Below, in pieces: positions 1 through 46,874 of a stretch of DNA of 46,874 bases. The notes under the pieces were generated by a model that saw only the letters and a program-made list of their open reading frames with translations, ran no database searches and had not been told where the DNA came from. The translations under genes were made by a program, and so were the position numbers. Where the stretch lies: the sequence record PQ850629.1, one strand, 5' to 3'. Origin of the DNA: Escherichia phage SusanneMuster_Bas79. Within the stretch, counting starts at the first letter, position 1, and each line of letters opens with the position of its first letter.

Positions 1-489
1 ATGTGCAGACGCGAAATGAAAATGCATGGTGCTACACAAAAAATCATACAAATGGTAGATGAAATGAAGCTAACAAAAAAACAACGCGAAGAGCTACGCA
101 TGAAGTTCGGTGGTCGCTGTGCTTATTGTGGGTGTGAGCTACCCGAGAAAGGTTGGCATGCAGACCATGTTGAACCAGTGCTACGTAAATCTGAGCAGTG
201 CATGAAGGCAGCGGCGAAAGGGATTTTCAAGCTGAAGGCAACCGGTGAGCTATATCGACCAGAAGCCGAGCGACTGGAAAACCTTTACCCTGCGTGCGCC
301 CCCTGCAATCTGATGAAAACTTCCTATTCCCTGGAAATGTTCAGGAAGCAGGTATCTCTTCAGGTTGCTCGTGGGCGCAAAAGCAGCATGAATTTCCGCA
401 CTGCAGAGCGTTTCGGTCTTATCGCCGTGGTGGAGAAACCAGTTGTTTTCTGGTTTGAGAAATACCAGGAAGAGAACGAAAAAAAATAA
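1..489 (+). CDS. HNH endonuclease (may be 5'-truncated by window edge)
   Basis: 162-aa ORF with HNH/zinc-finger signature CAYCGC...WHADHVEPV...CAPCN; directly upstream of terminase genes, as in many cos-type phages. Confidence 0.75.
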   Translation: MCRREMKMHGATQKIIQMVDEMKLTKKQREELRMKFGGRCAYCGCELPEKGWHADHVEPVLRKSEQCMKAAAKGIFKLKATGELYRPEAERLENLYPACAPCNLMKTSYSLEMFRKQVSLQVARGRKSSMNFRTAERFGLIAVVEKPVVFWFEKYQEENEKK

Positions 490-610
490 ATGTGTTTATG
501 ATGCTCTGTTGGCAAGCGCGATAATGATGGTGTACAATAAACGCATAACCACCATTGCTTTCACTCATATCATCACCCAACCTTTAACCCGCCTTGTGCG
601 GGTTCTTTTT

Positions 611-633
611 TATCTACGTCTATGTGTTAAAAT
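611..633 (+). promoter_or_regulatory. promoter region upstream of small terminase: conserved box plus extended -10
   Basis: TATCTACGTCTA (611-622) followed by TGTTAAAAT (625-633). Confidence 0.35.
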
Positions 634-669
634 TAGCGTATGTGAGTTACTCAAAGAACACAAAAAGAC

Positions 670-1113
670 ATGGCGAATCCAAATCCAAAACACAAGTTTT
701 CCTCTACAAATCAACCGCCTCCGCGCGGTAAGAGTTATCGCACAGTGCTGCTTGAGGCGCTTCGTGCTGCAAATACACCGATGAATGAGATTGAATTCGT
801 CACGTATTACATCAATAGGGCCATGACATGCGAAGACGCTCAGGCAACTGGTATGCTTCGAGAGATATTCCTGCGGCTCAACCCAATTCCTAAGCCTGTA
901 GCTCCTCCTGTGGAGTTTGACTTCCCTGCTGACGGAACTCCGGTTCAGAAAATGGATGCAATCATCAAGGGTGTATCCACTGGCGTTGTGCCTGCTGACA
1001 TAGGCAAGATGATGGCTGACATTATCAAGTCTGGCCTTGATATTCAGGAAATCACCGAACTCGCCGCGCGACTTGAGCGACTGGAGAAATTACTGGAGCA
1101 GCAGAATGCGTGA
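670..1113 (+). CDS. terminase small subunit
   Basis: 147 aa; N-terminal NPNPKHKFSSTNQPPPRGKS resembles small-terminase N-termini; sits immediately upstream of large terminase. Confidence 0.55.
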   Translation: MANPNPKHKFSSTNQPPPRGKSYRTVLLEALRAANTPMNEIEFVTYYINRAMTCEDAQATGMLREIFLRLNPIPKPVAPPVEFDFPADGTPVQKMDAIIKGVSTGVVPADIGKMMADIIKSGLDIQEITELAARLERLEKLLEQQNA

Positions 1114-1253
1114 TGTTGTTACGTGGTGCTTTGTGGCATCTATCGCTATGAGCATGATCAGCGTCATTACGCCATCGGGAGATTTTGCTGTAAGCATATT
1201 CGGTTTTATGTTCTGGATATCAGGATGGGTTATCGCTTGGGGGCGGATTCGAT

Positions 1254-2678
1254 ATGGCTCGTAAACGACTCTCCGCGCTGGCAATCGAAAAACTTGAACA
1301 GGTAGTTGGCAACTCAACTGCAAAGCCTGAATCAGCAGTTTTTGGGCTTGTAGATAAGTTACTTCAGGATGGTTCTCCCAGTGTCGTAAAGCGACTTAAG
1401 ATGACAGCCACTGGGGTATCTGAAACTGATGAAGAGCCAACAATATTAATTCCTGAGCGGATGGAGCTTATCCTTTACCCACGGCGCTTTAAGGTGTTTT
1501 ATGGTGGTAGGGGCAGTTCCAAGAGCCGAACGTGTATATCCTACCTTATCGAAAAGGCAAGGTTCCGCAACAGTCGCGTTGGTTGTTTTCGTGAGATACA
1601 GAACTCAATCAAAGAATCAAGCTATGCAGAGCTGGTCGATGAGATAAACAGGAAGGGGCACGCTCAGGAATATCGTTGCGTTGATGGTGAGATAACGCAC
1701 CACTCAACGAGATCAAAGTTTGTTTTCCGTGGACTGTGGCGAAATATAACCGCCATCAAGGGTATGGCTGGTCTGACTGATGTATTCTGCGAAGAGTCTG
1801 AAAACATCAGTCAGGTGTCATGGGATACGCTGATTCCAACAGTTCGCGCCGCTGGCTCTGAAATTATTATTGTTTTTAACCCAAATAAAGAGACAGACCC
1901 GACGTGGACTAACTTTGTTGAGCCTTACATCGACAAGATGGTTGATGGCATATATCAGGATGATGACATAGTTGTTGTTAATGTTAACTACGTCCACAAC
2001 CCGTGGTTCACGGAAGAACTTAAACAGCATATGAACCAGATGAAGGCGGTGGATTATGACCGCTATCTGTGGGTGTATGAAGGATTATTCAACAAGCGGT
2101 CTGAGGAAGCTGTGCTTGGCGGGAAATGGCAAACGCTGGACTTCGAGCCATCTCCCGAATGGGGAGGGCCATATTATGGCATTGACTTTGGTTTTTCTCA
2201 GGATGCAACCGCAGCAACAGAATCATATGTAGAAGATTTGGGAGATGGGCGCAGAAATCTATATATCTATCGTGACTTTGCAAAGGTTGGCCTTGAGATA
2301 ACTGACACGCCAGAAGCGATGCGCTCAGCATTCCCAAATTCAGAGAAGTACAGGTGGTATGGGGATTGCGCAAGGCCTGAAACAATAAGCCATATACGAC
2401 GATCTGGATTCGATATTCATCCGTGCGCAAAATGGCCGGGTAGCATTGAGGACGGGATTACGTGGCTGCGTGGGTGTGACAGAATTTACGTACACTCAAG
2501 ATGTAAGCACGTCATTGAAGAGATGACAATGTACAGCTACAAGGTGGATAAATTAACAGGAAACATACTCCCTGACATAGTTGATAAGTACAATCACGCG
2601 ATTGATAGCCTACGCTATGGCCTTGGTGACCACATCGTTCAGCGCGGTAGCGGAATGCTAATCCGGCGCAGGCGATAA
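1254..2678 (+). CDS. terminase large subunit
   Basis: 474 aa; Walker A-like FYGGRGSSKSRT near N-terminus; size and position typical of TerL. Confidence 0.9.
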   Translation: MARKRLSALAIEKLEQVVGNSTAKPESAVFGLVDKLLQDGSPSVVKRLKMTATGVSETDEEPTILIPERMELILYPRRFKVFYGGRGSSKSRTCISYLIEKARFRNSRVGCFREIQNSIKESSYAELVDEINRKGHAQEYRCVDGEITHHSTRSKFVFRGLWRNITAIKGMAGLTDVFCEESENISQVSWDTLIPTVRAAGSEIIIVFNPNKETDPTWTNFVEPYIDKMVDGIYQDDDIVVVNVNYVHNPWFTEELKQHMNQMKAVDYDRYLWVYEGLFNKRSEEAVLGGKWQTLDFEPSPEWGGPYYGIDFGFSQDATAATESYVEDLGDGRRNLYIYRDFAKVGLEITDTPEAMRSAFPNSEKYRWYGDCARPETISHIRRSGFDIHPCAKWPGSIEDGITWLRGCDRIYVHSRCKHVIEEMTMYSYKVDKLTGNILPDIVDKYNHAIDSLRYGLGDHIVQRGSGMLIRRRR

Positions 2679-2694
2679 ATCCGCATAACCACAC

Positions 2695-2734
2695 TTGACC
2701 AATCTACACCGAGCGCATAGTATAATCTACATCA
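2695..2734 (+). promoter_or_regulatory. promoter with two conserved boxes
   Basis: TTGACC (2695-2700), box AATCTACACC (2701-2710), TATAAT (2721-2726) overlapping second box AATCTACATCA (2724-2734). Confidence 0.4.
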
Positions 2735-2754
2735 TGCTTACCGGAGATATTACT

Positions 2755-2961
2755 ATGCGCAGCTATGCAGGATTCACACAGGAGGAAAAAGAGCAGGTTT
2801 ATTCACTGGCGCGCGCTGGTGTGCCTGATGAGGTGATTTGCCGTCGGTATGACATCGACGAGGATTTTCTGCTGCGCGTTCTGGATGATGTCTTCGTTAA
2901 CCTGCAAGAGAGGCGCGGGTACAAGGGTATCTGCTGCAAGAATGATTTTTTGAGAGGGTAA
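2755..2961 (+). CDS. hypothetical protein (68 aa)
   Basis: ORF in frame with ATG at 2755 preceded by GGAGA; unusual position between terminase and portal. Confidence 0.4.
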   Translation: MRSYAGFTQEEKEQVYSLARAGVPDEVICRRYDIDEDFLLRVLDDVFVNLQERRGYKGICCKNDFLRG

Positions 2962-2962
2962 T

Positions 2963-3370
2963 GTGTTTAATAATAAATTAAAGAAAAGAATCCGTGACGC
3001 TGCGGATAAGAAATACACCAAAAAGATTGACATATCATTCATCGACGGTGCTGGATTGTACAATCACGCCTGCCACCTGAATGCAGTGAACCGTGCGCGG
3101 GATGGTAGCTCGTGCGCAGTGGTTGAGGTGGTTATAATTAATGATGATGGCGCAACAGCTCATTACATCAATATGCAGTCGGACGGTTCTTATGTTGATT
3201 ACACGCTCGGCTGGCACTGGTCTGGCGCTGATTACCGATTTGTGCGATTTGTTCCGTTTACTGAATGGTCGGATATTACAGGCTCGTTAAGCAGACTGAA
3301 GGCCGGGCTGTGCAGGTCAGTGGCTAAATGGCAGAAGTTGTTGATGATAACTGATGGTGAACTTTGCTGA
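2963..3370 (+). CDS. hypothetical protein (135 aa)
   Basis: ORF abutting the upstream gene; no recognisable motif. Confidence 0.45.
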   Translation: MFNNKLKKRIRDAADKKYTKKIDISFIDGAGLYNHACHLNAVNRARDGSSCAVVEVVIINDDGATAHYINMQSDGSYVDYTLGWHWSGADYRFVRFVPFTEWSDITGSLSRLKAGLCRSVAKWQKLLMITDGELC

Positions 3371-3379
3371 GGTGATGTG

Positions 3380-3553
3380 ATGAAAATCGAAGGTGATTAC
3401 GGGCAGTATATTATGATTGATAAGGATTTTGAATACGGAAGCGATCTACTAGTTGTCAGGCAGACAGGTGATGTAATAGTTGTTGCAATTGAGCAAGCAG
3501 AGCAACTAATCGAAGTCCTGCAACGCTGGGTTAATGGTGAGGAGATTGAGTGA
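3380..3553 (+). CDS. hypothetical small protein (57 aa)
   Basis: ATG at 3380, stop at 3551-3553 overlapping next start; below the 60-aa ORF track cutoff, translated by hand. Confidence 0.3.
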   Translation: MKIEGDYGQYIMIDKDFEYGSDLLVVRQTGDVIVVAIEQAEQLIEVLQRWVNGEEIE

Positions 3554-3738
3554 TGAGCGTTTATTTTATTCATGCTGAAGTGCTTGGTGGTGGCGATATT
3601 GTTACCAAGGTTTGCGCGATAGCTACGACATCAAACGCCAATGAAGCGTTTGATTGGTTTTTAGGTCAGGAATTGGTTGCAAAATACGAAATAAAAGGCT
3701 ACGACGTCATCATTGATAAACTTGAAAAGGTGGAGTGA
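3550..3738 (+). CDS. hypothetical protein (about 61 aa; ATG at 3553 likely the true start)
   Basis: ORF track entry; stop/start overlap with neighbours. Confidence 0.4.
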   Translation: MMSVYFIHAEVLGGGDIVTKVCAIATTSNANEAFDWFLGQELVAKYEIKGYDVIIDKLEKVE

Positions 3739-3938
3739 TGGATAGAAAACATCTTCACGAAATGGCGGTCGAACTTAGAAAAAACTTTGAGAGCATCTGG
3801 TTTGATAGTCATGATAAATTCAATAAGCAGTATCAGGTTTACGCAAAATGCAGAGGGTTAGTGATTGGTGATAGAATGGAAAATGCCGTACTCCATCATA
3901 GCAACGCCACTATGCACAGGCGAGCATTCGACTACTGA
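3735..3938 (+). CDS. hypothetical protein (67 aa)
   Basis: ORF with overlapping start; followed by hairpin terminator. Confidence 0.4.
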   Translation: MMDRKHLHEMAVELRKNFESIWFDSHDKFNKQYQVYAKCRGLVIGDRMENAVLHHSNATMHRRAFDY

Positions 3939-3950
3939 TACCATGCTATA

Positions 3951-3980
3951 ATCCCATCCAACGTGATGGGATTTTTTATT
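3951..3980 (+). terminator. rho-independent terminator
   Basis: stem ATCCCATC / GATGGGAT with 6-nt loop followed by TTTTTATT. Confidence 0.55.
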
Positions 3981-3988
3981 GGTGACAT

Positions 3989-5401
3989 ATGTCAAAAATT
4001 GATGCATTAAACGCCTATATACGCGACCGCGTGGCGAACAATAACCGGGCGCTTCAGCAGCAGCGGCTTTGTGCTGGCGGGAAGAATCTGGACCAGAAAC
4101 GTGAGTTCATGTGGAAGGAACTGGGCTACCCGCAGGAAATAACCGCCGAGATGTTCCGCTATGCATACGAGCGACATCCAGCCGCCGCCGCTGGCATTAA
4201 CCGCATTATTAATAAATGCTGGCAGAAATATCCTGAAGTGGTCGAAGATGGCGAGGATGATAAGAACTCAACGCCGTGGGAGTTGTCCATCAACGATATG
4301 ATGAAGCGTGCCTATCCGTTCATCAAAGAGGCCGACAAGCGCAACGCCATCAACAGATACTCCGCTGTTATCCTGCAAATCCGCGATGGTCGCCAGTGGA
4401 GTGAGCCGGTAGACATCACCAAAACCCGCCGCATTAAAGATAAATCCATTGTTCGCTTTATCCCAGTATGGGAAGAGCAACTCCGCGTCAGCGCATGGAA
4501 TAACGATGAAACAAGTGAAGACTACGGCATGCCTGAGATGTACGAATATCAGGAAAGCGCCGTAGAGGATTTCGATAGCGACGGCAAGCCTGAGCGTTCC
4601 GTGCAGATTCATCCTGATCGCATTATCATTCTGGCAGAGGGTAGCTTCGATGGCAGTATGTTCAGTGGCATCCCGATGCTACGTGCTGGCTACAACAGCC
4701 TTATCGACATGGCTAAGGTTTCCGGTAGTTCAGCAGAAGGCTTCCTGAAGAATGCCAGCCGTCAACTGGCTGTTAACTACACGAAGGACAACGTAACGCC
4801 AGCAAGCCTTGCACAGTCAATGGGTGTATCTCAGGATGAGCTTATTGACATCATGAATGACAATATCGAGATGCTGAATTCTGGCATTGACGCTGCACTA
4901 TTTAGCATGGGCGCCGAGACTCAGGTGTTATCCGTAACGCCAGCTGACCCGAAACCAACATGGGAAGTGGCTGCCAACCAGTTCGCTGCATCAATGGCGC
5001 TTCCGTTCACCGTCATTTTCGGGCAGCAAACCGGACGCCTTGCGAGTGATGAAGACAAGATGCAGGAGGCGATGACTGCCAAGCAGCGCCGAGAAACATG
5101 GGTGGATTATGTTATCTCAATGTTCGTTGAGCGCATGATTCAGTTCGGCATCGTCGATAAAGCACCGGAAAATGGCTACAAGGTTAAGTGGGACGACCTG
5201 CTTGCTCCATCAGAGCTGGATAAGGCGGAGTTGCTGTCTAAGCTCGCCACTGCGAACAAGTCGTTCTTTGATGCTGGTCAATCTGCGTTGCTTACCGTCG
5301 ATGAGGCTCGCGGCATGGTTGGTATGGAGCCGATTGAACTTGATGAAAGTTATCGCGAAGACACGCCACCGGAAGATGAAAATGAAGATACTCCGGTTTA
5401 A
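3989..5401 (+). CDS. portal protein
   Basis: 470 aa; position between packaging genes and Mu-F-like head morphogenesis gene; acidic C-terminus; assignment mainly by synteny and size. Confidence 0.65.
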
Positions 5402-6335
5402 CGCAAGACTTCCGCAGCCGCGCATATCGCAGAGCCTGACCGACCCGTTAGGCGCTGCAACCCGCATGTCGAAGATGGACAAGGTGATAACGCGCAAATA
5501 TAAGCAACTCAGGACTCGTGCGCTTGAGTTGTTTCGCACCATTCCGCATAGTCAGACTAACGCAGAATCAAGCGGTCTGTATTTCTATGATTTCAGTAGT
5601 GCGCGCGCCGCTACTTTCATGGATGAGTTGCAGGCGCTGATTGACGAGATTCTGCTGGAAGGTGACGACTTCAGTCACGGCAGGATGTGGGCCAATGTGT
5701 TCATCGGTGATGCGTATCAGGCAGGAACGCAGAAGGCCAACTCTGAACTATCAAGCCTGTCTCCGGTTTATGCCGAGCAAAGGCCTATTGCCGCGATACT
5801 CTACAGTGAGCCATATCTGAATCGGCTGCGGCTTGCGTATACAGCTGGTTACTCGGACTGGCGAGGATTGAGTGATTACTCACGCCAACAACTGGCATCC
5901 GTCATTATGGAAGGCATTGCCCGTGGTGCCAATCCTCGAGATGTTGAGGCTGATATTGTTAAGCGTGTTGACGTGTCACATAGTTACGCGAAGCAGATAG
6001 CGCAGACTGAAATCACCGGAACGCTGCGGCAGGCTAACAGGAGAGAAGTCATTGAGGCTCGCGAGGAATTAGGTATTGAAACGGTGATGCTGTGGCAATC
6101 GGCATTATTGCCTGGTCGAACGAGATTTACTCACGCGGCACGGCACGGGCGGTTTTACGCGCCAGAGGAGATTGACACGTTCTATAGCGAGAATGGCAAT
6201 AGATATAATTGCCACTGTGCACAAGTACCAACATTGATAATGGATGGCAAGCCAGTCATTCTTGAGTCGTCGCAGGAAAGGCTTGATAAGCAGCGTGAAG
6301 CGTGGCAATCAGCCAATAAAAAGCCCTCTAAGTGA
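5376..6335 (+). CDS. head morphogenesis protein (Mu F / SPP1 gp7 family)
   Basis: C-terminal motif [16 protein letters not shown] resembles the conserved R-x-R-x2-H-x3-G core of the Mu F family; ORF track extends upstream to 5172 but overlaps portal, so ATG 5376 (or 5343/5382) is the likely start. Confidence 0.7.
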
Positions 6336-6349
6336 GGGCTTGGTTTTAT
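6322..6349 (+). terminator. rho-independent terminator
   Basis: stem AGCCCTC / GAGGGCT followed by TGGTTTTAT; overlaps stop codon of head morphogenesis gene. Confidence 0.5.
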
Positions 6350-6357
6350 CTTATCAG

Positions 6358-6435
6358 CATACACAGAACGAATATTATTATCGCATACACAGAACGAATA
6401 TTATTATCGCATACACAGAACGAATATTATTATCG
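6358..6435. repeat. tandem direct repeat, 3 x 26 bp (CATACACAGAACGAATATTATTATCG) plus partial flanking copies
   Basis: three perfect consecutive copies read directly from the sequence, in a convergent intergenic region. Confidence 0.9.
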
Positions 6436-6470
6436 CATAGCACAATATCTCTACGACGCTGAATATTGTT

Positions 6471-7079
6471 TTAATCATCAAGTTTCACGCCGGGAATTTT
6501 GCCTGCTGCGATGGCTTCATAAATTAGCTTAGCCTCATCCTCGCGCTTGTAATCTTGCGCTACCATTTCTAATACCGCGCAGATAGATTCAAGTACAGCC
6601 TCATGCTTCCTTTCTGCTTCTGTGCGAAATGGGATGAAAACATCCTTATTGGATGGGGTTATTGCGTAGTAAATCTCACCAGATGGTCTGATAACTATTT
6701 TTTCGCCATCAAGACCAATAACCTTGACTTTTCCCCATGACGTTCCGTTGCTGATATACTCACATTCACACCCAACTGGCGGCAGTCCTTCTCCGTTCCA
6801 TGCTGAATTTTTCGATGCTGCGAGTGCTGCTTTGTATTGCCAATAGGTTACTATCGACTCCTTATGGTCGGAAGATAATTGCGTAGCCCATTCTTCTCCA
6901 TACCAGAAATGCACAAGGCTATTTCCTGTGTGATGTTTCCATGAGAACCCATCATAGTGTGGGTCATTTGTGTCCCATGCGCACAGCGAACCGTCATTAT
7001 CTTGAGTAATTGACAGCGCGTTTTGAGGCCACCAACCACGCTTAGGCAATTCTTGAACTAACAGGTCGATAAGTTTCAT
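6471..7079 (-). CDS. hypothetical protein (202 aa, Trp-rich)
   Basis: long ORF on minus strand, first of a leftward cassette between head and lysis genes. Confidence 0.5.
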   Translation of the reverse strand: MKLIDLLVQELPKRGWWPQNALSITQDNDGSLCAWDTNDPHYDGFSWKHHTGNSLVHFWYGEEWATQLSSDHKESIVTYWQYKAALAASKNSAWNGEGLPPVGCECEYISNGTSWGKVKVIGLDGEKIVIRPSGEIYYAITPSNKDVFIPFRTEAERKHEAVLESICAVLEMVAQDYKREDEAKLIYEAIAAGKIPGVKLDD

Positions 7080-7091
7080 TTTTGTTCTCCG

Positions 7092-7307
7092 TTAATAATT
7101 TGGCTTTACGTCTTTCATTGTTAGTGGCTTCCATCCACTTGCGATTGCAATATCAATACAATCCTCAAGCGTTTCAGCTTTTATTGGCTCACCAACTTCA
7201 CTATCATCAAATTTTCTCTGTATTTGATAGCCATCTACGACATAAAGAATCTCTACAGAACCATGTAGTGTGTGCATCGACTCAAGCCATTGCAGGTGGT
7301 AGCTCAT
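7092..7307 (-). CDS. hypothetical protein (71 aa)
   Basis: ORF with 4-nt overlap to upstream gene. Confidence 0.4.
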   Translation of the reverse strand: MSYHLQWLESMHTLHGSVEILYVVDGYQIQRKFDDSEVGEPIKAETLEDCIDIAIASGWKPLTMKDVKPNY

Positions 7308-7585
7308 TTTGTTCCCCCTAATGCCTTATTAACCGCAGCACGCGCATTATCTAGAGCGCGGCGCTTACTTGATGTTGTCCAGACTTTGCCGGAGTGGTCG
7401 TCGTAGATTTCCAGTAGTTGCTGGAGTGCTGATAGCATGGCCTTGTTATTATCGTGGCAATACCCAACAGAAAAGCCATGCCATAATTCATCCTTTTCTC
7501 TATCGGTCATGTCGCCAAACCCAACCGAATCAAACCATTCAATAAATAATTGGTACACTTCGCGTTGCGTCATTATCAACCTCAC
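7304..7585 (-). CDS. hypothetical protein (ATG at 7573 gives 89 aa)
   Basis: ORF on minus strand; track start is an alternative codon. Confidence 0.4.
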   Translation of the reverse strand: MRLIMTQREVYQLFIEWFDSVGFGDMTDREKDELWHGFSVGYCHDNNKAMLSALQQLLEIYDDHSGKVWTTSSKRRALDNARAAVNKALGGTK

Positions 7586-7725
7586 TTAATATATTCAATA
7601 ATCTCAACTTCACGCATCTGCACCAGACTAAATGGCGCAACCACTTTGCCGCATGGGCGGATTTTGATTTGCTCAAGGCCGAACATTCCGCAGCGTCCGT
7701 TTTCTTTGAATTTGACCATTACCAT
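7582..7725 (-). CDS. hypothetical small protein (47 aa)
   Basis: hand-translated ORF (MVMVKFKENGRCGMFGLEQ...), first gene after the divergent promoter. Confidence 0.3.
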   Translation of the reverse strand: MVMVKFKENGRCGMFGLEQIKIRPCGKVVAPFSLVQMREVEIIEYIK

Positions 7726-7740
7726 AATTTCTTCCTCACT

Positions 7741-7830
7741 CATCGTTTGATGTAGATACTATGCACCACCACTCAATCTACGTCAATAGCCATTGTGATA
7801 GAATTAATCATTATTTGAACAGGAGGCAGA
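7741..7830. promoter_or_regulatory. divergent promoter region with two conserved boxes
   Basis: TGATGTAGAT (7748-7757, reverse orientation) and AATCTACGTCAA (7775-7786); extended -10 TGATAGAAT (7796-7804); AGGAGG before ATG 7831. Confidence 0.45.
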
Positions 7831-8109
7831 ATGAAACTATCGCAACGCGGCATGGAGGTGTTTGGAATTACCGATGCCGTAGATATATCGCCTTACATCA
7901 CCACTGAGACAACACAGAATCAGTTTGATGCGCTGACAAGCCTTGCCACCGACATCGGCATTGACTCGTTCCGCAAATCAACGCTTCTGAAGAAACACAA
8001 TCTCCGCTGCTTCTCATGTGTCGTCGCGCATTTCATCGTGTGGGGTGAGAAGACTGGCGACAAAGCAAAATGCAAGGCTGAAAAAGAGGTTTACTGGTAT
8101 GGCTATTAG
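7831..8109 (+). CDS. degenerate lysozyme-like protein (P22 gp19-type fragment lacking catalytic core), possibly a remnant
   Basis: N-terminus MKLSQRG and segment NQFDALTSLATDIGIDSFRKSTLLKK resemble lysozyme N-terminus and the conserved NQ-[FY]-DAL...STLL-[RK]-K region, but the E-G-x-R-L / TIGYGHT catalytic segment is absent; overlaps next gene by 11 nt. Confidence 0.45.
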   Translation: MKLSQRGMEVFGITDAVDISPYITTETTQNQFDALTSLATDIGIDSFRKSTLLKKHNLRCFSCVVAHFIVWGEKTGDKAKCKAEKEVYWYGY

Positions 8110-8563
8110 CAAAAACATGAAGGCGTTTCTGGATATGCTGGCGTACAGCGAGGGCACTGATAACGGGCGGCAGAAAACCAATAATCATGGTTATGATGTG
8201 ATTGTTGGCGGCTCACTGTTTACCGACTATTCCGATCACCCGCGCAAGCTGATTAGCCTGCCTAAGCTGGGCATCAAATCCACTGCCGCCGGGCGCTATC
8301 AGGTGCTGGCTAAATTTTATGATGCGTACAAAAAGCAACTGCGCCTGCCTGACTTCTCCCCCGCGTCACAGGACGCTATCGCAATGCAACTAATCCGTGA
8401 ATGCAAAGCCACCGCCGATATTGAGACTGGTCGCATTGCTGATGCTATCCATAAATGCCGCTCCCGCTGGGCTTCATTACCGGGCGCTGGCTATGGTCAG
8501 CATGAGCAGAAGCTGGATAAGTTGATTCAGGTATACAAAGAGGCTGGCGGAGCTGTGGCATGA
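8099..8563 (+). CDS. endolysin, lambda R-type lytic transglycosylase
   Basis: MAISKNMKAFLDMLAYSEGTDNGRQKTNNHGYDVIVGG...FTDYSDHPRK...WASLPGAGYGQ closely parallels phage lambda R along its length. Confidence 0.9.
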   Translation: MAISKNMKAFLDMLAYSEGTDNGRQKTNNHGYDVIVGGSLFTDYSDHPRKLISLPKLGIKSTAAGRYQVLAKFYDAYKKQLRLPDFSPASQDAIAMQLIRECKATADIETGRIADAIHKCRSRWASLPGAGYGQHEQKLDKLIQVYKEAGGAVA

Positions 8564-8799
8564 AAAAGCTAAGCAACTGGCTGCTCGGCGCGTGGATTTC
8601 ATTCTGCTCACTATTGCAGCTATGGCCTGATGCAATGATGCACGTGTGGGTAATGATGCCGGACGACCTGAAAGCGGCGCTACCGCCAATCGTGGTCAAA
8701 GGTGTAAGCTACTCCATCATGCTGGTTGGTATTCTCGGAAAAATGCACGGCATGAGGAAGGAGAACCGGAGGCTGCGCAATGATGTCAATTCTCGCTAA
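8560..8799 (+). CDS. putative holin or small membrane protein
   Basis: 79 aa with two hydrophobic segments (WLLGAWISFCSLL, VSYSIMLVGILG) and basic C-terminus; lies between endolysin and spanins. Confidence 0.35.
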   Translation: MKKLSNWLLGAWISFCSLLQLWPDAMMHVWVMMPDDLKAALPPIVVKGVSYSIMLVGILGKMHGMRKENRRLRNDVNSR

Positions 8800-9271
8800 A
8801 TACTGGCGACCACTGGCAATTATTATAATTGTTGTCTCTGGCGCGTTGTGGGCGCGTAGCGAAATCATCAGCTACGGCGACCAACGATACGCAGAAGGCA
8901 AATCCCAAGCAATCGCCGAACAGAAGGCCGCAGACGAACAAGAGGAGCAACGACGCAATGCAGAACTGCAAAAGATTCAGGCTGACGCACAGCAAAGGAT
9001 TGACGCTGCGCGCAATGATGCTGTCAATGCTGCTGCTAAGTCTGGCAGGTTGCAGCAACAGCTCGCAAATATCCGCAAGCAGCTCGTCGGATATTCCACC
9101 GCTGAGTCCATTGGCAATCCAGCCGCAGAAACCGGAGTTTTGCTTGGAGACGTGCTCGGCAAATCTGTCGAAAGAAATCGACAACTGGCAGATTATGCTG
9201 ACAGGGCAAGAGAGGCAGGATTAGCGTGTGAGGCGCAGTATAATTCGCTGCGTAATAAAAAAGCCCCGTGA
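8780..9271 (+). CDS. i-spanin (Rz-like)
   Basis: N-terminal transmembrane segment LAIIIIVVSGALWA followed by a charged coiled-coil-like region; position after endolysin. Confidence 0.7.
   Translation: MMSILAKYWRPLAIIIIVVSGALWARSEIISYGDQRYAEGKSQAIAEQKAADEQEEQRRNAELQKIQADAQQRIDAARNDAVNAAAKSGRLQQQLANIRKQLVGYSTAESIGNPAAETGVLLGDVLGKSVERNRQLADYADRAREAGLACEAQYNSLRNKKAP
9015..9224 (+). CDS. o-spanin (Rz1-like lipoprotein) embedded in +1 frame of the i-spanin gene
   Basis: MMLSMLLLSLAGCSNSS lipobox followed by Pro-rich DIPPLSPLAIQPQKP; entirely inside 8780-9271 in another frame. Confidence 0.7.
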   Translation: MMLSMLLLSLAGCSNSSQISASSSSDIPPLSPLAIQPQKPEFCLETCSANLSKEIDNWQIMLTGQERQD

Positions 9272-9290
9272 TGGGGCTTGTGTTTAATTG
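9255..9290. terminator. bidirectional rho-independent terminator
   Basis: A-tract, stem AAGCCCC / GGGGCTT, T-rich tail; between convergent lysis and leftward cassette. Confidence 0.55.
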
Positions 9291-9410
9291 GTTTGTTAAG
9301 ATTCTTCCCGCTGCTTCCACATCTGTTTCAGCTGGAAATAAGCATACGCTTCATCACCATCTTTCGCATTGCGCTCCATTTGCTCACACCATGCCGATGG
9401 TTTTGGCGGC

Positions 9411-9716
9411 TCACTCTGCTGGCAATGTTGTTGGCTCATTAACAGATTCCTCAACCGCAGATTCAACGATGCGCACCAGTGAGCACTCAAGATTCGGTGC
9501 ATTGTAATTACCAGCCAGAAACAGAACACTGCCGGTGCTGATTAATACCTGCTTTGCGTTCGCCTGTGACAGATTCTGCACGATGAATTGCGCTGTTTCC
9601 GTGCCGATTTTTAGCACTGCGCTGCCGTCGCTGTTCAGTGATACCAGTTGTGCTGAAGTGTCGGTAATATTGGTGTAGCTCGCGTTTCGTTGCGCGATTG
9701 TTATGTCTGTGAACAT
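9411..9716 (-). CDS. hypothetical protein (101 aa)
   Basis: last gene of a four-gene leftward cassette. Confidence 0.4.
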   Translation of the reverse strand: MFTDITIAQRNASYTNITDTSAQLVSLNSDGSAVLKIGTETAQFIVQNLSQANAKQVLISTGSVLFLAGNYNAPNLECSLVRIVESAVEESVNEPTTLPAE

Positions 9717-9717
9717 A

Positions 9718-9939
9718 TTAGCCTCTTACGTTTAATTTGATTTTTCCATCCACGTCGCGTGATGCACACTCAACAGTGATTGTTAACTTGGTGATCTCTT
9801 CGACGTCTGCATCAAGAATCAAGCGGACGCAACCACCAACTATTCTACCATCCTGATCAACAACGCGAATTTTATCATCGACTCTTTCAACGTGGAGCCA
9901 AACCTTTTCTTCATCACAGCCATTATTGAGAATTGACAT
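9718..9939 (-). CDS. hypothetical protein (73 aa)
   Basis: tightly spaced ORF in leftward cassette. Confidence 0.4.
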   Translation of the reverse strand: MSILNNGCDEEKVWLHVERVDDKIRVVDQDGRIVGGCVRLILDADVEEITKLTITVECASRDVDGKIKLNVRG

Positions 9940-10370
9940 TATTTAATCTCCAGTTCTTTTGCGCGAATTGCGCTGTCAATGATGTCTTGCAAATCCTGTT
10001 CGCGCGATTTATGTCCGCGCTCGCCAGCCTGTAATGCCTTCTTGATTAAGTGCTGCAATGCAGGGTTGGTGACATTCCACGCCATGAGCACATCGTATAC
10101 GTCAACAAATATACCCGGCTTAATCTCGTGCAGGTATTTGTTATCAGCCTCAGGAGCGCCAATGCAATCATTGAGGTCTTGTTCGTCGGTAATTGGCTCG
10201 CGGTATGCAATAACAACATCCCCGCGACCCTCAATCACTTCAATGCGATCAGCATAATATTTGCTTAGATAGAAAATCTCACCAGTCCTTTCTGACTTAA
10301 CTACAAGATAAGCCGCGTTATGGCCAGCAAAATCATCCTCATAACCTTTCAGATATTTCCATTTTTTCAT
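9939..10370 (-). CDS. hypothetical protein (143 aa)
   Basis: ORF with C-terminal HLIKKALQAGERGHKSR segment; family not recognised with confidence. Confidence 0.45.
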   Translation of the reverse strand: MKKWKYLKGYEDDFAGHNAAYLVVKSERTGEIFYLSKYYADRIEVIEGRGDVVIAYREPITDEQDLNDCIGAPEADNKYLHEIKPGIFVDVYDVLMAWNVTNPALQHLIKKALQAGERGHKSREQDLQDIIDSAIRAKELEIK

Positions 10371-10561
10371 TTCATCGTCACCCGATTATTTTCATCAACA
10401 TTAAAATTATCACGAATCAAATCGTACATCTCATCCTTCGGCATATCAGCCAGCGCCACATAGCAACGGGCAAAGTAGCGAACATCACGGAGTGTCAGCG
10501 GCTGCCGCTTCTCCACAATGCTGGTGATAATGTCCATCGGCTCGCGTCGTGGTCTTGGCAT
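10367..10561 (-). CDS. hypothetical protein (64 aa)
   Basis: first gene of leftward cassette, start adjacent to divergent promoter. Confidence 0.4.
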   Translation of the reverse strand: MPRPRREPMDIITSIVEKRQPLTLRDVRYFARCYVALADMPKDEMYDLIRDNFNVDENNRVTMK

Positions 10562-10659
10562 ATTTACTACTCCTTTTTCGAAATTTATTATTGACGAATC
10601 TACGTCACTTAGTCAATACTGTTGGTGTAGAATGATTCTACCACAACGAAAGAGGTGAT
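10562..10659. promoter_or_regulatory. divergent promoter/operator region
   Basis: box GAATCTACGTCAC (10596-10608) and near-perfect palindrome GTAGAAT-G-ATTCTAC (10627-10641). Confidence 0.45.
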
Positions 10660-10863
10660 GTGGAAATGCGATACAAAGAAATAGCAGCGAGCTATCAGAA
10701 GGAAGTTCGCGAGGTTATGGAAATCCTTAACGTTCGAGAGGATACCATTAAGTATGTGGAAACTGCCATGTGTTCACTTGCTCTTGAAGCGGAGGTTGCA
10801 GGTCGTGAAAAGGCTGACGAACTTATATCTGCGTTGGTTTATAGTTCAACCAGTAACGGTTGA
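10660..10863 (+). CDS. hypothetical protein (about 66 aa)
   Basis: first ORF of a rightward early-type cluster; GAGG upstream. Confidence 0.4.
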   Translation: MEMRYKEIAASYQKEVREVMEILNVREDTIKYVETAMCSLALEAEVAGREKADELISALVYSSTSNG

Positions 10864-10923
10864 ATATGAAGGTTATCTGTGCGTTGAGCACGTTGTTATC
10901 AAGTTCTACGGGAGAAGTTATAA

Positions 10924-11118
10924 ATGGCGCATGACGAACTGTACGAAGAATCGTTAATCCAGCGACTGAATGAAGTTGAGCGCACACGCGAATGGCTGGA
11001 GTGCGAATTGCGAGAGGTGCGCAATCGACTGCAACGCAAACGCAGTCAACAGAAAGATGTTATCGACTGGTCTGGCAATGCACCTAAATTTAACAACATT
11101 GGAGAATGGTTGAAATGA
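10924..11118 (+). CDS. hypothetical protein (64 aa, charged/coiled)
   Basis: ORF track entry. Confidence 0.4.
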   Translation: MAHDELYEESLIQRLNEVERTREWLECELREVRNRLQRKRSQQKDVIDWSGNAPKFNNIGEWLK

Positions 11119-11336
11119 GAAAGTTCAGTACGTTAGTTGATTTAATTTTTGCTGACATAAGTGAGGATAACGCCAGAAGCGAGAAGTCAAAAAATCAGCG
11201 TCAGGATATTACGTTTCGCACACTGCTTAAGCAATCAATGCGCAATAAGAAGGAGTGGAGATACAGGCGCGACAGAGTTCTGATAAGACTGTGCAAATTG
11301 AATATGAATAAGATACTTAAGGATATGACCAAATGA
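11106..11336 (+). CDS. hypothetical protein (76 aa, basic)
   Basis: ORF with overlapping start/stop. Confidence 0.4.
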   Translation: MVEMRKFSTLVDLIFADISEDNARSEKSKNQRQDITFRTLLKQSMRNKKEWRYRRDRVLIRLCKLNMNKILKDMTK

Positions 11337-11581
11337 CAGCACCACATATGCCAATGATGAATGATAGCGGGTTGCTGTGCTGCCCATTCTGTGGCGGGAA
11401 TGAAGTTTACTTGAATATTGATTTAGTGCTTGTATCTGTCGAATGCGGAGATTGCTGTGCAAGTTCAGGTGAATGGGGTTCACCGGAAACCGCTGTCAGG
11501 CACTGGAACACCCGCAACGGACACCTATACACCGCAGACGACTTCAATCAGGCAGCAGAGGAGCGTGATTATGGACTATAA
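11333..11581 (+). CDS. Lar-family restriction alleviation protein (putative)
   Basis: zinc-ribbon pattern CCPFCGG...ECGDCC...AVRHWNTR matches the CPFCGG...C-x2-C...W-N-R-R signature I associate with Lar of the Rac prophage. Confidence 0.6.
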   Translation: MTAPHMPMMNDSGLLCCPFCGGNEVYLNIDLVLVSVECGDCCASSGEWGSPETAVRHWNTRNGHLYTADDFNQAAEERDYGL

Positions 11582-12059
11582 ATCACAAATCATGCGCGTG
11601 ATTATGAATCACCCCGGTTCAACGCGCGCATATATTGAGAAGCATTGCGGAGGAAAGCATTCAAGCACCACAACGCATCGTTTGCATGAGATGCTTGCGC
11701 TTGGATTCATTCGCCGCGAGAAGTCCGTGATTCGCGGTGGGAAGTGGCAGTATAAATATTTCATCTCTGATGATGCAGCTGGTATTGATGATGCTATTAA
11801 GTGCCATTTGCTTGATAACGCTGGCGCAGAGGTGAAAGAAATCAGCGTAGCCACTGGCATTGATTACCGAATCGTGAAAAGCCGCATCCGCATTATGTTT
11901 CATAACGGTGATGTAACGCGAAGATATGACCACCACAAGAAGCTGTGGCGTTATTCTTGGCATGAGAAGGAAGTTAACGTCAGCAACCTGTTTAATTCAC
12001 TTCTTCGCAATGTAAGAGGTCGTCATGGGGAAAGCCAAACGCAAGAAGCAAGAGTATGA
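11571..12059 (+). CDS. hypothetical protein (162 aa), possibly DNA-binding
   Basis: ATG 11571 overlapping stop of upstream gene; basic, helix-rich sequence. Confidence 0.45.
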   Translation: MDYKSQIMRVIMNHPGSTRAYIEKHCGGKHSSTTTHRLHEMLALGFIRREKSVIRGGKWQYKYFISDDAAGIDDAIKCHLLDNAGAEVKEISVATGIDYRIVKSRIRIMFHNGDVTRRYDHHKKLWRYSWHEKEVNVSNLFNSLLRNVRGRHGESQTQEARV

Positions 12060-12184
12060 GCCATTACCGCCATGCGAAATGTCAGGAATGCCGCAGCAGG
12101 AGGATGTGATTCTCACCGAGGCTGAGTGGCGCAAGGTGGCAAGAGTGCAAATCATGTTCCGCAAACTTGCTGAGGACGTACTAA

Positions 12185-12532
12185 ATGAGATGGGCTATTA
12201 AGCATAAATCTGGCAGAACTCTGTTTATTACATCGGATGAGTTTATTGCCAATAACCGTAGAAAGATGGGCTGGATAGTGGAGGAAGTGAAGATGACGAG
12301 TAGAGAGCAGTTTGAGGAGTGGGCCAAGGAGAACGGAATGAGTCTTGTTTATGGTGACTGTGATTATGTGTATTCGCCAACCGTATGGGCGTGGAAAGCA
12401 TGGCGAGCATCGCGCTCAGCAATTGAGATTGAATTGCCAGCGGTAGAGATTGGTTATGAAATGATGGAATACTACGAGCCTCAACAGGTTATTGAGGCAA
12501 TCAAACAAGCAGGCTTAAAGGTGAAAAAATGA
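12185..12532 (+). CDS. hypothetical protein (115 aa)
   Basis: ORF track entry. Confidence 0.4.
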   Translation: MRWAIKHKSGRTLFITSDEFIANNRRKMGWIVEEVKMTSREQFEEWAKENGMSLVYGDCDYVYSPTVWAWKAWRASRSAIEIELPAVEIGYEMMEYYEPQQVIEAIKQAGLKVKK

Positions 12533-12855
12533 TTATCCCATTAAACGACATTATGAAAGCAGACATCATTCAGCTTGAAGATTATGACATGCAACTGGCG
12601 TTTGAAATAGAAACTGTTGAGCGTCAACTGCAATATGCTGATAAGAAGAATGATCGCATCTGGCATGAGAAAGCGCTTAAAGCACGGGACCACATGAAGC
12701 GCACGCGCGCACTTATTAAAACTCGTCTGGATAAGCTGTATTTTGGCGAGGAAAGATATTTGCATGGCGCAATTCTTGCGCAAATCCGTAAGGAAATGCC
12801 AATTGGCAAGTTTATGTCATACGTTCACCGCGCAAAGCAGGAGGCCGGGTTATGA
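12529..12855 (+). CDS. hypothetical protein (108 aa)
   Basis: ORF with 4-nt overlap. Confidence 0.4.
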   Translation: MIIPLNDIMKADIIQLEDYDMQLAFEIETVERQLQYADKKNDRIWHEKALKARDHMKRTRALIKTRLDKLYFGEERYLHGAILAQIRKEMPIGKFMSYVHRAKQEAGL

Positions 12856-13040
12856 GCGAACCAAAATTTCCAGAGCTGCCTGTTGAGGTTCAGGTTGCAT
12901 TGATCAATGCGGCAAGTGCAATGGCGACAAAGAAGATTGAGGCAATAGGCAGTGATTACAACAGGAGCATAGACTGGTTTCAGAGGGAGTATCAAAAAAT
13001 CTGCGACGCACTCTACAAAGAAAACAGGGGTAGATCATGA
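12852..13040 (+). CDS. hypothetical protein (62 aa)
   Basis: ORF with 4-nt overlap. Confidence 0.4.
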   Translation: MSEPKFPELPVEVQVALINAASAMATKKIEAIGSDYNRSIDWFQREYQKICDALYKENRGRS

Positions 13041-13183
13041 TTCCATTACTGTGGATATTATCAGCATACGCATTCGCAAGGGTATTTGAGGCTGACACTC
13101 TGTACCAGATGATTTGCTATGGCGCTCTGTTCTGCCTATCTGGTGCTGCACTTGCATTTATGGATGATGTGATTTCAGACTAA
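13037..13183 (+). CDS. small hydrophobic protein (48 aa)
   Basis: hand-translated MIPLLWILSAYAFARVFEADTLYQMICYGALFCLSGAALAFMDDVISD; ATGA overlap with upstream stop. Confidence 0.3.
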   Translation: MIPLLWILSAYAFARVFEADTLYQMICYGALFCLSGAALAFMDDVISD

Positions 13184-13337
13184 CTCCGTATATCTTTTGT
13201 TCATCATGGGCTGCTATCATTTAATCAGGAGGTAGCCCATGAATATAATCCCTATCACTTACTTTCTCACGCTGTACGCACTCACCAATTCGCCATTGTT
13301 TGCACTGGCTACCGCCTCATGGTGCTACATCTCCCTG

Positions 13338-13346
13338 TGTTATAAT
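13338..13346 (+). promoter_or_regulatory. extended -10 element upstream of protease/scaffold gene
   Basis: TGTTATAAT about 32 nt upstream of ATG 13378. Confidence 0.3.
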
Positions 13347-13377
13347 TCGACCACAAACTAACCGTGGAGAGTTAACC

Positions 13378-15257
<1,880 letters not shown>

Positions 15258-15259
15258 TA

Positions 15260-16330
15260 ATGGAAAAGATTATTTTTACCAAAGACCTGGTAGCCAACTC
15301 CGCAGTGGTGGCTGACCAGTGGAAACATCTGACCATCGACCGCAAGGTGTTCTGCAATGCAGAAGCTGAACTGGCGAAAACATACGGTGTTAACGCCACC
15401 GCACTGGTAACGAAAGATTACTGGCGCGACGTGGATAACGTCACCACCCGCGTTTTCCGCAACGAAGCTGGTCAGGACATGATGGCTGACCTGATGGGCA
15501 TCGCGGCAAACATCAACATCGGAAAGACTGTGGCAATCAGCCGCATTGCTTCCGATGCTGGCAAGGTAGTCCGCACTCTGTCTGGTCAGGAGCCGGAAGA
15601 TTTGGATAAAACTCGCTACGATTACACTGGCGATGTGATCCCAATCTTCAAAACTGGCTACAGCCGAGAATGGCGCGAGCTGCTGGGTATGCAGTCTGAA
15701 GGCTTCGACCCACTGCTGGACGATCAGGCCAACGTCACCTTTAACCTGCGTTCCGACATGGCGCAGTATCTGCTGACCGGCGACCAGACTCTGAACGTGA
15801 ACGGCGTTTACACTGGCTATGGTATCACCAACCACCCGAACACTGTTCAGGTTAACCTGAATGCTTCCGGCGGCCTTAATATCGACCTGCAAACTGCAAC
15901 GCCAGACGAAATCGTGACCTTCTTCAATCAGGATTTCCAGGCTATTCTGGATGCGCAGAACGTATTTGAGCAGGTGACTCTGTGGGTTTCTCCGGCAGTG
16001 CGTCGTAGCTTCATGCGTCCGTATTCTGATGCGGCAGGCTTCAAAGGCGGCACTGTTGAGCAGTACATCACGCAGTTTGGCAATGGTCGCATCGGTAAGA
16101 TTGGCACCAACTTCCTGCTGACTGGTAACCATTTCGTTGGCTACGTTCGCAACGACATGTACATCCGTCCGCGTGTTGCTCAGCCAGTTTCCACCTACGC
16201 GGCAGCTCGTGCCAACCCGCACGATAACTTTAACTTCCTCGTGTGGTCTGCTTTTGGTTTGCAGATTCGCAAGGACGCCACTGGCAAGTCCAGAGTGTTC
16301 AACGGCTACGGTACGCAAACTCCGGTGTAA
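15260..16330 (+). CDS. major capsid protein
   Basis: 356 aa, follows scaffold and decoration-like genes, followed by terminator. Confidence 0.7.
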   Translation: MEKIIFTKDLVANSAVVADQWKHLTIDRKVFCNAEAELAKTYGVNATALVTKDYWRDVDNVTTRVFRNEAGQDMMADLMGIAANINIGKTVAISRIASDAGKVVRTLSGQEPEDLDKTRYDYTGDVIPIFKTGYSREWRELLGMQSEGFDPLLDDQANVTFNLRSDMAQYLLTGDQTLNVNGVYTGYGITNHPNTVQVNLNASGGLNIDLQTATPDEIVTFFNQDFQAILDAQNVFEQVTLWVSPAVRRSFMRPYSDAAGFKGGTVEQYITQFGNGRIGKIGTNFLLTGNHFVGYVRNDMYIRPRVAQPVSTYAAARANPHDNFNFLVWSAFGLQIRKDATGKSRVFNGYGTQTPV

Positions 16331-16331
16331 T

Positions 16332-16357
16332 AAAAAAAGGGGCGAAAGCCCCTTTAT
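16332..16357. terminator. hairpin terminator
   Basis: A7, stem GGGGC / GCCCC with GAAA loop, then TTTAT; reads as a stronger terminator on the minus strand. Confidence 0.5.
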
Positions 16358-16373
16358 GAATTTGAGGTGAATA

Positions 16374-16571
16374 ATGGCTAAATACGAAGTGATCGCTCGC
16401 GGAATCTTTGTTAAAGAGAAGGGCAAGATTCGTGAATTGCAGCTTGGCGAGGTGATTACCGAGCCAGACGAGCATCTGCTACCAAAACTGCGCGTTATGC
16501 CAGAACTGGAAAAGACTTTCGAAGTCGCAACCCCGCAACAAAAGACGACAAAGAAAAAGAAAGCAGAGTAA
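16374..16571 (+). CDS. hypothetical protein (65 aa, Lys-rich C-terminus)
   Basis: ORF between two terminators, downstream of capsid gene. Confidence 0.4.
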   Translation: MAKYEVIARGIFVKEKGKIRELQLGEVITEPDEHLLPKLRVMPELEKTFEVATPQQKTTKKKKAE

Positions 16572-16600
16572 ACAAAACCCGCATCATGCGGGTTTTTTAT
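16572..16600. terminator. bidirectional rho-independent terminator
   Basis: AAAACCCGC-ATCAT-GCGGGTTTTTTATT; separates convergent capsid operon and leftward accessory operon. Confidence 0.65.
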
Positions 16601-16602
16601 TG

Positions 16603-17142
16603 CTACAGACGCATCGGCATAACAACAATCTTAGCAGTCTCGCCAGATGGCGCATTAAGACAGCAAACTGCGGCATTTGTGTTTCCATTAAGTTCAAATT
16701 TGATACAACTGAATTTAGGATTAAACAGCTTCGCCACTTTCTCAACGTCAACCAGATATCCAGCATTGAAGCCAATTTCCTCTGCTGGCAAGGTCTGCTT
16801 CGGAATGACGCGATCAATATCAGGGAATCGCCCGTCAATCTCTTCACAGATACCAGCACCAACCATAACGCCAGCTTCATCATGATACGTTGCAATTTTC
16901 GACTTTGTATCAATGATGGCGTAGTCATAGCGTTTTGTTGGTGACTTGCCAATCTTGATAATCACATTTTCTGTAAGATTATTATCATGGTTTCCACCAA
17001 TAAATGCGCGATGACCGTCAGTTGATGCAATACGACCATCAGGCATAAAGCAAATGCCATTCAGGTAATATCGCACATCGTTGCGCGCCTGAAATATTAA
17101 TGCTGATTCAAGTAATAGTTTGCCGATTTTTAGTTTCATCAC
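16603..17142 (-). CDS. truncated DnaN-like (DNA polymerase III beta clamp-like) protein
   Basis: 179 aa with DVRYYLNG, TDGHR, DGRFPD-x3-V-PK, EIGFN-x-YL-DV and C-terminal VVMPMRL, matching hallmark segments of bacterial beta-clamp domain II and the C-terminal end of domain III; ATG at 17139 is the likely start. Confidence 0.7.
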   Translation of the reverse strand: MMKLKIGKLLLESALIFQARNDVRYYLNGICFMPDGRIASTDGHRAFIGGNHDNNLTENVIIKIGKSPTKRYDYAIIDTKSKIATYHDEAGVMVGAGICEEIDGRFPDIDRVIPKQTLPAEEIGFNAGYLVDVEKVAKLFNPKFSCIKFELNGNTNAAVCCLNAPSGETAKIVVMPMRL

Positions 17143-17312
17143 TTCACCTTAATCATATGCTGTTTTGCAACCTTCAGGCACTCCTCAAAAATGCCACCCT
17201 TCTTTGCGCTCTGATTGCGCTTGTAATACTGAACTGCCGCATCAATTGCCATCTGGTCGATTTCAGGCAGTTTGGTACGTAGTTGTTTTTCAATGAATTG
17301 TTCTGGTGTCAT
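17139..17312 (-). CDS. hypothetical small protein (57 aa)
   Basis: hand-translated MTPEQFIEKQLRTKLPEIDQMAID...; overlaps stop of methyltransferase and start of DnaN-like gene. Confidence 0.35.
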   Translation of the reverse strand: MTPEQFIEKQLRTKLPEIDQMAIDAAVQYYKRNQSAKKGGIFEECLKVAKQHMIKVK

Positions 17313-18112
17313 TAAACGGACCTCATGAATGCTTTAATGAATTCTGCTGCGACTTGTGGAACTATGGCATTGCCATAACCGCGCAATCGTCCCACTCTTG
17401 CGGATACCCCATGAGTTGCCTCGCAAAATCCGCCTGGTATGACTCTAGTTTCCTTATCTGCTCCATGGTTGGGTTTCCATGAATCCCATAAACATGAAGC
17501 CACATCTGGCGATAAAGAGTATCGTTCCTGAATTTTCCGTCCTTTCTGTAAAATGTCTTGCTGAGATCCCCGTAATCCTTCCATCCTCGCGCCGTTGGTG
17601 TCGCCCATCCTCGCGCCAAAGATGATTCTTTTCCTTTCCTGTGGAGAGCCGACGCTGCAAGCTGGCAATACTGACGCCCCGCAGGCGTAGCCTTTGTCTT
17701 CCAGGTTAAGGAATACAAAATCGAGCCAGTGCTTCCCAATTGCTGCTGCAACCTGCTCTCCAAACAGCAATTCAGGCTTGCACTCTCTGATGAGCCTGAG
17801 AAATGCTGGGGCAAGGTGTCGATCGTCGTCAAATCCGAGAGACTTACCGGCAACGCTAAACGGCTGGCAAGGTGGTGATCCTGTCCAGAGTCGAGTGCTT
17901 TCTGGTATTCCTGCCAGCTGGAGTGCAAGGGGCCACCCTCCGATTCCGGCAAAGAAGTGACACTGTGTAAATCCTTCCAGGTCTGAAGGGGTGACTTCGG
18001 TGATTGATCGTTCATCGACATATCCGTAAGGAATTAGTTTATTGTTAATTAATTCACGCAGCCATGCCGCTGCGCCCTTGTCCCACTCATTGTAATAGTG
18101 GACCATCATCAC
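17312..18112 (-). CDS. DNA (cytosine-5)-methyltransferase
   Basis: motif I FAGIGGW, motif IV PPCQPFS, motif VI FGEQV, motif X GNAIVPQV; compact 266 aa. Confidence 0.85.
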   Translation of the reverse strand: MMMVHYYNEWDKGAAAWLRELINNKLIPYGYVDERSITEVTPSDLEGFTQCHFFAGIGGWPLALQLAGIPESTRLWTGSPPCQPFSVAGKSLGFDDDRHLAPAFLRLIRECKPELLFGEQVAAAIGKHWLDFVFLNLEDKGYACGASVLPACSVGSPQERKRIIFGARMGDTNGARMEGLRGSQQDILQKGRKIQERYSLSPDVASCLWDSWKPNHGADKETRVIPGGFCEATHGVSARVGRLRGYGNAIVPQVAAEFIKAFMRSV

Positions 18113-18918
18113 ATCTTCTCCAGAATTGCCATCACCTCGTGAATATCAGCAACAGGAATCTGGATAAACTCCTCATTCTCTGCCACTACATGACCAGCAG
18201 GAAGAATAACGTGGTCAGCTGGCTTCAGTAACTCAATCAGTCGGTCTACTGGCTTAATCTTTTTCGACTTAAGCACCTTCGCCGTTACCTTATCCTTGCC
18301 TTGCGCCTTCGCTTCTTCGACTGCCTCGTCGATAACTTTAACCGCATCATCGCCATGTTCGCGAGTTACTGCTACGGCATTTGCATAGCTGATTTGCCCT
18401 GCACTGATTCGCGCTTTTACTTCGGCTGGCACATCACCCAGTGACAGGTGCATCTGCACGTCAGAAACTGAGCGCCCTACCTTCTTGGCGATTTCCTCGT
18501 TGGTCCAGCCAAAACCCTTCAGTCGCGTGTAAGCCTTTGCGCGTTCAAACGGGTCAAGCTGCTTACCCTGACTGGACGACACCATGAAGGCGATTTTATC
18601 TGCTTCGCCTCCTGTGAAATCCTTGCACTCAATACGAACAATTGGTGCGCCACGCTCAATGGCACGCAACGCTCCGAGATAGCGATGCTGACCATCAAGA
18701 ATGCGGATTCCCTTCTCGTCTGGAATAACTGTTAATGCTGGCAATGGCTGACCTGACTCCCAGCACTGCGCGAAATACTCCACATGCTGCTCATCTGCTT
18801 CGCGGATGTTGTATCCTGGTTCCAGATAGATTTGCTCAACTGGCACGAGATATGTCTTGTTTACCGCGATTCCGTTGCGCGTTTCTTTGTCTGAATAGAT
18901 TTTGCTTAGTGTTTTCAT
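18109..18918 (-). CDS. ParB/Srx-domain protein (ParB-like nuclease domain)
   Basis: N-terminal ILDGQHRYLGALRA (ParB box GxxRxxA), Lys/Ala-rich linker, C-terminal domain; 4-nt overlap with methyltransferase gene. Confidence 0.7.
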   Translation of the reverse strand: MKTLSKIYSDKETRNGIAVNKTYLVPVEQIYLEPGYNIREADEQHVEYFAQCWESGQPLPALTVIPDEKGIRILDGQHRYLGALRAIERGAPIVRIECKDFTGGEADKIAFMVSSSQGKQLDPFERAKAYTRLKGFGWTNEEIAKKVGRSVSDVQMHLSLGDVPAEVKARISAGQISYANAVAVTREHGDDAVKVIDEAVEEAKAQGKDKVTAKVLKSKKIKPVDRLIELLKPADHVILPAGHVVAENEEFIQIPVADIHEVMAILEKM

Positions 18919-18921
18919 TGT

Positions 18922-19563
18922 TTACTCCTCATCACCGGAATTAGCAATATCGTAAAACTGACCGTATGTTATCTGCTTAAAGTTATCAGGTATCGTTACC
19001 TGTCCATGACCTTCACCTTTTGTATTTGGCACGGCAAAAATCAGGCAATCATCCTTTTGCGGGTGTTTGCCGCCATGAGTAGACAGCATTGCAAAACCAA
19101 ATCCGCGACCAGATTGCTCTCCGATTCCGGTGCGTGCGATGCCATAATGATTAACAATATAGTCTTTCCATTCTGGCAATAACTTTAATTTCTCGTTTGC
19201 CTCGCGCATCACCGCGTCCAGATTTTTGTTGTATTCCCGCCCGTCTTTTGTGTTTCCTTTTCCGCGAGCCACGATTACACGCTGACCATCCAAGAACTCT
19301 TCGCGCTTTATTGTCACAGGGCACGGAAATTCAAACTGCTTACTCCACACAAAGCTCTCAAGTAAGCCACCACCGACTGCTCCCCAGCTACGTGTCGTGG
19401 TGAAAGCGATAGCGCCAACCTTTTTCATGGCGTCGCCAAGAACTTCATTGCGGCGCTTTTGGATGTCATCATATGCGTCAATAACTTTCTTAACATCAGC
19501 ACCTTCAACCATGTAATAATCATAATGTTTTGCATTGCTGCTCATCTTCATCACCTCTAGCAT
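18922..19563 (-). CDS. hypothetical protein (about 207-213 aa)
   Basis: first gene of leftward operon; Gly-rich with acidic C-terminus; family not recognised. Confidence 0.5.
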   Translation of the reverse strand: MLEVMKMSSNAKHYDYYMVEGADVKKVIDAYDDIQKRRNEVLGDAMKKVGAIAFTTTRSWGAVGGGLLESFVWSKQFEFPCPVTIKREEFLDGQRVIVARGKGNTKDGREYNKNLDAVMREANEKLKLLPEWKDYIVNHYGIARTGIGEQSGRGFGFAMLSTHGGKHPQKDDCLIFAVPNTKGEGHGQVTIPDNFKQITYGQFYDIANSGDEE

Positions 19564-19564
19564 T

Positions 19565-19660
19565 TATTGTTGTTTCTACGTCACTAACTATAAACGCCAC
19601 ATCAATCTACGTCAACAGGAATATGCTAAAATCATGCTAATCAAAAAACAGGAGATTTGA
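19565..19660. promoter_or_regulatory. divergent promoter region with two conserved boxes
   Basis: TTTCTACGTCAC (19573-19584), CAATCTACGTCAAC (19603-19616), extended -10 TGCTAAAAT (19624-19632), GGAG before ATG 19663. Confidence 0.45.
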
Positions 19661-19662
19661 GC

Positions 19663-19782
19663 ATGGGTTCAACAAACGGTCCTTCTCGTTCGCGCGCTAC
19701 TGGAAATACCAAAACTGGCGGAAAAACTGGCGCAGTTAAGCCAAACGGTTCCACCCGTTCACCATCGCGCGGGAAGAAATAA
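19663..19782 (+). CDS. small highly basic Gly/Ser/Thr-rich protein (39 aa)
   Basis: hand-translated MGSTNGPSRSRATGNTKTGGKTGAVKPNGSTRSPSRGKK; good RBS; TAATG overlap with next gene. Confidence 0.35.
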   Translation: MGSTNGPSRSRATGNTKTGGKTGAVKPNGSTRSPSRGKK

Positions 19783-20222
19783 TGTTCGGCGCAGACATTG
19801 CCATCATGATCATGTATGTGCTGGGTTTTGCCTGCACGGGCATGGTTGCGTTTCTGGTGTTCATTCCGGCAATGGCGATGTCTGTGTATCTTGGATGGGT
19901 GCTTGCTGATTCATTTCCCGCCGAATATCTGTATTACCTTGCGCAGTCTATGGTCTGGCTATTCCCGGCTATTGCACTGCGCAAAAGTACAAAAATGGCG
20001 CTCTGCGTGCTGACGATGAGCCTTTACGAATGGCTGGTAGCGATAGAGTCATTCGTATGGGAATTTATCACGCCTGTAGAAACGCCGCTTCATGCGCAGT
20101 ACGCATTTATTATTATCGGCATCCATCTGTTCATCCTTTCCATCACTTTTAAATGGGGCGGCGAAATTGGACATTATTCTTGGCGTGGTCGCCATTGTTT
20201 TTTCGCTGATTCAAGTCTATAA
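19782..20222 (+). CDS. integral membrane protein (about 4 TM segments)
   Basis: 146 aa, strongly hydrophobic. Confidence 0.45.
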   Translation: MFGADIAIMIMYVLGFACTGMVAFLVFIPAMAMSVYLGWVLADSFPAEYLYYLAQSMVWLFPAIALRKSTKMALCVLTMSLYEWLVAIESFVWEFITPVETPLHAQYAFIIIGIHLFILSITFKWGGEIGHYSWRGRHCFFADSSL

Positions 20223-20254
20223 GTGCTGGAAACATATCATCAGCGAGACACGCA

Positions 20255-20539
20255 ATGAACGAAACACTAAGGCAGGCAGCAGAGCAAGTTATAAGCGGGA
20301 CGACAGGACAGGTGATTGACAAGGCTGGATATGCCTCCATTGGTACTGGTATTGGACTGAAAGTTGCAGAGCAAACGCCTGTCACGCAGTCTTATTTTGA
20401 GGCTATGATTCCACACAGTCTGACGGAGTGGGCGGCAGTAGCGTCAATCCTTGGCGCTCTGTCTCTGGTAATAAAGAACCTGTTTGAAATGTGGTGGAAA
20501 GTCCGGGAGTCAAAGAGAAATGACAGCACCAACACCTGA
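20255..20539 (+). CDS. hypothetical protein with C-terminal hydrophobic segment
   Basis: 94 aa; WAAVASILGALSLVIKNLF segment near C-terminus. Confidence 0.4.
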   Translation: MNETLRQAAEQVISGTTGQVIDKAGYASIGTGIGLKVAEQTPVTQSYFEAMIPHSLTEWAAVASILGALSLVIKNLFEMWWKVRESKRNDSTNT

Positions 20540-20912
20540 AGAACTGGTCAGCCAAATGGCGAATCGCGGAATGACCATCACCACAACAGATGCGTCTGGC
20601 ATTCTGTGTCTTGTGGCGTCAATCAGTGAATGCCTTGAGCTGAACTACCCCAATGATGAATGCCGGCAAAATGCGATCATGCTGTGGGCTTCCATCCTGA
20701 TTAGCGCAAATACCGCAGGGCGCTACGTCACCAGTCAGAGCGCACCATCTGGCGCATCGCAATCATTCGCTTATGGCAGCAAGCCGTGGGTGGCGCTGTA
20801 CAATCAGATGAAGCTACTGGATACGGCAGGATGCACTGGCGATTTGGTGGAAGACCCTGACGGAAGCGGTAAGCCGTGGTTTGCGGTTGTGCGTGGGAGT
20901 AAGTGTAAATGA
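20520..20912 (+). CDS. head-tail connector/adaptor protein (by position)
   Basis: first of four small co-oriented overlapping ORFs between capsid region and major tail gene. Confidence 0.4.
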   Translation: MTAPTPEELVSQMANRGMTITTTDASGILCLVASISECLELNYPNDECRQNAIMLWASILISANTAGRYVTSQSAPSGASQSFAYGSKPWVALYNQMKLLDTAGCTGDLVEDPDGSGKPWFAVVRGSKCK

Positions 20913-21250
20913 CTTCACTGGCTAACTGGAGCTACACGCAACCATGCACCATCTGGCACAAAAGCGGCACTGACAAGTACGGAAAGCCGACTTTTGATGC
21001 ACCAGTAAGCATCATGTGCGATTATGGCTTTAACGATGATGTATCGACCGATGCGAAAGGCAATGAGATTGTGCAGAAGAATACCTTCTGGACAGAATAC
21101 ACTGGCGCTAAGGTTGGTGATTACATCATGACTGGCACAGTGACAGAAGCTGACCCGCTGGCGGCTGGCGCAAACCAGATTCTGAATGTGATTAATTATG
21201 GCAACACGTTCAATCGTGCTGAGCCGCCTGACTTTGCACTGGTGACATAA
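20909..21250 (+). CDS. head-tail joining protein (by position)
   Basis: 113 aa, overlapping starts and stops. Confidence 0.4.
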   Translation: MTSLANWSYTQPCTIWHKSGTDKYGKPTFDAPVSIMCDYGFNDDVSTDAKGNEIVQKNTFWTEYTGAKVGDYIMTGTVTEADPLAAGANQILNVINYGNTFNRAEPPDFALVT

Positions 21251-21714
21251 TGCCAGCGAAATTAAGAGGCATTCAGGAGGCAATTCGCAAAACTGAGCAG
21301 ATAGCTGGCACTATCACGGCAGAAAAAGCGGTGAGAGCAATCAAAAGTGCCAACTATATTATTCGCACAGAAGCGGCAACAATAACGCCAATTGATACAT
21401 CAAACCTTATCAATAGCCAATATGATACGGTGGAAGTGTCAGGGACGAGGATAACAGGAAAAATAGGATATTCTGCTGATTATGCTCTATATGTTCACCG
21501 CGCACCGGGGACACTAAAAGGAAAGCCACGCGCTCATTTTGGCAAGACCAATAACCTTTCAGATTTTGGCCCGAAACAGGTTAAGGAATTTGGTGGCGGC
21601 TCGCTGACAGGTAACTACTGGGACCCAAATGCCGAGCCACAATTCCTGACCAAGGCGGCGCAGCGCACAAAAGACCTGGTTGATAGTGTGATTAAGAAGG
21701 AGATGAAACTGTGA
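21250..21714 (+). CDS. neck / head-closure protein (by position)
   Basis: 154 aa, overlapping starts and stops. Confidence 0.4.
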   Translation: MPAKLRGIQEAIRKTEQIAGTITAEKAVRAIKSANYIIRTEAATITPIDTSNLINSQYDTVEVSGTRITGKIGYSADYALYVHRAPGTLKGKPRAHFGKTNNLSDFGPKQVKEFGGGSLTGNYWDPNAEPQFLTKAAQRTKDLVDSVIKKEMKL

Positions 21715-22085
21715 ACATGCTTGAGCTGGTTGATGCATATCTTCAGGATGCAGGATTGTATGATGGCTGGACTTCGCAGTTGCAGTTCTGGAACGACACC
21801 GGAGATGGCAACGAGCAATTTATTGTTCTGCAATCCAATGGTGGCACGCAGGTGATGGACGGCCTCGGCGGTGACTTCTATTTCTCGCTGTACGTTGTTG
21901 GGAAACAAGGCCAGTACAATGTTGCTGATGTCGACGCTAAAGCCAATGAGATTATCGAATACATCAAGACACATCCGATTGATTCATGCGTGAACTACAT
22001 CCAGTTGCAGGCTCCTCTCGGACGACCAATGTTGACGGAGGAGAAGCGCCCTGTGCATGAGTTGCTTTTGCGGGTTGTGAAATAA
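21711..22085 (+). CDS. tail completion / tail terminator protein (by position)
   Basis: 124 aa, followed by hairpin. Confidence 0.4.
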   Translation: MNMLELVDAYLQDAGLYDGWTSQLQFWNDTGDGNEQFIVLQSNGGTQVMDGLGGDFYFSLYVVGKQGQYNVADVDAKANEIIEYIKTHPIDSCVNYIQLQAPLGRPMLTEEKRPVHELLLRVVK

Positions 22086-22086
22086 A

Positions 22087-22112
22087 TAAAGCCGCACGAA
22101 GCGGCCTTATTG
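22087..22112 (+). terminator. weak hairpin terminator
   Basis: stem GCCGC / GCGGC with ACGAA loop followed by CTTATT. Confidence 0.4.
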
Positions 22113-22119
22113 CTGGTTT

Positions 22120-22830
22120 AAGCATTGCCAGCATGCTTTCTTAATATCCAGCCCCGTAACCCATACATACCCCTACATATGATTGCGATAATGCTGGATA
22201 TTAAGTGTTGTGGTGGCCGGTGCTGATATCCGGCATAAGGCGCTTATTCGGCGGCGTCGAGCTTGCTTATTCGCTTGAGCCATCCTCGTGAGTCAGCCAC
22301 GTCCCACTGCGCATCAGCCTGCGCATTCACCACAACGGAAATAGCACTGGATAACCAAGCGCGCAGACTCTTCACGATTATCTGCTCAATGCTCTTACCT
22401 GTTGTGTGCCACGTTTCGTGTGGCTTACGGCAACGACATTACCGGGTTATTCGCTGCACCCTTGAGGGATTTACTAAGGCGACATGCCCGTTGTTACCCA
22501 CGAATGAGAGTACTGTCTTCGAGCAGACTTTGCCGCGCAAGAACGACGATCAATCACAATACCCTCATTTGTGGGTGCCCATTATTAATCACAGCGGGCC
22601 ACTGCGCCGAATTTGCTTACAAGGAATCGGAAGACCTTGCTGACTTACAGGCTATTACGCCGCCATCAGAACAACATCATCGTTTGCATTTATCTTTGTG
22701 GTCAGTTTCTAAAAAGTCCGCAAAGTCGCTTACGAAAACCATCTGAAATACAATCTACACCACAAAATAATCACTGTCAACACCTGTGATATAATCACCA
22801 CGTTAGCAGCTAACACAATTCGGAGATCGA
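22120..22830. other. ORF-free, inverted-repeat-rich region of about 0.7 kb upstream of major tail gene
   Basis: no plausible ORF on either strand; perfect 12-bp inverted repeat TTAATATCCAGC / GCTGGATATTAA (22141-22152 / 22192-22203); long-range inverted repeat CCCACGAATGAG / CTCATTTGTGGG (about 22497-22510 / 22563-22575); promoter elements at 22751-22796. Confidence 0.5.
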
Positions 22831-22831
22831 A

Positions 22832-23548
22832 ATGGCTATTTGTGCAAATGATAAAGGCGTTCTGGTCGGTCGCATGACCAGACTGTTCCTTGCTGAAGGG
22901 TGCGGAGACGCAGTTCCGGAGGCGGGAGACTGGAAGTATTTAGGCTCAACCACCAGTAAGGGTGTTGACTACTCGCCGCAGACTACCACGTCGGAGGCAG
23001 ATACCACTGGCGGTTTTGTTTCCACTCTCGTTACCAGCTCTGATATGACCATCAGCGCAGAGGTGGAAATCCGCAAGAATGACCCGAGCGATGAGTTTGG
23101 CTTCCATCGTCTGGTTGAGATTTACGCCACCGAACTGAAAGCTCGTCGCCAGCCTTCCTTGTGGGTGCGTCAGGTGACTGGTGCGACTATCGTTACGGCG
23201 TATTGCAACATCACCAGCATCAGCTACGAAGGTGGTACGAACGATATCGTTACTGGCAGCCTTGAGTTCAAGGTTTACGATTCTGATAGCGTTACCGTCG
23301 AAAGCCTTGAGCCTCTGGCATTCACTACAGACCTGCCATCAACTGGCACGGCTGGCAACCCGTTAACTGTTGCTGTTGAAGGTGGTGTCGCTCCTTACAC
23401 TTATGTATGGCGCAAAGATGGCGTGGTTGTCGGCAGCGAATCAGGCGCGTCTCTGGCAAGCCCTACCGCTGGCGTGTATACCGTCACGGTGACTGATTCG
23501 TCTACTGACCCTGAAATTATTATCAGCACGGCTTGCACTGTGTCCTGA
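22832..23548 (+). CDS. major tail protein with C-terminal Ig-like domain
   Basis: 238 aa; Thr/Ser/Val-rich C-terminal segment (TVAVEGGVAPYTYVWRKDG...YTVTVTD) typical of Ig-like decoration domains; followed by strong terminator. Confidence 0.7.
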   Translation: MAICANDKGVLVGRMTRLFLAEGCGDAVPEAGDWKYLGSTTSKGVDYSPQTTTSEADTTGGFVSTLVTSSDMTISAEVEIRKNDPSDEFGFHRLVEIYATELKARRQPSLWVRQVTGATIVTAYCNITSISYEGGTNDIVTGSLEFKVYDSDSVTVESLEPLAFTTDLPSTGTAGNPLTVAVEGGVAPYTYVWRKDGVVVGSESGASLASPTAGVYTVTVTDSSTDPEIIISTACTVS

Positions 23549-23551
23549 TAA

Positions 23552-23582
23552 ATAAAAAAGCCCCGGAAGGGGCTTGTTTTAT
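23552..23582. terminator. bidirectional rho-independent terminator
   Basis: AATAAAAAAGCCCCGGAAGGGGCTTGTTTTATT. Confidence 0.6.
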
Positions 23583-23845
23583 TCTTGCGGTGGCTCTGGT
23601 AGTGGCATCCAGTGGGTGGCATCACTAATCCAGCCATATTCATTAGTTTGAGGGTGATTACCGCGCCCATCTCCGTATTTAAAACTCTCCATAAAGCCAT
23701 AATGTTTATCACCATTAATGTTCACAAAACCGTAATAAGCAGGAATAACGCCGATCTCACACGTAACCAGTAAGGGAAAACTAGTTCTCCAGTTTAGCTC
23801 GCCAATTACAGGCATCCTCTCACTGCACTTAATCCACTGGATCAT
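23579..23845 (-). CDS. DUF551-like protein
   Basis: 88 aa; N-terminal WIKCSERMP and C-terminal THWMPLPEPP resemble DUF551 hallmarks. Confidence 0.6.
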   Translation of the reverse strand: MIQWIKCSERMPVIGELNWRTSFPLLVTCEIGVIPAYYGFVNINGDKHYGFMESFKYGDGRGNHPQTNEYGWISDATHWMPLPEPPQE

Positions 23846-23985
23846 ATCACCTTATCCTCATCAAAAATCACACCAATCACACGAAGCAAGTCTTTCGCCA
23901 TGCGTTCAGCTTCTTCATAGTCGTAACCCGCATCGACATACAAATCGGTGTAGAAAATCAGGTCGGATTTTGTTTGTTCGTTCAT
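23842..23985 (-). CDS. hypothetical small acidic protein (47 aa)
   Basis: hand-translated MNEQTKSDLIFYTDLYVDAGYDYEEAERMAKDLL...; 4-nt overlaps on both sides. Confidence 0.3.
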   Translation of the reverse strand: MNEQTKSDLIFYTDLYVDAGYDYEEAERMAKDLLRVIGVIFDEDKVI

Positions 23986-24188
23986 TTTTTATCGTCGCTC
24001 TTAACTAATGCCCAAACAAGCGCGGCGACCCAGCCAATAAAACTCCATCCAACGAGAATATTCAGTACGCAGATTGCAGTCGTGTTTACGTGCTTGCGTT
24101 GCAGAGCCACAAAAGATGGCAGGAGGTACGCAAATATCACCAACCCAACAAAAAACAACAAAATAACGACGTCCATAGCTAACCTCAA
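23982..24188 (-). CDS. superinfection-immunity-type small membrane protein
   Basis: 68 aa; YLLPSFVALQRKHVNTTAICVLNILVGWSFIGWVAALVWAL matches the pattern of the small Imm-type superinfection immunity membrane protein family. Confidence 0.7.
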   Translation of the reverse strand: MRLAMDVVILLFFVGLVIFAYLLPSFVALQRKHVNTTAICVLNILVGWSFIGWVAALVWALVKSDDKK

Positions 24189-24208
24189 CTGTTAATAACT
24201 TGTTTATA

Positions 24209-24502
24209 TTACATGCCATTCTTTTCACACAAAGCAACAGCCACATCACGCAATTGCTCTTTAGTCATATCCTTGCGTGCATAAACCATTTCTACGATAG
24301 CAAGGCCGATTATTTCTGCTGATTCGTTGTTTTTTGCAGAACCTTTTACCACCACTTCCGCAAGATTCTTGCTGATACCGTTATCGCGAACATCAGCAGT
24401 GTTCATGGCGATTTCTCCAATGTTTTTGCACATATCGGAAGTCGCACTGGCGGCAAAAGAAGAAGCCAATAGTACAGATGCAATCAACATTTTAATTTTC
24501 AT
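24209..24502 (-). CDS. secreted small protein (signal peptide), function unknown
   Basis: 97 aa; N-terminal MKIKMLIASVLLASSFAASA resembles a Sec signal peptide; two Cys. Confidence 0.5.
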   Translation of the reverse strand: MKIKMLIASVLLASSFAASATSDMCKNIGEIAMNTADVRDNGISKNLAEVVVKGSAKNNESAEIIGLAIVEMVYARKDMTKEQLRDVAVALCEKNGM

Positions 24503-24610
24503 AACTCACCTCATTTATTCATCACTCGTTTCGATGACTTGAATCTACATCACCACCTCGCAGGTGTCAACACCACTGAGATGATATAATCAACATCAGT
24601 CAAATTCAGG
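24503..24610. promoter_or_regulatory. divergent promoter region
   Basis: box TTGAATCTACATCACC (24539-24554), extended -10 TGATATAAT (24582-24590) upstream of ATG 24611. Confidence 0.4.
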
Positions 24611-25327
24611 ATGCAAAACATGAGCAATCGCACGCCACTAACAGAAATCGGGGAGATGCGCATCTCTCTTTCTGACAGGAGTTTTTTCTTTAAGCCATCA
24701 TTCCGCGCAATGAATGAAATTGGCACACCAAAAGAAATCGTCGAGGTGTACGCTAAGCTCAATGGCATTGATTATGTTGCGCCATTGCAGCACGTCGAGT
24801 ACCTGCCATTTGGCGCGCAGATGCAGGTTATGAAGACCATCAGCAAGCCTGTTTATGGTCGCCATGTGCTGAGTGCGGCCTATATCGTAATGCAGTCATG
24901 CTGTGAAGATGATGTTTCTGTGCTGATTGGTGGATGGAAGCCAACTCCGCGCGGCGTGCGATATGTGCCGGGCATCATGCCTGTGAGCGACATTATTATT
25001 ATTGCGCGCAACCTGATGCAGCACGGCGTCATTGGCAAATCACCACTCAAAGTGCCTGAACGCCTGGAAGAGCAGGGCAAGAAAACCACAAACGAGTTTC
25101 ATGCGTCTCAATACATCATCTCAGCACGCACGCATTTCGACATGACGCGCGATGAGGCTGAAAACCTGTCTATGACAGAGTTTCAAATGATGATTAAGAA
25201 TAAATATCCAGAGCCGAAAGGGTTAACGAAAGAAGAGCGCGCGGCAGAGTACGATCAGGCCAAAGCAGACCGTGAGCGCATGAAGGCACTGGCTGAACGC
25301 AAAGCGAAAAAAGCGAGGAATACATAA
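24611..25327 (+). CDS. tail assembly chaperone (by position)
   Basis: 238 aa ORF immediately upstream of and overlapping tape measure gene; Lys/Glu-rich C-terminus. Confidence 0.45.
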   Translation: MQNMSNRTPLTEIGEMRISLSDRSFFFKPSFRAMNEIGTPKEIVEVYAKLNGIDYVAPLQHVEYLPFGAQMQVMKTISKPVYGRHVLSAAYIVMQSCCEDDVSVLIGGWKPTPRGVRYVPGIMPVSDIIIIARNLMQHGVIGKSPLKVPERLEEQGKKTTNEFHASQYIISARTHFDMTRDEAENLSMTEFQMMIKNKYPEPKGLTKEERAAEYDQAKADRERMKALAERKAKKARNT

Positions 25328-28268
25328 TGGCTGAAGAAGTCGGCGGAATTGTCTATGAAGTCGGGATGGATGTATCCGGACTTAAAGCTGGCACAAGTTC
25401 AGCGGAATCAGAATTATCAAAATTTGACTCCGCTGTAAGTGGCTCCACGAAGAATTTAAATAAACTTGATGGTCAGGCTGACTCAACTGGCAAGGCATTC
25501 TCCTCCCTTGTCTCCGTGGTTAAAAGCATTGATGCAACACTCAGCAAGATGGCAGCTTCCAGTGATGGTGCAGCAAGCGCTGTCAAGTCAACATCGCAAT
25601 CTGCTGAGTCAGCGAATCAGGTTATCGATGCATTAAATCAGCAACTTGCCATGATGCAGCAGCAACAGCAACAAGCCGCTGTATCAACAGGAAGGCTGGA
25701 AACCTCAATTAATGCCGTTACGACTGCTATTCGTGAGCTTGGAACATCAACTGGCGGCGCTGGCGCAAGCATATCTGGCACAGAAAGATTAATTGAAAGC
25801 CTCGGCAATCAGGTTGCCATTCTTGAAGAGCAAATGGAAAACGGCGCGAGAAGTGCGGCAATTCTTGCGGCGCAACTCAGAGCTGGAGATGGCGCAACTG
25901 ACGCGCAAAAGGCCAAGATTGCTGAGCTGACTGGTCGCCTGTACGACATGAAGAATGGCACAGAGTCGGCTGGCAAATCCACAAACGGATTCAGGAACGC
26001 GCTACAACAGGGCGGTTATCAGGTTCAGGACTTTATTGTTCAGGTTCAGAGTGGGCAGTCTGCTCTTGTTGCATTCAGTCAGCAGGGTTCGCAACTTGCA
26101 TCTGTATTCAGTCCGGTGGCTGGCGCAGTGTTAACGATAGCGACAGTTATCGCCGGCTCACTGATGGCCTCACTTAGTAACGGCAAGAATGCCATTAATG
26201 CCATGAAGGATGCCATATCTGCAATGGATCAGGTCATCAGTGTTTCCAGTAACGGCGTGGCAGCATACTCAGATAAGTTTGCAGCACTGGCAAAAGCCAA
26301 CACAACAGTTGCGACACTGATGCGCCAGCAAGCGCAACTTGAACTTTCAGCGGCTCTCTCTAAGGTATCGAAAGAAGTATCAAAAGCATCAGGTGAGTTC
26401 GTCACCTTTGGTGACAGACTTTTCGCATCTTTTGCTGGTGCAAACGTCAGCGTTAAATCATTCAACGATTACCTCTCAATGCTGAATATCACTACCAATG
26501 ATTTCAGCGAGGCAATGAAGCAGGCTGCATCTGCCGGACTTGCCGGGCAATCCACGATGAATAATATGATTGCCACCGTTGGCGCTCTGGCAAGTCGATT
26601 TGATTTGACCGACCAGCAAGCATTTGAATTTGCTAAACAACTCTCTGAAATCGCCAAAAACCCGAGCAATGAAAAACTTAATGCTTTAATTGTTACTCTG
26701 CAAAAGGTAGGTGAAGGACAGTCATCTGGCGCACAAAAGGCACGAGAATATGCTGCTCGTTTGCTGGAAATTGCCACCACAACAACTGACGCAACAATGC
26801 GCCTGAAAGCTCTTAAGGAGATGACTGACTCCTTAACGTCAAGTCAGGACAAGGCATTGCAAACTGCTCGTCAGACACTGTTTATTGAGAAGCAAACTGG
26901 CGATGAAAAACTAAAAGCTCAGGCATGGCGTGATGCGGAGGCTCAGGGATTAAAGCAGAATACCGCTGCGTTTCGTGAATATTACAATGTCAGACTTGAG
27001 ACGTACCGTCAGCAGGAAAAAAACGCTCAGGCAGCAAAAGATGAACGTAATGCAAACAACCAGCTAAAAACTGAATTAAAGCAACAGGAAACAATCCAGC
27101 AGAAATTAAATAAACTGCGGCAGGAAGCTCTACTTGCTGGTCAGGCAGAATCCACAAAAGAACTATCCCGCGAGCAAGCCATTCTCAACGCGCAGCAATC
27201 GCTTGGCAAAGCTGCCACTCAGGAGCAAATAAAACTGGCTGGTGAGTACGCTGCGAAGATTTGGGACCAGAAGAATGCACTGAAGGAACAGGCGGAAGCG
27301 GAGAAAGAAAAGCAGCGGGTAGAAAAATCATATCAGGGATTACGTGCCATTGCGTCACCAACGACTGGCATTGACAGCGAATACCAGCAACGCATGGCTG
27401 ACCTTGATGCTTATGCTGCTGCGTACCCACAGAAAATTACAGAGATTGAACAGACTCGCGCGTCCATTGAAGCACAATACCGCCAGCAGAGAATGGATGC
27501 TATGTGGGCTGAATGGCAGCAACAAAGCCTCGGAGCGCAACTGTTTGGCACCGCGCTGGATTCTGCAATGAGCACGGCATCAAACAGCATCACCGGATTG
27601 CTGACAGGTACAATGAGCGTTCAGGATGCCATGCGCAGTCTCGGCTCTACAGTGCTTAACTCGCTGGTAAATAGCTTCGTCGAGATGGGCGTGCAGTGGG
27701 TAAAATCTGCCGTTATGGGACAGACTGCACAGGTTACGGCTACGGCAACCACAACGGCTGCGCAAACGGCAGGACTGGCAACTACAACAGCAGCATCCAC
27801 TGCGGCGGCAGCCACCACCACGGCAGCGTGGACTCCGGCAGCAATCGTCGCATCAATCGGTTCATTCGGCGGCGCTGCTGCAATTGGGGTAGGCGCTGTT
27901 CTTGGGGCGCTGGCGATGGGTATCGCTGGCAAGCGAAAAAATGGTGGTCCTGTTAGCGCCGGAAGTATGTACGAAGTGGGCGAAAATGGCTTACCTGAGA
28001 TATTCCAGGCATCCAACGGTCGCCAGTACATGATTCCCGGAAATGACGGTTCAGTTATCAGCAACAAAGACCTGACAGGCGGCAGCGGTGGCGTCGTGGT
28101 TTATAATAGCATCATCAATAACAGCTCAGCGCAGGTTAGCAGCAGCGCCAGAGATAATGGTGATGGCAGCGTAACAGTTGAGACGATTGTGAGTGATATT
28201 GAGAACAACGGCGCGATAGGGCAGGCTATTTCAAGAAATTACTCAACAAACCGGAGAGCAACAGAATA

Positions 28269-28269
<1 letters not shown>
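25327..28269 (+). CDS. tail tape measure protein
   Basis: 980 aa, long helical Ala/Gln/Lys-rich sequence, internal hydrophobic segments and a Thr/Ala low-complexity tract. Confidence 0.85.
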
Positions 28270-32991
<4,722 letters not shown>

Positions 32992-33030
32992 TACAATATA
33001 CATCAAATTCACAAAGGAGCATTTATTATA

Positions 33031-34938
33031 ATGACTACCACACCAACTAATAAACCAATTCCGTCTGAAGACCCGCGCGACCTGAAATTTAATGCCGGGA
33101 AAATCGACGAGGTGGTAACATCTAACGCGCATTACTACACCGACCGCTTCGGAGTTCGCCGGTTTACTATCGCCGGTTTCCAATATACAGCAGAAGAAGC
33201 TATCCGTAATTATGGCTATATCACGATGGACAGTTTTGAGGATGGGGCGACACTGACGTTGCCTAATCAGGTTCTGCGCTATGAGGCTACTGGCGAATAT
33301 TACCGCTGGGACGGTGAATTTCCTAAAACTGTTTCTGCCGGCTCAACACCTGAAGCATCTGGTGGTGTTGGTATTGGTGCATGGGTTAGTGTTGGTGATG
33401 CTTCATTGCGCAGTGATTTGGCCCTAAGCACTGGCGCAGGGTTAGTTGGGACAACATCCGGCAGGACCGTACAGGCAGAGTTTGACCATTTCAAAATAGG
33501 GTATATGACACCCGATGATTTCGGCGCGGTAGGTGATGGTGCCACCGACGACACCACGCCTTTGCAACAGGCTATTGACTATTGTTCAAGCAACGGTATC
33601 GCGTTAAGAATCCCCGCAAAATCTTATGTTTGGAATGGCGGTATTATAACTTCACCCATAACAATAATCGGTGACAGACGTCCAGATTACAATTTTAGCT
33701 CCAATTCTATGTCTAACGGGTCTGTCATAATTGGCAATTTAAGATTTTCCGCAAGCCAGGTGATTATTAAGTCACTTGGTGTGCGTAGGCCTACAGGCTC
33801 CCCCGGAGATTGTCTGGTGTTATCGACCGATAACTATGCTGGTGGGTCTTGTATTGTTCAAGATGTAGTTGCCGCGGGCCTTTCCGGTTCGGACACGTAC
33901 CACAGCGTTCTTGTTGAAGGCTACGATTCCGCGCATGTATCTCAAATAACTGGCGGTTATAATCTTTTTGGCCTCGCGATTAAGTCAAGAAACGTTGTTG
34001 CCAGAGGCGTAATAACCGTAAGCTGTGATACTGGCGTTATCATTAAATCTGATAGTGAGTTCAGCACGGCAAAAAATGTGGTGCTGGACGGGCACATTAA
34101 TGTCGGTAATGGTGTTTCTAGTCAAGGTGTTTGGATTTACAGCACAACCGCACAACTTGAGCGTATTACCTGCGCAAACTTACAAAGCATCGATTCCGCT
34201 ATACATATGCGGATTAAGTCCGAAAACGTAGCTAATGACGTGCAAATTGTTGGGGCAAATTATTCAGGATCTACTTATGCGGATGTGCTCGTCGAAGGCA
34301 CTTCGGCTGGCACGTTGAACAATGTTAGTTTAGATAGTATAACCGCAGTAAATAGCCAGAAATTTATGGCTGCAGGTTTCTGTGAACAACTGATGGTAAC
34401 AGGATTCTATGGGTCCCTGAAACCCGGCGCTCCCGCCGATACTGCGTTTGAGGTTAGCGCCGCCGTAGGGCTTTTTAGCGGGTCAAATATCCAACTAGTC
34501 CGTCAATACAGCAGTGACCTAATGACAATGAATCTCGGTAACAGTTATCTTAATAATAGATTATCATCTGTTAAGGCGAAAGTAATAGGAAACGGCAAAC
34601 CTAGGCCTGGGTATAAAGAACAGAATCTTAGCGGCGCTGCGGCTACAATGATTGTTGGCGACAGTTTGGGGCCCTCTGGGGTTGTGTCTGTCACCGCGAT
34701 ATCCTCCGGCAGTTCATTCAGCAGTATTGCTATTAATGACGACTATGGTCAGCCGGTTAAGCCAGGTTTTCTTCTAATAATCCGAAACGCATCCGCTATC
34801 TCGTTCGTTATGAACCATAATCCAGGGTCTGGTGGAATCGCAAATAACGGGGCGGTTGGTAAGACCATTGCGGACGGAGACACTATAATGTACGTTTTTG
34901 ACGGGACGAATTGGCGTCAAACTCCATCTATAGCTTAA
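33031..34938 (+). CDS. tailspike / receptor-binding protein with parallel beta-helix (pectate-lyase-like) domain
   Basis: 635 aa; N-terminal anchor-like segment, then Gly/Ser/Asn/Val-rich repetitive sequence typical of right-handed beta-helix depolymerases; good RBS AAAGGAGC. Confidence 0.65.
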   Translation: MTTTPTNKPIPSEDPRDLKFNAGKIDEVVTSNAHYYTDRFGVRRFTIAGFQYTAEEAIRNYGYITMDSFEDGATLTLPNQVLRYEATGEYYRWDGEFPKTVSAGSTPEASGGVGIGAWVSVGDASLRSDLALSTGAGLVGTTSGRTVQAEFDHFKIGYMTPDDFGAVGDGATDDTTPLQQAIDYCSSNGIALRIPAKSYVWNGGIITSPITIIGDRRPDYNFSSNSMSNGSVIIGNLRFSASQVIIKSLGVRRPTGSPGDCLVLSTDNYAGGSCIVQDVVAAGLSGSDTYHSVLVEGYDSAHVSQITGGYNLFGLAIKSRNVVARGVITVSCDTGVIIKSDSEFSTAKNVVLDGHINVGNGVSSQGVWIYSTTAQLERITCANLQSIDSAIHMRIKSENVANDVQIVGANYSGSTYADVLVEGTSAGTLNNVSLDSITAVNSQKFMAAGFCEQLMVTGFYGSLKPGAPADTAFEVSAAVGLFSGSNIQLVRQYSSDLMTMNLGNSYLNNRLSSVKAKVIGNGKPRPGYKEQNLSGAAATMIVGDSLGPSGVVSVTAISSGSSFSSIAINDDYGQPVKPGFLLIIRNASAISFVMNHNPGSGGIANNGAVGKTIADGDTIMYVFDGTNWRQTPSIA

Positions 34939-34940
34939 AA

Positions 34941-34968
34941 CTAAGGCCCCGAAAGGGGCCTTTTATCT
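34941..34968. terminator. bidirectional rho-independent terminator
   Basis: stem GGCCCC / GGGGCC with GAAA loop flanked by A- and T-tracts; between convergent tailspike and ssb. Confidence 0.65.
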
Positions 34969-34979
34969 TTGGTCACCAT

Positions 34980-35465
34980 TTAGAAGGGTATTGAATCATC
35001 GAAGTCTATCGGATGCTCATTGCCTCCTTGTATGCTTTGTTGTTTTTGCTGTTGTTGTTGCTGTTGCGATTGTTGGCCTGATTGCTGTCGTGGTTGCTGC
35101 TGACTGGAATCATCACGTTTACCACCAAGCATCTGCATAACGCCGCCCACCTGTGGAATAACAATCTCAGTGGTGTATCGGTCTACGCCATTGCTGTCAG
35201 TCCACTTACGAGTGCGTAGCTGACCTTCGATATAAACCTGCGATCCTTTGCGAAGGTATTCTCCTGCAACTTCTGCAAGTTTCCCGAAGATGACAACGCG
35301 ATGCCATTCAGTTTGCTCTTTCTTTTCTCCTGTTTGCTTGTCCTTCCACTGTTCAGATGTTGCAACAGAAAGATTGGCAATTGCAGAGCCTGATGCTGAA
35401 TATTTAACTTCAGGGTCGTTGCCGAGAGTGCCGACAATAATTACTTTATTTACGCCGCGTGCCAT
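34980..35465 (-). CDS. ssb: single-stranded DNA-binding protein
   Basis: [20 protein letters not shown]...[14 protein letters not shown]-fold signature, Gln-rich tail and C-terminal DFDDSIPF acidic tip. Confidence 0.9.
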
Positions 35466-35468
35466 TTA

Positions 35469-36524
35469 TTAAAATCCTTCAATTGGAGTTGGTTTGTGTT
35501 CTGTTTTTTCTTCCTGCGGTTCTGGCTGCTGTGGTTGCGGTTTAGCCAGTTTTGCAGGATTGAAATTATCCTGCGGAGTTATTACCACAGGAGATAATTG
35601 CTCATCATTGATAAAAGACTCAATGCGATCATATTCAGCGGCAGAAGCAGCCAGAGAAGGCCAGATTGCGCGAATTTTATCTTTCAGGTTATCAGGTATT
35701 GATTTTGCTTCTTCCTTCAGGCCTTCCATGCCTTTTGCTGCAGAAAGCTGAAGTCTTGAGCGCCATGACTCAAACTCTTCGTCAACTTTAACGCCAGAGT
35801 CAACCCATTTGATGAGTCCGCGACCATGCGCCTCTCCAATATATCCATGGCGAACACTTTCACGACCAGACTCAAAGAATATTGGGCGTAGTTCTTCTGG
35901 TAATTTTGTGAACTCCTGAATTTTTCCTCCATCGTGCATCATCATGCTCACGGTCATCTCGAACATGAAATCTTTCTCGCACACTGGTTGCAACCCAAGT
36001 GATACAGGTTCCTTCGGGTTTGCGAAATCAGTTTTCTGACGTGCGCGAAGGCAGACAATGATATGCATATTGCTTTGTAGCATGGCATTCATGAACTTCT
36101 TGTGTTCAGCTTTGGCGCGCTTCCAGTCAGCCATCTTTTTACCGTTAAGCAGCGGCTTTTCAGCAATCTCCGTGCAACTGCCTTCACCTTCCCATTCATG
36201 CGAACCTGAATCAATAACAAGAACCTTAACGCCGGCAGCCTGAAACTCTTCAATGGCCTGACGGTAACGGGCCGGGCTGAATGGAGCATACATATCAGCG
36301 TGCAGGAATTTGCCATCAAGGATGTTTGAGTACAGGCGACCGCGACCGTTTTCAGTATCAAGGAATCCGATTTCTTCTGGTGAATCAACCATCCCGCGAG
36401 CCAGCTTAAGTGCGCTATATGTTTTGCCGCTACCTGACTGGCCTGAAATGCCGATGACCACGCGAGAACCTGAACGCTCTGCTGGTTTAATATTGAGAAT
36501 ACCCATTTGCATTACCTCACTCAA
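35469..36524 (-). CDS. RecA-like ATPase (Sak4-like recombination protein)
   Basis: Walker A GISGQSGSGKT near N-terminus; next to SSB and exonuclease. Confidence 0.6.
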   Translation of the reverse strand: MSEVMQMGILNIKPAERSGSRVVIGISGQSGSGKTYSALKLARGMVDSPEEIGFLDTENGRGRLYSNILDGKFLHADMYAPFSPARYRQAIEEFQAAGVKVLVIDSGSHEWEGEGSCTEIAEKPLLNGKKMADWKRAKAEHKKFMNAMLQSNMHIIVCLRARQKTDFANPKEPVSLGLQPVCEKDFMFEMTVSMMMHDGGKIQEFTKLPEELRPIFFESGRESVRHGYIGEAHGRGLIKWVDSGVKVDEEFESWRSRLQLSAAKGMEGLKEEAKSIPDNLKDKIRAIWPSLAASAAEYDRIESFINDEQLSPVVITPQDNFNPAKLAKPQPQQPEPQEEKTEHKPTPIEGF

Positions 36525-36714
36525 ATTCTACAAAATCACCACCAACCATTTCGACGATAATGAATCCAGATTCATCATCATATGTTGCCTGCCATATAGC
36601 TCCAGTTTCGTCGCTTATTTTAAAGGTACCACCAAAAAAGTCAGCGCTATACCACTCATCTTCTTTAAATCTTTTGCTTGTTGAGCTTGCACAAAATAAT
36701 TTCATTTGCATCAC
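36517..36714 (-). CDS. hypothetical protein (65 aa)
   Basis: ORF overlapping neighbours in replication module. Confidence 0.35.
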   Translation of the reverse strand: MMQMKLFCASSTSKRFKEDEWYSADFFGGTFKISDETGAIWQATYDDESGFIIVEMVGGDFVEFE

Positions 36715-36722
36715 CTCACTAA

Positions 36723-37667
36723 TTATAAATTAAACTGTTTTTTGAACCATTCAGGCGTTTCCATTTCTATGACAGGATTACCCATTGAATAACCGGGCCA
36801 CGAATTGGCTTTTTTGCACGCCTTGTAAATTTCCATAGCGCCATGCAACTGAATTCGACCGATGCGTAATTGCTCTTCAGTCAAGCGAATTAACGCAGGA
36901 ATAAATGGTGCTTTCTTTTCCTGAACGAGAAGATTAACAGAGCGTGGCGCATGACCATATGCCGCAACAAACATGTCGTGCTGCATCGCCATTTTCATAA
37001 AGTACCCAAGTCTCGCAGCATGACGGAAAAACTCTTCTGGCTTGGCGCTCACCGCTGTTTTGTAGTCGATGATGTCGCCACCTTTGGTAAGGCAGTCAAA
37101 GCGAACTTTTGCCTTCTCTCCGTTAAGTTCACCTAGAATTGACACTTCAGCATAAGCACCAGCGAGAAGACTGCTGTAATAGCTGTTTGCGTGGATTACA
37201 GCACGCATTTGCTGAATAGCGTCATAATCACCACCTTCCAGCATTTGCTTTCCTACAGCAGCTTTTTCAGCCTCTTCACGGATGACATCGTAAATTTTCA
37301 CTGGCTCGCCAGTCGCCTGGATGATTTTGATCACCTCAGCTTTCGACTTTCCTGAAAGTCCTTTGATGCCTCGTTCTTTTGCCCATGAGTTCATATCACT
37401 TACAGTAACAAGCAGGTCATCACCAAAATCTTCTTTGGTTGGCATTCGTGCATATTCAGCATCAAAACGCTCTGGTTCAAGCAACGCAGTATGGCTACCT
37501 GTACCGAATATAAGAGCTTTTGATTGCTCATCCTCTTCGTCTTTGTATCGCCATGCTGCTGGGCATCTGTCAAGTATATTCCATAATCCAGAGCCATTAA
37601 TATGCTCTGTGTCTGCGTGGTAATCTTCATTACTGAGTTCATTATTGAAATAGACTTTCATCATCAC
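36723..37667 (-). CDS. PD-(D/E)XK family exonuclease (recombination exonuclease)
   Basis: 314 aa; DCLTKGGDIIDYKT resembles the D...D/E-x-K nuclease core; partnered with ATPase and SSB. Confidence 0.6.
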   Translation of the reverse strand: MMMKVYFNNELSNEDYHADTEHINGSGLWNILDRCPAAWRYKDEEDEQSKALIFGTGSHTALLEPERFDAEYARMPTKEDFGDDLLVTVSDMNSWAKERGIKGLSGKSKAEVIKIIQATGEPVKIYDVIREEAEKAAVGKQMLEGGDYDAIQQMRAVIHANSYYSSLLAGAYAEVSILGELNGEKAKVRFDCLTKGGDIIDYKTAVSAKPEEFFRHAARLGYFMKMAMQHDMFVAAYGHAPRSVNLLVQEKKAPFIPALIRLTEEQLRIGRIQLHGAMEIYKACKKANSWPGYSMGNPVIEMETPEWFKKQFNL

Positions 37668-38290
37668 TCTCCGTGGTTACAGAATTCTTTATGCATCTTT
37701 TCTCTAAACTTCATGACAGCAACTCTTGCTTTATCAATATCATGAAATAATCCAATGTGGTATTTAATACCATTAACCGTACATCTGGCATGCCATTTTT
37801 TGCATTGTTTGTTCCAGTAAACACCTTTCACTCCAGATGTATTATTTTTTTGCTTTTTACGATTAAACTGATTCTGTTCATTGCTTGCTATTCTTAAGTT
37901 ATCAATCCTGTTGTCATCTCTAATGCCATTAATGTGATCAATATTATCTTCTTGCCAATAACCATAACAAATCAACCACGCGAGTATGTGAGCATAATAC
38001 CTATTATTATTTATGCTTATTTCTATGTAACCGTTATCTTTTTTGCAGCCCGCCAAATCTCCATTGTTTACGCAACCAACAGTCTTGTTCCATGCAAACA
38101 AACCAGTTACCAGATTGTAAGTTAAGTTATCTAAAACAACATTACGAGGTATTCTTTTTCTTCCACCTATGGTGTTTGACCCTGCATTTCCCTGAGCAAA
38201 ATCTTGCTTTTGCAGTTCCGATAAACTCATTTCCGCAAACCTCGCACTTCTTAACGGTGATAGCCATTTCTTAACCTCTATTGTAATCAT
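37664..38290 (-). CDS. HNH homing endonuclease with AP2-like DNA-binding domain
   Basis: YAHILAW...DHINGIRDDNRIDNLR (HNH) then GVKGVYWNKQCKKWHARCTVNG (AP2-like); AT-rich gene. Confidence 0.65.
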   Translation of the reverse strand: MITIEVKKWLSPLRSARFAEMSLSELQKQDFAQGNAGSNTIGGRKRIPRNVVLDNLTYNLVTGLFAWNKTVGCVNNGDLAGCKKDNGYIEISINNNRYYAHILAWLICYGYWQEDNIDHINGIRDDNRIDNLRIASNEQNQFNRKKQKNNTSGVKGVYWNKQCKKWHARCTVNGIKYHIGLFHDIDKARVAVMKFREKMHKEFCNHGE

Positions 38291-38335
38291 TTACCGTTAC
38301 ATTGCAAGTAACTTTTATTTGTTACTAACAATACA

Positions 38336-38776
38336 TCAATCTACATCATTCAGCAAGCCAAAATAGAAAAGTGTGGCTCTTTTTAGTTCATCAAGACCGT
38401 AAGCAATGGCGGCATAATGACCAAGTCTGCACATCTCAGTTAACACAGCCGATTGCTCCTTGCTCACTCTGCTTTTGCTTTTATCGCGGCGCTTTGACTC
38501 AATCATCCCGCAACTGTGATTCGCACCCGGCGTCATTATCACGTTGTCGCCTATTCCAGGCTTAACCCCCATCTTCTGGCGCTTCAGTACGAACTGGACG
38601 CGGCTGGATGTTCCTGTTTCATTCGGGACGTGAAACCATAGCACATCAGGGAAACAGTGTTGCATCCATGTTCCATAACCCATCTGGTCAGTCTCCTCTT
38701 TTGGGCATTCGCCGCGATAACCGCTATCAAATACCCATATACCGCTATCAAGCTGCTTCACTTTGTTCTCCTGCAA
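38336..38776 (-). CDS. VRR-NUC domain nuclease
   Basis: 146 aa; WFHVPNE...GVKPGIGD...MIESKRR pattern consistent with VRR-NUC; overlaps helicase gene end. Confidence 0.6.
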   Translation of the reverse strand: MQENKVKQLDSGIWVFDSGYRGECPKEETDQMGYGTWMQHCFPDVLWFHVPNETGTSSRVQFVLKRQKMGVKPGIGDNVIMTPGANHSCGMIESKRRDKSKSRVSKEQSAVLTEMCRLGHYAAIAYGLDELKRATLFYFGLLNDVD

Positions 38777-40685
38777 AATCTTTTCTATGGATTATGTCGC
38801 GACCTTTATCATTAATGCGATGAGTGATGCGTTTTGGCGCTTTAATCAATCCAGCATACATCATGAACTGCTTAGCATTCTGGCATTTCAGGATTTTCCC
38901 CGCCATTGACTTATCATCAAGGTGAGGAAAAATAGCCTTTGCCTTGAACATGTTTTTCATGTGAGTCGCACCGCCATATGGGTAGAAAACTTCGTTAGCC
39001 CAGCCTTCTTTGCCATCACAACGATTAATCCAGTAGCGATACAAAATACCTTCTCCATCCTTTGTTAGCTGGACTTTGAAATCAATAACATCAGCCCACT
39101 CATTATCGGTATACGCACGCTCATTCAGTGCCGCATTCGGGTCGCGCAACACGTGATCGCAATGCCGGCAATAGCGCGCCGTTGGGTCGTTTTTAGTGCC
39201 GCATCCATCATCAAAAATCCGTATTCCGTGCTTATCAAAACCGCAACGAATATAACTGAAAAACTCCTCGCAGCGACCATCTGGCGACAATGCATCTTTG
39301 CCAATGCATCGACGCGCATATGGGCTGTTCATTGTTCCACATGTATGACACGGAACTTGTTCGCCACTGCGTTTTGAACGTTGCGCTTCAGCTTCTTCCA
39401 GAATTGGGTCTTCATATAGCTGACCAAGCTCAAACATCGTGCCTGAGAAATCAAGAACCAGATGGTTTTCTTTATGATACCCGGCGTCAATTTGGTCTTT
39501 CTTCAGCAGTCGCATTCCGCGACCAAGCAACTGAACAAGAAGGGTGAGCGACATTATTTTTCGCAATATAACGCTTGTATCCCATAGCGGGATGTTTACG
39601 CCGGTCGTCAAGCAACCAATTTGGAAAACATATTTAATCTTGCCAGTGTATGCATCCTTTAATGCCTTGCGTCTGGCTTTCTGTCCCATATCTTCGGTGA
39701 CGATCGCATAACTTCCTTCAGGTAGGTATTTTGCCGCCTCCTGACAGTGCTTCTTGCCAGCGCATGTAATCAATACGCCGTTTCTGTTTTTTGTCAGCTC
39801 CATAACCTTGAGCATGATTTTCTGCGTGAGTGTTCCTTGCTCAAGGATTTCTTTCTGCATCTGCTTGAGTTGCTCGGTGGTAAATTCCTGAACTCCATCA
39901 CTTCCTGACGCCTCAAATGCTGACAGGTCGTAATGCAGATCATCAATATCATGAAGACCAAAAATTGTAGGGACAAGAAAGCCATTATCAACAAGGTATT
40001 TGGTATCAATATTTATTATTTCATGCTTCCAGTAAGAACCCTTAATTGACTCAGTTCCACGAAATGGGCTGCCAGTGTAGCCAATAACAATGACATCGTG
40101 TCCGTATTTAGCTTTGCACCTACGGTTAAATTCGGTCATTATTACGCCGTACTGTGTGTCTGAATCTTCTCCAACAATATCCTCCCAGTTCACTTGATGG
40201 CACTCATCAACCAAAATATATCGTGGGCAAAAGTCTGAAAGTGCACACTTTGAGATAACATTGCCTGATTCATCCTTTATGTCGAAAAGTGAGTTTTTTA
40301 TTGTTCTCTCCGTCCCAGCAATAAGCGGGTATGCCGTTGACTTTCTGCCAAGAGACGCGCTGAAAAGTGAGTTTTTAACACTCAGATTCCATAGCTCTTC
40401 CGCATCCTGCTCAATAATTTCCCCCTGTCTGGCAATAACAAGGCCTTCCCACCCCATATCCTGAAAGCGTCGCGCAATCATGGCAATCATAATGGTCTTT
40501 CCAGCACCTACAGATGCCGTCACAAAACTTGGCTTAGGGTCTTTGCCAAACTTGCGGATAACTTCAGCCGTCTTTTCATAAACCAGCCACTGATATGGTC
40601 GCGGCTCAATCTCACCCGTATGAACAACTGACCGCAATTTGTCTATATCCAATTCAGCAATCATTGCGTCTATTTTATGCGTCAT
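38748..40685 (-). CDS. SF2 DNA helicase (DEAD/DEAH-box type) with C-terminal zinc-ribbon region
   Basis: Walker A ASVGAGKT, motif II LVDECHQ, C-terminal Cys clusters (CHTCG...C, C-x2-C). Confidence 0.8.
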   Translation of the reverse strand: MTHKIDAMIAELDIDKLRSVVHTGEIEPRPYQWLVYEKTAEVIRKFGKDPKPSFVTASVGAGKTIMIAMIARRFQDMGWEGLVIARQGEIIEQDAEELWNLSVKNSLFSASLGRKSTAYPLIAGTERTIKNSLFDIKDESGNVISKCALSDFCPRYILVDECHQVNWEDIVGEDSDTQYGVIMTEFNRRCKAKYGHDVIVIGYTGSPFRGTESIKGSYWKHEIINIDTKYLVDNGFLVPTIFGLHDIDDLHYDLSAFEASGSDGVQEFTTEQLKQMQKEILEQGTLTQKIMLKVMELTKNRNGVLITCAGKKHCQEAAKYLPEGSYAIVTEDMGQKARRKALKDAYTGKIKYVFQIGCLTTGVNIPLWDTSVILRKIMSLTLLVQLLGRGMRLLKKDQIDAGYHKENHLVLDFSGTMFELGQLYEDPILEEAEAQRSKRSGEQVPCHTCGTMNSPYARRCIGKDALSPDGRCEEFFSYIRCGFDKHGIRIFDDGCGTKNDPTARYCRHCDHVLRDPNAALNERAYTDNEWADVIDFKVQLTKDGEGILYRYWINRCDGKEGWANEVFYPYGGATHMKNMFKAKAIFPHLDDKSMAGKILKCQNAKQFMMYAGLIKAPKRITHRINDKGRDIIHRKDFAGEQSEAA

Positions 40686-40760
40686 AGCTACTAACCTTTG
40701 TTGATGTTTCTACGTCAGTTAGCTTATACTCAATCTACACCAACAATCAAGGGTCAATTT
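40686..40760. promoter_or_regulatory. divergent promoter region between helicase and primase
   Basis: TTGATG -35 (40701-40706), box TTTCTACGTCAG (40707-40718), TATACT -10 (40725-40730), box CAATCTACACCAAC (40731-40744). Confidence 0.45.
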
Positions 40761-41714
40761 ATGAGATATGACTGGAAGGAAATCGAGCCAAAAATGATCG
40801 GCAACTGGCAGGCTGCCATCATGTCTATCGTCAATGTGGATAGCAGAGTTTTCAATGGCAAGCACCAGCCATGCCCTCATTGCATGGGGGTTGACCGGTT
40901 CCGTTGGGATAATCACTTCGAAACAAAAGGCGATGGCGGCGCAATCTGCAATCAGTGCGGTTCCGGCAGCGGCATGAATTGGCTGATGAAACTCTCCGGA
41001 ATGAGCTTTCCTGAAGCACTGGAGGCGCTTGGTGGATTCCTGAACATGCACCCGCGTGAAAAGCTGGAGGCAATCAGGAAAGAGCTACCGAAGATAAATC
41101 ACAGCGATGACTTCATCACCGAGCAGGAAGTCGCAGCAATCATGGCTAAAACGACTCGTGTCGCGATGAATGAGTGGACTTTGATAAATGGTATTGGTTG
41201 CGACGTTAACGTCACCAGAGGCAAATCTGGAGAACTTATTGCGGTTGAGATGATGCGAGCTGACACAATGAAACTGTGCAACGTGGCATTCATTGGCATG
41301 GATGGTGATTCAATCAGAACGTTTTTCCGCGCAGGATACAACAAGGACTCAGCCATCAACGGCAAACTCACGCGCGGCGCGATAAGCCCAATCGGAGAAG
41401 ACAACGGGAAGTTCATTTACCTGGTATCTGATTATGCCGATGCGTGGAAGTGCCATTACTTCACTGGCGCGCATGTCTGGTGCTGCTGGTCGCCGGAAAA
41501 CATGTGGGAAGTAATGCGCTCTGTTAGCGATGAAACGAAGGCGAGGTTGCGCTGCATAGTTAATTATAAATTCGACGAACTGTGTGCAGCAGAAAACGCA
41601 GGGATTCCGGTGATGCTTCCTGATGATGCCGACACTATCAGGATGGCAAAGAGAATCAGGAGAAAGATTTATGACGCTGGCGAGTTGATAGAGAAAATGT
41701 CAGTTAGAAGATAA
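40761..41714 (+). CDS. DNA primase (zinc-ribbon type)
   Basis: C-x2-C ... C-x2-C zinc-binding region (CPHCMG...CNQCG) near N-terminus; divergent from helicase; ORF track start 40698 is upstream of RBS/ATG 40761. Confidence 0.55.
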   Translation: MRYDWKEIEPKMIGNWQAAIMSIVNVDSRVFNGKHQPCPHCMGVDRFRWDNHFETKGDGGAICNQCGSGSGMNWLMKLSGMSFPEALEALGGFLNMHPREKLEAIRKELPKINHSDDFITEQEVAAIMAKTTRVAMNEWTLINGIGCDVNVTRGKSGELIAVEMMRADTMKLCNVAFIGMDGDSIRTFFRAGYNKDSAINGKLTRGAISPIGEDNGKFIYLVSDYADAWKCHYFTGAHVWCCWSPENMWEVMRSVSDETKARLRCIVNYKFDELCAAENAGIPVMLPDDADTIRMAKRIRRKIYDAGELIEKMSVRR

Positions 41715-41715
41715 A

Positions 41716-41745
41716 AGAAACCCTCCGACTGGAGGGTTTTTGTTA
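41716..41745. terminator. bidirectional rho-independent terminator
   Basis: AAACCCTCC-GACT-GGAGGGTTTTTGTT. Confidence 0.65.
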
Positions 41746-42048
41746 TGCTTTGATGTTAACTTTTATTGCGAACACTTCCACCGGGTCAGGACCGAAATGT
41801 GGGTGGGTGATGGTCTTAACCGTCCATCCATCGTATGGGATATCAATACGCCTGGATTTATCGTCCTTCTTTGGATATCCTTTTGTGATAATTAACCTTT
41901 CGTACTTCCTTCCAATCTGTCCGCTATCTTTAAAGTTAATAAGGCGCTTCTTCCAGTAGTCATTAAAAAGGCGATACTCTTCCGTTTTATCTCCGCGAAT
42001 CATGGCATCGAAGTATTCACCTTTGACGGCAAGTTGCAGGTTAGCCAT
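41743..42048 (-). CDS. ASCH/PUA-like domain protein (putative)
   Basis: MANLQLAVKGEYFDAMIRGDKTEEYR resembles the N-terminal motif of ASCH/DUF3850-type proteins; ATG at 42048. Confidence 0.45.
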   Translation of the reverse strand: MANLQLAVKGEYFDAMIRGDKTEEYRLFNDYWKKRLINFKDSGQIGRKYERLIITKGYPKKDDKSRRIDIPYDGWTVKTITHPHFGPDPVEVFAIKVNIKA

Positions 42049-42304
42049 TATTTCCCTCCAGAATCCAAACTGAATTACCAATACGACTGTTATTTAAATC
42101 CTTTGACACGCGGCCATCCTTACAAAGAGAAATCAGAACCTTCCGTAACTTCGCTGCTGTCCATTCATCATCAGGAAATTCATTCACCATTGATAGACGC
42201 AAACTCCACGTAGCCACTGAGAACTTACGAAAAATTCCAAGTTTCTCCTCCTCAATGGATTTTCTCTTTCTCATCACATATAAAACCTTATCCTTCACAT
42301 CCAT
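42041..42304 (-). CDS. hypothetical protein (87 aa)
   Basis: ORF track entry. Confidence 0.35.
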   Translation of the reverse strand: MDVKDKVLYVMRKRKSIEEEKLGIFRKFSVATWSLRLSMVNEFPDDEWTAAKLRKVLISLCKDGRVSKDLNNSRIGNSVWILEGNNG

Positions 42305-42314
42305 TTCCTTACCC

Positions 42315-42506
42315 TCACTTAATCATCATCTTTGAAATATCAACGTGACCAACACAAAATCTGTGCCAGTAATCATCAAGCATGTGGTAATTAGAGCGAA
42401 TCCATACTTTGTTAATCCGGCTCCAGAAAAACCACGTCGAATAACCATGCGGCCTGAAATGCCATAAACCTTCTGAGCGACAAATTTCGCCTGATATTGT
42501 TCTCAT
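42315..42506 (-). CDS. hypothetical protein (63 aa)
   Basis: ORF track entry, Trp-rich. Confidence 0.3.
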   Translation of the reverse strand: MRTISGEICRSEGLWHFRPHGYSTWFFWSRINKVWIRSNYHMLDDYWHRFCVGHVDISKMMIK

Positions 42507-44059
42507 TTCAACCTCGGATTTATGTGAACAGTATTCCCGATAAATACGCAGTAACCATCCTCTTCAAGTGATGGCAATACACTTGACCTGAGTCGGTCAT
42601 AAATTTTAGGTATCCCTTTGAATGGTCGTACGTTTTTAAGTGAATCATAAAGCCACTTCACCGTTACGTTTGTTTTTCCTTTCTGAGCGGCAGAGCGTAG
42701 CTTTTCGGCAACAACATCAAATTCAGAACGCTCACCAGCATATCCATTTGATTCCACGGCGTCGGTGAATGTTTTTGTTAGTGCGTCATAAACACTGATG
42801 GCGCGACTAATTTCATTTTCACCGATAATCTTTGATTGCTTTCCTCCATCACACCAGTTTTCAGCAGCGTGAAATATTGCTGCCAGACGTATTATTTGCT
42901 TATCAGCTTTACCCATCGCGCCACGAAGAAGGACGTGATCCCACTTACCGCCGGGAAGGAAGTTTTTCTCCCACTGATTTCGTAACAGGCCAATCATTCT
43001 TGCTGAGTCATTGTGAAGCGTCAGTTTTGTTTTTTCTGCTGACACAACATTATGTATAAATCTTGCATATTCCGACCTCAAGCTATCTGGCATTGGCTTG
43101 CTTACAGGGCAATCATTAACCATGTCCCAGTGTTCGCGATAGCCAAGCATTGATTGCTCTCGCAACATCAGGAAACGTTCAGAAAGACCGTTCCCCCTGT
43201 CGCCAGCGGCAAGAATGGCATCAATACTTTCATCCTGCGCAATCACACTTATGTTTCCAAGCACGTAACCAGATGAAACGCCACGACCAACACGAGCAGA
43301 ACCAATGAATCCGCCATCCCAGCCCTTCAGGATGACTTCGGCGTTTGCCTTTCCACCTTCTTTTCCGTAAGAGAGGCCAAGACATGTGTTAAGGACGCTT
43401 GCCTCGTCACTTATCAGATTAAAAAAACCACCTTCATGAATGGCCTGATGCTGGACAGCCTCCGGAGTTGCGTCCGTCAGTGGATATGTGATCGTATAAA
43501 GCTCCTCCAGCTTCTCCTTTTCGCGAGCAATATCATCGCCGATTAGTGCCTTTGCATTCTGATTACTGGCCTCTTTGTATGCCTTCATCAACTCTTCAAT
43601 GCGAAGATTTATTTTTATGATCTGCTTTTCCATCTTTTTGGAAAGGTTGTCATATTCAATCTTCACCGGATTCATGTGCATTGAGTTGATGGCAGTTTTC
43701 CCTGCTGATGGAGGCTGAGAAGTAACCACGTAAAGAGAAACTGGAAGCTCTGAATGGTAATACTCAACGCTAAAGTTTCTCGTCATTGCGCTGGCAACGC
43801 ACCCAAGTAAATGCATGAACGATGTATTTATTGGGAACTGAACAGCACGAGCTGCAGCGATTGCATAACGAGACAGCAAATCTGTTCTGTGCTCACTGGT
43901 CAGTTCTGTTTCTGAGTACGTTACATCACGCTCCTTACCTTCCTTGATATCCAGCCACATATTTGAGCTTGGTGTCATGCCATGATGGAAGGCGACGCGA
44001 GCAGGAGATACTTTCAATTCCCTTGCTTCGTTGAAGATATCTTGAGCTGTGATCATCAT
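42503..44059 (-). CDS. large replication-module protein, possible origin-associated initiator/ATPase
   Basis: 518 aa; P-loop-like PPSAGKT; located next to the iteron-flanked AT-rich region; family not confidently recognised. Confidence 0.4.
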   Translation of the reverse strand: MMITAQDIFNEARELKVSPARVAFHHGMTPSSNMWLDIKEGKERDVTYSETELTSEHRTDLLSRYAIAAARAVQFPINTSFMHLLGCVASAMTRNFSVEYYHSELPVSLYVVTSQPPSAGKTAINSMHMNPVKIEYDNLSKKMEKQIIKINLRIEELMKAYKEASNQNAKALIGDDIAREKEKLEELYTITYPLTDATPEAVQHQAIHEGGFFNLISDEASVLNTCLGLSYGKEGGKANAEVILKGWDGGFIGSARVGRGVSSGYVLGNISVIAQDESIDAILAAGDRGNGLSERFLMLREQSMLGYREHWDMVNDCPVSKPMPDSLRSEYARFIHNVVSAEKTKLTLHNDSARMIGLLRNQWEKNFLPGGKWDHVLLRGAMGKADKQIIRLAAIFHAAENWCDGGKQSKIIGENEISRAISVYDALTKTFTDAVESNGYAGERSEFDVVAEKLRSAAQKGKTNVTVKWLYDSLKNVRPFKGIPKIYDRLRSSVLPSLEEDGYCVFIGNTVHINPRLK

Positions 44060-44295
44060 GAAATCCTTTTTACGTAAACCATATCTTTGTCAGGGTATCC
44101 AACCTTTGTTGAGAATTTCATGCCTTCATTCCTGCGCATGAAATAGTTTAATGCGTTCCTCAGGCTTGCAATACCTCCAAACCTCTTCGAGTCAATCATC
44201 ACAGTCTCCCCTACTGAAACCGCCGACAACCCAGAAAGAGCTGCATTCTTTTTGCCATACTTATCAAGTTTCACAAAATCCTCCAACAGCAACAA
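44056..44295 (-). CDS. hypothetical small protein (start uncertain; track start is TTG)
   Basis: ORF adjacent to iteron region. Confidence 0.35.
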   Translation of the reverse strand: MLLLEDFVKLDKYGKKNAALSGLSAVSVGETVMIDSKRFGGIASLRNALNYFMRRNEGMKFSTKVGYPDKDMVYVKRIS

Positions 44296-44348
44296 ATTAT
44301 GATTGAATCATATCATAAGTATTGAATCATGCAACATCAAATACGACT

Positions 44349-44663
44349 CACGTGGGTAACGTGGGGCAGCCGTGGGGAACATCACCTTCCCCACGAACTT
44401 TTACTCTAAGTATATGTAATATAATATAATTATTATTATTTGGGTTAATGGGTAATATTATTATTCATATTATAGATAGTAATTAACATAATATTAACAA
44501 ATGGATTATTTGAATATATTTATAAGGGGATGGGTATGAAATCTGCCCCTTTTTACCCACGAAAAATAAAAACATTCAAATCAATAATTTACGATGAAAA
44601 ACGTGGGGCAACCAACCTTCCCCACGACCTGCCCCACGAGCAAAAATTTACCCCACGGGCACG
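44349..44663. repeat. iteron-flanked AT-rich region (candidate replication origin / control region)
   Basis: about 9 copies of CCCCACG / CGTGGGG (4 left, 5 right, both orientations) flanking a roughly 120-bp strongly AT-rich core (44400-44520). Confidence 0.6.
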
Positions 44664-44680
44664 TTTTTAACGCATCCCTG

Positions 44681-44711
44681 TTGACGTAGAATCATCGTTG
44701 ATGTAGATTGA
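44681..44711 (+). promoter_or_regulatory. promoter for rightward early genes built from two reversed conserved boxes
   Basis: TTGACGTAGAAT (44681-44692) supplies -35 TTGACG; TGATGTAGATTG (44699-44710) supplies -10 TAGATT with 17-bp spacing; GAGGGTGAAGAG before ATG 44740. Confidence 0.45.
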
Positions 44712-44739
44712 ACTCATCGAAACAAACGAGGGTGAAGAG

Positions 44740-44925
44740 ATGAACAAAGAAAGCACGTACAGCATCGACCAGATGAAGTTGTTCAGCGATATATGCATGG
44801 CATTGTCACAACAGGTTCCAAGTCTACCTGCTGATATGCGCTCAAATGCCATCATTGATGCGGCAAACATGATTTGTGAGGCATATGCTATGACTGAAGA
44901 TGAATATAAGGCATCGAAGAAATGA
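44740..44925 (+). CDS. hypothetical protein (61 aa)
   Basis: ORF track entry with RBS. Confidence 0.4.
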   Translation: MNKESTYSIDQMKLFSDICMALSQQVPSLPADMRSNAIIDAANMICEAYAMTEDEYKASKK

Positions 44926-45017
44926 CAGGCGCATCATTCGAGCTTATCTCCAGTCTGGTTATCGTGGCATTCATCATTATCGCAGTGGCGGTTTCTAAAT
45001 CAGGGTATAAGGAGTAA
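44922..45017 (+). CDS. tiny hydrophobic peptide (31 aa)
   Basis: hand-translated MTGASFELISSLVIVAFIIIAVAVSKSGYKE; ATGA overlap with upstream stop. Confidence 0.25.
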   Translation: MTGASFELISSLVIVAFIIIAVAVSKSGYKE

Positions 45018-45020
45018 CAA

Positions 45021-45203
45021 ATGGCAAAGACTATCTATCGTCGCGAGAAACTGGAGCCTGAACTCGGTCACGTTGGCGCGCAAAACTTTATGAGCAAGCA
45101 GGCACGCAATGCAATGGAATCTATACGCGTGAATCGCGTTGTGCGCGTGTTTAATGGTGAAGGTAAGCGAAGAGTAATGGATGAACTGATTATCGTATTT
45201 TGA
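45021..45203 (+). CDS. hypothetical protein (60 aa, basic)
   Basis: ORF track entry with AAGGAG RBS. Confidence 0.35.
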   Translation: MAKTIYRREKLEPELGHVGAQNFMSKQARNAMESIRVNRVVRVFNGEGKRRVMDELIIVF

Positions 45204-45239
45204 CATCGATTCAGCAGGCTTATTTCTAATGGTGATGAT

Positions 45240-45473
45240 ATGGAAAAAGTAAAAACATACGAGTTCTGGTTTGTGCAGAACAAAATGTATGCAAGCAGGA
45301 CAATCAAGAGAGTCAGCTGGTGGAATAAGTGGTTAATCCTCTCCGGCTGCATCGTGCTGGCAAAGTGCAAATTCAAAGCGATTGACATCACCGGTGAAGA
45401 TGCACTCACAATCGCAAAGATTGAGTTTGAAGAAGATGGCTATTACGAAGAAATTATGGGGGTTAGGGTATGA
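45240..45473 (+). CDS. hypothetical protein (77 aa)
   Basis: ORF track entry. Confidence 0.4.
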   Translation: MEKVKTYEFWFVQNKMYASRTIKRVSWWNKWLILSGCIVLAKCKFKAIDITGEDALTIAKIEFEEDGYYEEIMGVRV

Positions 45474-45748
45474 GTGAAGAATCACGCGGAACAGTAAAAG
45501 CAAAAACATACTCAGTACCGAGAAGCGCAATTCCGCATCCTCCTGATGGTGATGGATATTACGTGACTGTTGTTGAGATTGCTGACTACATGGCCTGCCT
45601 CAACAGAATCACAGAAATGAGCGTCGAAAACTATCACATGAAGAATCGCATTGCAGAGCTTGAGTCTGCATTAAATCGCCATTATGAGTTACCTGACGTT
45701 TATGATATGGCAGTAAAGCAATTCGAAAGCCTGGCTAAAAGTGAATAG
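45470..45748 (+). CDS. hypothetical protein (92 aa)
   Basis: ORF with 4-nt overlap. Confidence 0.4.
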   Translation: MSEESRGTVKAKTYSVPRSAIPHPPDGDGYYVTVVEIADYMACLNRITEMSVENYHMKNRIAELESALNRHYELPDVYDMAVKQFESLAKSE

Positions 45749-45811
45749 CTACCCGTTCATATTAATTATCAGTGCGCTCTATGTGGCGCACGCTTTAGTG
45801 GAGATGTATGG

Positions 45812-46198
45812 ATGAGCAATAGATATATTTATCACTACAACGCAATATCTGTGGGCGGCGCGTCATCAGTGGCTGGCATCGCTCAGTTGACATTCAGAAT
45901 TAAATCGCAAGAAGATGTCGAGATGCTGAAGAGTTTGATTGGCCGTGACGGTTTCACAGCAGTAGCAATCGCATCTCTTTCATATCTCTGGCGAGAGAAT
46001 GATGACGAAGGGTATGACGCAACAAAATTCGACCAGGCGTTTTTGATTAACAAATTCTACGAGCGTTATCCGCTTCCTGAATTTAAGAGTGATTCAGAGC
46101 GAGCAGAGGCACTTGGTTACTTCATGACTGGTGCAGAATTACAGCGACTTGGAAAGTTTATCGAATACAACGATGAGGATGATAGTGATGATTACTAA
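45812..46198 (+). CDS. hypothetical protein (128 aa, acidic C-terminus)
   Basis: ORF track entry. Confidence 0.45.
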   Translation: MSNRYIYHYNAISVGGASSVAGIAQLTFRIKSQEDVEMLKSLIGRDGFTAVAIASLSYLWRENDDEGYDATKFDQAFLINKFYERYPLPEFKSDSERAEALGYFMTGAELQRLGKFIEYNDEDDSDDY

Positions 46199-46298
46199 AC
46201 AACAACGACGCCGCTACACCACTGGCGCTAAAATCTTCCTTACTGTTTATGTGCTGGCACTGGTGGCGGCTATTGCAGGAGTTGTGCATTATGTTTAA
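46188..46298 (+). CDS. small membrane peptide (36 aa)
   Basis: hand-translated MITKQQRRRYTTGAKIFLTVYVLALVAAIAGVVHYV; overlaps both neighbours. Confidence 0.3.
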   Translation: MITKQQRRRYTTGAKIFLTVYVLALVAAIAGVVHYV

Positions 46299-46596
46299 TC
46301 AATTATCTGATTTTTATAAAGCATATTCAGACTGGGTTGCCGCTGGCGCAACAGAAGGCAAACCATTTAGCCGTCACGTCGGGCTTTGTGGCTCTATTTT
46401 TCTTTACCTTTCTATGAAAGGATATCCAATAAAAGATAGAAAAATTACTCTTGAGATGATGCGAGCGCAGTTTGTTAAGGCTGGTCTTGACCGTGAGTAC
46501 CCGTTTAATAACCAAAAGAACCCATACCGTATGGAAAGCATTAATGGGCTGATTCACACCAACAAGAATCGCATCCAGTGGGTTAAAAAGGAGTAG
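46291..46596 (+). CDS. hypothetical protein (101 aa)
   Basis: ATG 46291 preceded by GGAG; ORF track start 46249 lies upstream in the same frame. Confidence 0.45.
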   Translation: MFNQLSDFYKAYSDWVAAGATEGKPFSRHVGLCGSIFLYLSMKGYPIKDRKITLEMMRAQFVKAGLDREYPFNNQKNPYRMESINGLIHTNKNRIQWVKKE

Positions 46597-46768
46597 TGCA
46601 TTATGTTTAACGATATCAGTGACGCAATGCAAAACATGTGGGAATGATACTGGAACAGCATGAAGACGTGTCACTACATGATGGTACAGATAGGTAATTA
46701 CATTGAGGTTGTGCCTGATACTGGTGTTCACAACATTAAGTGCATGTGTTCTACGAGGGCTTTTGCGA

Positions 46769-46874
46769 ATGCAAACAACTAAGCAGAAAGTCTGGCAACT
46801 CGCCAAACAACACGAATTAGACGATTTCATCGCGAAGGTTGCAAAGACATTCCCTGACGCGCTTGAAGTCGTTC
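46769..46874 (+). CDS. hypothetical protein, 3'-truncated by window edge
   Basis: ATG 46769 then open frame (MQTTKQKVWQLAKQHELDDFIAKVAKTFPDALEVV...) running off the end. Confidence 0.3.
   Translation, partial: MQTTKQKVWQLAKQHELDDFIAKVAKTFPDALEVV

What the first reader, a model, noticed from the sequence alone, without database searches (positions are those of the whole stretch)
6358..6435. Perfect 26-bp x 3 tandem repeat in a convergent intergenic region
Three identical consecutive copies of CATACACAGAACGAATATTATTATCG, with partial copies on each side, lie just downstream of the head morphogenesis terminator and the 3' end of a leftward cassette. Perfect identity implies recent expansion or selection. 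Such arrays can be protein-binding arrays (a ParB-like protein is encoded elsewhere in the window), recombination hotspots or copy-number-variable sites.
Basis: seen in the sequence. Interest (0 to 1): 0.45.

Follow-up and report, generated by a model that had tools for sequence, protein, structure and literature searches.

The report
Recent triplication inside hidden phage microgene
The perfect 26-bp x3 repeat is real, but it is a one-off, recent slippage duplication found in no related phage, and it lies at the 3' end of a conserved, unannotated 26-codon membrane-peptide gene rather than in empty intergenic DNA, with no sign of being a protein-binding array.

Summary
Three identical 26-bp units lie at 6358-6435, and the exact period-26 run is 6357-6439. 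This is far beyond chance. The window is a complete Skatevirus-type E. coli siphophage genome, collinear with BASEL phage Bas78. Every relative that has this sequence carries exactly one unit: 53 GenBank records, about 25 distinct IMG/VR and BASEL alleles, and a phage contig in a Pantoea assembly. In those relatives a 5-bp direct repeat (GCATA) brackets the unit. The array is therefore a private, recent +52-bp tandem expansion of the slippage or microhomology type. It is not a conserved iteron or ParB array, and the unit occurs nowhere else in the genome. The DNA is not truly intergenic. The minus strand carries an unannotated small ORF coding for MIKTIFSVVEILCYAIIIFVLCMLIR, whose start overlaps the stop of the upstream 202-aa ORF. 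Its substitution pattern indicates coding: 21 synonymous changes against 9.2 expected, with 0 of 20,000 randomisations reaching that number. The expansion creates an immediate stop, so the peptide C-terminus changes from ...CMLIR to ...CMR. It also moves the stop codon from 4 nt to 62 nt upstream of a bidirectional terminator. The most likely effect is near-neutral. Interest is modest, and the hidden microgene is the more useful by-product.

The parts
6357..6439 (.). It is a net +52 bp relative to every relative.
   Evidence: single copy in relatives
6357..6361 (.). GCATA microhomology, repeated at 6383, 6409 and 6435-6439. In single-copy relatives two GCATA copies 26 bp apart bracket the unit (...TTATCA[GCATA]CACAG...TTATC[GCATA]GCACA...), which is the likely slippage substrate.
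   Evidence: alignment A1; sequences; the repeat finder family D1 of 31-nt copies
6404..6478 (-). Unannotated small ORF. In this phage it has 24 codons plus a stop and encodes MIKTIFSVVEILCYAIIIFVLCMR*. In relatives it has 26 codons ending ...CMLIR*. The ATG at 6478-6476 overlaps the end of the upstream ORF (GATGATTAA). Codons 15-23 lie in the first repeat unit, and the second unit supplies CGA TAA.
   Evidence: coding signature; distribution; GRAVY 2.0-2.2
6342..6403 (-). 62-nt 3' UTR created by the expansion: the rest of unit 2, unit 3 and the original 16-nt tail. In single-copy relatives only 4 nt separate the small-ORF stop codon from the terminator stem.
   Evidence: sequence downstream of the stop; single-copy alleles
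6316..6348 (.). Bidirectional intrinsic terminator: A-tract, hairpin AAGCCCTC-TAAGT-GAGGGCTT (6321-6341), T-tract. The head-gene stop codon TGA (6333-6335) lies in the loop and 3' arm.
   Evidence: detected on both strands; annotated in phages Skate and ASO78B, in both orientations in ASO78B; hairpin kept in the 1x and 3x folds; different stem at the same place in the distant clade
6471..7079 (-). 202-aa ORF of unknown function (phrog_7798). It is the last annotated gene of the leftward cassette 7743..6471. Its conserved C-terminus ...EAIAAGKIPGVKLDD* overlaps the small-ORF start.
5382..6335 (+). Head morphogenesis gene, convergent with the leftward cassette.

Best explanation
The array is a recent tandem triplication private to this lineage. 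It is not a functional repeat array. In the ancestral single-copy state, still present in all sampled relatives, a 26-bp segment is bracketed by the 5-bp direct repeat GCATA, with further imperfect homology (TTATC to the left, CACA to the right). Slipped-strand mispairing during replication, or microhomology-mediated unequal exchange or repair, between these repeats made a 26-bp duplication. The resulting 31-bp perfect repeat then expanded once more, giving +52 bp. The segment is the 3' end of a small, conserved, unannotated minus-strand gene for a 26-residue single-helix hydrophobic peptide. That gene is probably translated by coupling to the upstream 202-aa ORF. Because 26 is not a multiple of 3, the second unit is read out of frame and gives a stop at once (CGA TAA). 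The peptide therefore keeps residues 1-23 and its terminal Arg (...CMLIR becomes ...CMR). This is probably why the mutation was tolerated. A side effect is that the stop codon moves from 4 nt to 62 nt upstream of the bidirectional terminator. Shown here: the array, its uniqueness, the single-copy ancestor with flanking microhomology, the conserved ORF with a coding substitution pattern, and the new stop. Inferred: the slippage mechanism, translation of the ORF, and near-neutrality.
For: The array is exact and non-random. Bas78, Bas77 and Bas80 have one unit and identical flanks. Fifty-three GenBank relatives spanning the site match 113-129 nt for a 165-181-nt query, which means one unit. All IMG/VR loci with the sequence have one unit. 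The unit-unit junction is absent from IMG/VR, and its 18-mer hits in metagenomes are unrelated chance matches. Comparable arrays are rare in relatives, with one in 531 kb. GCATA brackets the unit in single-copy alleles. For the small ORF: 24 of 25 distinct 81-nt alleles from 55 loci keep it open, the exception being the Bas77 frameshift. There are 21 synonymous and 17 conservative nonsynonymous distinct substitutions, against 9.2 +/- 2.3 synonymous expected, and 0 of 20,000 randomisations reach 21. The other five frames give 6-12 synonymous. There are no nonsense changes, and one TAA-to-TGA stop swap. Codon-position identity is 0.974/0.985/0.922. A diverged homologue, MIKTIFSIIEILCYAIIIFVVCMMLR, occurs in a clade with only 64% head-protein identity and a different terminator stem. 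Where another gene is inserted upstream (L013, L023), the ORF stays start/stop-coupled to it through an ATGA overlap. Other phages carry different micro-ORFs in the same slot. The window allele translates to MIKTIFSVVEILCYAIIIFVLCMR*. The shortest CDS annotated in Bas78 is 96 nt, so an 81-nt ORF is shorter than any gene annotated there.
Against: There is no direct evidence of translation. Most alleles lack a Shine-Dalgarno sequence (anti-SD duplex -1.7 kcal/mol), so expression would depend on coupling. Bas77 has a 1-nt insertion that frameshifts the ORF after codon 3, so the peptide is dispensable at least there. Third codon positions are much more conserved (0.92) than in the head gene (0.63). 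An additional nucleotide-level constraint, or recombinational homogenisation, is therefore also acting and is unexplained. Neutrality is assumed, not measured. The copy number rests on one assembly, because reads were not available. The peptide has no Pfam or PHROG family.
Confidence: 0.75

Rival explanations
1. The origin is the same, but the expansion is adaptive. It changes gene expression at the convergent junction by moving the small-ORF stop codon away from the bidirectional terminator, from 4 nt to 62 nt. A terminating ribosome then no longer occludes the hairpin, so leftward transcripts terminate efficiently instead of reading antisense into the head and portal genes. Alternatively, the benefit comes from the shortened peptide C-terminus.
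For: The geometry is shown: 4 nt in all single-copy alleles against 62 nt here. The hairpin is intact in both folds. In E. coli the lambda tR2 terminator is almost fully repressed when the stop codon is 8-9 bp upstream, and reaches about 0.9 efficiency beyond 30 bp (PMC4824070). The stop codon adjacent to the hairpin is kept in a distant clade that has a different stem.
Against: Only one genome carries the expansion. More than 75 relatives keep the tight arrangement, which argues that the tight arrangement is the favoured state. Translation of the small ORF is unproven. There are no expression or fitness data.
Confidence: 0.12
2. The array is a set of binding sites for a phage DNA-binding protein, such as the ParB-like protein. 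It would work like a centromere or iteron cluster, or as a nucleation site.
For: A ParB-like HTH protein is encoded in the genome. The repeats are regularly spaced. Each unit contains GAATATT, with a fourth near-copy at 6461-6470.
Against: Relatives with the same ParB-like gene have a single unit. Neither the unit nor its 18-nt core occurs elsewhere, even with up to 3 mismatches. There is no parS-like palindrome. The ParB-like gene is 11.7 kb away and is paired with a C5 methylase rather than a ParA. The conservation of the unit is explained by coding constraint in the minus-strand frame.
Confidence: 0.03
3. The three copies are an assembly or sequencing artefact, or a minority variant that arose during laboratory propagation and was captured in the consensus.
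For: Perfect identity, presence in a single genome only, and no reads available to check.
Against: The whole periodic run is 83 bp, shorter than a standard short read, so assemblers rarely miscount it (inference). The insertion is an exact multiple of the unit and the flanks are clean. A laboratory-arisen variant would still be a real slippage product.
Confidence: 0.05
4. The conserved island hit by the repeat is primarily a non-coding RNA or cis element, such as a 3'UTR-derived sRNA or an mRNA-stability hairpin plus terminator. On this view the small ORF is incidental.
For: Synonymous sites of the ORF are far more conserved than those of the neighbouring genes. The whole stretch of about 6321-6520 is the best-conserved segment locally. 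RNAalifold draws a 21-pair hairpin inside the ORF whose 3' arm is the repeat unit.
Against: There is no covariation: no pair within that hairpin changes on both sides, and the observed values equal the shuffles. The hairpin is not more stable than shuffles (z -1.6 to -1.9), and the distant homologue folds differently. No Rfam family matches. The substitution pattern is frame-specific.
Confidence: 0.1

Closest known systems
Tandem duplications and VNTRs formed by slipped-strand mispairing or microhomology-mediated exchange at short direct repeats (general mutational class; stated from established knowledge)
   Same: Head-to-tail identical units. The unexpanded allele is present in close relatives. 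A short direct repeat (GCATA) brackets the unit in that allele. The insertion is an exact multiple of the unit.
   Different: No population-level copy-number polymorphism has been shown. Only one expanded allele is known.
Centromere-like or iteron arrays bound by ParB/KorB-type or initiator proteins, such as F sopC 43-bp repeats, P1/N15 parS sites and lambda ori iterons (from established knowledge)
   Same: Regularly spaced direct repeats of a few tens of bp in a genome that encodes a ParB-like HTH protein.
   Different: The array is absent from all relatives that carry the same protein. It has no palindromic core. It is not adjacent to the par-like or replication genes. There are no dispersed copies. 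The repeated sequence is coding DNA on the other strand.
Small hydrophobic single-helix proteins of enterobacteria and their phages: small inner-membrane regulators and type I toxin peptides of about 18-35 aa, and the unannotated microproteins catalogued in surveys such as PMC11364881 and PMC11188072 (titles and abstracts seen)
   Same: It is 26 aa, with one hydrophobic stretch (GRAVY 2.19) flanked by Lys3 and a C-terminal Arg. It is missed by annotation and is conserved within a narrow lineage.
   Different: It has no sequence similarity to any Pfam or PHROG family. No antisense RNA or toxin-type regulation is evident. It is the last gene of an operon, start/stop-coupled to the upstream gene, and its function is unknown.
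Bidirectional intrinsic terminators between convergent operons, and ribosome-repressed terminators close to stop codons (Li et al. 2016, PMC4824070)
   Same: An A-tract, GC hairpin and T-tract detected on both strands. Both convergent ORFs stop in the hairpin or within 4 nt of it in the single-copy state.
   Different: In this phage the expansion puts 62 nt between the leftward stop codon and the hairpin. No termination measurements exist.

Membership tests
Slippage-type tandem duplication (VNTR-like) | Identical head-to-tail units with no spacer | tested here: met
   Exact period-26 run at 6357-6439
Slippage-type tandem duplication (VNTR-like) | Unexpanded (single-unit) allele at the orthologous site in close relatives | tested here: met
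   Bas78, Bas77 and Bas80; 53 GenBank records; IMG/VR loci
Slippage-type tandem duplication (VNTR-like) | Short direct repeat flanking the unit in the unexpanded allele | tested here: met
   GCATA...26 bp...GCATA, with extra imperfect homology
Slippage-type tandem duplication (VNTR-like) | Copy-number polymorphism among isolates or within a lysate | not testable with these tools
   No reads were available, and no second expanded allele was found in the public collections
ParB/iteron-type protein-binding repeat array | Array conserved in relatives that encode the binding protein | tested here: not met
   Bas78 encodes the ParB-like protein but has one unit. All other relatives also have one unit or none.
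ParB/iteron-type protein-binding repeat array | Palindromic or half-site core; further copies elsewhere or next to the par/rep genes | tested here: not met
   Only the trivial AATATT palindrome is present. There are no other copies of the unit or its 18-nt core with up to 3 mismatches. The ParB-like gene lies at 18109-18918, 11.7 kb away.
ParB/iteron-type protein-binding repeat array | Specific protein binding | not testable with these tools
   Needs EMSA or ChIP
Protein-coding small ORF | Open frame with start and stop maintained across diverged relatives | tested here: met
   24 of 25 distinct alleles are open (Bas77 is frameshifted). There is one stop-to-Gln change that extends the ORF by 2 codons and one TAA-to-TGA swap. 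A diverged copy occurs in a distant clade.
Protein-coding small ORF | Frame-specific excess of synonymous or conservative substitutions | tested here: met
   21 synonymous against 9.2 +/- 2.3 expected, with 0 of 20,000 randomisations reaching 21. The other five frames give 6-12. Codon position 3 is the least conserved.
Protein-coding small ORF | Ribosome-binding site or translational coupling | tested here: inconclusive
   Most alleles have no SD (-1.7 kcal/mol), while L044 has AGGAG (-6.9). The start overlaps the upstream stop (ATGATTAA or ATGA) in all contexts.
Protein-coding small ORF | Detected translation product | not testable with these tools
   Needs Ribo-seq, tagging or mass spectrometry
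Type I toxin / small membrane protein | Single hydrophobic helix long enough to span a membrane | tested here: met
   Residues 4-25 are hydrophobic. GRAVY is 2.19 for the 1x allele and 2.03 for the 3x allele. The only charges are K3, E10 and the C-terminal R.
Type I toxin / small membrane protein | Cognate antisense RNA, toxicity on overexpression, or homology to a known family | tested here: not met
   No Pfam, PHROG or Rfam match. No above-chance promoter signal was found for an antisense transcript. Toxicity is not testable here.
Bidirectional intrinsic terminator | GC-rich hairpin flanked by an A-tract and a T-tract, scoring on both strands | tested here: met
   (both strands, 8 pairs, 5 GC). 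It is annotated independently in Skate and ASO78B. A functionally equivalent hairpin with a different stem occurs in the distant clade.
Bidirectional intrinsic terminator | Termination in vivo | not testable with these tools
   Needs Term-seq or 3' RACE

The most novel reading that the evidence does not exclude
The conserved island between the head operon and the leftward accessory cassette would be a compact regulatory device. In it, a translated 26-codon membrane-microprotein gene ends 4 nt from a bidirectional terminator, while the head gene ends inside the same hairpin. Ribosomes finishing either ORF would therefore gate termination of the convergent transcripts. This phage's triplication would be a natural uncoupling mutant, with the stop codon moved to 62 nt. 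The microprotein itself would be a new phage family restricted to Skatevirus-type phages.
Probability: 0.15. Interest if true: 0.5.

Novelty: new member of a known kind. Interest (0 to 1): 0.3.

Why it matters
The array itself is an ordinary mutational event. Its practical value is as a strain marker and as a natural example of microhomology-primed tandem expansion in a lytic phage. The useful by-product is that a stretch annotated as intergenic in the six related records inspected, and present in 53 GenBank phage records, encodes a conserved 26-residue hydrophobic peptide at the end of an accessory operon. The same slot holds different micro-genes in other phages. This bears on phage annotation, because genes below about 90 nt are systematically missed. 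It also bears on genome-reduction and engineering work on Skatevirus phages. Finally, the single-copy relative Bas78 and this 3x phage form a natural allele pair for testing whether ribosome-terminator proximity matters at a convergent junction.

Tried and rejected
1. ParB or iteron array. Rejected: relatives have one unit, there are no other copies, and there is no palindrome.
2. Known RNA family. Rfam at E<=1 gives only two sub-threshold chance hits.
3. Conserved RNA hairpin inside the island. RNAalifold draws a 21-pair hairpin, but it has no compensatory changes, the observed values equal the shuffles, and z is only -1.6 to -1.9. The distant homologue folds differently.
4. The 3x array as a structured RNA. 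z is -0.73.
5. Promoter creation by the repeat. Only weak 9/12 matches were found, and the count does not exceed the shuffles (6 found against 5.1 expected).
6. Plus-strand ORFs through the array (72 aa and 66 aa; K1M annotates a 31-aa plus-strand ORF). Rejected, because the opposite-strand frames show 7-12 synonymous against 26-31 nonsynonymous changes, and the 52-bp insertion shifts their frames.
7. Recurrent expansion elsewhere. The junction searches found nothing related.
8. E. coli chromosomal or prophage origin. No match in 5,426 E. coli genomes.
They were replaced by tblastn and degenerate DNA patterns, which found only the same phage group.
10. Pfam and PHROG searches for the peptide and the four cassette proteins gave no functional assignment.

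Full report
OBSERVATION. The window contains three identical consecutive copies of CATACACAGAACGAATATTATTATCG at 6358-6435. The exact period-26 run is 6357-6439, which is 83 bp or 3.19 units. TRF extends it with imperfect partial copies to 6351-6444 (3.5 copies, score 170). It is the only strong tandem repeat in the 46.9-kb window. It is far beyond chance. The longest exact periodic run is 57 positions, against a mean of 10.6 and a maximum of 14 in 100 Markov resamples, and no shuffle matches the unit.

CONTEXT. The window is a complete genome collinear from base 1 with BASEL phage SandraMuster_Bas78, in blocks of 89.5-99.5% identity. It belongs to the Skatevirus-type cluster of O16-antigen-dependent small siphoviruses, Bas77-81 (PMC11990801). 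There is no match in E. coli genomes. On the plus strand the head-morphogenesis gene (5382-6335) ends in a hairpin, AAGCCCTC-TAAGT-GAGGGCTT (6321-6341). The hairpin is flanked by an A-tract and a T-tract and scores as an intrinsic terminator on both strands. The same element is annotated as a terminator in phages Skate and ASO78B, in both orientations in ASO78B. On the minus strand a four-gene cassette of unknown function (7743..6471: 53, 93, 71 and 202 aa) runs toward the same hairpin. These proteins hit PHROGs of unknown function or none, and have no Pfam hit.

THE ARRAY IS PRIVATE TO THIS GENOME. Aligned with Bas78, Bas77 and Bas80, the window differs by a clean 52-bp insertion, meaning two extra units, and the flanks are identical to Bas78. 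In GenBank phages, 53 records span the site, and each matches 113-129 nt of a 165-181-nt query span. That is one unit each. The other 86 matching records cover only part of the query; those listed share only the head-gene end and terminator. All IMG/VR loci with the sequence also have one unit. A phage contig in a Pantoea assembly has one as well. The unit-unit junction is absent from IMG/VR. Its 18-mer occurs in JGI metagenomes only in unrelated contexts. Comparable arrays are rare in this phage group, with one 18-bp x 2.6 array in 531 kb of relatives. In every single-copy allele the unit is bracketed by GCATA...GCATA, with additional imperfect homology: TTATCA[GCATA]CACA ... TTATC[GCATA]GCACA. 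That is the classical substrate for slipped-strand or microhomology-mediated tandem duplication. A second step on the resulting 31-bp perfect repeat gives three copies. The mechanism is inferred. According to the Bas78 annotation, the phage encodes exonuclease VIII, SSB and RusA. The neighbourhood is also a hotspot for inserted HNH or zinc-ribbon genes in relatives, so a break-repair route is also possible.

THE DNA IS NOT EMPTY INTERGENIC SEQUENCE. The stretch of about 6321-6520 is the best-conserved segment of the neighbourhood. Mean pairwise identity is 0.93-0.98, against 0.70-0.86 in the head gene and below 0.6 in most of the 202-aa ORF. Some ascertainment bias applies, because the loci were chosen for having the element. 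On the minus strand an ATG overlapping the end of the 202-aa ORF (GATGATTAA) opens a 26-codon frame. It encodes MIKTIFSVVEILCYAIIIFVLCMLIR and ends 4 nt before the terminator stem. Among 25 distinct 81-nt alleles from 55 loci, all but Bas77 keep the frame open. Bas77 has a 1-nt insertion after codon 3. Of the 38 distinct substitutions in codons 2-26, 21 are synonymous. Random placement that keeps the transition/transversion counts expects 9.2 +/- 2.3, and 0 of 20,000 trials reach 21. The other five frames give 6-12 synonymous. No nonsense change occurs. Most amino-acid changes are conservative (V/I/L/A, M/V/L, R/K, I/T), and the exceptions are T4I and C22F. One allele swaps the stop TAA for TGA. 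Codon-position identities are 0.974, 0.985 and 0.922. A diverged copy, MIKTIFSIIEILCYAIIIFVVCMMLR, sits in the same slot in a clade with only 64% head-protein identity and a different terminator stem. In L013 and L023 a 77-aa Cys-rich gene is inserted upstream, and the small ORF is then ATGA-coupled to that gene. Other relatives carry different micro-ORFs in the slot, either Cys-rich peptides of 28-40 aa or an 18-aa hydrophobic peptide. The peptide is one hydrophobic helix (GRAVY 2.19) with K3, E10 and a C-terminal R. It has no Pfam or PHROG family. tblastn finds it in 53 GenBank phage records. None of the six records inspected annotates it, and K1M annotates a plus-strand ORF instead. The shortest CDS annotated in Bas78 is 96 nt, so an 81-nt gene is shorter than any gene annotated there. 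Weak points: most alleles have no Shine-Dalgarno (-1.7 kcal/mol), so translation would rely on coupling. The Bas77 frameshift shows the peptide is dispensable there. There is no expression evidence.

WHAT THE EXPANSION DOES. In the window the ORF (6478..6404) reads through the first unit, and the second unit is out of frame and supplies CGA TAA. The product is MIKTIFSVVEILCYAIIIFVLCMR. Residues 1-23 and the terminal Arg are kept, and only Leu-Ile is lost. The remaining units become a 62-nt 3' UTR (6403..6342) ahead of an unchanged terminator hairpin. The mutation is therefore expected to be tolerated, which fits a near-neutral accident. One possible consequence deserves a test. In E. coli the tR2 terminator is almost fully repressed when a stop codon lies 8-9 bp upstream, and it reaches about 0.9 efficiency beyond 30 bp (PMC4824070). 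If the small ORF is translated, relatives would have a ribosome-repressed leftward terminator and this phage an unrepressed one. This is inference only.

Recent expansion is supported. A ParB-type or other protein-binding array is not supported. The ParB-like protein (HTH_ParB/KorB, 18109-18918 minus, next to a C5 methylase) is also present in Bas78, which has one unit. Neither the unit nor its 18-nt core recurs anywhere. There is no palindrome beyond AATATT. Conservation of the unit is accounted for by coding constraint. A copy-number-variable hotspot is not supported by the public data, though within-lysate variation could not be tested.

OTHER READINGS TRIED. No Rfam family matches. RNAalifold draws a 21-pair hairpin whose 3' arm is the repeat unit, but nothing supports it. 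There are no compensatory pairs, the counts equal the shuffles, z is -1.6 to -1.9, and the distant homologue folds differently. The 3x transcript end is not unusually structured (z -0.73). Promoter-like matches in and around the array are weak and do not exceed the shuffles. One feature remains unexplained. Synonymous sites of the small ORF (0.92), and to a lesser degree of the last 17 codons of the 202-aa ORF (0.75), are more conserved than those of the head gene (0.63). Either a nucleotide-level constraint or recombinational homogenisation of this module junction acts in addition to coding selection.

VERDICT. This is a real, non-random, but ordinary feature: a recent, private tandem triplication of the slippage type. 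It is not a functional repeat array. Its location is more interesting than the array itself, because it lies at the 3' end of a conserved, unannotated 26-codon membrane-peptide gene that abuts a bidirectional terminator. Confidence in the main explanation is 0.75 and interest is 0.3. Genome-reduction work on the Skatevirus seszw found 65% of its genes removable (PMC9825161), which shows that much of such a genome is dispensable in the laboratory. seszw itself lacks this small ORF.

Noticed in passing
window 6404-6478 (-); L001 3550-3627; L044 3962-4039; L116 3642-3719: An unannotated 26-codon hydrophobic ORF (MIKTIFSVVEILCYAIIIFVLCMLIR) is conserved in 53 GenBank Skatevirus-type phage records, with a frame-specific excess of synonymous changes. 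It is absent from the annotation of the six records inspected.
   Followed up: yes
loci L009-L072, first ~150 nt after the head-gene stop: The slot between the '...AIAAGKIPGVKLDD' gene and the terminator holds different micro-genes in different phages. They include a 28-aa Cys-rich peptide (MIDMWPICKHCGRMCLTSWCRKCDKPSK), a 39-40-aa zinc-ribbon-like peptide (MIIICVACKHEHH...CPKCGCGGFIKKR), an 18-aa hydrophobic peptide and a TM protein of at least 64 aa.
   Followed up: partly
window 6474-6520 (-) and the equivalent region in L012, L018, L033, L041, L044, L056, L116: The C-terminal motif [IY]YDAIAAGKIPGVKL[DE][DG] is conserved on otherwise unrelated N-terminal bodies of the ORF upstream of the small gene. 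It is also present in the distant clade with diverged nucleotides, so the conservation is at the protein level and not only a recombination linker.
   Followed up: no
window 6321-6520: Synonymous (third-codon) positions of the small ORF (0.92 pairwise identity) and of the last 17 codons of the 202-aa ORF (0.75) are more conserved than those of the head gene (0.63). No RNA structure or known RNA family explains this.
   Followed up: partly
L013 and L023, about 4043-4340; L003 4215-4700: Extra genes are inserted at this junction in relatives. In L013 and L023 a 77-aa CxxC...CxxC protein sits between the 202-aa ORF and the small ORF, flanked by repeated GATGATTAA-type start/stop junctions, with only sub-threshold zinc-ribbon Pfam hits. 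In Bas80 an HNH endonuclease lies next to the 202-aa ORF.
   Followed up: partly
window 6321-6341 compared with L035-L072 and L113 (GCCGCC-TGAT/ATCA-GGCGGC): The head-gene stop codon lies inside the loop or 3' arm of the bidirectional terminator in both clades, although the stems differ completely. The stop-in-hairpin arrangement is conserved while the sequence is not.
   Followed up: partly
L002 (Bas77) 3618-3624, equivalent to window ~6469-6470: Bas77 has a 1-nt insertion (GTCTTTAA against GTTTTAA) that frameshifts the small ORF after codon 3, giving a natural knockout allele.
   Followed up: partly
window 7831-8109 (+) and 8018/8099-8563 (+): The first ORF of the lysis cassette (92 aa) matches only positions 55-114 of 125 of the Pfam Phage_lysozyme profile, so it looks like a lysozyme fragment. 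It overlaps the start of the second ORF annotated as endolysin, which gave no Pfam hit at E<=0.01.
   Followed up: no
window 17312-18918 (-): The ParB-like protein (HTH_ParB/KorB domains) is immediately upstream of a C5 cytosine DNA methylase, and Bas78 annotates no ParA partner. This looks like a ParB-methylase pair rather than a partition locus.
   Followed up: partly
L065 1144-1189: This is the only other sizeable tandem repeat in 531 kb of related loci: 18 bp x 2.6 copies (CCTCTTTGCATGGCTATA).
   Followed up: no

What the first reader, a model, noticed from the sequence alone, without database searches (positions are those of the whole stretch)
7748..7786. Genome-wide promoter-associated box AATCTAC[G/A][T/C]CA, often in pairs and in both orientations
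Near-identical copies occur in almost every intergenic control region: 611-622, 2701-2710, 2724-2734, 7748-7757 (reverse), 7775-7786, 10596-10608, 19573-19584, 19603-19616, 22751-22762, 24539-24554, 38338-38348, 40707-40718, 40731-40744, 44681-44692 (reverse) and 44699-44710 (reverse). The reverse complement (TTGACGTAGAT / TGATGTAGATT) can supply -35-like TTGAC and -10-like TAGAT hexamers, so the box may be the phage promoter core, but its paired arrangement and variable placement relative to the extended -10 elements (TGnTATAAT at several sites) also fit an operator for one regulator coordinating all modules.
Basis: seen in the sequence. Interest (0 to 1): 0.6.

Follow-up and report, generated by a model that had tools for sequence, protein, structure and literature searches.

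The report
Conserved operator box in phage promoters
An 11-base word (WATCTACRYCA) sits inside almost every promoter of this lytic E. coli phage and its relatives and is conserved beyond what the host RNA polymerase needs, so it is most likely the binding site of one phage regulator, possibly its ParB/KorB-like protein, controlling all gene modules.

Summary
AATCTACRYCA occurs 9 times exactly against 0.06 expected. Of 20 TCTACRYC cores, 15 lie in the 5.3% of the genome that is non-coding.

The window is a complete Skatevirus-cluster siphovirus, about 99% identical to BASEL phage Bas77 over the 6400-11400 region compared. The box is the top over-represented word de novo here and in a distant Klebsiella relative. 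It sits at orthologous promoters across phages of Escherichia, Salmonella, Shigella and Klebsiella.

The box occupies a few recurring registers:
- Promoters of the -35/-10 type (early and middle genes) carry two boxes over the -35/spacer and the -10/+1.
- Extended -10 promoters (structural and lysis genes) carry one forward box upstream.
- Its reverse complement often supplies TTGACG (-35) or TAGATT (-10).

Box positions outside the sigma70 hexamers vary about 20-fold less than neighbouring bases. At one locus the box has flipped orientation while keeping its position.

Best reading: an asymmetric operator of a dedicated regulator, mainly repressive. The only conserved recognisable DNA-binding candidate is a ParB/KorB-family protein (18109-18918, minus strand), but this link is circumstantial. 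No description was found in the searchable literature. Interest is moderate to high, and the idea is directly testable.

The parts
611..621 (+). Box TATCTACGTCT, forward, at -29..-19 of the extended -10 promoter TGtTAAAAT (625-633). It follows terminator 586-604 and lies upstream of gene 670 and TerL.
2701..2711 (+). Box AATCTACACCG, directly after the -35 TTGACC, in the spacer (-29..-19) of promoter 2695-2723 (TTGACC-N17-TAGTAT).
2724..2734 (+). Box AATCTACATCA, directly after the -10 TAGTAT, covering -6..+5 of the same promoter.
7748..7758 (-). Box TATCTACATCA (focal site), forward relative to the leftward promoter and covering its -7..+4.
7775..7785 (+). Box AATCTACGTCA (focal site). Its reverse complement gives the -35 TTGACG of the leftward promoter 7786-7758 (TTGACG-N17-CATAGT). 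It also lies at -36..-26 of the rightward lysis promoter TGaTAGAAT (7796-7804).
10597..10607 (+). Box AATCTACGTCA in the spacer (-30..-20) of the rightward promoter 10591-10620 (TTGACG-N18-AATACT), and in the spacer of the leftward promoter 10616-10587 (TTGACT-N18-AATAAT).
10623..10633 (-). It covers -4..+7 of the rightward promoter and -5..+6 of the leftward TGgTAGAAT promoter. The box at this position has the opposite orientation in phage ASO78B.
19573..19583 (+). Box TTTCTACGTCA over -3..+8 (reverse orientation) of the leftward promoter of the operon that encodes the ParB/KorB-like protein.
19604..19614 (+). Box AATCTACGTCA. Its reverse complement gives the -35 of the leftward promoter 19615-19587 (TTGACG-N17-TATAGT). 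It is also forward at -35..-25 of the rightward extended -10 promoter TGcTAAAAT (19624-19632).
22752..22762 (+). Box AATCTACACCA. Its reverse complement TAGATT is the -10 of the leftward TTGACA-N17-TAGATT promoter (22780-22752). It is also forward at -50..-40 of the major-tail-protein promoter TGaTATAAT (22787-22795).
24542..24552 (+). Box AATCTACATCA. Its reverse complement TAGATT is the -10 of the leftward TTGACA-N17-TAGATT promoter (24570-24542). It is also forward at -55..-45 of the tail-operon promoter TGaTATAAT (24582-24590).
24588..24598 (+). Degenerate box AATCAACATCA over -9..+2 of the tail-operon promoter.
32995..33005 (+). Degenerate box AATATACATCA upstream of the tail-fibre gene, next to TGaTACAAT (32989-32997). 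The orthologous site in Vi II-E1 is a perfect box.
38338..38348 (+). Box AATCTACATCA at the 3' end of gene 38336-38683(-), inside the leftward replication operon. No promoter was detected. The position is conserved in relatives, where it is duplicated in tandem in ASO78B and MK54.
40707..40717 (+). Box TTTCTACGTCA directly after the -35 TTGATG, in the spacer (-30..-20) of the primase promoter 40701-40730 (TTGATG-N18-TATACT).
40732..40742 (+). Box AATCTACACCA over -5..+6 of the primase promoter.
44682..44692 (-). Box ATTCTACGTCA. Its reverse complement TTGACG is the -35 of the rightward early promoter 44681-44709.
44699..44709 (-). Box AATCTACATCA. Its reverse complement TAGATT is the -10 of the same promoter (TTGACG-N17-TAGATT).
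18109..18918 (-). Candidate reader: a 269-aa ParB/Spo0J/KorB-family protein with an N-domain and an HTH. Its recognition helix RSVSDVQMHLSL is invariant in all box-carrying lineages. Its own operon promoter is covered by two boxes.

Best explanation
The box WATCTACRYCA is an asymmetric 11-bp operator. It is read as a unit by a dedicated sequence-specific DNA-binding protein and is embedded in the core of the phage's sigma70-type promoters. The reverse complement of the operator (TTGAYGTAGAWW) contains a -35-like and a -10-like hexamer, so the same DNA often serves as both promoter element and operator.

Shown from sequence:
- There are two promoter classes.
- Class E promoters (TTGACN-N17/18-TAnnnT) drive the leftward small-gene, replication and ParB operons, primase, the Lar operon and the right-end early genes. 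They usually carry two boxes that cover the -35/spacer and the -10/+1.
- Class L promoters (extended -10 TGnTAnAAT with no -35) drive terminase, lysis, connector, tail-tube, tail and fibre genes. They carry a forward box upstream of the -10.

Inferred:
- Once made, the regulator occludes class E promoters, including its own (autoregulation). The back-to-back extended -10 promoters do not need a -35 contact, so RNA polymerase can still use them. This gives an early-to-late switch across all modules.
- The most likely reader is the phage's ParB/KorB-family HTH protein (18109-18918, minus strand). Its flexible dimer could bridge paired boxes of variable spacing and orientation.

For: Enrichment and location: (15 of 20 cores in 5.3% non-coding sequence). 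Across 81 cluster loci, 437 of 611 cores lie in about 10.5% non-ORF sequence, and the logo has sharp edges with no partner half-site.

Unbiased discovery: the box is the top over-represented 9-mer in the window and in Klebsiella phage MK54, whose TerL is 61% identical. It is the top intergenic 8-mer in three lineages.

Footprint: the control region stays 84-87% identical where the flanking genes no longer align. Among 50 distinct versions, the box-specific half of box 2 varies at 1.3% and the sigma70 half at 0.3%, against 28% and 45% for adjacent non-box bases.

Registers: they are discrete and recur in the window and in MK54.

Position kept, orientation not: the box downstream of AATACT is reversed in four phages and forward in ASO78B. 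The locus downstream of TerL shows three different two-box arrangements.

Reader: the ParB/KorB-like protein has Pfam HTH_ParB at 2.5e-11 and KorB at 4.5e-6, and matches PDB Spo0J at 6e-13 and KorB at 3e-3. It is 99% identical to Vi II-E1's copy and 80% to MK54's. It is retained in the 37.8-kb viable genome-reduced seszw mutant, while the MarR-like gene, the methyltransferase, RusA and SSB are gone (PMC9825161). Its recognition helix is invariant in box lineages down to 65% overall identity and differs in box-less homologs. No other universally conserved protein shows a DNA-binding domain.
Against: There are no binding, transcript-start or expression data for any member of the cluster. All promoters and start sites are predicted.

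The link to the ParB-like protein is correlative and confounded by phylogeny. Homologs at 45-50% identity come with no alternative box, so true covariation could not be shown.

ParB-family proteins normally read palindromes as dimers, whereas this site is asymmetric.

Vi II-E1 has several boxes mutated at invariant positions although its ParB-like protein is 99% identical. Individual sites are therefore dispensable.

The box at 38338 has no detectable promoter. Box-to-(-10) distances at the tail-tube and tail promoters differ by 4-10 bp between lineages, so any activating role there lacks a fixed geometry.
Confidence: 0.45

Rival explanations
1. There is no dedicated factor. The box is a reusable sigma70 promoter module (TTGACG plus TAGATT) that spread by duplication and recombination among control regions, and it is read only by host RNA polymerase.
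For: In 7 of 16 full copies the reverse complement supplies a hexamer with a good partner at 17-18 bp. Two boxes 17 bp apart form a complete promoter at different loci in the window (44681) and in MK54 (39849/39866). In several decayed copies the hexamers persist while box-specific bases change. Three of the five sigma70 promoters independently annotated in ASO78B overlap boxes.
Against: Nine or more copies supply no hexamer: forward copies in the spacer at 611, 2701, 10597 and 40707, and over +1 at 2724, 7748, 10623 and 40732. Non-hexamer box positions, including the 3' CA and AATCTA, are about 20-fold more constrained than neighbouring spacer bases. The logo is a sharply bounded 11-mer. The orientation flip at a constant position makes no sense for a hexamer.
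Confidence: 0.15
2. The box is an activator site that substitutes for the missing -35 at the extended -10 late promoters, in the manner of the T4 MotA box. Overlaps with other promoters are secondary.
For: At the lysis and connector promoters the forward box lies 12-13 bp upstream of the -10 (-36..-25), and 11-12 bp upstream in MK54. All five full boxes at extended -10 promoters are forward-oriented. None of those promoters has a usable -35.
Against: The box-to-(-10) distance is 6 bp at the terminase promoter and 27 and 32 bp at the tail-tube and tail promoters, and it shifts by 4-10 bp between lineages. Vi II-E1 keeps intact extended -10 elements at the lysis and connector promoters although the boxes there are mutated. 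Most boxes lie over core elements of -35/-10 promoters, where an activator would clash with polymerase.
Confidence: 0.15
3. The box is the site of a host protein conserved across Enterobacterales, such as a global regulator or nucleoid protein that the phage exploits.
For: The box sequence is identical in phages of Escherichia, Salmonella, Shigella, Klebsiella and Citrobacter. This is what a conserved host reader would give.
Against: From memory, and not tested here, I know of no E. coli factor whose consensus matches WATCTACRYCA. DnaA, FNR/CRP half-sites, NarL, MetJ and IHF each differ at invariant positions. The box co-occurs strictly with one phage HTH protein whose recognition helix is frozen. 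The more distant relative Kp4864-1 also infects Klebsiella and lacks the box.
Confidence: 0.1
4. The boxes are module-boundary linker sequences that promote recombination between mosaic phages and have no transcriptional role.
For: The boxes lie at boundaries between modules that differ among relatives: the leftward cargo operons and the swapped replication modules.
Against: Eleven bases are too short for homologous exchange. The fixed registers relative to the -35, -10 and +1, and the absence of boxes from convergent module boundaries, point to transcription.
Confidence: 0.03

Closest known systems
KorB / OB operator network of IncP plasmid RK2
   Same: A ParB-family HTH protein acts as a global transcriptional regulator through a dozen or so dispersed operators at or near the promoters of all functional modules, including its own operon (PMC11790492). 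The candidate reader here matches the Pfam KorB domain and the PDB KorB chains.
   Different: OB is a 13-bp palindrome read by a dimer, and KorB is a CTP-dependent sliding clamp that works with KorA. Here the site is an asymmetric 11-mer. It lies inside core promoter elements, not upstream of them or at a distance. The CTP-binding motifs are degenerate (GERRxR to GQHRYL, ENLQRE to SSSQGK). No KorA-like partner is identified. The element is a strictly lytic phage.
Phage phi29 protein p4 switch at divergent early/late promoters (from memory)
   Same: One phage protein binds between back-to-back promoters. It represses early -35/-10 promoters and favours a late promoter that lacks a -35.
   Different: p4 is unrelated in fold, binds inverted repeats at a single control region and activates through a defined contact with polymerase. 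Here there are about 18 asymmetric sites in about 11 control regions, and activation is not supported.
T4 MotA box / AsiA, and Thermus phage P23-45 gp39 (from memory)
   Same: Both show a temporal shift from -35-dependent promoters to promoters that rely on a -10 or extended -10. The T4 MotA box sits about 12 bp upstream of the -10, like the boxes at 7775 and 19604.
   Different: Those systems act by remodelling polymerase, and the MotA box has one fixed position and orientation. Here the box occurs in at least six registers and both orientations, mostly overlapping core elements.
P1 ParB / parS (boxes A and B) and Shigella VirB
   Same: These are ParB-family proteins that read short asymmetric box motifs in variable arrangements through flexibly linked domains (P1, from memory), or that act as transcription regulators and not as partition proteins (VirB; PMC3905869).
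   Different: P1 parS is a single centromere with an IHF site. VirB counteracts H-NS from an inverted repeat. Neither has sites embedded in the -35/-10 elements of many promoters. No sequence similarity to WATCTACRYCA was established.

Membership tests
Sigma70 promoter elements (box is only a -35 or -10 hexamer) | A partner hexamer lies 16-18 bp away in the correct orientation. | tested here: inconclusive
   Met for 7 of 16 full copies and not met for the others.
Sigma70 promoter elements (box is only a -35 or -10 hexamer) | Selective constraint is limited to the hexamer, and adjacent bases are free to vary. | tested here: not met
   The non-hexamer half AATCTA varies at 1.3%, against 28-45% for adjacent bases. 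The logo is 11 bases with sharp edges.
Transcription-factor operator / regulon | The motif is over-represented and concentrated in promoter regions. | tested here: met
Transcription-factor operator / regulon | The motif is conserved at orthologous promoters while flanking sequence diverges. | tested here: met
Transcription-factor operator / regulon | A cognate protein binds the site, and transcription changes as a result. | not testable with these tools
   No EMSA, ChIP or transcript data exist for this cluster (literature).
ParB/KorB family (candidate reader 18109-18918, minus strand) | A central ParB-type HTH DNA-binding domain. | tested here: met
   PF17762 at 2.5e-11 and PF08535 at 4.5e-6. 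PHROG 1033 at 3e-90. Aligned to the Spo0J HTH.
ParB/KorB family (candidate reader 18109-18918, minus strand) | [quoted passage not shown] | tested here: inconclusive
   The N-domain aligns to Spo0J residues 42-139, but the motifs read GQHRYL and SSSQGK. The fold is likely present. CTP binding is doubtful.
ParB/KorB family (candidate reader 18109-18918, minus strand) | A palindromic parS/OB-type site read by a dimer. | tested here: not met
   The box is asymmetric with no partner half-site at any fixed distance. The only palindrome-like repeats (CGTGGGG..CCCCACG) co-vary with the DUF3987 helicase, not with the ParB-like gene.
ParB/KorB family (candidate reader 18109-18918, minus strand) | A partner ParA ATPase (partition) or KorA (co-repressor). 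| tested here: inconclusive
   None is annotated in Bas77, ASO78B, Vi II-E1 or MK54. The only P-loop hit is the recombination-type AAA_24. Not every small ORF was screened.
T4 MotA-box type activator site | A fixed position (about -30) and a fixed orientation relative to the -10. | tested here: not met
   Forward boxes at extended -10 promoters have centres at about -24, -30, -31, -45 and -50, and the distances shift between lineages.

The most novel reading that the evidence does not exclude
A strictly lytic siphovirus uses an orphan ParB/KorB-like protein, probably not a CTPase, as a master switch. The protein reads a monomer-type 11-bp operator whose reverse complement is itself a -35/-10 building block. 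Operator and promoter are therefore the same DNA. Modules can be flipped, duplicated or re-spaced and remain both transcribed and regulated. Occluding -35-dependent promoters hands RNA polymerase to the back-to-back extended -10 late promoters without any activator.
Probability: 0.3. Interest if true: 0.75.

Novelty: new variant of a known kind. Interest (0 to 1): 0.58.

Why it matters
Skatevirus, Macdonaldcampvirus and Roufvirus-type phages are repeatedly isolated as therapy and biocontrol candidates against Salmonella, E. coli, Shigella and Klebsiella. Their gene regulation is uncharacterised in the searchable literature, and genome papers annotate only generic sigma70 matches.

A single 11-bp word that marks essentially every promoter gives an immediate transcription-unit map and a two-class promoter model. 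It also gives a concrete candidate master regulator that survived extensive experimental genome reduction.

It would also show the family reading an asymmetric site embedded in core promoters.

For engineering, the box is a portable handle for building or silencing phage promoters.

Tried and rejected
1. I first assumed a Guernseyvirinae (Jersey/K1G) identity. This was wrong. The BASEL paper and NCBI taxonomy place the relatives in the Skatevirus/Macdonaldcampvirus cluster. The 'phage promoter' consensus reported for the kagunavirus fBC-Eco01 is unrelated.

2. The variant word AACTACATC also looked over-represented. All 10 ACTACRYC copies are coding, several of them in-frame Asn-Tyr-Ile, so this is a codon effect.

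3. The CCCCACG/CGTGGGG repeats are not sites for the ParB-like protein. They co-vary with the DUF3987 helicase module and are absent from Bas77, ASO78B and seszw, which keep the ParB-like gene.

4. It is absent from MK54 and deleted in the viable minimal seszw mutant. orf518 is rejected likewise, because a different helicase replaces it in seszw and Bas77.

5. The covariation test gave nothing. ep3, Kp4864-1 and L089-L092 have ParB homologs at 45-50% identity, and none carries the box or any analogous dispersed word.

6. The second motif TGTCAACACC is explained as the -35 (TTGACA) of leftward promoters.

7. There are no tRNA or Rfam RNA genes in the window, so an RNA-gene explanation fails.

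8. No transcriptome, start-site or box description was found in the literature. The 2008 Vi II-E1 genome paper is not held, so an earlier mention there cannot be excluded.

9. The supplements of the genome-reduction paper are not held. I read the mutant genome directly instead.
Full report
IDENTITY OF THE WINDOW. The 46,874-bp window is a complete genome of a small lytic siphovirus. Over the 6400-11400 region compared, the nearest record is Escherichia phage ClaudiaMuster_Bas77 at about 99% identity, and most of its genes map one-to-one onto the window. [quoted passage not shown] NCBI puts the relative Vi II-E1 in Macdonaldcampvirus. My first guess of Guernseyvirinae was wrong. The genome alternates rightward blocks (packaging, head, lysis, tail) with leftward blocks (small accessory genes, a ParB-like/methyltransferase/RusA operon, and replication/recombination). 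There are six divergent and six convergent gene gaps.

THE OBSERVATION.
- AATCTACRYCA occurs 9 times exactly against 0.06 expected, with no shuffle reaching 9. With one mismatch or fewer it occurs 16 times against 3.0.
- One full copy was missed (10623-10633, minus strand), as were two degenerate copies (24588 and 32995).
- With a gene map transferred from Bas77, non-coding DNA is 5.3% of the genome. It holds 15 of the 20 TCTACRYC cores (binomial p about 1e-15).
- Every divergent gap has boxes and no convergent gap has one.
- A similar word, AACTACATC, is purely coding (0 of 10 intergenic; several copies read Asn-Tyr-Ile in frame). It is not part of the system, and it shows how specific the T at box position 3 is.

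CONSERVATION.
- The same box at the same control regions is found in Bas77, ASO78B, Vi II-E1, a genome-reduced seszw mutant and Klebsiella phage MK54 (TerL only 61% identical). In MK54 it is again the top 9-mer.
- It persists in a deeper uncultivated lineage (L084/L085). There the structural proteins are 40-57% identical and the gene order differs.
- Over 81 cluster loci, 437 of 611 cores lie in about 10.5% non-ORF DNA. The logo built from 69 non-redundant intergenic contexts is a sharply bounded, asymmetric W-A-T-C-T-A-C-R-Y-C-A. No information appears at any other position, so there is no fixed partner half-site.
- The control region between the ParB operon and the connector genes still aligns at 84-87% in Klebsiella phages and in a phage labelled Aeromonas, where the flanking genes no longer align.
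- Among 50 distinct versions of that region, the variant fractions are: box 1, 0.2%; the leftward -10, 0%; the sigma70 half of box 2 (CGTCAA), 0.3%; the box-specific half of box 2 (AATCTA), 1.3%. The non-box spacer varies at 28%, and the 3 bp between box 1 and the -10 at 45%.
- The part of the box that a -35 hexamer does not need is therefore about 20-fold more constrained than its neighbours.

ANATOMY: TWO PROMOTER CLASSES AND A FEW RECURRING REGISTERS (the same in MK54). Positions assume +1 lies 7 nt after the -10. All promoters are predictions.

Class E promoters have a near-consensus -35 and usually two boxes over the core:
- 2695-2723, TTGACC-N17-TAGTAT: boxes at -29..-19 and -6..+5.
- 10591-10620, TTGACG-N18-AATACT: boxes at -30..-20 and -4..+7.
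- 40701-40730, TTGATG-N18-TATACT: boxes at -30..-20 and -5..+6.
- 7786-7758 (leftward), TTGACG-N17-CATAGT: the box forms the -35, with a second box at -7..+4.
- 19615-19587 (leftward, ParB operon), TTGACG-N17-TATAGT: the box forms the -35, with a second box at -3..+8.
- 44681-44709, TTGACG-N17-TAGATT: the two boxes are the -35 and the -10.
- The leftward TTGACA-N17-TAGATT promoters at 22780-22752 and 24570-24542: a single box forms the -10.
These promoters drive accessory, replication, primase and right-end early genes.

Class L promoters have an extended -10 and no usable -35, with a forward box upstream:
- 625-633, TGtTAAAAT: box at -29..-19 (terminase).
- 7796-7804, TGaTAGAAT: box at -36..-26 (lysis).
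- 19624-19632, TGcTAAAAT: box at -35..-25 (connectors).
- 22787-22795, TGaTATAAT: box at -50..-40 (tail tube).
- 24582-24590, TGaTATAAT: box at -55..-45 (tail).
- 32989-32997, TGaTACAAT: degenerate box (fibre).

The generic promoter scan gives no more hits than shuffled sequence overall. Its best hits nevertheless coincide with boxes, and 3 of the 5 sigma70 promoters that other authors annotated in ASO78B overlap boxes.

WHY NOT SIMPLY SIGMA70 HEXAMERS. Seven copies are used that way. Two boxes 17 bp apart build a whole promoter, at different loci in the window and in MK54. Four facts argue against this being the whole explanation:
- Nine or more copies supply no hexamer.
- The non-hexamer positions are strongly constrained.
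- The box immediately downstream of the -10 AATACT is reverse-oriented in the window, Vi II-E1, Bas77 and seszw, but forward-oriented at the same place in ASO78B.
- The locus downstream of TerL keeps two boxes in three different arrangements: 23 bp apart, 17 bp apart, and 79 bp apart.
Position conserved with orientation free is how a protein-binding site that works by occupancy behaves. It is not how a polymerase element or an RNA signal behaves.

ACTIVATOR OR REPRESSOR. Most boxes cover the -35, spacer, -10 or +1 of a promoter that looks competent on its own. This predicts repression by occlusion, including autoregulation of the ParB operon. For the class L promoters a MotA-like activating role is conceivable at the lysis and connector promoters, where the box lies 11-13 bp upstream of the -10. 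The distance is 6, 27 and 32 bp elsewhere, however, and it drifts by 4-10 bp between lineages.

Vi II-E1 adds a natural experiment. The leftward operon next to the lysis genes has been lost there. Both boxes carry substitutions at otherwise invariant box positions (TCTAC to TCTGC, TATC to TGCC), while TTGACG, CATAGT and the rightward TGaTAGAAT are intact. Its connector-promoter box is also mutated (AATCCACGTCA). The late promoters thus tolerate box loss.

I therefore favour a model in which box occupancy shuts the -35-dependent promoters and polymerase remains able to use the back-to-back extended -10 promoters. This step is inferred, not shown.

WHO READS THE BOX. Among proteins shared by the window, Vi II-E1, MK54 and the minimal seszw mutant, only one has a recognisable sequence-specific DNA-binding domain. 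It is the 269-aa product of 18109-18918 (minus strand).
- It matches Pfam HTH_ParB (2.5e-11) and KorB (4.5e-6), and PHROG 1033 'ParB-like partition protein'.
- It aligns with Spo0J (6e-13), Noc and KorB chains over its N-domain and HTH.
- It is 99% identical to Vi II-E1's copy and 80% to MK54's. It is at least 95% identical in 136 phage records.
- It is retained in the smallest viable genome-reduced seszw isolate (37.8 kb). There the MarR-like gene, methyltransferase, RusA, SSB and much of the early region are gone. In that study 53 of 81 genes were removable (PMC9825161).
- Its recognition helix (…KKVgRSVSDVQMHLSL) is invariant in all box-carrying lineages down to 65% overall identity. It differs at exposed positions in every box-less homolog (RSESDIIQHLQL, RSPSDVANMLAL, RSLSDVDYHLHL, RSASDVKNHLTL).
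- Its own operon promoter carries two boxes.

The other candidates fail. The MarR-like protein and orf518 (DUF3987) are not universal. The CCCCACG iterons follow orf518, not the ParB-like gene. The small universal proteins show no DNA-binding signature, although unknown folds cannot be excluded.

Weaknesses of the ParB link:
- The correlation is confounded by phylogeny.
- Box-less homologs have no alternative dispersed motif, so there is no true covariation.
- ParB-family sites are normally palindromes.
- The nucleotide-binding motifs are degenerate (GQHRYL for GERRxR, SSSQGK for ENLQRE). A KorB-like CTP clamp mechanism should therefore not be assumed.

COMPARISON WITH KNOWN SYSTEMS. Functionally the closest analogue is KorB with its OB sites on RK2, a ParB-family global regulator with operators at the promoters of all modules (PMC11790492). 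The differences are an asymmetric site, placement inside core promoter elements, degenerate CTP motifs, no identified KorA or ParA partner, and a lytic phage as the host element. The early-to-late logic (-35-dependent promoters against extended -10 promoters) recalls T4 AsiA/MotA, Thermus phage P23-45 gp39 and phi29 p4. These comparisons come from memory and serve as leads only. Here the agent would be a DNA-bound occluder and not a polymerase-binding factor. Membership in the sigma70-hexamer-only and MotA-box categories fails on tested features. Membership of the candidate reader in the ParB/KorB family is met for the HTH, inconclusive for the CTPase motifs and not met for a palindromic site.

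NOVELTY AND VERDICT. No paper in the searchable library mentions this box or the regulation of these phages. The 2008 Vi II-E1 paper could not be read. The finding is real, strongly non-random and deeply conserved. Its interpretation as an operator network is well supported by comparative sequence evidence but is experimentally untested. I rate it a new variant of a known kind, with interest 0.58.

Noticed in passing
window 6351-6444: There are 3.5 tandem copies of a 26-bp unit (TTATCGCATACACAGAACGAATATTA, 97% matches). They lie in the convergent gap between the head-morphogenesis gene and the leftward gene 6471-7079. Function unknown.
   Followed up: partly
window 44296-44739 (CCCCACG at 44360, 44371, 44389, 44602, 44620, 44632, 44651): An AT-rich core (about 44400-44530) is flanked by seven CCCCACG/CGTGGGG copies, some forming inverted repeats, which looks like an origin with iterons. 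The repeats are present only in genomes that carry the DUF3987 helicase orf518 (window 42503-44059; Vi II-E1; MK54). They are absent from Bas77, ASO78B and seszw, which have other helicases. seszw has GGGATAA repeats instead.
   Followed up: partly
window 22752-22780 (minus strand): A good leftward promoter (TTGACA-N17-TAGATT) has no leftward gene, tRNA or Rfam RNA behind it in this phage. At the same place ASO78B has two leftward tRNA genes, and Vi II-E1 has an anti-repressor-like gene. This looks like a cargo insertion slot whose promoter is kept when empty.
   Followed up: partly
window 22263-22746: The homolog of Bas77 gene 57 (160 aa) is split into two overlapping frames here (22263-22643 and 22402-22746). 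This is a frameshift, a pseudogene or a sequencing error.
   Followed up: no
window 40698-40760: The primase start annotated in Bas77 and seszw (equivalent to window 40704, just after the TTG at 40698) would put two boxes and the predicted promoter inside the gene. The ATG at 40760 is conserved in MK54 and Vi II-E1, and the upstream sequence is not. The true start is probably 40760.
   Followed up: partly
window 18109-18918 (minus strand), residues about 60-125: The ParB-like protein has GQHRYL in place of the GERRxR arginine patch and SSSQGK in place of ENLQRE. It may not bind or hydrolyse CTP, unlike canonical ParB, Noc and KorB.
   Followed up: partly
window 28960-28970: One good box (TATCTACATCA) lies deep inside the coding sequence of gene 28269-29642 and is also present in Bas77. 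This could be chance, or an internal regulatory site. The gene is a long fusion relative to Vi II-E1 and MK54.
   Followed up: no
L003 (Vi II-E1) 5400-5480, 14450-14465 and 42215-42230: Vi II-E1 carries several boxes with single substitutions at otherwise invariant positions (14 cores against 20 in the window). Its ParB-like protein is nevertheless 99% identical to the window's.
   Followed up: partly
L006 (seszw_270S) 36095-36125: Relative to the window, seszw has a 17-19 bp deletion in the focal control region. It removes most of the box equivalent to 7775 and collapses the leftward promoter's spacer. The mutant is still viable. I did not check whether the wild type has the same deletion.
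   Followed up: no

What the first reader, a model, noticed from the sequence alone, without database searches (positions are those of the whole stretch)
7831..8563. Degenerate lysozyme-like ORF overlapping an intact lambda-R-type endolysin
The 92-aa ORF begins like a P22-gp19-type lysozyme (MKLSQRG) and retains NQFDAL...STLLKK but lacks the catalytic Glu-containing segment and the TIGYGHT-type core, then overlaps by 11 nt the start of a complete lambda-R-type transglycosylase. This looks like the footprint of endolysin replacement, leaving a non-catalytic remnant that might be a pseudogene or might have been repurposed, for example as an antiholin or regulator. No holin precedes the endolysin; the only candidate is the 79-aa membrane ORF downstream.
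Basis: partly seen in the sequence, partly recalled or inferred. Interest (0 to 1): 0.5.

Follow-up and report, generated by a model that had tools for sequence, protein, structure and literature searches.

The report
Conserved dead half-lysozyme beside real endolysin
The small gene in front of this phage's endolysin is a lysozyme that has lost its catalytic half, yet it has been kept intact by selection across many related phages and beside two different working endolysins, so it is probably a non-enzymatic lysis helper and not a dead remnant.

Summary
ORF 7831-8109 (92 aa) is a GH24 (T4/P22-type) lysozyme that lacks about 54 residues, including the catalytic Glu/Asp/Thr lobe. It overlaps by 11 nt an intact lambda-R-type endolysin (8099-8563), which is followed by a class II holin and an embedded Rz/Rz1 pair. 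The window is a Skatevirus, nearly identical to Escherichia phage Bas77.

Sister phages (HC6, Roufvirus) carry one full-length GH24 at the same place, so an endolysin replacement did occur. The remnant is not a pseudogene:
- All 36 distinct copies examined keep 92 codons.
- Only the annotated frame is stop-free in all of them.
- dN/dS is 0.12, and 0.08 in the C-lobe.

Short alleles only 42-61% identical, with saturated synonymous sites, keep the same architecture. One allele class sits in front of a GH108 endolysin instead of the R-type. Two contigs look like intermediates: full-length GH24 plus R-type, and full-length GH24 with the catalytic Glu and Thr replaced plus GH108. AlphaFold2 gives a confident all-helical C-lobe (pLDDT 97).

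Most likely this is a catalytically dead GH24 domain kept for a non-catalytic role in lysis. That role is unknown. Databases and one paper call the protein an endolysin.

The parts
7796..7804 (+). Extended -10 promoter-like element (TGATAGAAT) for the rightward lysis operon
   Evidence: Sequence. The block ATTGTGATAGAAT is conserved upstream of the GH24 or short gene in type A, B and C loci, HC6 and Roufvirus. The consensus scan did not call it because there is no good -35. Function is inferred.
7821..7826 (+). Shine-Dalgarno AGGAGG of the short ORF, 4 nt before the ATG
   Evidence: Sequence. Conserved in relatives.
7831..8109 (+). Short GH24-derived ORF (92 aa): N-terminal helix plus C-lobe, with the catalytic N-lobe absent
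   Evidence: dN/dS is 0.12, the ORF is intact in 36/36 distinct copies, and it is the only stop-free frame. AF2 gives pLDDT 97.2. The fold matches GH24 endolysins, TMq up to 0.84.
7882..7887 (+). Approximate junction (codons 18|19) where about 54 codons of the full-length GH24 are missing. The exact breakpoint is ambiguous within codons 8-19.
   Evidence: Protein alignments A1 and A3. DNA homology to HC6 ends at 7852.
8059..8064 (+). Second, 5-codon gap (VMNGL of full-length forms) between codons 77 and 78
   Evidence: Shared by all short alleles.
8084..8089 (+). Shine-Dalgarno AAGAGG of the R-type endolysin, inside the short ORF, 9 nt before ATG 8099
   Evidence: Sequence. Annotated as an RBS in Skate.
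8099..8563 (+). Lambda-R-type endolysin (lytic transglycosylase family), 154 aa, soluble
   Evidence: E=4e-62 to PDB 3d3d/1am7 and 67% identity to lambda R, with SEGT Glu conserved. phrog_90. dN/dS 0.035. No hydrophobic segment.
8560..8799 (+). Class II holin candidate (79 aa, DUF7940). Its ATG overlaps the endolysin stop (ATGA).
   Evidence: Pfam DUF7940 E=1e-9 and phrog_13249 'holin' E=3e-52. Two hydrophobic segments centred near residues 14 and 51, with a basic C-tail. Annotated as class II holin in Skate.
8780..9271 (+). i-spanin (Rz-like, DUF2514), 163 aa
   Evidence: Pfam E=1.7e-30 and phrog_312.
8958..9224 (+). o-spanin (Rz1-like) embedded in the +1 frame of Rz, lipobox LAGC
   Evidence: Translation. 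Same position as the annotated O-spanin of Skate.
9261..9279 (.). Bidirectional intrinsic-terminator-like hairpin ending the lysis operon
   Evidence: Annotated as a terminator in Skate.

Best explanation
ORF 7831-8109 is a real protein-coding gene kept by selection. It encodes a catalytically dead GH24 lysozyme domain: the N-terminal helix plus the all-helical C-lobe.

**History, inferred from comparison**
- Skate/Rouf-type siphoviruses originally lysed with one GH24 endolysin, encoded directly before the holin.
- In some lineages a second endolysin gene was inserted between GH24 and the holin. It is R-type here and GH108 + PG_binding_3 elsewhere.
- GH24 catalysis then became dispensable. The catalytic residues and later the whole N-lobe were lost.
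- The C-lobe stayed under purifying selection.

**Mechanism I commit to (inferred, not shown)**
- The ancestral endolysin had a second, non-catalytic job carried by its C-lobe, and the short protein still performs it.
- It is made from the same late promoter, as the first gene of the lysis operon, and is translationally coupled to the working endolysin.
- It has no signal sequence or membrane segment, so it accumulates in the cytoplasm.
- It most probably acts by binding a partner to tune lysis, not by cutting peptidoglycan.

**Probabilities**

| Claim | Probability |
|---|---|
| Functional selected protein | about 0.95 |
| Non-catalytic | about 0.9 |
| Role within lysis | about 0.6 |
| Specifically a protein-binding or timing regulator | about 0.35 |
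For: **Selection**
- 36 distinct nucleotide copies all have 92 codons and no stops. dN/dS is 0.118 (bootstrap 0.065-0.19). Variable sites by codon position are 28/17/73. Every other frame has more than 110 stops in total.
- Codons 19-78 give 0.077 and the N-terminal 18 codons give 0.35.
- These values sit beside holin 0.11 and Rz 0.23.

**Depth**
- Short alleles of 90-98 aa at 42-61% identity share the same gaps.
- Between allele classes pS is 0.69-0.85 (saturated) with pN 0.11-0.29, while the adjacent R gene is 95% identical.

**Independence from the catalytic partner**
- In the 55 loci held here, every short form is followed at once by a second endolysin wherever the contig continues (one contig, L052, ends at that point). 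The second endolysin is R-type in 52 loci and GH108 + PG_binding_3 in 2.
- Every lone GH24 in this cluster is full-length.
- The type C short form has omega 0.21, with a nearly invariant C-lobe at pS 0.52.

**Intermediates**
- L053 has a full-length GH24 with an intact FEG/D/T followed by an R-type gene.
- L054 has a full-length GH24 with the catalytic Glu changed to Tyr and Thr changed to Arg, followed by GH108.

**Loss of enzyme features**
- The catalytic Glu column (98% E in 54 full-length sequences) is D, N or E in the short forms.
- The Asn that is 98% conserved in full-length forms (YN-I-G) is D, S or A.
- The GKVxxGL loop is deleted.
- No N-lobe is encoded elsewhere in the window.

**Fold**
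- AF2 gives pLDDT 97.2 and pTM 0.90.
- The best structural matches are GH24 endolysins.
- An independent BFVD model of the KFS-SE2 homologue matches at TM 0.98.

**Expression signals**
- The promoter-like element and strong SD are conserved, and the ORF overlaps the next start.
Against: - There is no direct evidence of translation or of any phenotype.
- No partner was identified. Distance-matrix correlations of the short protein with R (0.61), holin (0.44) and Rz (0.42) fall off with map distance as plain linkage would predict, and they vanish within type A.
- The same R and holin alleles work with short alleles that are only 53% identical. This is awkward for a tight specific interaction.
- The CxxC motif, conserved at a helix N-terminus, could point to a role in the oxidising periplasm rather than the cytoplasm.
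- One paper reports about 1 log killing by the trigger-factor-tagged homologue, 'lysin2' of phage swi2 (PMC8185280).
- L053 and L054 are 1.1-kb metagenomic contigs. L053 could be a natural recombinant rather than an ancestor-like state.
- The shallow-alignment AF2 run was poor (pLDDT 53), so the confident model leans on full-length GH24 homologues in the alignment.
Confidence: 0.55

Rival explanations
1. The short ORF is a decaying pseudogene, a neutral remnant of the replaced endolysin that has not yet been erased.
For: It lacks the catalytic lobe. A complete endolysin follows it. Its amino-acid sequence evolves faster than R, at 88-96% versus 95-100% identity within type A.
Against: - There are 0 stops or frameshifts in 36 distinct copies, and dN/dS is 0.12 with CI 0.065-0.19.
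- The architecture is kept across alleles with saturated synonymous divergence and across two different downstream endolysins.
- The two apparent frameshifted copies (P0029, P0033) come from an error-prone assembly in which R and the holin are also broken.
Confidence: 0.03
2. The ORF is kept open only as a leader. Ribosomes translating it are delivered to the overlapping start of the R-type gene (translational coupling), and the peptide itself has no function.
For: - The overlap is 11 nt here, 14 nt in type B and 4 nt in type C.
- The promoter and strong SD lie upstream of the short ORF.
- The SD of R lies inside the short ORF.
Against: - A leader needs an open frame, not a conserved sequence, yet omega is 0.077 in the C-lobe core, far from either junction.
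- R has its own good SD.
- In sister phages the endolysin sits directly behind the same promoter and SD, so deleting the leader would be easy. It has not happened in more than 50 protein clusters.
Confidence: 0.07
3. The short protein is still an active muramidase, a second minimal endolysin, as GenBank/PHROG annotation and the swi2 paper state.
For: - It is annotated 'endolysin' or 'endolysin/glycosidase, has Ex5Dx8T motif'.
- PMC8185280 reports about 1 log reduction of E. coli by the TF-tagged 92-aa homologue, inside and outside cells.
- E9, D15 and T24 are well conserved within type A.
Against: - The canonical GH24 triad is E-x8-D/C-x5-T on the N-terminal helix and N-lobe, and that lobe is absent.
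- The E9/D15/T24 pattern is not conserved in type B (K/E, N/E, S/R) and is absent in type C.
- The substrate-cleft Asn and a cleft loop are lost.
- The swi2 assays used 52-kDa trigger-factor fusions, showed marginal effects (0.01<P<0.05), found no EDTA dependence and had no catalytic-mutant control.
Confidence: 0.07
4. The short protein is a non-catalytic peptidoglycan-binding module. It is released through the holin lesion and helps or directs the catalytic endolysin in the periplasm.
For: - In T4 lysozyme the C-lobe forms much of the substrate groove (own knowledge).
- The structural core residues of that lobe are retained: Q31, D33, S37, G43, F47, S50, N57, W71, R81, E84.
- The conserved CxxC at a helix N-terminus could form a disulfide after export.
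- The function would be independent of which catalytic endolysin is present.
Against: - The cleft residue equivalent to T4L Q105 (Asn, 98% conserved in enzymes) is free to vary.
- The loop after the invariant Trp is deleted in all short forms.
- Gram-negative endolysins normally need no binding module.
- A free binding domain would compete with the enzyme for substrate.
Confidence: 0.15
5. The short protein works outside lysis, for example as an anti-defence decoy or a superinfection or competition factor. Highly divergent alleles are therefore exchanged between otherwise similar genomes.
For: Alleles at 53% identity sit in flanks of 84-93% DNA identity, and the trough of similarity is confined to the short ORF. 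That pattern is typical of genes in arms races. No co-variation with the lysis partners was found.
Against: - It always occupies the first position of the lysis operon and is always coupled to the endolysin.
- Within each allele class selection is purifying, not diversifying.
- Mosaic allele exchange is common for ordinary phage genes too.
Confidence: 0.12

Closest known systems
Full-length GH24 endolysins of syntenic sister phages (Escherichia phage HC6, Klebsiella phage VLCpiS13e, Aeromonas phage pIS4-A / Roufvirus); more distantly P22 gp19
   Same: Same genomic position behind the same conserved promoter and SD. Identical MKLSQRG start and 45-52% identity over the C-lobe. Same KHN-x2-C-x2-C motif. 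Followed by the same DUF7940 holin and DUF2514 spanin.
   Different: The full-length proteins have 144-149 aa with the FEG...D...WTxGYG catalytic lobe and are the only endolysin in the cassette. The window protein lacks that lobe and a 5-residue loop. It has T-D instead of Y-N in the cleft motif and ends in YWYGY.
SpmX muramidase domain of Caulobacterales (PDB 6h9d), a phage GH24 domain co-opted for a non-lytic role
   Same: It is a GH24 fold retained for a job other than cell lysis. It is among the structural matches of the model, TMq 0.80-0.82.
   Different: SpmX keeps the whole two-lobe domain inside a large membrane protein of a bacterium (own knowledge). Here only the C-lobe remains, as a free 92-aa phage protein inside a lysis operon.
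T7 lysozyme (gp3.5), a bifunctional phage lysozyme that also binds and regulates T7 RNA polymerase (own knowledge, not tested here)
   Same: It is a precedent for a phage wall hydrolase with a second, non-catalytic, protein-binding function that is under its own selection.
   Different: It belongs to a different fold (amidase_2), and both functions reside in one intact protein. No homology and no viral RNA polymerase partner is known here.
Small accessory proteins of lysis cassettes: T4 RIII (cytoplasmic antiholin cofactor) and mycobacteriophage Ms6 Gp1 (chaperone-like first gene overlapping lysA) (own knowledge)
   Same: They are small soluble proteins without membrane segments, encoded with or overlapping the lysis genes, that act by binding a lysis protein.
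   Different: No sequence or fold relationship exists; Pfam and PHROGs find only GH24. The partner of Ms6 Gp1 is one specific endolysin, whereas the short protein here accompanies two unrelated endolysins.
'lysin2' of Escherichia phage vB_EcoS_swi2 (PMC8185280) and phrog_10457 'endolysin'
   Same: They are the same protein family: swi2 MT768060 27415-27693, 92 aa, and the PHROG profile of 95 positions matched end to end at E=1.6e-39.
   Different: Those sources treat it as an active lysin. Neither notes that the catalytic lobe is missing or that the gene is a conserved truncated form.
C-terminal subdomain of T4 lysozyme (residues 1-12 plus 60-164), known as an autonomous folding unit (own knowledge)
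   Same: The retained parts correspond, namely the N-terminal helix plus the helical C-lobe. The predicted fold is compact and confident.
   Different: That is a laboratory construct of an active enzyme. This is a natural gene product, and in type C variants even the N-terminal helix is eroded.

Membership tests
GH24 / PF00959 phage lysozyme (for ORF 7831-8109) | Significant match to the family profile | tested here: met
   40.4 bits against a gathering cut-off of 22.3, E=4.5e-10, but only profile positions 55-114 of 125. PDB GH24 chains score down to E=5e-9.
GH24 / PF00959 phage lysozyme (for ORF 7831-8109) | Catalytic Glu with Asp/Cys and Thr (E-x8-D/C-x5-T) | tested here: not met
   The 54-column gap removes the D and T positions. 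The Glu column (98% E in 54 enzymes) is D in type A and D, N or E elsewhere. The annotated 'Ex5Dx8T' has the wrong spacing and is not conserved in types B and C.
GH24 / PF00959 phage lysozyme (for ORF 7831-8109) | Two-lobe fold with a beta-sheet N-lobe forming the substrate cleft | tested here: not met
   The AF2 model is all-helical (six helices, no strand) with pLDDT 97. No N-lobe is coded elsewhere in the window.
GH24 / PF00959 phage lysozyme (for ORF 7831-8109) | Helical C-lobe fold | tested here: met
   Foldseek top hits are all GH24 endolysins, TMq 0.68-0.84. BFVD gives the same result.
GH24 / PF00959 phage lysozyme (for ORF 7831-8109) | Muramidase activity | not testable with these tools
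   The only report is a weak killing assay with a trigger-factor fusion of the swi2 homologue.
Pseudogene | Disrupted frame or neutral evolution (dN/dS near 1) | tested here: not met
   0 stops in 36 distinct copies, omega 0.118 (0.065-0.19), and the other five frames are full of stops.
   Pfam and PHROGs hit only lysozyme families. There is no membrane-length hydrophobic stretch; the maximum 15-residue hydropathy is 1.57, in a core helix.
   The co-variation test gave no holin-specific signal.
Lambda R-type endolysin / lytic transglycosylase (for ORF 8099-8563) | Full-length similarity to lambda R | tested here: met
   E=4.3e-62 to 3d3d and 1am7 over residues 3-153, with 67% identity.
Lambda R-type endolysin / lytic transglycosylase (for ORF 8099-8563) | Catalytic Glu (Glu19 of lambda R, motif SEGT) | tested here: met
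   YSEGTDNGRQ aligns with WSEGTDNGRQ.
Lambda R-type endolysin / lytic transglycosylase (for ORF 8099-8563) | Transglycosylase chemistry (1,6-anhydro product) | not testable with these tools
   Inferred from homology only.
Class II holin (for ORF 8560-8799) | Family match, two transmembrane segments, charged C-terminal tail | tested here: met
   DUF7940 E=1.1e-9 and phrog_13249 E=3.3e-52. Hydrophobic peaks lie near residues 14 and 51, and the tail is KMHGMRKENRRLRNDVNSR.
Class II holin (for ORF 8560-8799) | Hole formation and lysis timing | not testable with these tools
   The swi2 paper saw no activity of a TF-holin fusion, which is uninformative.

The most novel reading that the evidence does not exclude
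The GH24 endolysin of Skate/Rouf-type siphoviruses is bifunctional. Its helical C-lobe carries a second, non-enzymatic activity that the phage cannot do without, for example control of lysis timing through a protein partner. When another endolysin takes over wall cleavage, that activity survives as a free 90-98-aa 'dead half-lysozyme'. This would be a new class of lysis-cassette component derived from the endolysin itself.
Probability: 0.3. Interest if true: 0.75.

Novelty: new variant of a known kind. Interest (0 to 1): 0.55.

Why it matters
- **Annotation.** About 140 GenBank phage genomes and a PHROG family label this protein 'endolysin', and one paper promotes it as an antibacterial lysin. 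The sequence evidence says it cannot be a canonical lysozyme, so these annotations and enzybiotic efforts are probably misdirected.
- **Lysis biology.** A lysozyme fragment kept under purifying selection beside two unrelated working endolysins implies that phage endolysins can carry a second function separable from catalysis. That idea has few precedents (T7 lysozyme).
- **Tractability.** Bas77-81 are in the public BASEL collection and grow on E. coli K-12 with restored O16 antigen. Natural variants exist for each state: GH24 only, active GH24 plus R, dead full-length plus GH108, and truncated plus R or GH108.
- **Evolution.** The locus is also a clean natural series for how an enzyme turns into a pseudoenzyme.

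Tried and rejected
1. **Compensated frameshifts as evidence for a leader-only role.** P0029 and P0033 appeared to have them, but the P0033 contig (L068) also has broken R and holin calls, so these are assembly errors.
2. **Independent N-lobe deletions in other phage groups.**
   - P0123 first looked like a P22-type lysozyme with an internal deletion. It is colinear with the last 98 residues of gp19, so it is a partial gene call.
   - Most other roughly 100-aa hits of the representative search likewise begin inside the enzyme.
   - P0061 (101 aa, TADIGID motif) may be a true short form, but no context was found. Its nearest viral locus has a full-length gene.
3. **Split enzyme.** No N-lobe is coded anywhere else in the window.
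4. **Frameshift fusion of the short ORF to R.** R lies in the +1 frame and its frame is open from 8018. No slippery site or conservation argues for fusion, and the frame test shows that only the annotated frame is constrained up to 8098.
5. **Partner identification by co-variation.** The result is no better than linkage.
6. **AF2 with only short-family sequences.** It gave pLDDT 53, so a deeper alignment was needed.
7. **An apparent 71%-identical full-length relative (L064).** The match is only a 24-residue local hit.
8. **Viral-contig scans for type C (P0041, P0209).** They found nothing.
9. **Literature.** Searches found no description of a truncated or inactive lysozyme in these cassettes.
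Full report
**What is there**

The window is a Skatevirus-type siphovirus. Region 7700-9300 is 99.9% identical to Escherichia phage ClaudiaMuster_Bas77, and 187 GenBank phage records match it. Bas77-81 belong to the Skatevirus cluster, whose outgroup is Roufvirus (PMC11990801).

Between two leftward gene blocks lies a rightward lysis operon:
- a conserved extended -10-like element at 7796-7804;
- a strong SD at 7821-7826;
- the 92-aa ORF 7831-8109;
- a 154-aa ORF 8099-8563 that starts 11 nt before the first ORF ends and has its own SD at 8084-8089;
- a 79-aa ORF 8560-8799 (ATGA overlap);
- Rz 8780-9271 with Rz1 embedded at 8958-9224;
- a bidirectional terminator at 9261-9279.

**Check of the observation**

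- The 92-aa protein passes the Pfam threshold for PF00959, but only over profile positions 55-114. It matches solved GH24 lysozymes only in their C-terminal halves.
- I aligned it with the full-length GH24 proteins found at the same genomic position in Escherichia phage HC6, Klebsiella phage VLCpiS13e and Aeromonas phage pIS4-A. It shares their first seven residues (MKLSQRG). It then lacks 54 columns holding FEG, PDP and WT(I/A)GYGHT, and it lacks five more residues near the C-terminus.
- The 154-aa protein is a complete lambda-R homologue, E=4e-62 to PDB 3d3d/1am7, 67% identity, SEGT Glu present.
- The 79-aa protein is a DUF7940 / phrog_13249 holin with two hydrophobic segments.

**Replacement footprint**

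HC6 is about 90% identical to the window in DNA on both sides. The homology stops at 7852 (codon 7 of the lysozyme gene) and resumes exactly at 8560, the holin ATG. The two genomes therefore differ by a cassette: one full GH24, or short GH24 plus R. The Roufvirus outgroup has the single full GH24.

**Not a pseudogene**

- I collected 36 distinct nucleotide versions of the ORF from GenBank and IMG/VR relatives. All have 92 codons and no stop.
- dN/dS is 0.118 (bootstrap 0.065-0.19). Variable sites by codon position are 28/17/73.
- In the other five frames there are 112-150 stops in total, and omega is about 1.4-2.0 in four of them.
- Constraint is strongest in the lysozyme-homologous core (codons 19-78, omega 0.077) and weakest in the first 18 codons (0.35).
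- For comparison, R is 0.035, the holin 0.11 and Rz 0.23.

**A deep family of short forms**

- Sequence and profile searches of the large protein collections found more than 50 clusters of 90-98-aa proteins with the same architecture at 42-61% identity to the window protein. I call the window class type A, the 93-96-aa class type B, and the class represented by P0041 and P0208-210 type C.
- Type B sits in the same synteny, in front of an R-type gene that can be 95% identical to the window's, while the short gene is only 53% identical.
- Synonymous sites between classes are saturated (pS 0.69-0.85) against dS 0.37-0.66 for R. The truncated form is therefore old, its alleles are exchanged by recombination, and it stayed under purifying selection throughout.
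- Type C is followed by a 171-aa GH108 + PG_binding_3 endolysin instead of an R-type gene, then a DUF7940 holin. Its C-lobe is almost invariant at pS 0.52 (omega 0.21 overall; GH108 0.016).
- Type C exists in at least two N-terminal versions (98 and 90 aa) behind the same promoter and SD.

| State | Loci |
|---|---|
| Short form directly followed by an R-type endolysin | 52 |
| Short form directly followed by GH108 | 2 |
| Short form, contig ends before the next gene (L052) | 1 |
| Lone GH24 in this phage cluster, always full-length | 3 |
| Full-length GH24 followed by a second endolysin | 2 |

The two contigs in the last row look like intermediates. L053 has an apparently active GH24 (FEG/D/T intact, but with the short-type C-terminal tail) followed by an R-type gene. 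L054 has a full-length GH24 in which the catalytic Glu is Tyr and the Thr is Arg, followed by GH108. Both contigs are only 1.1 kb.

**Why non-catalytic**

- I compared columns between 54 full-length enzymes and the short forms.
  - The catalytic Glu column (98% E) is D, N or E in the short forms.
  - The cleft Asn of the (Y/F)-N-I-G motif (98% N; equivalent to T4L Q105 by my alignment from memory) is D, S or A.
  - The GKVxxGL loop after the invariant Trp is deleted.
  - The structural core is kept: Q31, D33, A34, S37, G43, F47, S50, L52, L53, N57, F68, W71, R81, E84.
- New conserved features of the short forms are an acidic residue at position 45 and the tail E-(K/R)-E-(V/I)-Y-(W/Y)-Y-G-Y. 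The tail is conserved even in type C, where it is not overlapped by the next gene.
- A CxxC at the N-terminus of a predicted helix is shared with the full-length enzymes of this phage cluster only.
- No N-lobe is encoded elsewhere in the window.
- The 'Ex5Dx8T motif' noted in the Skate record has the wrong spacing and is not conserved outside type A.

**Structure**

- With only short-family sequences AF2 was unconvincing (pLDDT 53).
- With an 89-sequence alignment that included full-length relatives it gave pLDDT 97.2 and pTM 0.90, with six helices and no strand.
- Foldseek finds only GH24 endolysins. TMq is 0.83-0.84 to 7m5i, with the N-terminal helix aligned across the gap. The hits include the co-opted SpmX domain 6h9d.
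- The independent BFVD model of the KFS-SE2 homologue matches at TM 0.98.
- The retained parts correspond to what is known for T4 lysozyme as the autonomously folding C-terminal subdomain (own knowledge).

**Mechanism**

*Shown.* The gene is a selected coding gene. It lacks the enzyme's catalytic apparatus. It is the first cistron of the lysis operon, and its stop overlaps the start of whichever catalytic endolysin is present.

*Inferred.* The ancestral GH24 had a second function in its C-lobe, which the short protein still supplies. It has no export signal, so it accumulates in the cytoplasm until the holin fires. I favour a protein-binding, lysis-tuning role over peptidoglycan binding because the cleft residues are released from constraint. 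This is weakly based:
- distance-matrix correlations show no partner beyond linkage;
- the same R and holin alleles coexist with very different short alleles;
- the CxxC could equally point to a periplasmic role.

The rivals are listed with probabilities: pseudogene, coupling leader, active mini-lysin, PG-binding module, and a function outside lysis.

**What is known already**

- The family exists in PHROGs (phrog_10457, 'endolysin'), and about 139 GenBank phage records carry it at 80% identity or more. These are about the same set of records that carry this R-type gene (142 records).
- The Skate genome paper lists only the transglycosylase as the endolysin (PMC6606912), although the GenBank record calls the short ORF 'endolysin/glycosidase'.
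- The swi2 paper expressed both proteins as trigger-factor fusions and reported about 1 log killing for each (PMC8185280). The assays lack catalytic controls, and I do not regard them as evidence of muramidase activity.
- I found no paper that notes the missing lobe, the selection on the remnant, or its persistence beside different endolysins.

**Verdict**

The finding is a new variant of a known kind, a GH24-derived pseudoenzyme retained as a lysis-cassette component. Interest is moderate (0.55). It would be higher if a defined second function of endolysins were demonstrated.

Noticed in passing
window 8071: The window differs from Bas77 in the short ORF by one base (T instead of C), giving R81C. 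This Arg is invariant in 35 of 36 type-A copies, in all type B/C short forms and in all 54 full-length GH24 sequences compared. It may be a laboratory variant, a sequencing error or a loss-of-function allele.
   Followed up: partly
window 6351-6444: A 26-bp tandem repeat, 3.5 copies, 97% matches (TTATCGCATACACAGAACGAATATTA), lies in the gap after the head-morphogenesis gene.
   Followed up: no
window 7744-7830: The intergenic region holds back-to-back promoter-like elements. Rightward is TGATAGAAT (7796-7804). Leftward is TTGACG-17-CATAGT (7786-7758). The block TCAATCTACGTCAA is conserved even in Roufvirus, and part of it is kept in type-C contigs, so it might be a regulator site.
   Followed up: partly
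window 8008-8019 (codons 60-63 of the short ORF): A CxxC motif at the N-terminus of a predicted helix is conserved in all short forms and in the full-length GH24 of Skate/Rouf-type phages. Generic GH24 has D..G there. This geometry is typical of redox-active or metal-binding sites, and its significance is unknown.
   Followed up: partly
L054 95-538 (Logan SRR25288731 contig) and L053 332-763 (Logan SRR10682192 contig): Full-length GH24 genes are followed by a second endolysin. L054 has the catalytic Glu changed to Tyr and Thr changed to Arg, with GH108 next. L053 has intact catalytic residues but the short-type tail, with an R-type gene next. These could be intermediate or recombinant states, and only 1.1 kb of each is available.
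   Followed up: partly
window 7092-7307 and neighbouring leftward ORFs 6471-7743: The leftward genes just upstream of the lysis operon are highly mosaic. The 71-aa ORF 7092-7307 was found in only 3 of 39 related loci, and other ORFs match at 30-65% identity or not at all.
   Followed up: no
L041 4950-5120; L069 3450-3593; L004 3441-3584: Some relatives have an extra small ORF (47-56 aa) between the holin and the spanin, or after the spanin. It is absent from the window.
   Followed up: no
PHROGs phrog_7910 (profile of 96 positions, 'endolysin'): A second short 'endolysin' PHROG weakly matches the C-lobe (E=3.5e-4). Other phage groups may also carry short GH24-derived proteins. I did not examine this.
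   Followed up: no

What the first reader, a model, noticed from the sequence alone, without database searches (positions are those of the whole stretch)
10623..10645. Near-perfect palindrome GTAGAAT-G-ATTCTAC in the divergent promoter between two accessory cassettes
A 7+1+7 perfect inverted repeat (10627-10641, extending imperfectly to about 10623-10645) lies beside a copy of the conserved box at 10596-10608, between a leftward four-gene cassette and the rightward early-type cluster that contains the Lar-like gene. A palindrome is the classic footprint of a dimeric repressor operator, and its half-site (ATTCTAC) is a one-base variant of the conserved box.
Basis: seen in the sequence. Interest (0 to 1): 0.4.

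Follow-up and report, generated by a model that had tools for sequence, protein, structure and literature searches.

The report
Promoter element abutting a regulatory box
The 15-base palindrome is real, but it looks like a by-product of a leftward promoter's -10 element sitting one base from a conserved 11-base regulatory box, so the box rather than the symmetry is the part worth testing.

Summary
GTAGAAT-G-ATTCTAC is present at 10627-10641. Perfect 7+1+7 palindromes are no commoner in this 46.9-kb phage genome than in shuffled sequence (17 versus 14.7 +/- 4.4).

Read on the minus strand, the right arm plus two bases is an extended -10 promoter element, TGG-TAGAAT. In all 36 related sequences examined this position keeps TGn-TAnAAT, and only the two 'n' positions vary.

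The left arm is the first heptamer of an 11-base box, AATCTAC-R-Y-CA. The box has 16 copies with at most one mismatch, 14 of them in the 5.5% of the genome that is intergenic. It is conserved in distant relatives.

The dyad arises because the box start (ATTCTA) is the reverse complement of TAGAAT. Twenty-eight of the 35 relatives lack the 15-base dyad but keep both elements.

The box is the probable operator. It sits across the predicted start points of the rightward promoter (g27/Lar cluster) and of the leftward promoter. A second copy lies in the shared spacer of two overlapping divergent promoters.

Which protein binds the box is not known. The best candidate by conservation is the phage's ParB/KorB-type helix-turn-helix protein. 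A MarR-like protein and a small winged-helix protein next to the site are weaker candidates.

The palindrome itself is ordinary. The box regulon is moderately interesting and I found no description of it.

The parts
10627..10641 (.). Perfect 7+1+7 palindrome GTAGAAT-G-ATTCTAC, the finding itself
   Evidence: Present in 7 of 35 relatives, counting L012, which has one mismatch, and the g27-proximal module of VSt472.
10635..10643 (-). Extended -10 element TGG-TAGAAT of the leftward promoter P_L2. The hexamer is 10640->10635 and the TG is 10643->10642. It makes up the right arm of the palindrome. Predicted start point about 10628.
   Evidence: Promoter scan: TCCACA-18-TAGAAT with TG. TGn-TAnAAT is kept in 36 of 36 sequences and only the n positions vary. 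It belongs to a genome-wide class of 19 such motifs, 10 of them intergenic.
10659..10664 (-). -35-like hexamer TCCACA of P_L2, overlapping the start of g27
   Evidence: The sequence is conserved in relatives, though coding and ribosome-binding constraints on g27 could also explain that.
10622..10633 (-). Conserved box copy, ATTCTACACCAA on the minus strand. Its first heptamer is the left arm of the palindrome. It spans the predicted start points of both P_R and P_L2.
   Evidence: One-mismatch match to AATCTACRYCA. A box occupies this position in all 36 sequences; 35 read like this one on the minus strand and L026 has it inverted.
10597..10608 (+). Conserved box copy AATCTACGTCAC, lying in the shared spacer of the overlapping promoters P_R and P_L1
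   Evidence: Conserved in relatives, in RSU-F4K5 and in KpV2811.
10591..10620 (+). Rightward promoter P_R: TTGACG (10591-10596), 18 bases, AATACT (10615-10620). Predicted start about 10627. Drives g27 and the Lar-like cluster.
   Evidence: TTGACn-18-AATACT is kept in 34 of 36 sequences; at the VSt472 g26-proximal module (L011) the scan found no P_R, and the window-type module next to g27 in VSt472 does carry it.
10587..10616 (-). Leftward promoter P_L1: TTGACT (10616->10611), 18 bases, AATAAT (10592->10587). Predicted start about 10580, 19 bases before the g26 ATG. Its -35 overlaps the -10 of P_R.
   Evidence: Best promoter-like match in the region, 10 of 12. Annotated as a promoter in phage ASO78B. 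Conserved in relatives.
10367..10561 (-). g26, first gene of the leftward cassette: 64 aa with a predicted small winged-helix fold and a basic N-terminal arm. Weak candidate binder.
10660..10863 (+). g27, first gene of the rightward cluster. The likely start is the ATG at 10666, behind GAGGTGA. Function unknown; replaced by an unrelated gene in many relatives.
11571..12059 (+). g31, a MarR-like winged helix-turn-helix protein in the P_R operon. Candidate binder, disfavoured by its divergence.
   Evidence: phrog_1687 and a weak MarR_2 match. Only 35% identical in RSU-F4K5 and undetectable by tblastn in KpV2811, although the box is unchanged in both.
18109..18918 (-). ParB/KorB-family helix-turn-helix protein, the best candidate for the box-binding regulator. 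Its own operon promoter (19615->19587) contains two boxes.
   Evidence: Pfam HTH_ParB 2.5e-11 and KorB 4.5e-6. PDB matches to Spo0J, ParB, Noc and KorB. About 81% identical in RSU-F4K5 and KpV2811 with an identical helix-turn-helix. Boxes at 19573 and 19604.
2701..2734 (+). Other box copies, example pair at the g05 promoter: TTGACC|AATCTACACCG ... TATAATCTACATCA. Further copies start at 611, 7748(-), 7775, 19573, 19604, 22752, 24542, 24588, 32995, 38338, 40707, 40732, 44682(-) and 44699(-).

Best explanation
The palindrome is a composite of two abutting elements, not a dyad operator.

On the minus strand the sequence reads 5'-GTTG-TGG-TAGAAT-C-ATTCTACACCAAC-3'.
- TGG-TAGAAT (the right arm plus two bases) is an extended -10 element. 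It belongs to a sigma-70 promoter, P_L2, that fires leftward toward the g26 cassette and starts at about 10628.
- ATTCTACACCAA (the left arm plus five bases) is a copy of an 11-base clade-specific box, AATCTAC-R-Y-CA.

The box begins AATCTA or ATTCTA, which is the reverse complement of a -10-like hexamer (TAGATT or TAGAAT). Placing a TAGAAT hexamer one base from the box therefore creates a perfect dyad automatically.

The working parts are inferred to be these.
(a) Three overlapping promoters: P_R rightward (TTGACG-18-AATACT, start about 10627), P_L1 leftward (TTGACT-18-AATAAT, start about 10580) and P_L2 leftward.
(b) Two boxes, one in the shared spacer of P_R and P_L1 and one across the coincident start points of P_R and P_L2.

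A protein bound to these two boxes would occlude RNA polymerase at all three promoters. The same box sits within or next to nearly every other predicted promoter of the phage. It is therefore most likely the operator of a phage-encoded global regulator.

The best candidate is the ParB/KorB-type helix-turn-helix protein at 18109-18918, whose own promoter carries two boxes, which suggests autoregulation.

Shown here: the sequence anatomy, the conservation pattern and the enrichment statistics. Inferred: promoter activity, start points, protein binding and the identity of the binder.
For: 1. The extended -10 reading. In 36 of 36 sequences the minus strand has TGn-TAnAAT at this position. The set is the window, 33 IMG/VR relatives, Klebsiella phage RSU-F4K5 (all) and KpV2811. 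In the 35 sequences the forms are TGG-TACAAT 23, TGG-TAGAAT 6, TGA-TAGAAT 2, TGA-TACAAT 2, TGT-TATAAT 1 and TGA-TATAAT 1. Only the two degenerate consensus positions vary.

2. The promoter scan independently reports TCCACA-18-TAGAAT with an upstream TG.

3. TGnTAnA[AT]T is a genome-wide promoter class. Of 19 copies, 10 are intergenic (P about 1.6e-8). Most of those lie 20-30 bases upstream of g02, portal, lysis, g49, major tail, tape-measure-operon and fibre genes.

4. The layout '-10 followed by a forward box' recurs. The clearest cases are 2718 (TATAATCTACATCA), 24584, 32990 and 40725 (TATACT-C-AATCTACACCAAC, nearly identical to the minus strand here).

5. The box is real. There are 9 exact and 16 one-mismatch copies, against 0.07 and 3.0 in shuffles, and 14 of 16 are intergenic (P about 3e-16). 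Information content falls to background just outside the 11-mer.

6. The box is conserved in Bas77 (15 copies), Segz_1 (20), RSU-F4K5 (19) and KpV2811 (14). It is absent from phage Jersey (0).

7. The dyad is not conserved. Twenty-eight of 35 relatives lack the 15-base palindrome but keep both the box and the -10. L030 shows that a G at the free -10 position alone gives another perfect dyad, GTAGA-T-TCTAC.

8. Palindromes of this size occur at the chance rate.

9. The binder. The ParB-like protein is about 81% identical between the window and both RSU-F4K5 and KpV2811, and its helix-turn-helix is identical to that of RSU-F4K5. g31 falls to 35% or becomes undetectable, and g26 to 52-53%, while the box stays invariant.
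Against: - No start-site or binding data exist for this phage group, so all promoters are consensus matches only.
- P_L2 lies 67 bases upstream of g26. A better-placed promoter, P_L1, already exists, so the need for P_L2 is unclear.
- In VSt472 the palindrome-bearing module sits beside a plus-strand HNH gene, where a leftward promoter would be antisense.
- The TGnTAnAAT pattern on the minus strand could in principle reflect a constraint on the plus-strand 5' leader of g27.
- Within the window-type lineage the dyad is perfect in 5 of the 6 IMG/VR loci that carry it (L012 has one mismatch), and the g27-proximal VSt472 module has it too. Selection for symmetry in that lineage is therefore not excluded.
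- For the ParB idea: ParB, KorB and Noc sites are 13-16-base palindromes, whereas this box is asymmetric.
- The CTP-binding motifs are degenerate (GQHR in place of GERR, SSSQG in place of ENLQR).
- The test in unrelated ParB-carrying Jilinvirus phages was inconclusive.
Confidence: 0.68

Rival explanations
1. The 15-base dyad is itself the operator of a dimeric repressor, with each monomer contacting one ATTCTAC half-site. It would control both the divergent g26 and g27 promoters in this lineage.
For: Perfect dyad across the predicted start points of P_R and P_L2. Perfectly kept in L004, L010, L033, L034 and the g27-proximal VSt472 module. L030 has a shorter perfect dyad. Helix-turn-helix or winged-helix candidates are encoded nearby.
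Against: Absent from 28 of 35 relatives that keep the same genes and promoters. L026 has the box inverted, so the two copies are direct repeats. Segz_1 has the same length but only 4 of 7 pairs. The 15-mer occurs once in the genome, whereas the asymmetric box recurs 16 or more times. Palindromes of this size are at the chance rate. The right arm is fully explained as a -10 element.
Confidence: 0.12
2. A pair of face-to-face -10 elements. TAGAAT reads on both strands (10628-10633 on plus, 10640-10635 on minus). The dyad would then be a bidirectional core promoter, or the plus-strand copy would act as a sigma-70-dependent pause signal at +1 to +7 of the P_R transcript.
For: Both hexamers fit TAnnnT. 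In most relatives the plus strand still carries a -10-like TAGATT at the same place. The reverse complement of the box serves as a predicted -10 elsewhere, at 24570->24542, 22780->22752 and 44681->44709.
Against: The plus-strand TAGAAT has no TG and no usable -35 (TCACTT or GTCACT at 17-18 bases). P_R already provides a promoter 7 bases upstream. The plus-strand -10-like hexamer is lost in L026. Other promoters of the same design carry the box in the forward orientation at +1, which gives no -10-like sequence.
Confidence: 0.08
3. An RNA element. The dyad forms a 5'-terminal stem-loop on the g27 mRNA, or on the leftward transcript, that stabilises the message or modulates translation.
For: The 27-base version folds at -8.2 kcal/mol with z = -2.7.
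Against: With the predicted start at about 10627 only a 6-pair A/U-rich stem remains. In the 46-base leader the minimum-free-energy fold does not use it (z = -1.2). The majority-type sequence cannot form it. No Rfam match.
Confidence: 0.05
4. Nothing functional. Both the dyad and the apparent -10 are chance features of an A/T-rich intergenic region, and only P_R, P_L1 and the upstream box matter.
For: Chance-level palindrome frequency. All promoter calls are consensus matches, and the scan finds nearly as many in shuffles.
Against: Strict retention of TGnTAnAAT and of a box at this position across phages as distant as KpV2811, whose capsid protein is 25% identical. Strong intergenic enrichment of both motif classes.
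Confidence: 0.05

Closest known systems
Extended -10 (TGn-TATAAT) sigma-70 promoters of enterobacteria and their phages (established knowledge)
   Same: TG one base upstream of a TAnAAT hexamer. A weak or absent -35. A conservation pattern restricted to the consensus positions. The same motif sits 20-30 bases upstream of the phage's structural and lysis genes.
   Different: No start site has been mapped here. The element lies inside the transcribed leader of the opposing promoter and 67 bases from its gene.
Overlapping or face-to-face promoter switches of temperate coliphages, such as lambda PR/PRM with OR, and 186 pR/pL or P2 Pe/Pc (recalled from memory)
   Same: Several promoters are packed into less than 100 bases between divergent gene cassettes. 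Short operators are placed so that one protein can shut several promoters.
   Different: Those operators are dyad-symmetric and bound by dimers, and they belong to lysogeny switches. Here the repeated unit is an asymmetric 11-mer, the phage has no integrase or recognisable CI/Cro pair, and the same box occurs at nearly all promoters genome-wide.
KorB (ParB family) global regulon of plasmid RK2: sites dispersed at or near promoters. The KorB/KorA mechanism is described in PMC11790492; the site number and sequence are from memory.
   Same: A ParB-family protein with HTH_ParB and KorB domains is encoded. About 16-20 short specific sites are dispersed over the replicon, nearly all in promoter regions, including its own operon's promoter. 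No ParA partner is present, which argues for regulation rather than partition.
   Different: KorB sites are 13-base palindromes. KorB is a CTP-dependent sliding clamp with intact GERR-type motifs and works with KorA or TrbA. Here the box is asymmetric, the CTP motifs are degenerate, no KorA-like partner was identified, and the replicon is a virulent phage. Binding is untested.
Phage promoter-associated activator or repressor boxes, such as T4 MotA boxes at -30 and phi29 p4 sites (recalled from memory)
   Same: A short phage-specific motif recurs at fixed places within host-type promoters and could time early versus late transcription.
   Different: Box position relative to the promoter is not fixed: it is found in the spacer, just after the -10, at the -35, and in both orientations. 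No MotA/AsiA or p4 homologue was found.

Membership tests
Dyad-symmetric operator of a dimeric repressor | Two inverted half-sites with dyad symmetry | tested here: met
   7+1+7 perfect, 13+1+13 at 85%.
Dyad-symmetric operator of a dimeric repressor | Symmetry, meaning both half-sites, maintained among relatives that keep the regulated genes | tested here: not met
   28 of 35 relatives lack the 15-base dyad. L026 has direct repeats and Segz_1 has 4 of 7 pairs.
Dyad-symmetric operator of a dimeric repressor | Symmetry beyond chance, or recurrence of the same dyad at other regulated promoters | tested here: not met
   17 such palindromes against 14.7 +/- 4.4 in shuffles. The 15-mer occurs once, and GTAGAAT only twice, in the window.
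Dyad-symmetric operator of a dimeric repressor | Cognate DNA-binding protein that binds the site | not testable with these tools
   Candidates exist (g26 winged helix; g31 MarR-like; ParB-like), but binding needs EMSA or footprinting.
Extended -10 sigma-70 promoter | TG at -15/-14, one base upstream of a TAnnnT hexamer | tested here: met
   Minus strand TGG-TAGAAT, 10643->10635.
Extended -10 sigma-70 promoter | Evolutionary conservation confined to the consensus positions | tested here: met
   TGn-TAnAAT in 36 of 36 sequences, and only the n positions vary.
Extended -10 sigma-70 promoter | Upstream of a co-oriented gene; a transcript start 6-8 bases downstream | tested here: inconclusive
   It is co-oriented with g26 and 67 bases upstream. 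No transcript-end data are available. In VSt472 the neighbouring gene is on the other strand.
Clade-specific promoter box AATCTAC-R-Y-CA | Match to the 11-mer with at most one mismatch | tested here: met
   The left arm with its upstream bases, 10623-10633 (-), ATTCTACACCA, has 1 mismatch. The right arm read forward has 3 mismatches, so it is not a member.
Clade-specific promoter box AATCTAC-R-Y-CA | Intergenic, promoter-associated, and conserved at the orthologous position | tested here: met
   14 of 16 copies are intergenic. A box occupies this position in all 36 sequences.
ParB/KorB-type global regulon | ParB-family protein with an HTH DNA-binding domain encoded by the replicon | tested here: met
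   HTH_ParB 2.5e-11 and KorB 4.5e-6. Spo0J 6e-13 and KorB 3e-3 in the PDB.
ParB/KorB-type global regulon | Palindromic 13-16-base recognition site | tested here: not met
   The box is an asymmetric 11-mer with no information in its flanks.
ParB/KorB-type global regulon | Intact CTP-binding motifs (GERRxRA, ENLQR) | tested here: not met
   GQHRY and SSSQG at the aligned positions. Inferred from alignment only.
ParB/KorB-type global regulon | The protein binds the dispersed sites and alters transcription | not testable with these tools
   Only indirect support: protein conservation of about 81% with an identical helix-turn-helix tracks the invariant box. The cross-check in Jilinvirus phages was inconclusive.

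The most novel reading that the evidence does not exclude
The 11-base box is the recognition site of the phage's ParB/KorB-like helix-turn-helix protein. That protein has lost the canonical CTP motifs and has no ParA partner. It would act as a KorB-style global transcription regulator of a virulent siphophage. It would sit at about 16-20 asymmetric sites built into nearly every early-type promoter (as the -35, in the spacer, or at +1) and next to most late extended -10 promoters. It would time the early-to-late switch and autoregulate its own operon.
Probability: 0.25. Interest if true: 0.6.

Novelty: new member of a known kind. Interest (0 to 1): 0.3.

Why it matters
For the palindrome itself, very little. 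It is an example of how a -10 hexamer next to a motif that resembles its reverse complement can mimic an operator dyad.

The useful outcome is a testable promoter and operator map for a widespread group of Salmonella, Escherichia, Shigella and Klebsiella phages. The group includes Vi II-E1 and BASEL Bas77-81, some of which are used in typing and proposed for therapy.

The map has three overlapping promoters and two boxes at this locus. It also has a genome-wide class of extended -10 promoters for structural genes. A compact 11-base box marks almost every promoter and is invariant across phages whose capsid proteins have diverged to 25% identity.

If the box binder proves to be the ParB/KorB-like protein, ParB-family transcriptional control would extend from plasmids to virulent phages.

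Tried and rejected
- Chance test of the palindrome: not enriched.

- RNA hairpin: modest stability, not used in the leader fold, and not conserved. No Rfam family.

- Literature: full-text searches for the box sequence, Jerseyvirinae or Guernseyvirinae promoters, Macdonaldcampvirus, and phage ParB-like with KorB found no description of the box. The Vi II-E1 genome paper is not held. Its annotated repeat_region (8135-8410) is a different feature.

- The PNAS 2026 paper on ParB-dependent T-dioxygenases concerns ParBs that lack a DNA-binding domain, so it is not applicable.

- g31 (MarR-like) as the binder: disfavoured, because it is 35% identical in RSU-F4K5 and undetectable in KpV2811 while the box is unchanged.

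- g27 as the binder: rejected, because many relatives replace it with an unrelated gene while keeping the same upstream region.

- Other small conserved proteins (g43, g09, g34, g41, g60, g05, g02, g33, g86, g62): no DNA-binding family match.

- ParB co-occurrence test outside the clade. ECO1230-10 (ParB 43% identical) has ACTCTACATCA in the spacer of the promoter upstream of its parB operon. Arya has a different sequence there. EhrS_59 and ST16-OXA48phi5.2 show nothing. Overall inconclusive.

- Box as a mere promoter hexamer. Its reverse complement TTGAYRTAGATT does supply predicted -35 or -10 hexamers at five promoters. This cannot explain copies lying in spacers, after -10 elements, in both orientations, or the sharp 11-base information profile.

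- Host transcription-factor sites recalled from memory (DnaA, IHF, RcsB, MetJ, RutR, matS and others): none fits. No database test was available.

Full report
WHAT THE WINDOW IS

The 46,874-base window is a complete siphophage genome. It is collinear from its first base with Escherichia phage ClaudiaMuster_Bas77 (97.6% identity over the test stretch). It is related to phages C1 and DS8 and to Salmonella phage Vi II-E1 (genus Macdonaldcampvirus).

I transferred the Bas77 gene map onto the window by tblastn. Variable regions were filled in from ORF lists. Intergenic DNA makes up 5.5% of the genome.

THE OBSERVATION

GTAGAATGATTCTAC is at 10627-10641 and extends imperfectly to 10621-10647. It lies in the 98-base gap between two genes:
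- the leftward 64-aa gene g26 (10367-10561), first of five leftward ORFs;
- the rightward gene g27 (10660/10666-10863), first of the cluster that holds the Lar-like gene.

Such palindromes are not rare. The window has 17 perfect ones with arms of at least 7 and loops of 0-3, against 14.7 +/- 4.4 in dinucleotide-preserving shuffles. The dyad on its own carries no statistical weight.

THE CONSERVED BOX

- AATCTAC[AG][TC]CA occurs 9 times exactly and 16 times with at most one mismatch. Shuffles give 0.07 and 3.0.
- Fourteen of the 16 lie in the intergenic 5.5% (binomial P about 3e-16). One more sits at a gene end.
- Pooled over four divergent genomes (69 sites), information content drops to background immediately outside the 11-mer. 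It is a compact, asymmetric site and not part of a longer duplicated module.
- The box is conserved in Bas77 (15 copies), Segz_1 (20), Klebsiella phage RSU-F4K5 (19) and KpV2811 (14). KpV2811's capsid protein is only 25% identical.
- It is absent from phage Jersey.

The left arm of the palindrome plus its upstream bases, read on the minus strand (ATTCTACACCA, 10633->10623), is one of the 16 significant copies. The right arm read as a forward box has three mismatches.

COMPARATIVE ANATOMY OF THE INTERGENIC REGION

I fetched 33 related loci from IMG/VR through the g26 protein and aligned the region. I added RSU-F4K5 and KpV2811.

- Twenty-four relatives read TTATTGACGTAGATT followed by GTACCACAAC (22), GTATCACAAC (L014) or GTACCACAAA (L013). 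This is a single inverted consensus box (reverse complement AATCTACGTCAA) with no 15-base dyad.
- Six IMG/VR loci share the window-type sequence, one of them (L012) with a mismatch. The g27-proximal module of VSt472 also has it.
- Segz_1 has the same length but only 4 of 7 pairs.
- L026 has the box inverted, so the two copies are direct repeats.
- L030 has a different perfect dyad, GTAGA-T-TCTAC.

The dyad is therefore not the conserved unit.

WHAT IS CONSERVED

On the minus strand, all 36 sequences read TGn-TAnAAT immediately followed by the box. The box either overlaps the hexamer through its AAT or starts one base later; in L026 it is inverted.

In the 35 sequences the forms are:
- TGG-TACAAT: 23
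- TGG-TAGAAT: 6
- TGA-TAGAAT: 2
- TGA-TACAAT: 2
- TGT-TATAAT: 1
- TGA-TATAAT: 1

KpV2811 has TGT-TATAAT. Only the two positions that are degenerate in the extended -10 consensus vary. This is the signature of an extended -10 sigma-70 promoter.

The mechanical scan had already listed TCCACA-18-TAGAAT with an upstream TG on the minus strand.

The motif TGnTAnA[AT]T forms a genome-wide class. Of 19 copies, 10 are intergenic (P about 1.6e-8). Most of those lie 20-30 bases upstream of g02, portal, lysis, g49, major-tail, tape-measure-operon and fibre genes. One further copy lies just before g38.

The layout '-10 then forward box' recurs, most clearly at 2718, 24584, 32990 and 40725. The last reads TATACT-C-AATCTACACCAAC, almost the same as the minus strand here, TAGAAT-C-ATTCTACACCAAC.

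The palindrome is explained as follows. The right arm is the -10 hexamer plus the G of TGG, belonging to a leftward promoter I call P_L2. The left arm is the first heptamer of the box. The two are complementary because the box start AATCTA/ATTCTA is the reverse complement of a -10-like TAGATT/TAGAAT.

THE REST OF THE REGION

- P_R: TTGACG(10591)-18-AATACT(10615-10620), predicted start about 10627.
- P_L1: TTGACT(10616->10611)-18-AATAAT(10592->10587), predicted start about 10580. It is the best match in the region and is annotated as a promoter in ASO78B.

These two overlap so that each -35 abuts the other's -10. This accounts for the invariant TTAGTCAATAC in the alignment. The perfect box at 10597-10607 lies in their shared spacer.

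The box at 10622-10633 lies across the coincident predicted starts of P_R and P_L2. P_R and P_L2 face each other, so RNA polymerase cannot occupy both.

By inference, two bound boxes would shut all three promoters.

THE BOX ELSEWHERE IN THE GENOME

Three promoters share the P_R design: a -35 followed directly by a forward box, then a second box near +1. They are at 2695 (g05 cluster), 10591, and 40701 (primase).

The reverse complement of the box, TTGAYRTAGATT, supplies a predicted -35 or -10 at five further promoters:
- 7786-> (g17);
- 19615-> (the operon that encodes the ParB-like protein, with a second box at +1);
- 24570-> (g62);
- 44681-> (g84);
- 22780->, which has no leftward gene.

Because the box occurs in spacers, after -10 elements, at -35 positions and in both orientations, I read it as a protein-binding site rather than a core promoter element. 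This is inference.

WHO BINDS THE BOX

Recognisable DNA-binding candidates are the following.

- g31 (11571-12059): MarR-like, phrog_1687.
- A ParB/KorB-family protein (18109-18918): HTH_ParB 2.5e-11 and KorB 4.5e-6 in Pfam. Its PDB matches are Spo0J, ParB, Noc and KorB.

The box is identical in RSU-F4K5 and KpV2811. Between the window and those phages the candidates compare as follows:
- the ParB-like protein is about 81% identical, and its helix-turn-helix is identical to that of RSU-F4K5;
- g26 is 52-53% identical;
- g31 is 35% identical in RSU-F4K5 and undetectable in KpV2811.

On this criterion the ParB-like protein is the best candidate. It resembles KorB of RK2 in having dispersed promoter-associated sites and no ParA partner. 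It fails two family features: its site is not palindromic, and its CTP motifs are degenerate (GQHR, SSSQG).

A cross-check in unrelated phages that carry 43-49% identical ParB-like proteins was inconclusive.

RIVALS

- A genuine dimer operator in the window lineage cannot be excluded, but nothing beyond the dyad itself supports it.
- A 5' RNA hairpin is weak and not conserved.
- A pair of opposed -10 elements, or a sigma-dependent pause signal, is possible for the plus-strand TAGAAT/TAGATT, but it lacks a -35 or TG and is lost in L026.
- No Rfam family matches.

VERDICT

It is wrong about what matters: the symmetry is incidental.

The palindrome is ordinary. The box and promoter map, and the possible ParB/KorB-like regulon, are the parts worth experimental follow-up. 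I found no prior description of the box in the held literature.

Noticed in passing
window 625-633, 3944-3952, 7796-7804, 13338-13346, 19624-19632, 22787-22795, 24582-24590, 32989-32997 (all + strand): A genome-wide class of extended -10 motifs (TGnTAnAAT) without a -35. They lie 20-30 bases upstream of g02, portal, lysis, g38, g49, major tail, tape-measure-operon and tail-fibre genes, and look like the phage's structural and late promoters.
   Followed up: partly
window 44296-44739: A 444-base gene-free, very A/T-rich region. It is flanked by repeated CCCCACG/CGTGGGG motifs (about 44349-44395 and 44600-44665) and lies next to two boxes. It may be a replication origin with iterons.
   Followed up: no
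window 22752-22780 (- strand): A strong promoter-like match, TTGACA-17-TAGATT (10 of 12), that uses a box as its -10. It points leftward into the end of plus-strand g57 and has no leftward gene, so it may be an antisense promoter. A near-identical module at 24542-24570 does drive the leftward g62 operon.
   Followed up: no
L011 and L053 (Salmonella virus VSt472), L053 654-1510: An HNH endonuclease gene is inserted between the g26 and g27 homologues and the promoter module is duplicated. The g27-proximal copy keeps the exact palindrome, while the g26-proximal copy has TGT-TATAAT overlapping the box.
   Followed up: partly
L026, position aligned to window 10622-10633: The box at the palindrome position is present in the opposite orientation (TTTCTACACCAA instead of TTGGTGTAGAA). 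This is a natural inversion that leaves the extended -10 intact.
   Followed up: partly
window 10642-10664: CCACA (10642-10646) can pair with TGTGG (10659-10663) across the g27 Shine-Dalgarno sequence. The pairing is predicted in both the window-type and the majority-type leaders, so translation of g27 may be structured.
   Followed up: no
window 10367-10561 (- strand): g26, which has no family annotation, is predicted with high confidence (pLDDT 90) to be a 64-aa winged-helix domain with a basic PRPRR N-terminal arm.
   Followed up: yes
window 18109-18918 (- strand): The ParB-like protein has GQHRY in place of the GERRxRA arginine patch and SSSQG in place of ENLQR, and no ParA is encoded. The neighbouring methyltransferase differs between relatives: absent in Segz_1 and a C-specific methylase in KpV2811.
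   Followed up: partly
L060 (Escherichia phage ECO1230-10) 3840-3880 (- strand): In this unrelated Jilinvirus myophage the promoter upstream of the operon encoding a 43%-identical ParB-like protein reads TTGCAA-TCACTCTACATCATCGCA-TATCAT. That is a box-like TCTACATCA directly after the -35. The relative Arya has a different sequence there.
   Followed up: partly

What the first reader, a model, noticed from the sequence alone, without database searches (positions are those of the whole stretch)
10660..13183. Rightward early-type gene cluster containing a Lar-like restriction alleviation gene, embedded within the structural region
Nine or more small co-directional genes with overlapping stops and starts lie between the lysis genes and the prohead protease, a position normally occupied only by morphogenesis genes. 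One (11333-11581) has the CPFCGG zinc-ribbon pattern of Lar-family restriction alleviation proteins; the rest are unrecognised and include a possible DNA-binding protein and a small hydrophobic peptide. Together with the C5-methyltransferase elsewhere this points to a substantial anti-restriction investment.
Basis: partly seen in the sequence, partly recalled or inferred. Interest (0 to 1): 0.5.

Follow-up and report, generated by a model that had tools for sequence, protein, structure and literature searches.

The report
Known accessory operon in Skatevirus phage
This is a real but already annotated ten-gene accessory operon of a Skatevirus-type E. coli/Salmonella phage; it includes a Lar-family zinc-ribbon gene whose anti-restriction role is unproven and whose central part differs sharply between otherwise near-identical phages.

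Summary
Ten co-directional small genes occupy 10660-13183, and eight of the nine junctions overlap. Every product matches a phage protein family. The block splits the head-gene module.

It is not new. The window is 97% identical here to Escherichia phage ClaudiaMuster (Bas77), whose record annotates the same genes, including a "Lar-like restriction alleviation protein". A 2025 paper lists that protein as a core gene of the proposed Skatevirinae.

g4 (11333-11581) passes Pfam's Lar threshold and has the CxxC...CxxC ligands and the WNxR helix. It misses NCBIfam's cut-off. The only studied family member (Rac Lar/RalR) has a disputed function. Bas77 carries an identical g4 yet is clearly restricted by type I, II and III systems, so "substantial anti-restriction investment" is not shown.

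New here:
- The 37-residue body of g4 is hypervariable (26% identity against about 80% at the termini).
- A genome-wide promoter-region motif, TCTACRTCA (12 copies, 0.4 expected), sits in the operon's promoter, while structural blocks have extended -10 promoters.
- Every deposited genome-reduced seszw mutant counted keeps the Lar-like gene, while the smallest lacks g1, g5, g7 and g9.

The parts
10587..10620 (.). Overlapping divergent sigma-70-type promoters. Rightward: -35 TTGACG (10591-10596), 18-nt spacer, -10 AATACT (10615-10620). Leftward: -35 TTGACT (10616-10611), 18-nt spacer, -10 AATAAT (10592-10587).
   Evidence: Consensus scan. Inverted repeat TATTGACGAA/TTAGTCAATA. Conserved in nine relatives. 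Function is inferred; no transcript data.
10599..10607 (+). Exact copy of the genome-wide motif TCTACRTCA, inside the spacer of the rightward promoter.
   Evidence: 12 exact copies in the window against 0.42 expected; 0 of 100 shuffles reach 12. 9 to 11 of the 12 are intergenic. IME207 has 12 copies, all intergenic, at homologous places. Conserved at this position in all ten phages.
10623..10631 (-). Degenerate inverted copy of the motif (TCTACACCA) just downstream of the rightward -10. The copy is exact (TTGACGTAGA) in IME207 and the other phages carrying the Bas77-type version of this intergenic region.
10660..10863 (+). g1, 67 aa (GTG start; alternative ATG at 10666), function unknown. Replaced by unrelated sequence in IME207 and CECAV_048. 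No homologue in the viable seszw_290L mutant.
   Evidence: phrog_37091, E 7e-46..
10924..11118 (+). g2, 64 aa, coiled-coil-like, function unknown, conserved 91-100%.
   Evidence: phrog_15697, E 3e-42. Only weak coiled-coil Pfam hits. 78% of codon differences are synonymous.
11115..11336 (+). g3, 73 aa, DUF7301 protein. Absent from VSt472 and swi2.
   Evidence: PF23975, 83.4 bits against a cut-off of 27..
11333..11581 (+). g4, 82 aa, Lar-family Cys4 zinc ribbon (C17, C20, C38, C41; helix with A54...W58-N59-x-R61) with lineage-specific N- and C-terminal extensions.
11393..11503 (+). Hypervariable body of g4 (residues 21-57).
   Evidence: Mean pairwise identity is 26% here, 83% for residues 1-20 and 73% for 58-82. 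At least 18 body types occur among 35 representatives. Nucleotide identity is about 45% here and about 90% in the flanks. Only 10% of codon differences are synonymous.
11571..12059 (+). g5, 162 aa, probable tandem winged-helix protein. No homologue in the viable seszw_290L mutant.
   Evidence: phrog_1687 'MarR family', E 5e-57. Pfam MarR_2, 18.5 bits, below the cut-off of 27. Helix-helix-helix-strand-strand topology for residues 3-65 in a low-confidence model, pLDDT 51..
12025..12201 (+). g6, 58 aa, function unknown, 92-100% conserved.
   Evidence: phrog_17117, E 9e-40..
12185..12532 (+). g7, 115 aa, function unknown. The N-terminal 34 residues are conserved; the C-terminal part is replaced or variable between relatives (48-66% identity, and two genes in DS8 and IME207). 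Only the first 15 residues remain in seszw_290L.
   Evidence: phrog_343, E 8e-32..
12529..12855 (+). g8, 108 aa, helical, function unknown, 94-100% conserved.
   Evidence: phrog_14549, E 2e-68. 86% of codon differences are synonymous.
12852..13040 (+). g9, 62 aa, function unknown. Absent from four of nine relatives.
   Evidence: phrog_16865, E 2e-31..
13037..13183 (+). g10, 48 aa, hydrophobic peptide (mean hydropathy 1.11), 92-100% conserved.
   Evidence: phrog_18423, E 8e-37..
13204..13242 (+). Fully conserved RNA hairpin that pairs part of the Shine-Dalgarno sequence and the AUG of the next gene. It has no U-tract, so it is not a canonical terminator.
   Evidence: Minimum free energy -20.4 kcal/mol, z-score -3.0. 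Identical in all ten phages.
13239..13361 (+). g11, 40 aa, second small hydrophobic peptide. A real gene by its substitution pattern.
   Evidence: AGGAGG Shine-Dalgarno sequence. 83% of codon differences are synonymous. Annotated in Bas77. No PHROG match.
13338..13346 (+). Extended -10 promoter consensus TGTTATAAT, 31 nt upstream of the scaffold-like gene. It marks the start of the structural unit.
   Evidence: One of exactly four TGnTATAAT sites, all on the + strand and all just upstream of structural blocks. The same four are present in IME207.
9296..10561 (-). Divergent partner: five small leftward genes of unknown function, driven from the same intergenic region.

Best explanation
The region is a conserved accessory operon of a virulent Skatevirus-type siphophage: ten genes, or eleven with the 40-codon gene that follows.

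Transcription (inferred). It is read rightward from a sigma-70-type promoter at 10591-10620. That promoter overlaps a leftward promoter on the same stretch of DNA. It carries the phage's own 9-bp promoter-region motif TCTACRTCA in its spacer, with an inverted copy just after the -10, which looks like an operator pair for a phage regulator.

Translation (shown from sequence). The genes are packed with overlapping stops and starts, which suggests coupled translation.

Role (partly shown by others). The block does not build virions. In the related phage seszw, a viable genome-reduced mutant lacks the homologues of g1, g5, g7 and g9.

Products. They are small host-interaction or regulatory proteins: a Lar-family Cys4 zinc ribbon (g4), a probable tandem winged-helix DNA binder (g5), a DUF7301 protein (g3), helical proteins (g2, g8) and two membrane peptides (g10, g11).

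g4 mechanism (inferred). It most likely binds a partner through its zinc ribbon. The 37-residue body of the ribbon is exchanged or diversified between phages that are otherwise 90% or more identical, as expected for a specificity determinant in an arms race. By analogy with Rac Lar, the partner would be a type IA restriction-modification methyltransferase, whose de novo methylation is enhanced. This last step is analogy only, and any protection must be modest.
For: - Genes are real and syntenic across Skatevirus, Deseoctovirus, Swiduovirus and Shuimuvirus phages.
- Lar-like protein is listed as a core gene of the proposed Skatevirinae (PMC11769527).
- Lar family membership: PF14354 above threshold; Cys4 ligands and the WNxR helix are invariant in 35 homologues; 33% identity to RalR; confident zinc-ribbon model.
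- Hypervariable g4 body between normal flanks.
- Promoter and motif.
- The four extended -10 sites all sit in front of structural blocks, so this operon has a different promoter class from its structural neighbours.
- Dispensability: seszw_290L lacks the g1, g5, g7 and g9 homologues, and loss of seszw genes 3-10 was seen in mutant populations (PMC9825161).
- The g4 allele is at 99% identity or more in 75 records, against 72 for the capsid gene. By these counts, no deposited seszw derivative has lost it.
- EcoKI sites number 1 against 7.1 +/- 2.4 expected, which points to type IA selection pressure on this genome.
Against: - No transcript or protein data exist for this phage; timing and promoter use are inferred from sequence.
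- Bas77, with an identical g4, is restricted by EcoKI (plating efficiency 0.04-0.08 with one site) and by EcoCFT_I (about 1e-3 with two sites). The BASEL authors call the group 'markedly sensitive to RM systems'.
- Guo et al. 2014 report that RalR does not alleviate restriction and is a DNase toxin.
- g4 is below the NCBIfam Lar cut-off and far below the RalR equivalog model.
- Retention of g4 during serial passage on one modifying host is not what a pure restriction-evasion gene predicts.
- The binder of the TCTACRTCA motif is unknown. g5 is dispensable in seszw, so it cannot be an essential regulator.
- No terminator separates g10 from the head genes, so read-through is possible.
Confidence: 0.6

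Rival explanations
1. g4 works like RalR as described in 2014: a small Mg/Ca-dependent non-specific DNase that damages host DNA during takeover. It would not be a modulator of restriction.
For: RalR is the family's founding member and was reported to be a DNase toxin that does not inhibit restriction (PMC4041452). NCBI now names it an endodeoxyribonuclease toxin. g4 shares N59, the position of RalR N51, which is one of the toxicity residues.
Confidence: 0.1
2. g4 is an anti-defence or host-takeover binder whose target is not a type I restriction enzyme. The target could be another polymorphic defence protein or a host nucleic-acid-binding protein. Alternatively, g4 is a small nucleic-acid-binding regulator. 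On this view the Lar name is uninformative.
For: Hypervariable body with conserved termini. Every deposited seszw derivative keeps the gene despite passage on a single host, where restriction evasion is not needed. Bas77 is restricted by type I systems. The nearest fold is a DNA- and polymerase-associated zinc ribbon. The Lar domain occurs in many contexts, including tandem arrays of up to seven copies.
Confidence: 0.25
3. The block is not an early or host-takeover unit. It is a middle or late regulatory and assembly-accessory unit co-transcribed with the head genes, with g5 as a late-gene regulator and g10 and g11 as lysis- or assembly-timing peptides.
For: No intrinsic terminator lies between g10 and the scaffold-like gene; the only structure there is a hairpin without a U-tract. 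The same promoter architecture with the motif precedes the 19782 operon that leads into the tail genes. The position inside the head module is conserved throughout the family.
Against: Homologues of g1, g5, g7 and g9 are dispensable for plaque formation in seszw. The head block has its own extended -10 promoter of a class shared with the portal and tail blocks, which the operon lacks. Gene content is variable between relatives, unlike assembly genes.
Confidence: 0.15

Closest known systems
Genes Bas77_0027 to Bas77_0037 of Escherichia phage ClaudiaMuster (Bas77, PQ850598), and the same block in other Skatevirus-like phages (Skate, seszw, VSt472, DS8, swi2, IME207, ASO78B)
   Same: Same genes in the same order between the lysis cassette and the scaffold-like, decoration and capsid genes. 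Identity is 97% at the DNA level over 10000-14000, and g2 to g8 proteins are 100% identical. The Lar-like gene is already annotated there.
   Different: A few substitutions in the intergenic promoter region: the inverted motif copy is degenerate in the window and exact in IME207 and the other phages with the Bas77-type sequence there. Relatives other than Bas77 carry different g4 bodies and g7 C-terminal modules, and some lack g1, g3 or g9 or carry an HNH insertion.
Lar / RalR of the E. coli K-12 Rac prophage (Pfam PF14354, TIGR03655)
   Same: Cys4 CxxC...CxxC zinc ribbon followed by a helix with the A-x3-W-N-x-R motif. Pairwise identity is 33% over 45 residues. Pfam family threshold is passed.
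   Different: 82 aa rather than 64 aa, with conserved 15-residue N-terminal and 20-residue C-terminal extensions. Below the TIGR03655 cut-off and far below the RalR equivalog model. RalR K52 is T here. No neighbouring antisense RNA was detected. It sits in a lytic-phage operon, not beside recET. Its function is untested.
Ral of phage lambda (restriction alleviation by enhancing de novo methylation by type IA enzymes)
   Same: A small, non-essential phage protein. [quoted passage not shown]
   Different: The sequence is not recognisably related to Lar (24% identity between lambda Ral and RalR, per PMC4041452), and I did not compare it with g4. I know of no zinc ribbon in Ral (own knowledge, not tested here). 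The resemblance is functional analogy only, and g4 has not been tested.
KorB/ParB-type global operator regulons of plasmids such as RK2 (recalled from my own knowledge; a lead, not a test)
   Same: About a dozen copies of one short operator-like sequence sit in promoter regions across a small replicon. The phage encodes a protein with ParB and KorB helix-turn-helix domains (18109-18918; PF17762 44 bits, PF08535 27 bits).
   Different: The motif TCTACRTCA is not palindromic on its own and occurs as direct or inverted pairs 17-46 bp apart. The binding protein is unknown, and no link between the motif and the ParB-like protein was tested.

Membership tests
Lar family (Pfam PF14354 Lar_restr_allev) | Score at or above the Pfam gathering threshold | tested here: met
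   34.2 bits against 28.6; residues 14-62 cover profile positions 3-58 of 58.
Lar family (NCBIfam TIGR03655 anti_R_Lar) | Score at or above the NCBIfam curated cut-off | tested here: not met
   35.2 bits against 39.6.
RalR equivalog (NCBIfam NF007260) | Score at or above the equivalog cut-off, meaning the same function as Rac RalR | tested here: not met
   18.3 bits against 113.
Lar family | Four cysteine zinc ligands (CxxC ... CxxC) | tested here: met
   C17-P-F-C20 and C38-G-D-C41. C20, C38 and C41 are invariant and C17 is at least 90% conserved in 35 homologues. They align to C9, C12, C30 and C33 of RalR. Zinc binding itself is not testable here.
Lar family | C-terminal helix with the A-x3-W-N-x-R motif | tested here: met
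   A54, W58, N59 and R61. W58, N59 and R61 are invariant. A helix at 51-58 is predicted with pLDDT above 90.
Lar family | Alleviates restriction and enhances modification by type IA restriction-modification systems | not testable with these tools
   Indirect evidence only. Bas77, with an identical protein, plates at 0.04-0.08 on EcoKI and about 1e-3 on EcoCFT_I. The founding member's activity is disputed.
RalR-type DNase toxin | Lysine equivalent to RalR K52 (K52Q abolishes DNase activity) | tested here: not met
   The aligned position is T60, nearly invariant T in the phage subfamily.
RalR/RalA type I toxin-antitoxin | Adjacent antisense small-RNA antitoxin | tested here: inconclusive
   No Rfam family matched 9200-13500 at E up to 1, or the whole window at gathering score. 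I did not verify that Rfam holds a RalA model.
MarR-type / winged-helix DNA-binding proteins (g5) | Profile match above threshold, or a confident winged-helix fold | tested here: inconclusive
   Pfam MarR_2 scores 18.5 bits against 27. phrog_1687, named MarR, matches at E 5e-57, but that name is an annotation. The AlphaFold2 model has pLDDT 51, with helix-helix-helix-strand-strand topology for residues 3-65 only. Foldseek found nothing below E 0.3.
Conserved accessory block of Skatevirus-like phages | Same gene order between the lysis cassette and the scaffold-like, decoration and capsid genes | tested here: met
   Nine relatives from four genera were compared. The literature describes the same order in Roufvirinae.
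Prohead protease (neighbouring gene 13378-14790) | Match to a protease family | tested here: not met
   No Pfam family at E up to 0.01. phrog_760 has unknown function. A 'head maturation protease' PHROG matches only at E 6e-4, over the coiled-coil tail 351-425. PDB sequence matches are to coiled coils only. Some records and PMC11769527 name it 'prohead core protease'.
C5 cytosine DNA methyltransferase (17312-18112) | Pfam PF00145 above threshold | tested here: met
   78.2 bits against 22. The gene is absent from IME207.

The most novel reading that the evidence does not exclude
The Lar-like zinc ribbon is a cassette-variable specificity module. Its invariant N- and C-terminal segments would dock on a conserved partner or effector surface. 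The 37-residue ribbon body, with at least 18 types among 35 representatives, would be exchanged between phages to match polymorphic host defence proteins, such as families of type I methyltransferases or an unrelated immune sensor. The Skatevirus lineage would then hold a natural library of anti-defence specificities. The gene's retention in every deposited genome-reduced seszw mutant counted would reflect a role needed in each infection cycle.
Probability: 0.25. Interest if true: 0.6.

Novelty: already known. Interest (0 to 1): 0.28.

Why it matters
The finding as written adds little. The operon and its Lar-like gene are annotated in dozens of public genomes, and the literature calls the gene a core gene of the lineage.

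Its value is as a caution. A 'restriction alleviation' label resting on one disputed protein should not be read as an anti-restriction arsenal, especially when a phage with an identical gene is measurably sensitive to restriction.

Three by-products could be useful to people working on the BASEL Skatevirus phages:
- a sharply bounded hypervariable cassette inside an otherwise conserved small gene, which is a candidate arms-race interface;
- a two-class promoter map (TCTACRTCA-bearing promoters against extended -10 promoters) that predicts the transcription programme of an unstudied phage group;
- gene-level dispensability read from the deposited seszw mutant genomes.

Tried and rejected
- Chance ORFs: rejected, given the PHROG matches and the excess of synonymous changes.
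- Solved-structure relatives by sequence for g4, g5, g7 and the 470-aa neighbour: nothing meaningful.
- Structure of g5: all its homologues are at least 85% identical, so the model was poor (pLDDT 51) and Foldseek gave no significant match.
- Defence-system models (PADLOC) on all ten proteins: none.
- RNA families and tRNAs: none.
- The palindrome GTAGAATGATTCTAC (10627-10641) as an operator: rejected, because it is unique in the genome and not conserved in the phages with the Bas77-type sequence there.
- A second Lar-like gene, as reported in phage KFSST1: not present in this window.
- A diversity-generating retroelement as the source of g4 variability: rejected, because the body is unalignable at the DNA level rather than mutated at particular bases, and none of the roughly 50 window proteins run through family profile searches matched a reverse transcriptase.
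- Gene-by-gene essentiality from the seszw paper's Supplementary Table S1: the file is not held, so I used the deposited mutant genomes instead.
- Literature search for the 9-mer motif: only unrelated primer matches.
Full report
**What the window is.** Over 10000-14000 the window is 97% identical to Escherichia phage ClaudiaMuster (Bas77, PQ850598). It is 85-92% identical to many Salmonella, Escherichia and Shigella siphophages of the genera Skatevirus, Deseoctovirus, Swiduovirus and Shuimuvirus; 159 phage records match. The BASEL-completion paper places Bas77-81 in a Skatevirus cluster of O-antigen-dependent small siphoviruses (PMC11990801).

**Genome map.** Profile searches give the following order:
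- HNH endonuclease 1-489
- large terminase 1254-2678
- portal 3989-5401
- head morphogenesis 5172-6335
- leftward small genes 6471-7585
- lysis cassette 7831-9271
- leftward small genes 9296-10561
- the block in question
- a 470-aa scaffold-like protein 13378-14790
- head decoration 14790-15257
- major capsid protein 15260-16330
- leftward genes, including a C5 methyltransferase (17312-18112) and a ParB/KorB-like protein (18109-18918)
- head-tail and tail genes 19782-34938
- leftward replication and recombination genes

The head module is therefore split by about 7 kb of lysis and accessory genes, and the block sits inside that gap.

**The observation.** Ten + strand genes fill 10660-13183. 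Every junction from g2 to g10 overlaps (4, 4, 11, 35, 17, 4, 4 and 4 nt), and each start has a Shine-Dalgarno-like sequence. All ten products hit PHROG families at E 1e-14 to 1e-68. Against nine relatives, 73-89% of codon differences in g2, g5, g6, g8 and g10 are synonymous. Three corrections apply. A five-gene leftward cluster lies between the lysis genes and this block. A conserved 40-codon gene (13239-13361) follows g10; it has an AGGAGG ribosome-binding site and 83% synonymous differences. And the 'prohead protease' identity of the next gene is not supported by Pfam, PHROGs or PDB sequence searches here, although some records use that name.

**Already known.** The Bas77 record annotates the same eleven genes, including 'Lar-like restriction alleviation protein'. 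So do ASO78B, DS8, ZK22 and RefSeq versions of several others. A comparative paper lists the Lar-like protein as a Proteinortho core gene of the proposed 'Skatevirinae'. It shows the same gene order (capsid, decoration, 'prohead core protease', small genes with Lar-like, lysis, head morphogenesis, portal) in the Klebsiella 'Roufvirinae' (PMC11769527). The embedded position is thus the lineage's normal architecture and not an anomaly of this genome.

**What the name is worth.** The family name rests on a 1995 genetic study of Rac Lar, which I know only through citations. Guo et al. 2014 reported that the same protein 'does not inhibit restriction modification' and is a Mg/Ca-dependent DNase toxin controlled by the antisense RNA RalA. 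The K52Q change abolished its DNase activity (PMC4041452). In g4 the aligned residue is T60, nearly invariant T in the phage subfamily, and no Rfam family matches in or near the operon. The BASEL data give a direct, if indirect, test. Bas77 has a g4 product 100% identical to the window's. It plates at 0.04-0.08 on EcoKI with one site, 6e-4 to 1e-3 on EcoCFT_I with two sites, about 3e-5 on EcoRI, about 1e-7 on EcoRV, and 1e-6 to 1e-5 on the type III systems. The authors call the group 'markedly sensitive to RM systems'. The window itself has one EcoKI site where 7.1 +/- 2.4 are expected, so site avoidance may matter more than any active alleviation. A Ral-like partial effect cannot be excluded, but 'substantial anti-restriction investment' is not shown.

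**A hypervariable cassette inside g4.** Across nine relatives every gene of the block is about 90-100% identical in protein to the window, with a few exceptions. g4 is 55-61% identical (only Bas77 is identical) and g7 is 48-66% identical. Three genes (g1, g3, g9) are each missing or replaced in two to four relatives. g3 is 62% identical in IME207, and g9 is 70% identical in swi2. In g4 the divergence is confined to residues 21-57. Mean pairwise identity is 26% there, against 83% for residues 1-20 and 73% for 58-82. At least 18 body types occur among 35 representatives. Nucleotide identity falls to about 45% over 11387-11506 between flanks at about 90%, and only 10% of codon differences there are synonymous. 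The cysteines and a few structural positions stay fixed. One allele (the Skate/seszw type) occurs in Salmonella, Escherichia and Citrobacter phages. The window's body is about as similar to Lar domains of unrelated proteins (52-57% over the domain) as to those of its sister phages. This pattern fits cassette exchange or diversifying selection on a binding surface. I found no description of it in the papers I read or searched. g7 shows a cruder version, with its C-terminal module replaced or split.

**Regulation.** The 98-bp intergenic region holds a rightward promoter (TTGACG, 18 nt, AATACT; 10591-10620) and a leftward one (TTGACT, 18 nt, AATAAT; 10616-10587) that occupy the same DNA. The spacer contains TCTACGTCA. 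The 9-mer TCTACRTCA occurs 12 times in the window against 0.42 expected, and 0 of 100 shuffles reach 12. By my rough gene map, 9 copies are intergenic, and 2 more lie at doubtful TTG starts. In IME207, a different genus, there are again 12 copies, all in annotated intergenic regions at homologous places. The copies usually come in pairs 17-46 bp apart. One copy sits just after a TTGAYG -35 and the other sits near the transcription start. At this operon the second copy is inverted. It is exact in IME207 and the other phages with the Bas77-type sequence there, and degenerate in the window. The same architecture precedes the primase gene and the 19782 operon.

By contrast, the extended -10 consensus TGnTATAAT occurs exactly four times, all on the + strand. 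The sites start 29-45 nt upstream of the start codons of the portal, the scaffold-like gene (site at 13338-13346), the major tail protein and the 24611 gene. The same four are present in IME207. The block therefore carries the promoter class of the accessory, lysis and replication units, not that of its structural neighbours. No canonical terminator ends the block. A fully conserved hairpin (13204-13242, -20.4 kcal/mol, z -3.0, no U-tract) pairs the ribosome-binding site and AUG of the 40-codon gene. The protein that binds the motif is unknown. Candidates are g5 and the ParB/KorB-like protein.

**Other products.**
- g3 is a DUF7301 protein (83 bits).
- g5 looks like two winged-helix units in tandem. 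The evidence is sub-threshold (MarR_2, 18.5 bits) and the model is poor (pLDDT 51), so the call is 'probable'.
- g10 and the 40-codon product are hydrophobic peptides.
- g1, g2, g6, g8 and g9 have no informative match in Pfam, NCBIfam, PADLOC or, where searched, the PDB.

**Experimental context from a relative.** Yuan et al. 2022 reduced the genome of the Skatevirus seszw by iterative CRISPR editing (PMC9825161). Wild-type genes Seszw_3 to Seszw_12 correspond one-to-one to g1-g10. The deposited 36.5-kb viable mutant seszw_290L lacks the homologues of g1, g5, g7 (all but 15 residues) and g9. It keeps those of g2, g3, g4, g6, g8, g10 and the 40-codon gene. The paper also reports loss of a fragment spanning genes 3-10 in mutant populations. 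The seszw g4 allele is present at 99% identity or more in 75 records, against 72 for the capsid gene. By these counts, no deposited derivative has lost it. The block is therefore accessory. The Lar-like gene was never among the deletions fixed in isolates, even though passage on one host makes restriction evasion unnecessary. This is weak evidence, because CRISPR efficiency could explain it, for a role beyond escaping restriction.

**Verdict.** The feature is real and correctly located. Its interpretation as a non-structural unit with a Lar-family gene is right. The anti-restriction emphasis and the 'unusual position' claim are overstated, and the whole arrangement is already annotated in public records and the literature. 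The two additions that deserve follow-up are the hypervariable ribbon cassette and the two-class promoter map. Overall interest is low to moderate.

Noticed in passing
window 2726, 7748(-), 7777, 10599, 19575, 19606, 24544, 28962, 38340, 40709, 44682(-), 44699(-): The 9-mer TCTACRTCA occurs 12 times against 0.42 expected and lies almost only in intergenic promoter regions, usually in pairs 17-46 bp apart. IME207 has 12 copies, all intergenic, at homologous places. It looks like a phage-wide operator or promoter element. The binding protein is unknown, and I found no mention of it in the searched literature.
   Followed up: partly
window 3944-3952, 13338-13346, 22787-22795, 24582-24590 (all + strand): Exactly four perfect extended -10 sites (TGnTATAAT), starting 29-45 nt upstream of the start codons of the portal, scaffold-like, major tail and 24611 genes. 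All four are conserved in IME207. This suggests a separate promoter class for virion genes.
   Followed up: partly
window 13204-13361: A 100% conserved hairpin (-20.4 kcal/mol, no U-tract) pairs the Shine-Dalgarno sequence and AUG of a conserved 40-codon hydrophobic gene that has no PHROG match. The whole 13184-13377 stretch is 98-100% identical across ten phages, more conserved than the flanking coding sequence.
   Followed up: partly
window 38429-38441: There is only one EcoKI site (AACN6GTGC) in 46.9 kb where 7.1 +/- 2.4 are expected. This suggests selection against type IA target sites.
   Followed up: no
window 12287-12532 (C-terminal part of g7): This is a second divergence hot spot. The first 34 residues of g7 are conserved, but the rest is 48-66% identical, of different length, or split into two genes in relatives (DS8, IME207).
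   Followed up: partly
L006 (VSt472) 2018-2506; window intergenic 10562-10659: In VSt472 an HNH endonuclease gene is inserted into the divergent promoter region, together with a second promoter-like copy carrying motif-like sequence. Bas78 and ZK22 also carry HNH genes nearby. The region appears to be an insertion hot spot.
   Followed up: no
window 7831-8109 and 8099-8563: The endolysin is annotated as two overlapping ORFs in Bas77 and ASO78B. The first matches only profile positions 55-114 of the 125-position Pfam Phage_lysozyme model, and the second has no Pfam hit. This may be a split or two-component lysin.
   Followed up: no
proteins P0073, P0076, P0102, P0108, P0115: Lar domains occur as tandem arrays of two to seven copies in longer metagenomic proteins (up to 541 aa). 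This is hard to reconcile with a single small restriction-alleviation function for the family.
   Followed up: no
window 17312-18112; L011 (IME207) 19243-19846: The C5 methyltransferase is absent from IME207 at the corresponding place, so it is an accessory gene in this lineage rather than a core one. In Bas77 it does not prevent strong restriction by EcoRI, EcoRV or the type III systems.
   Followed up: partly
window 9261-9279 and 16336-16355 / 16574-16596: Strong terminator hairpins close the lysis cassette and the leftward cluster (9261-9279, read on both strands). Two more lie after the capsid gene, the one at 16574-16596 also read on both strands. None lies between g10 and the head genes.
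   Followed up: no
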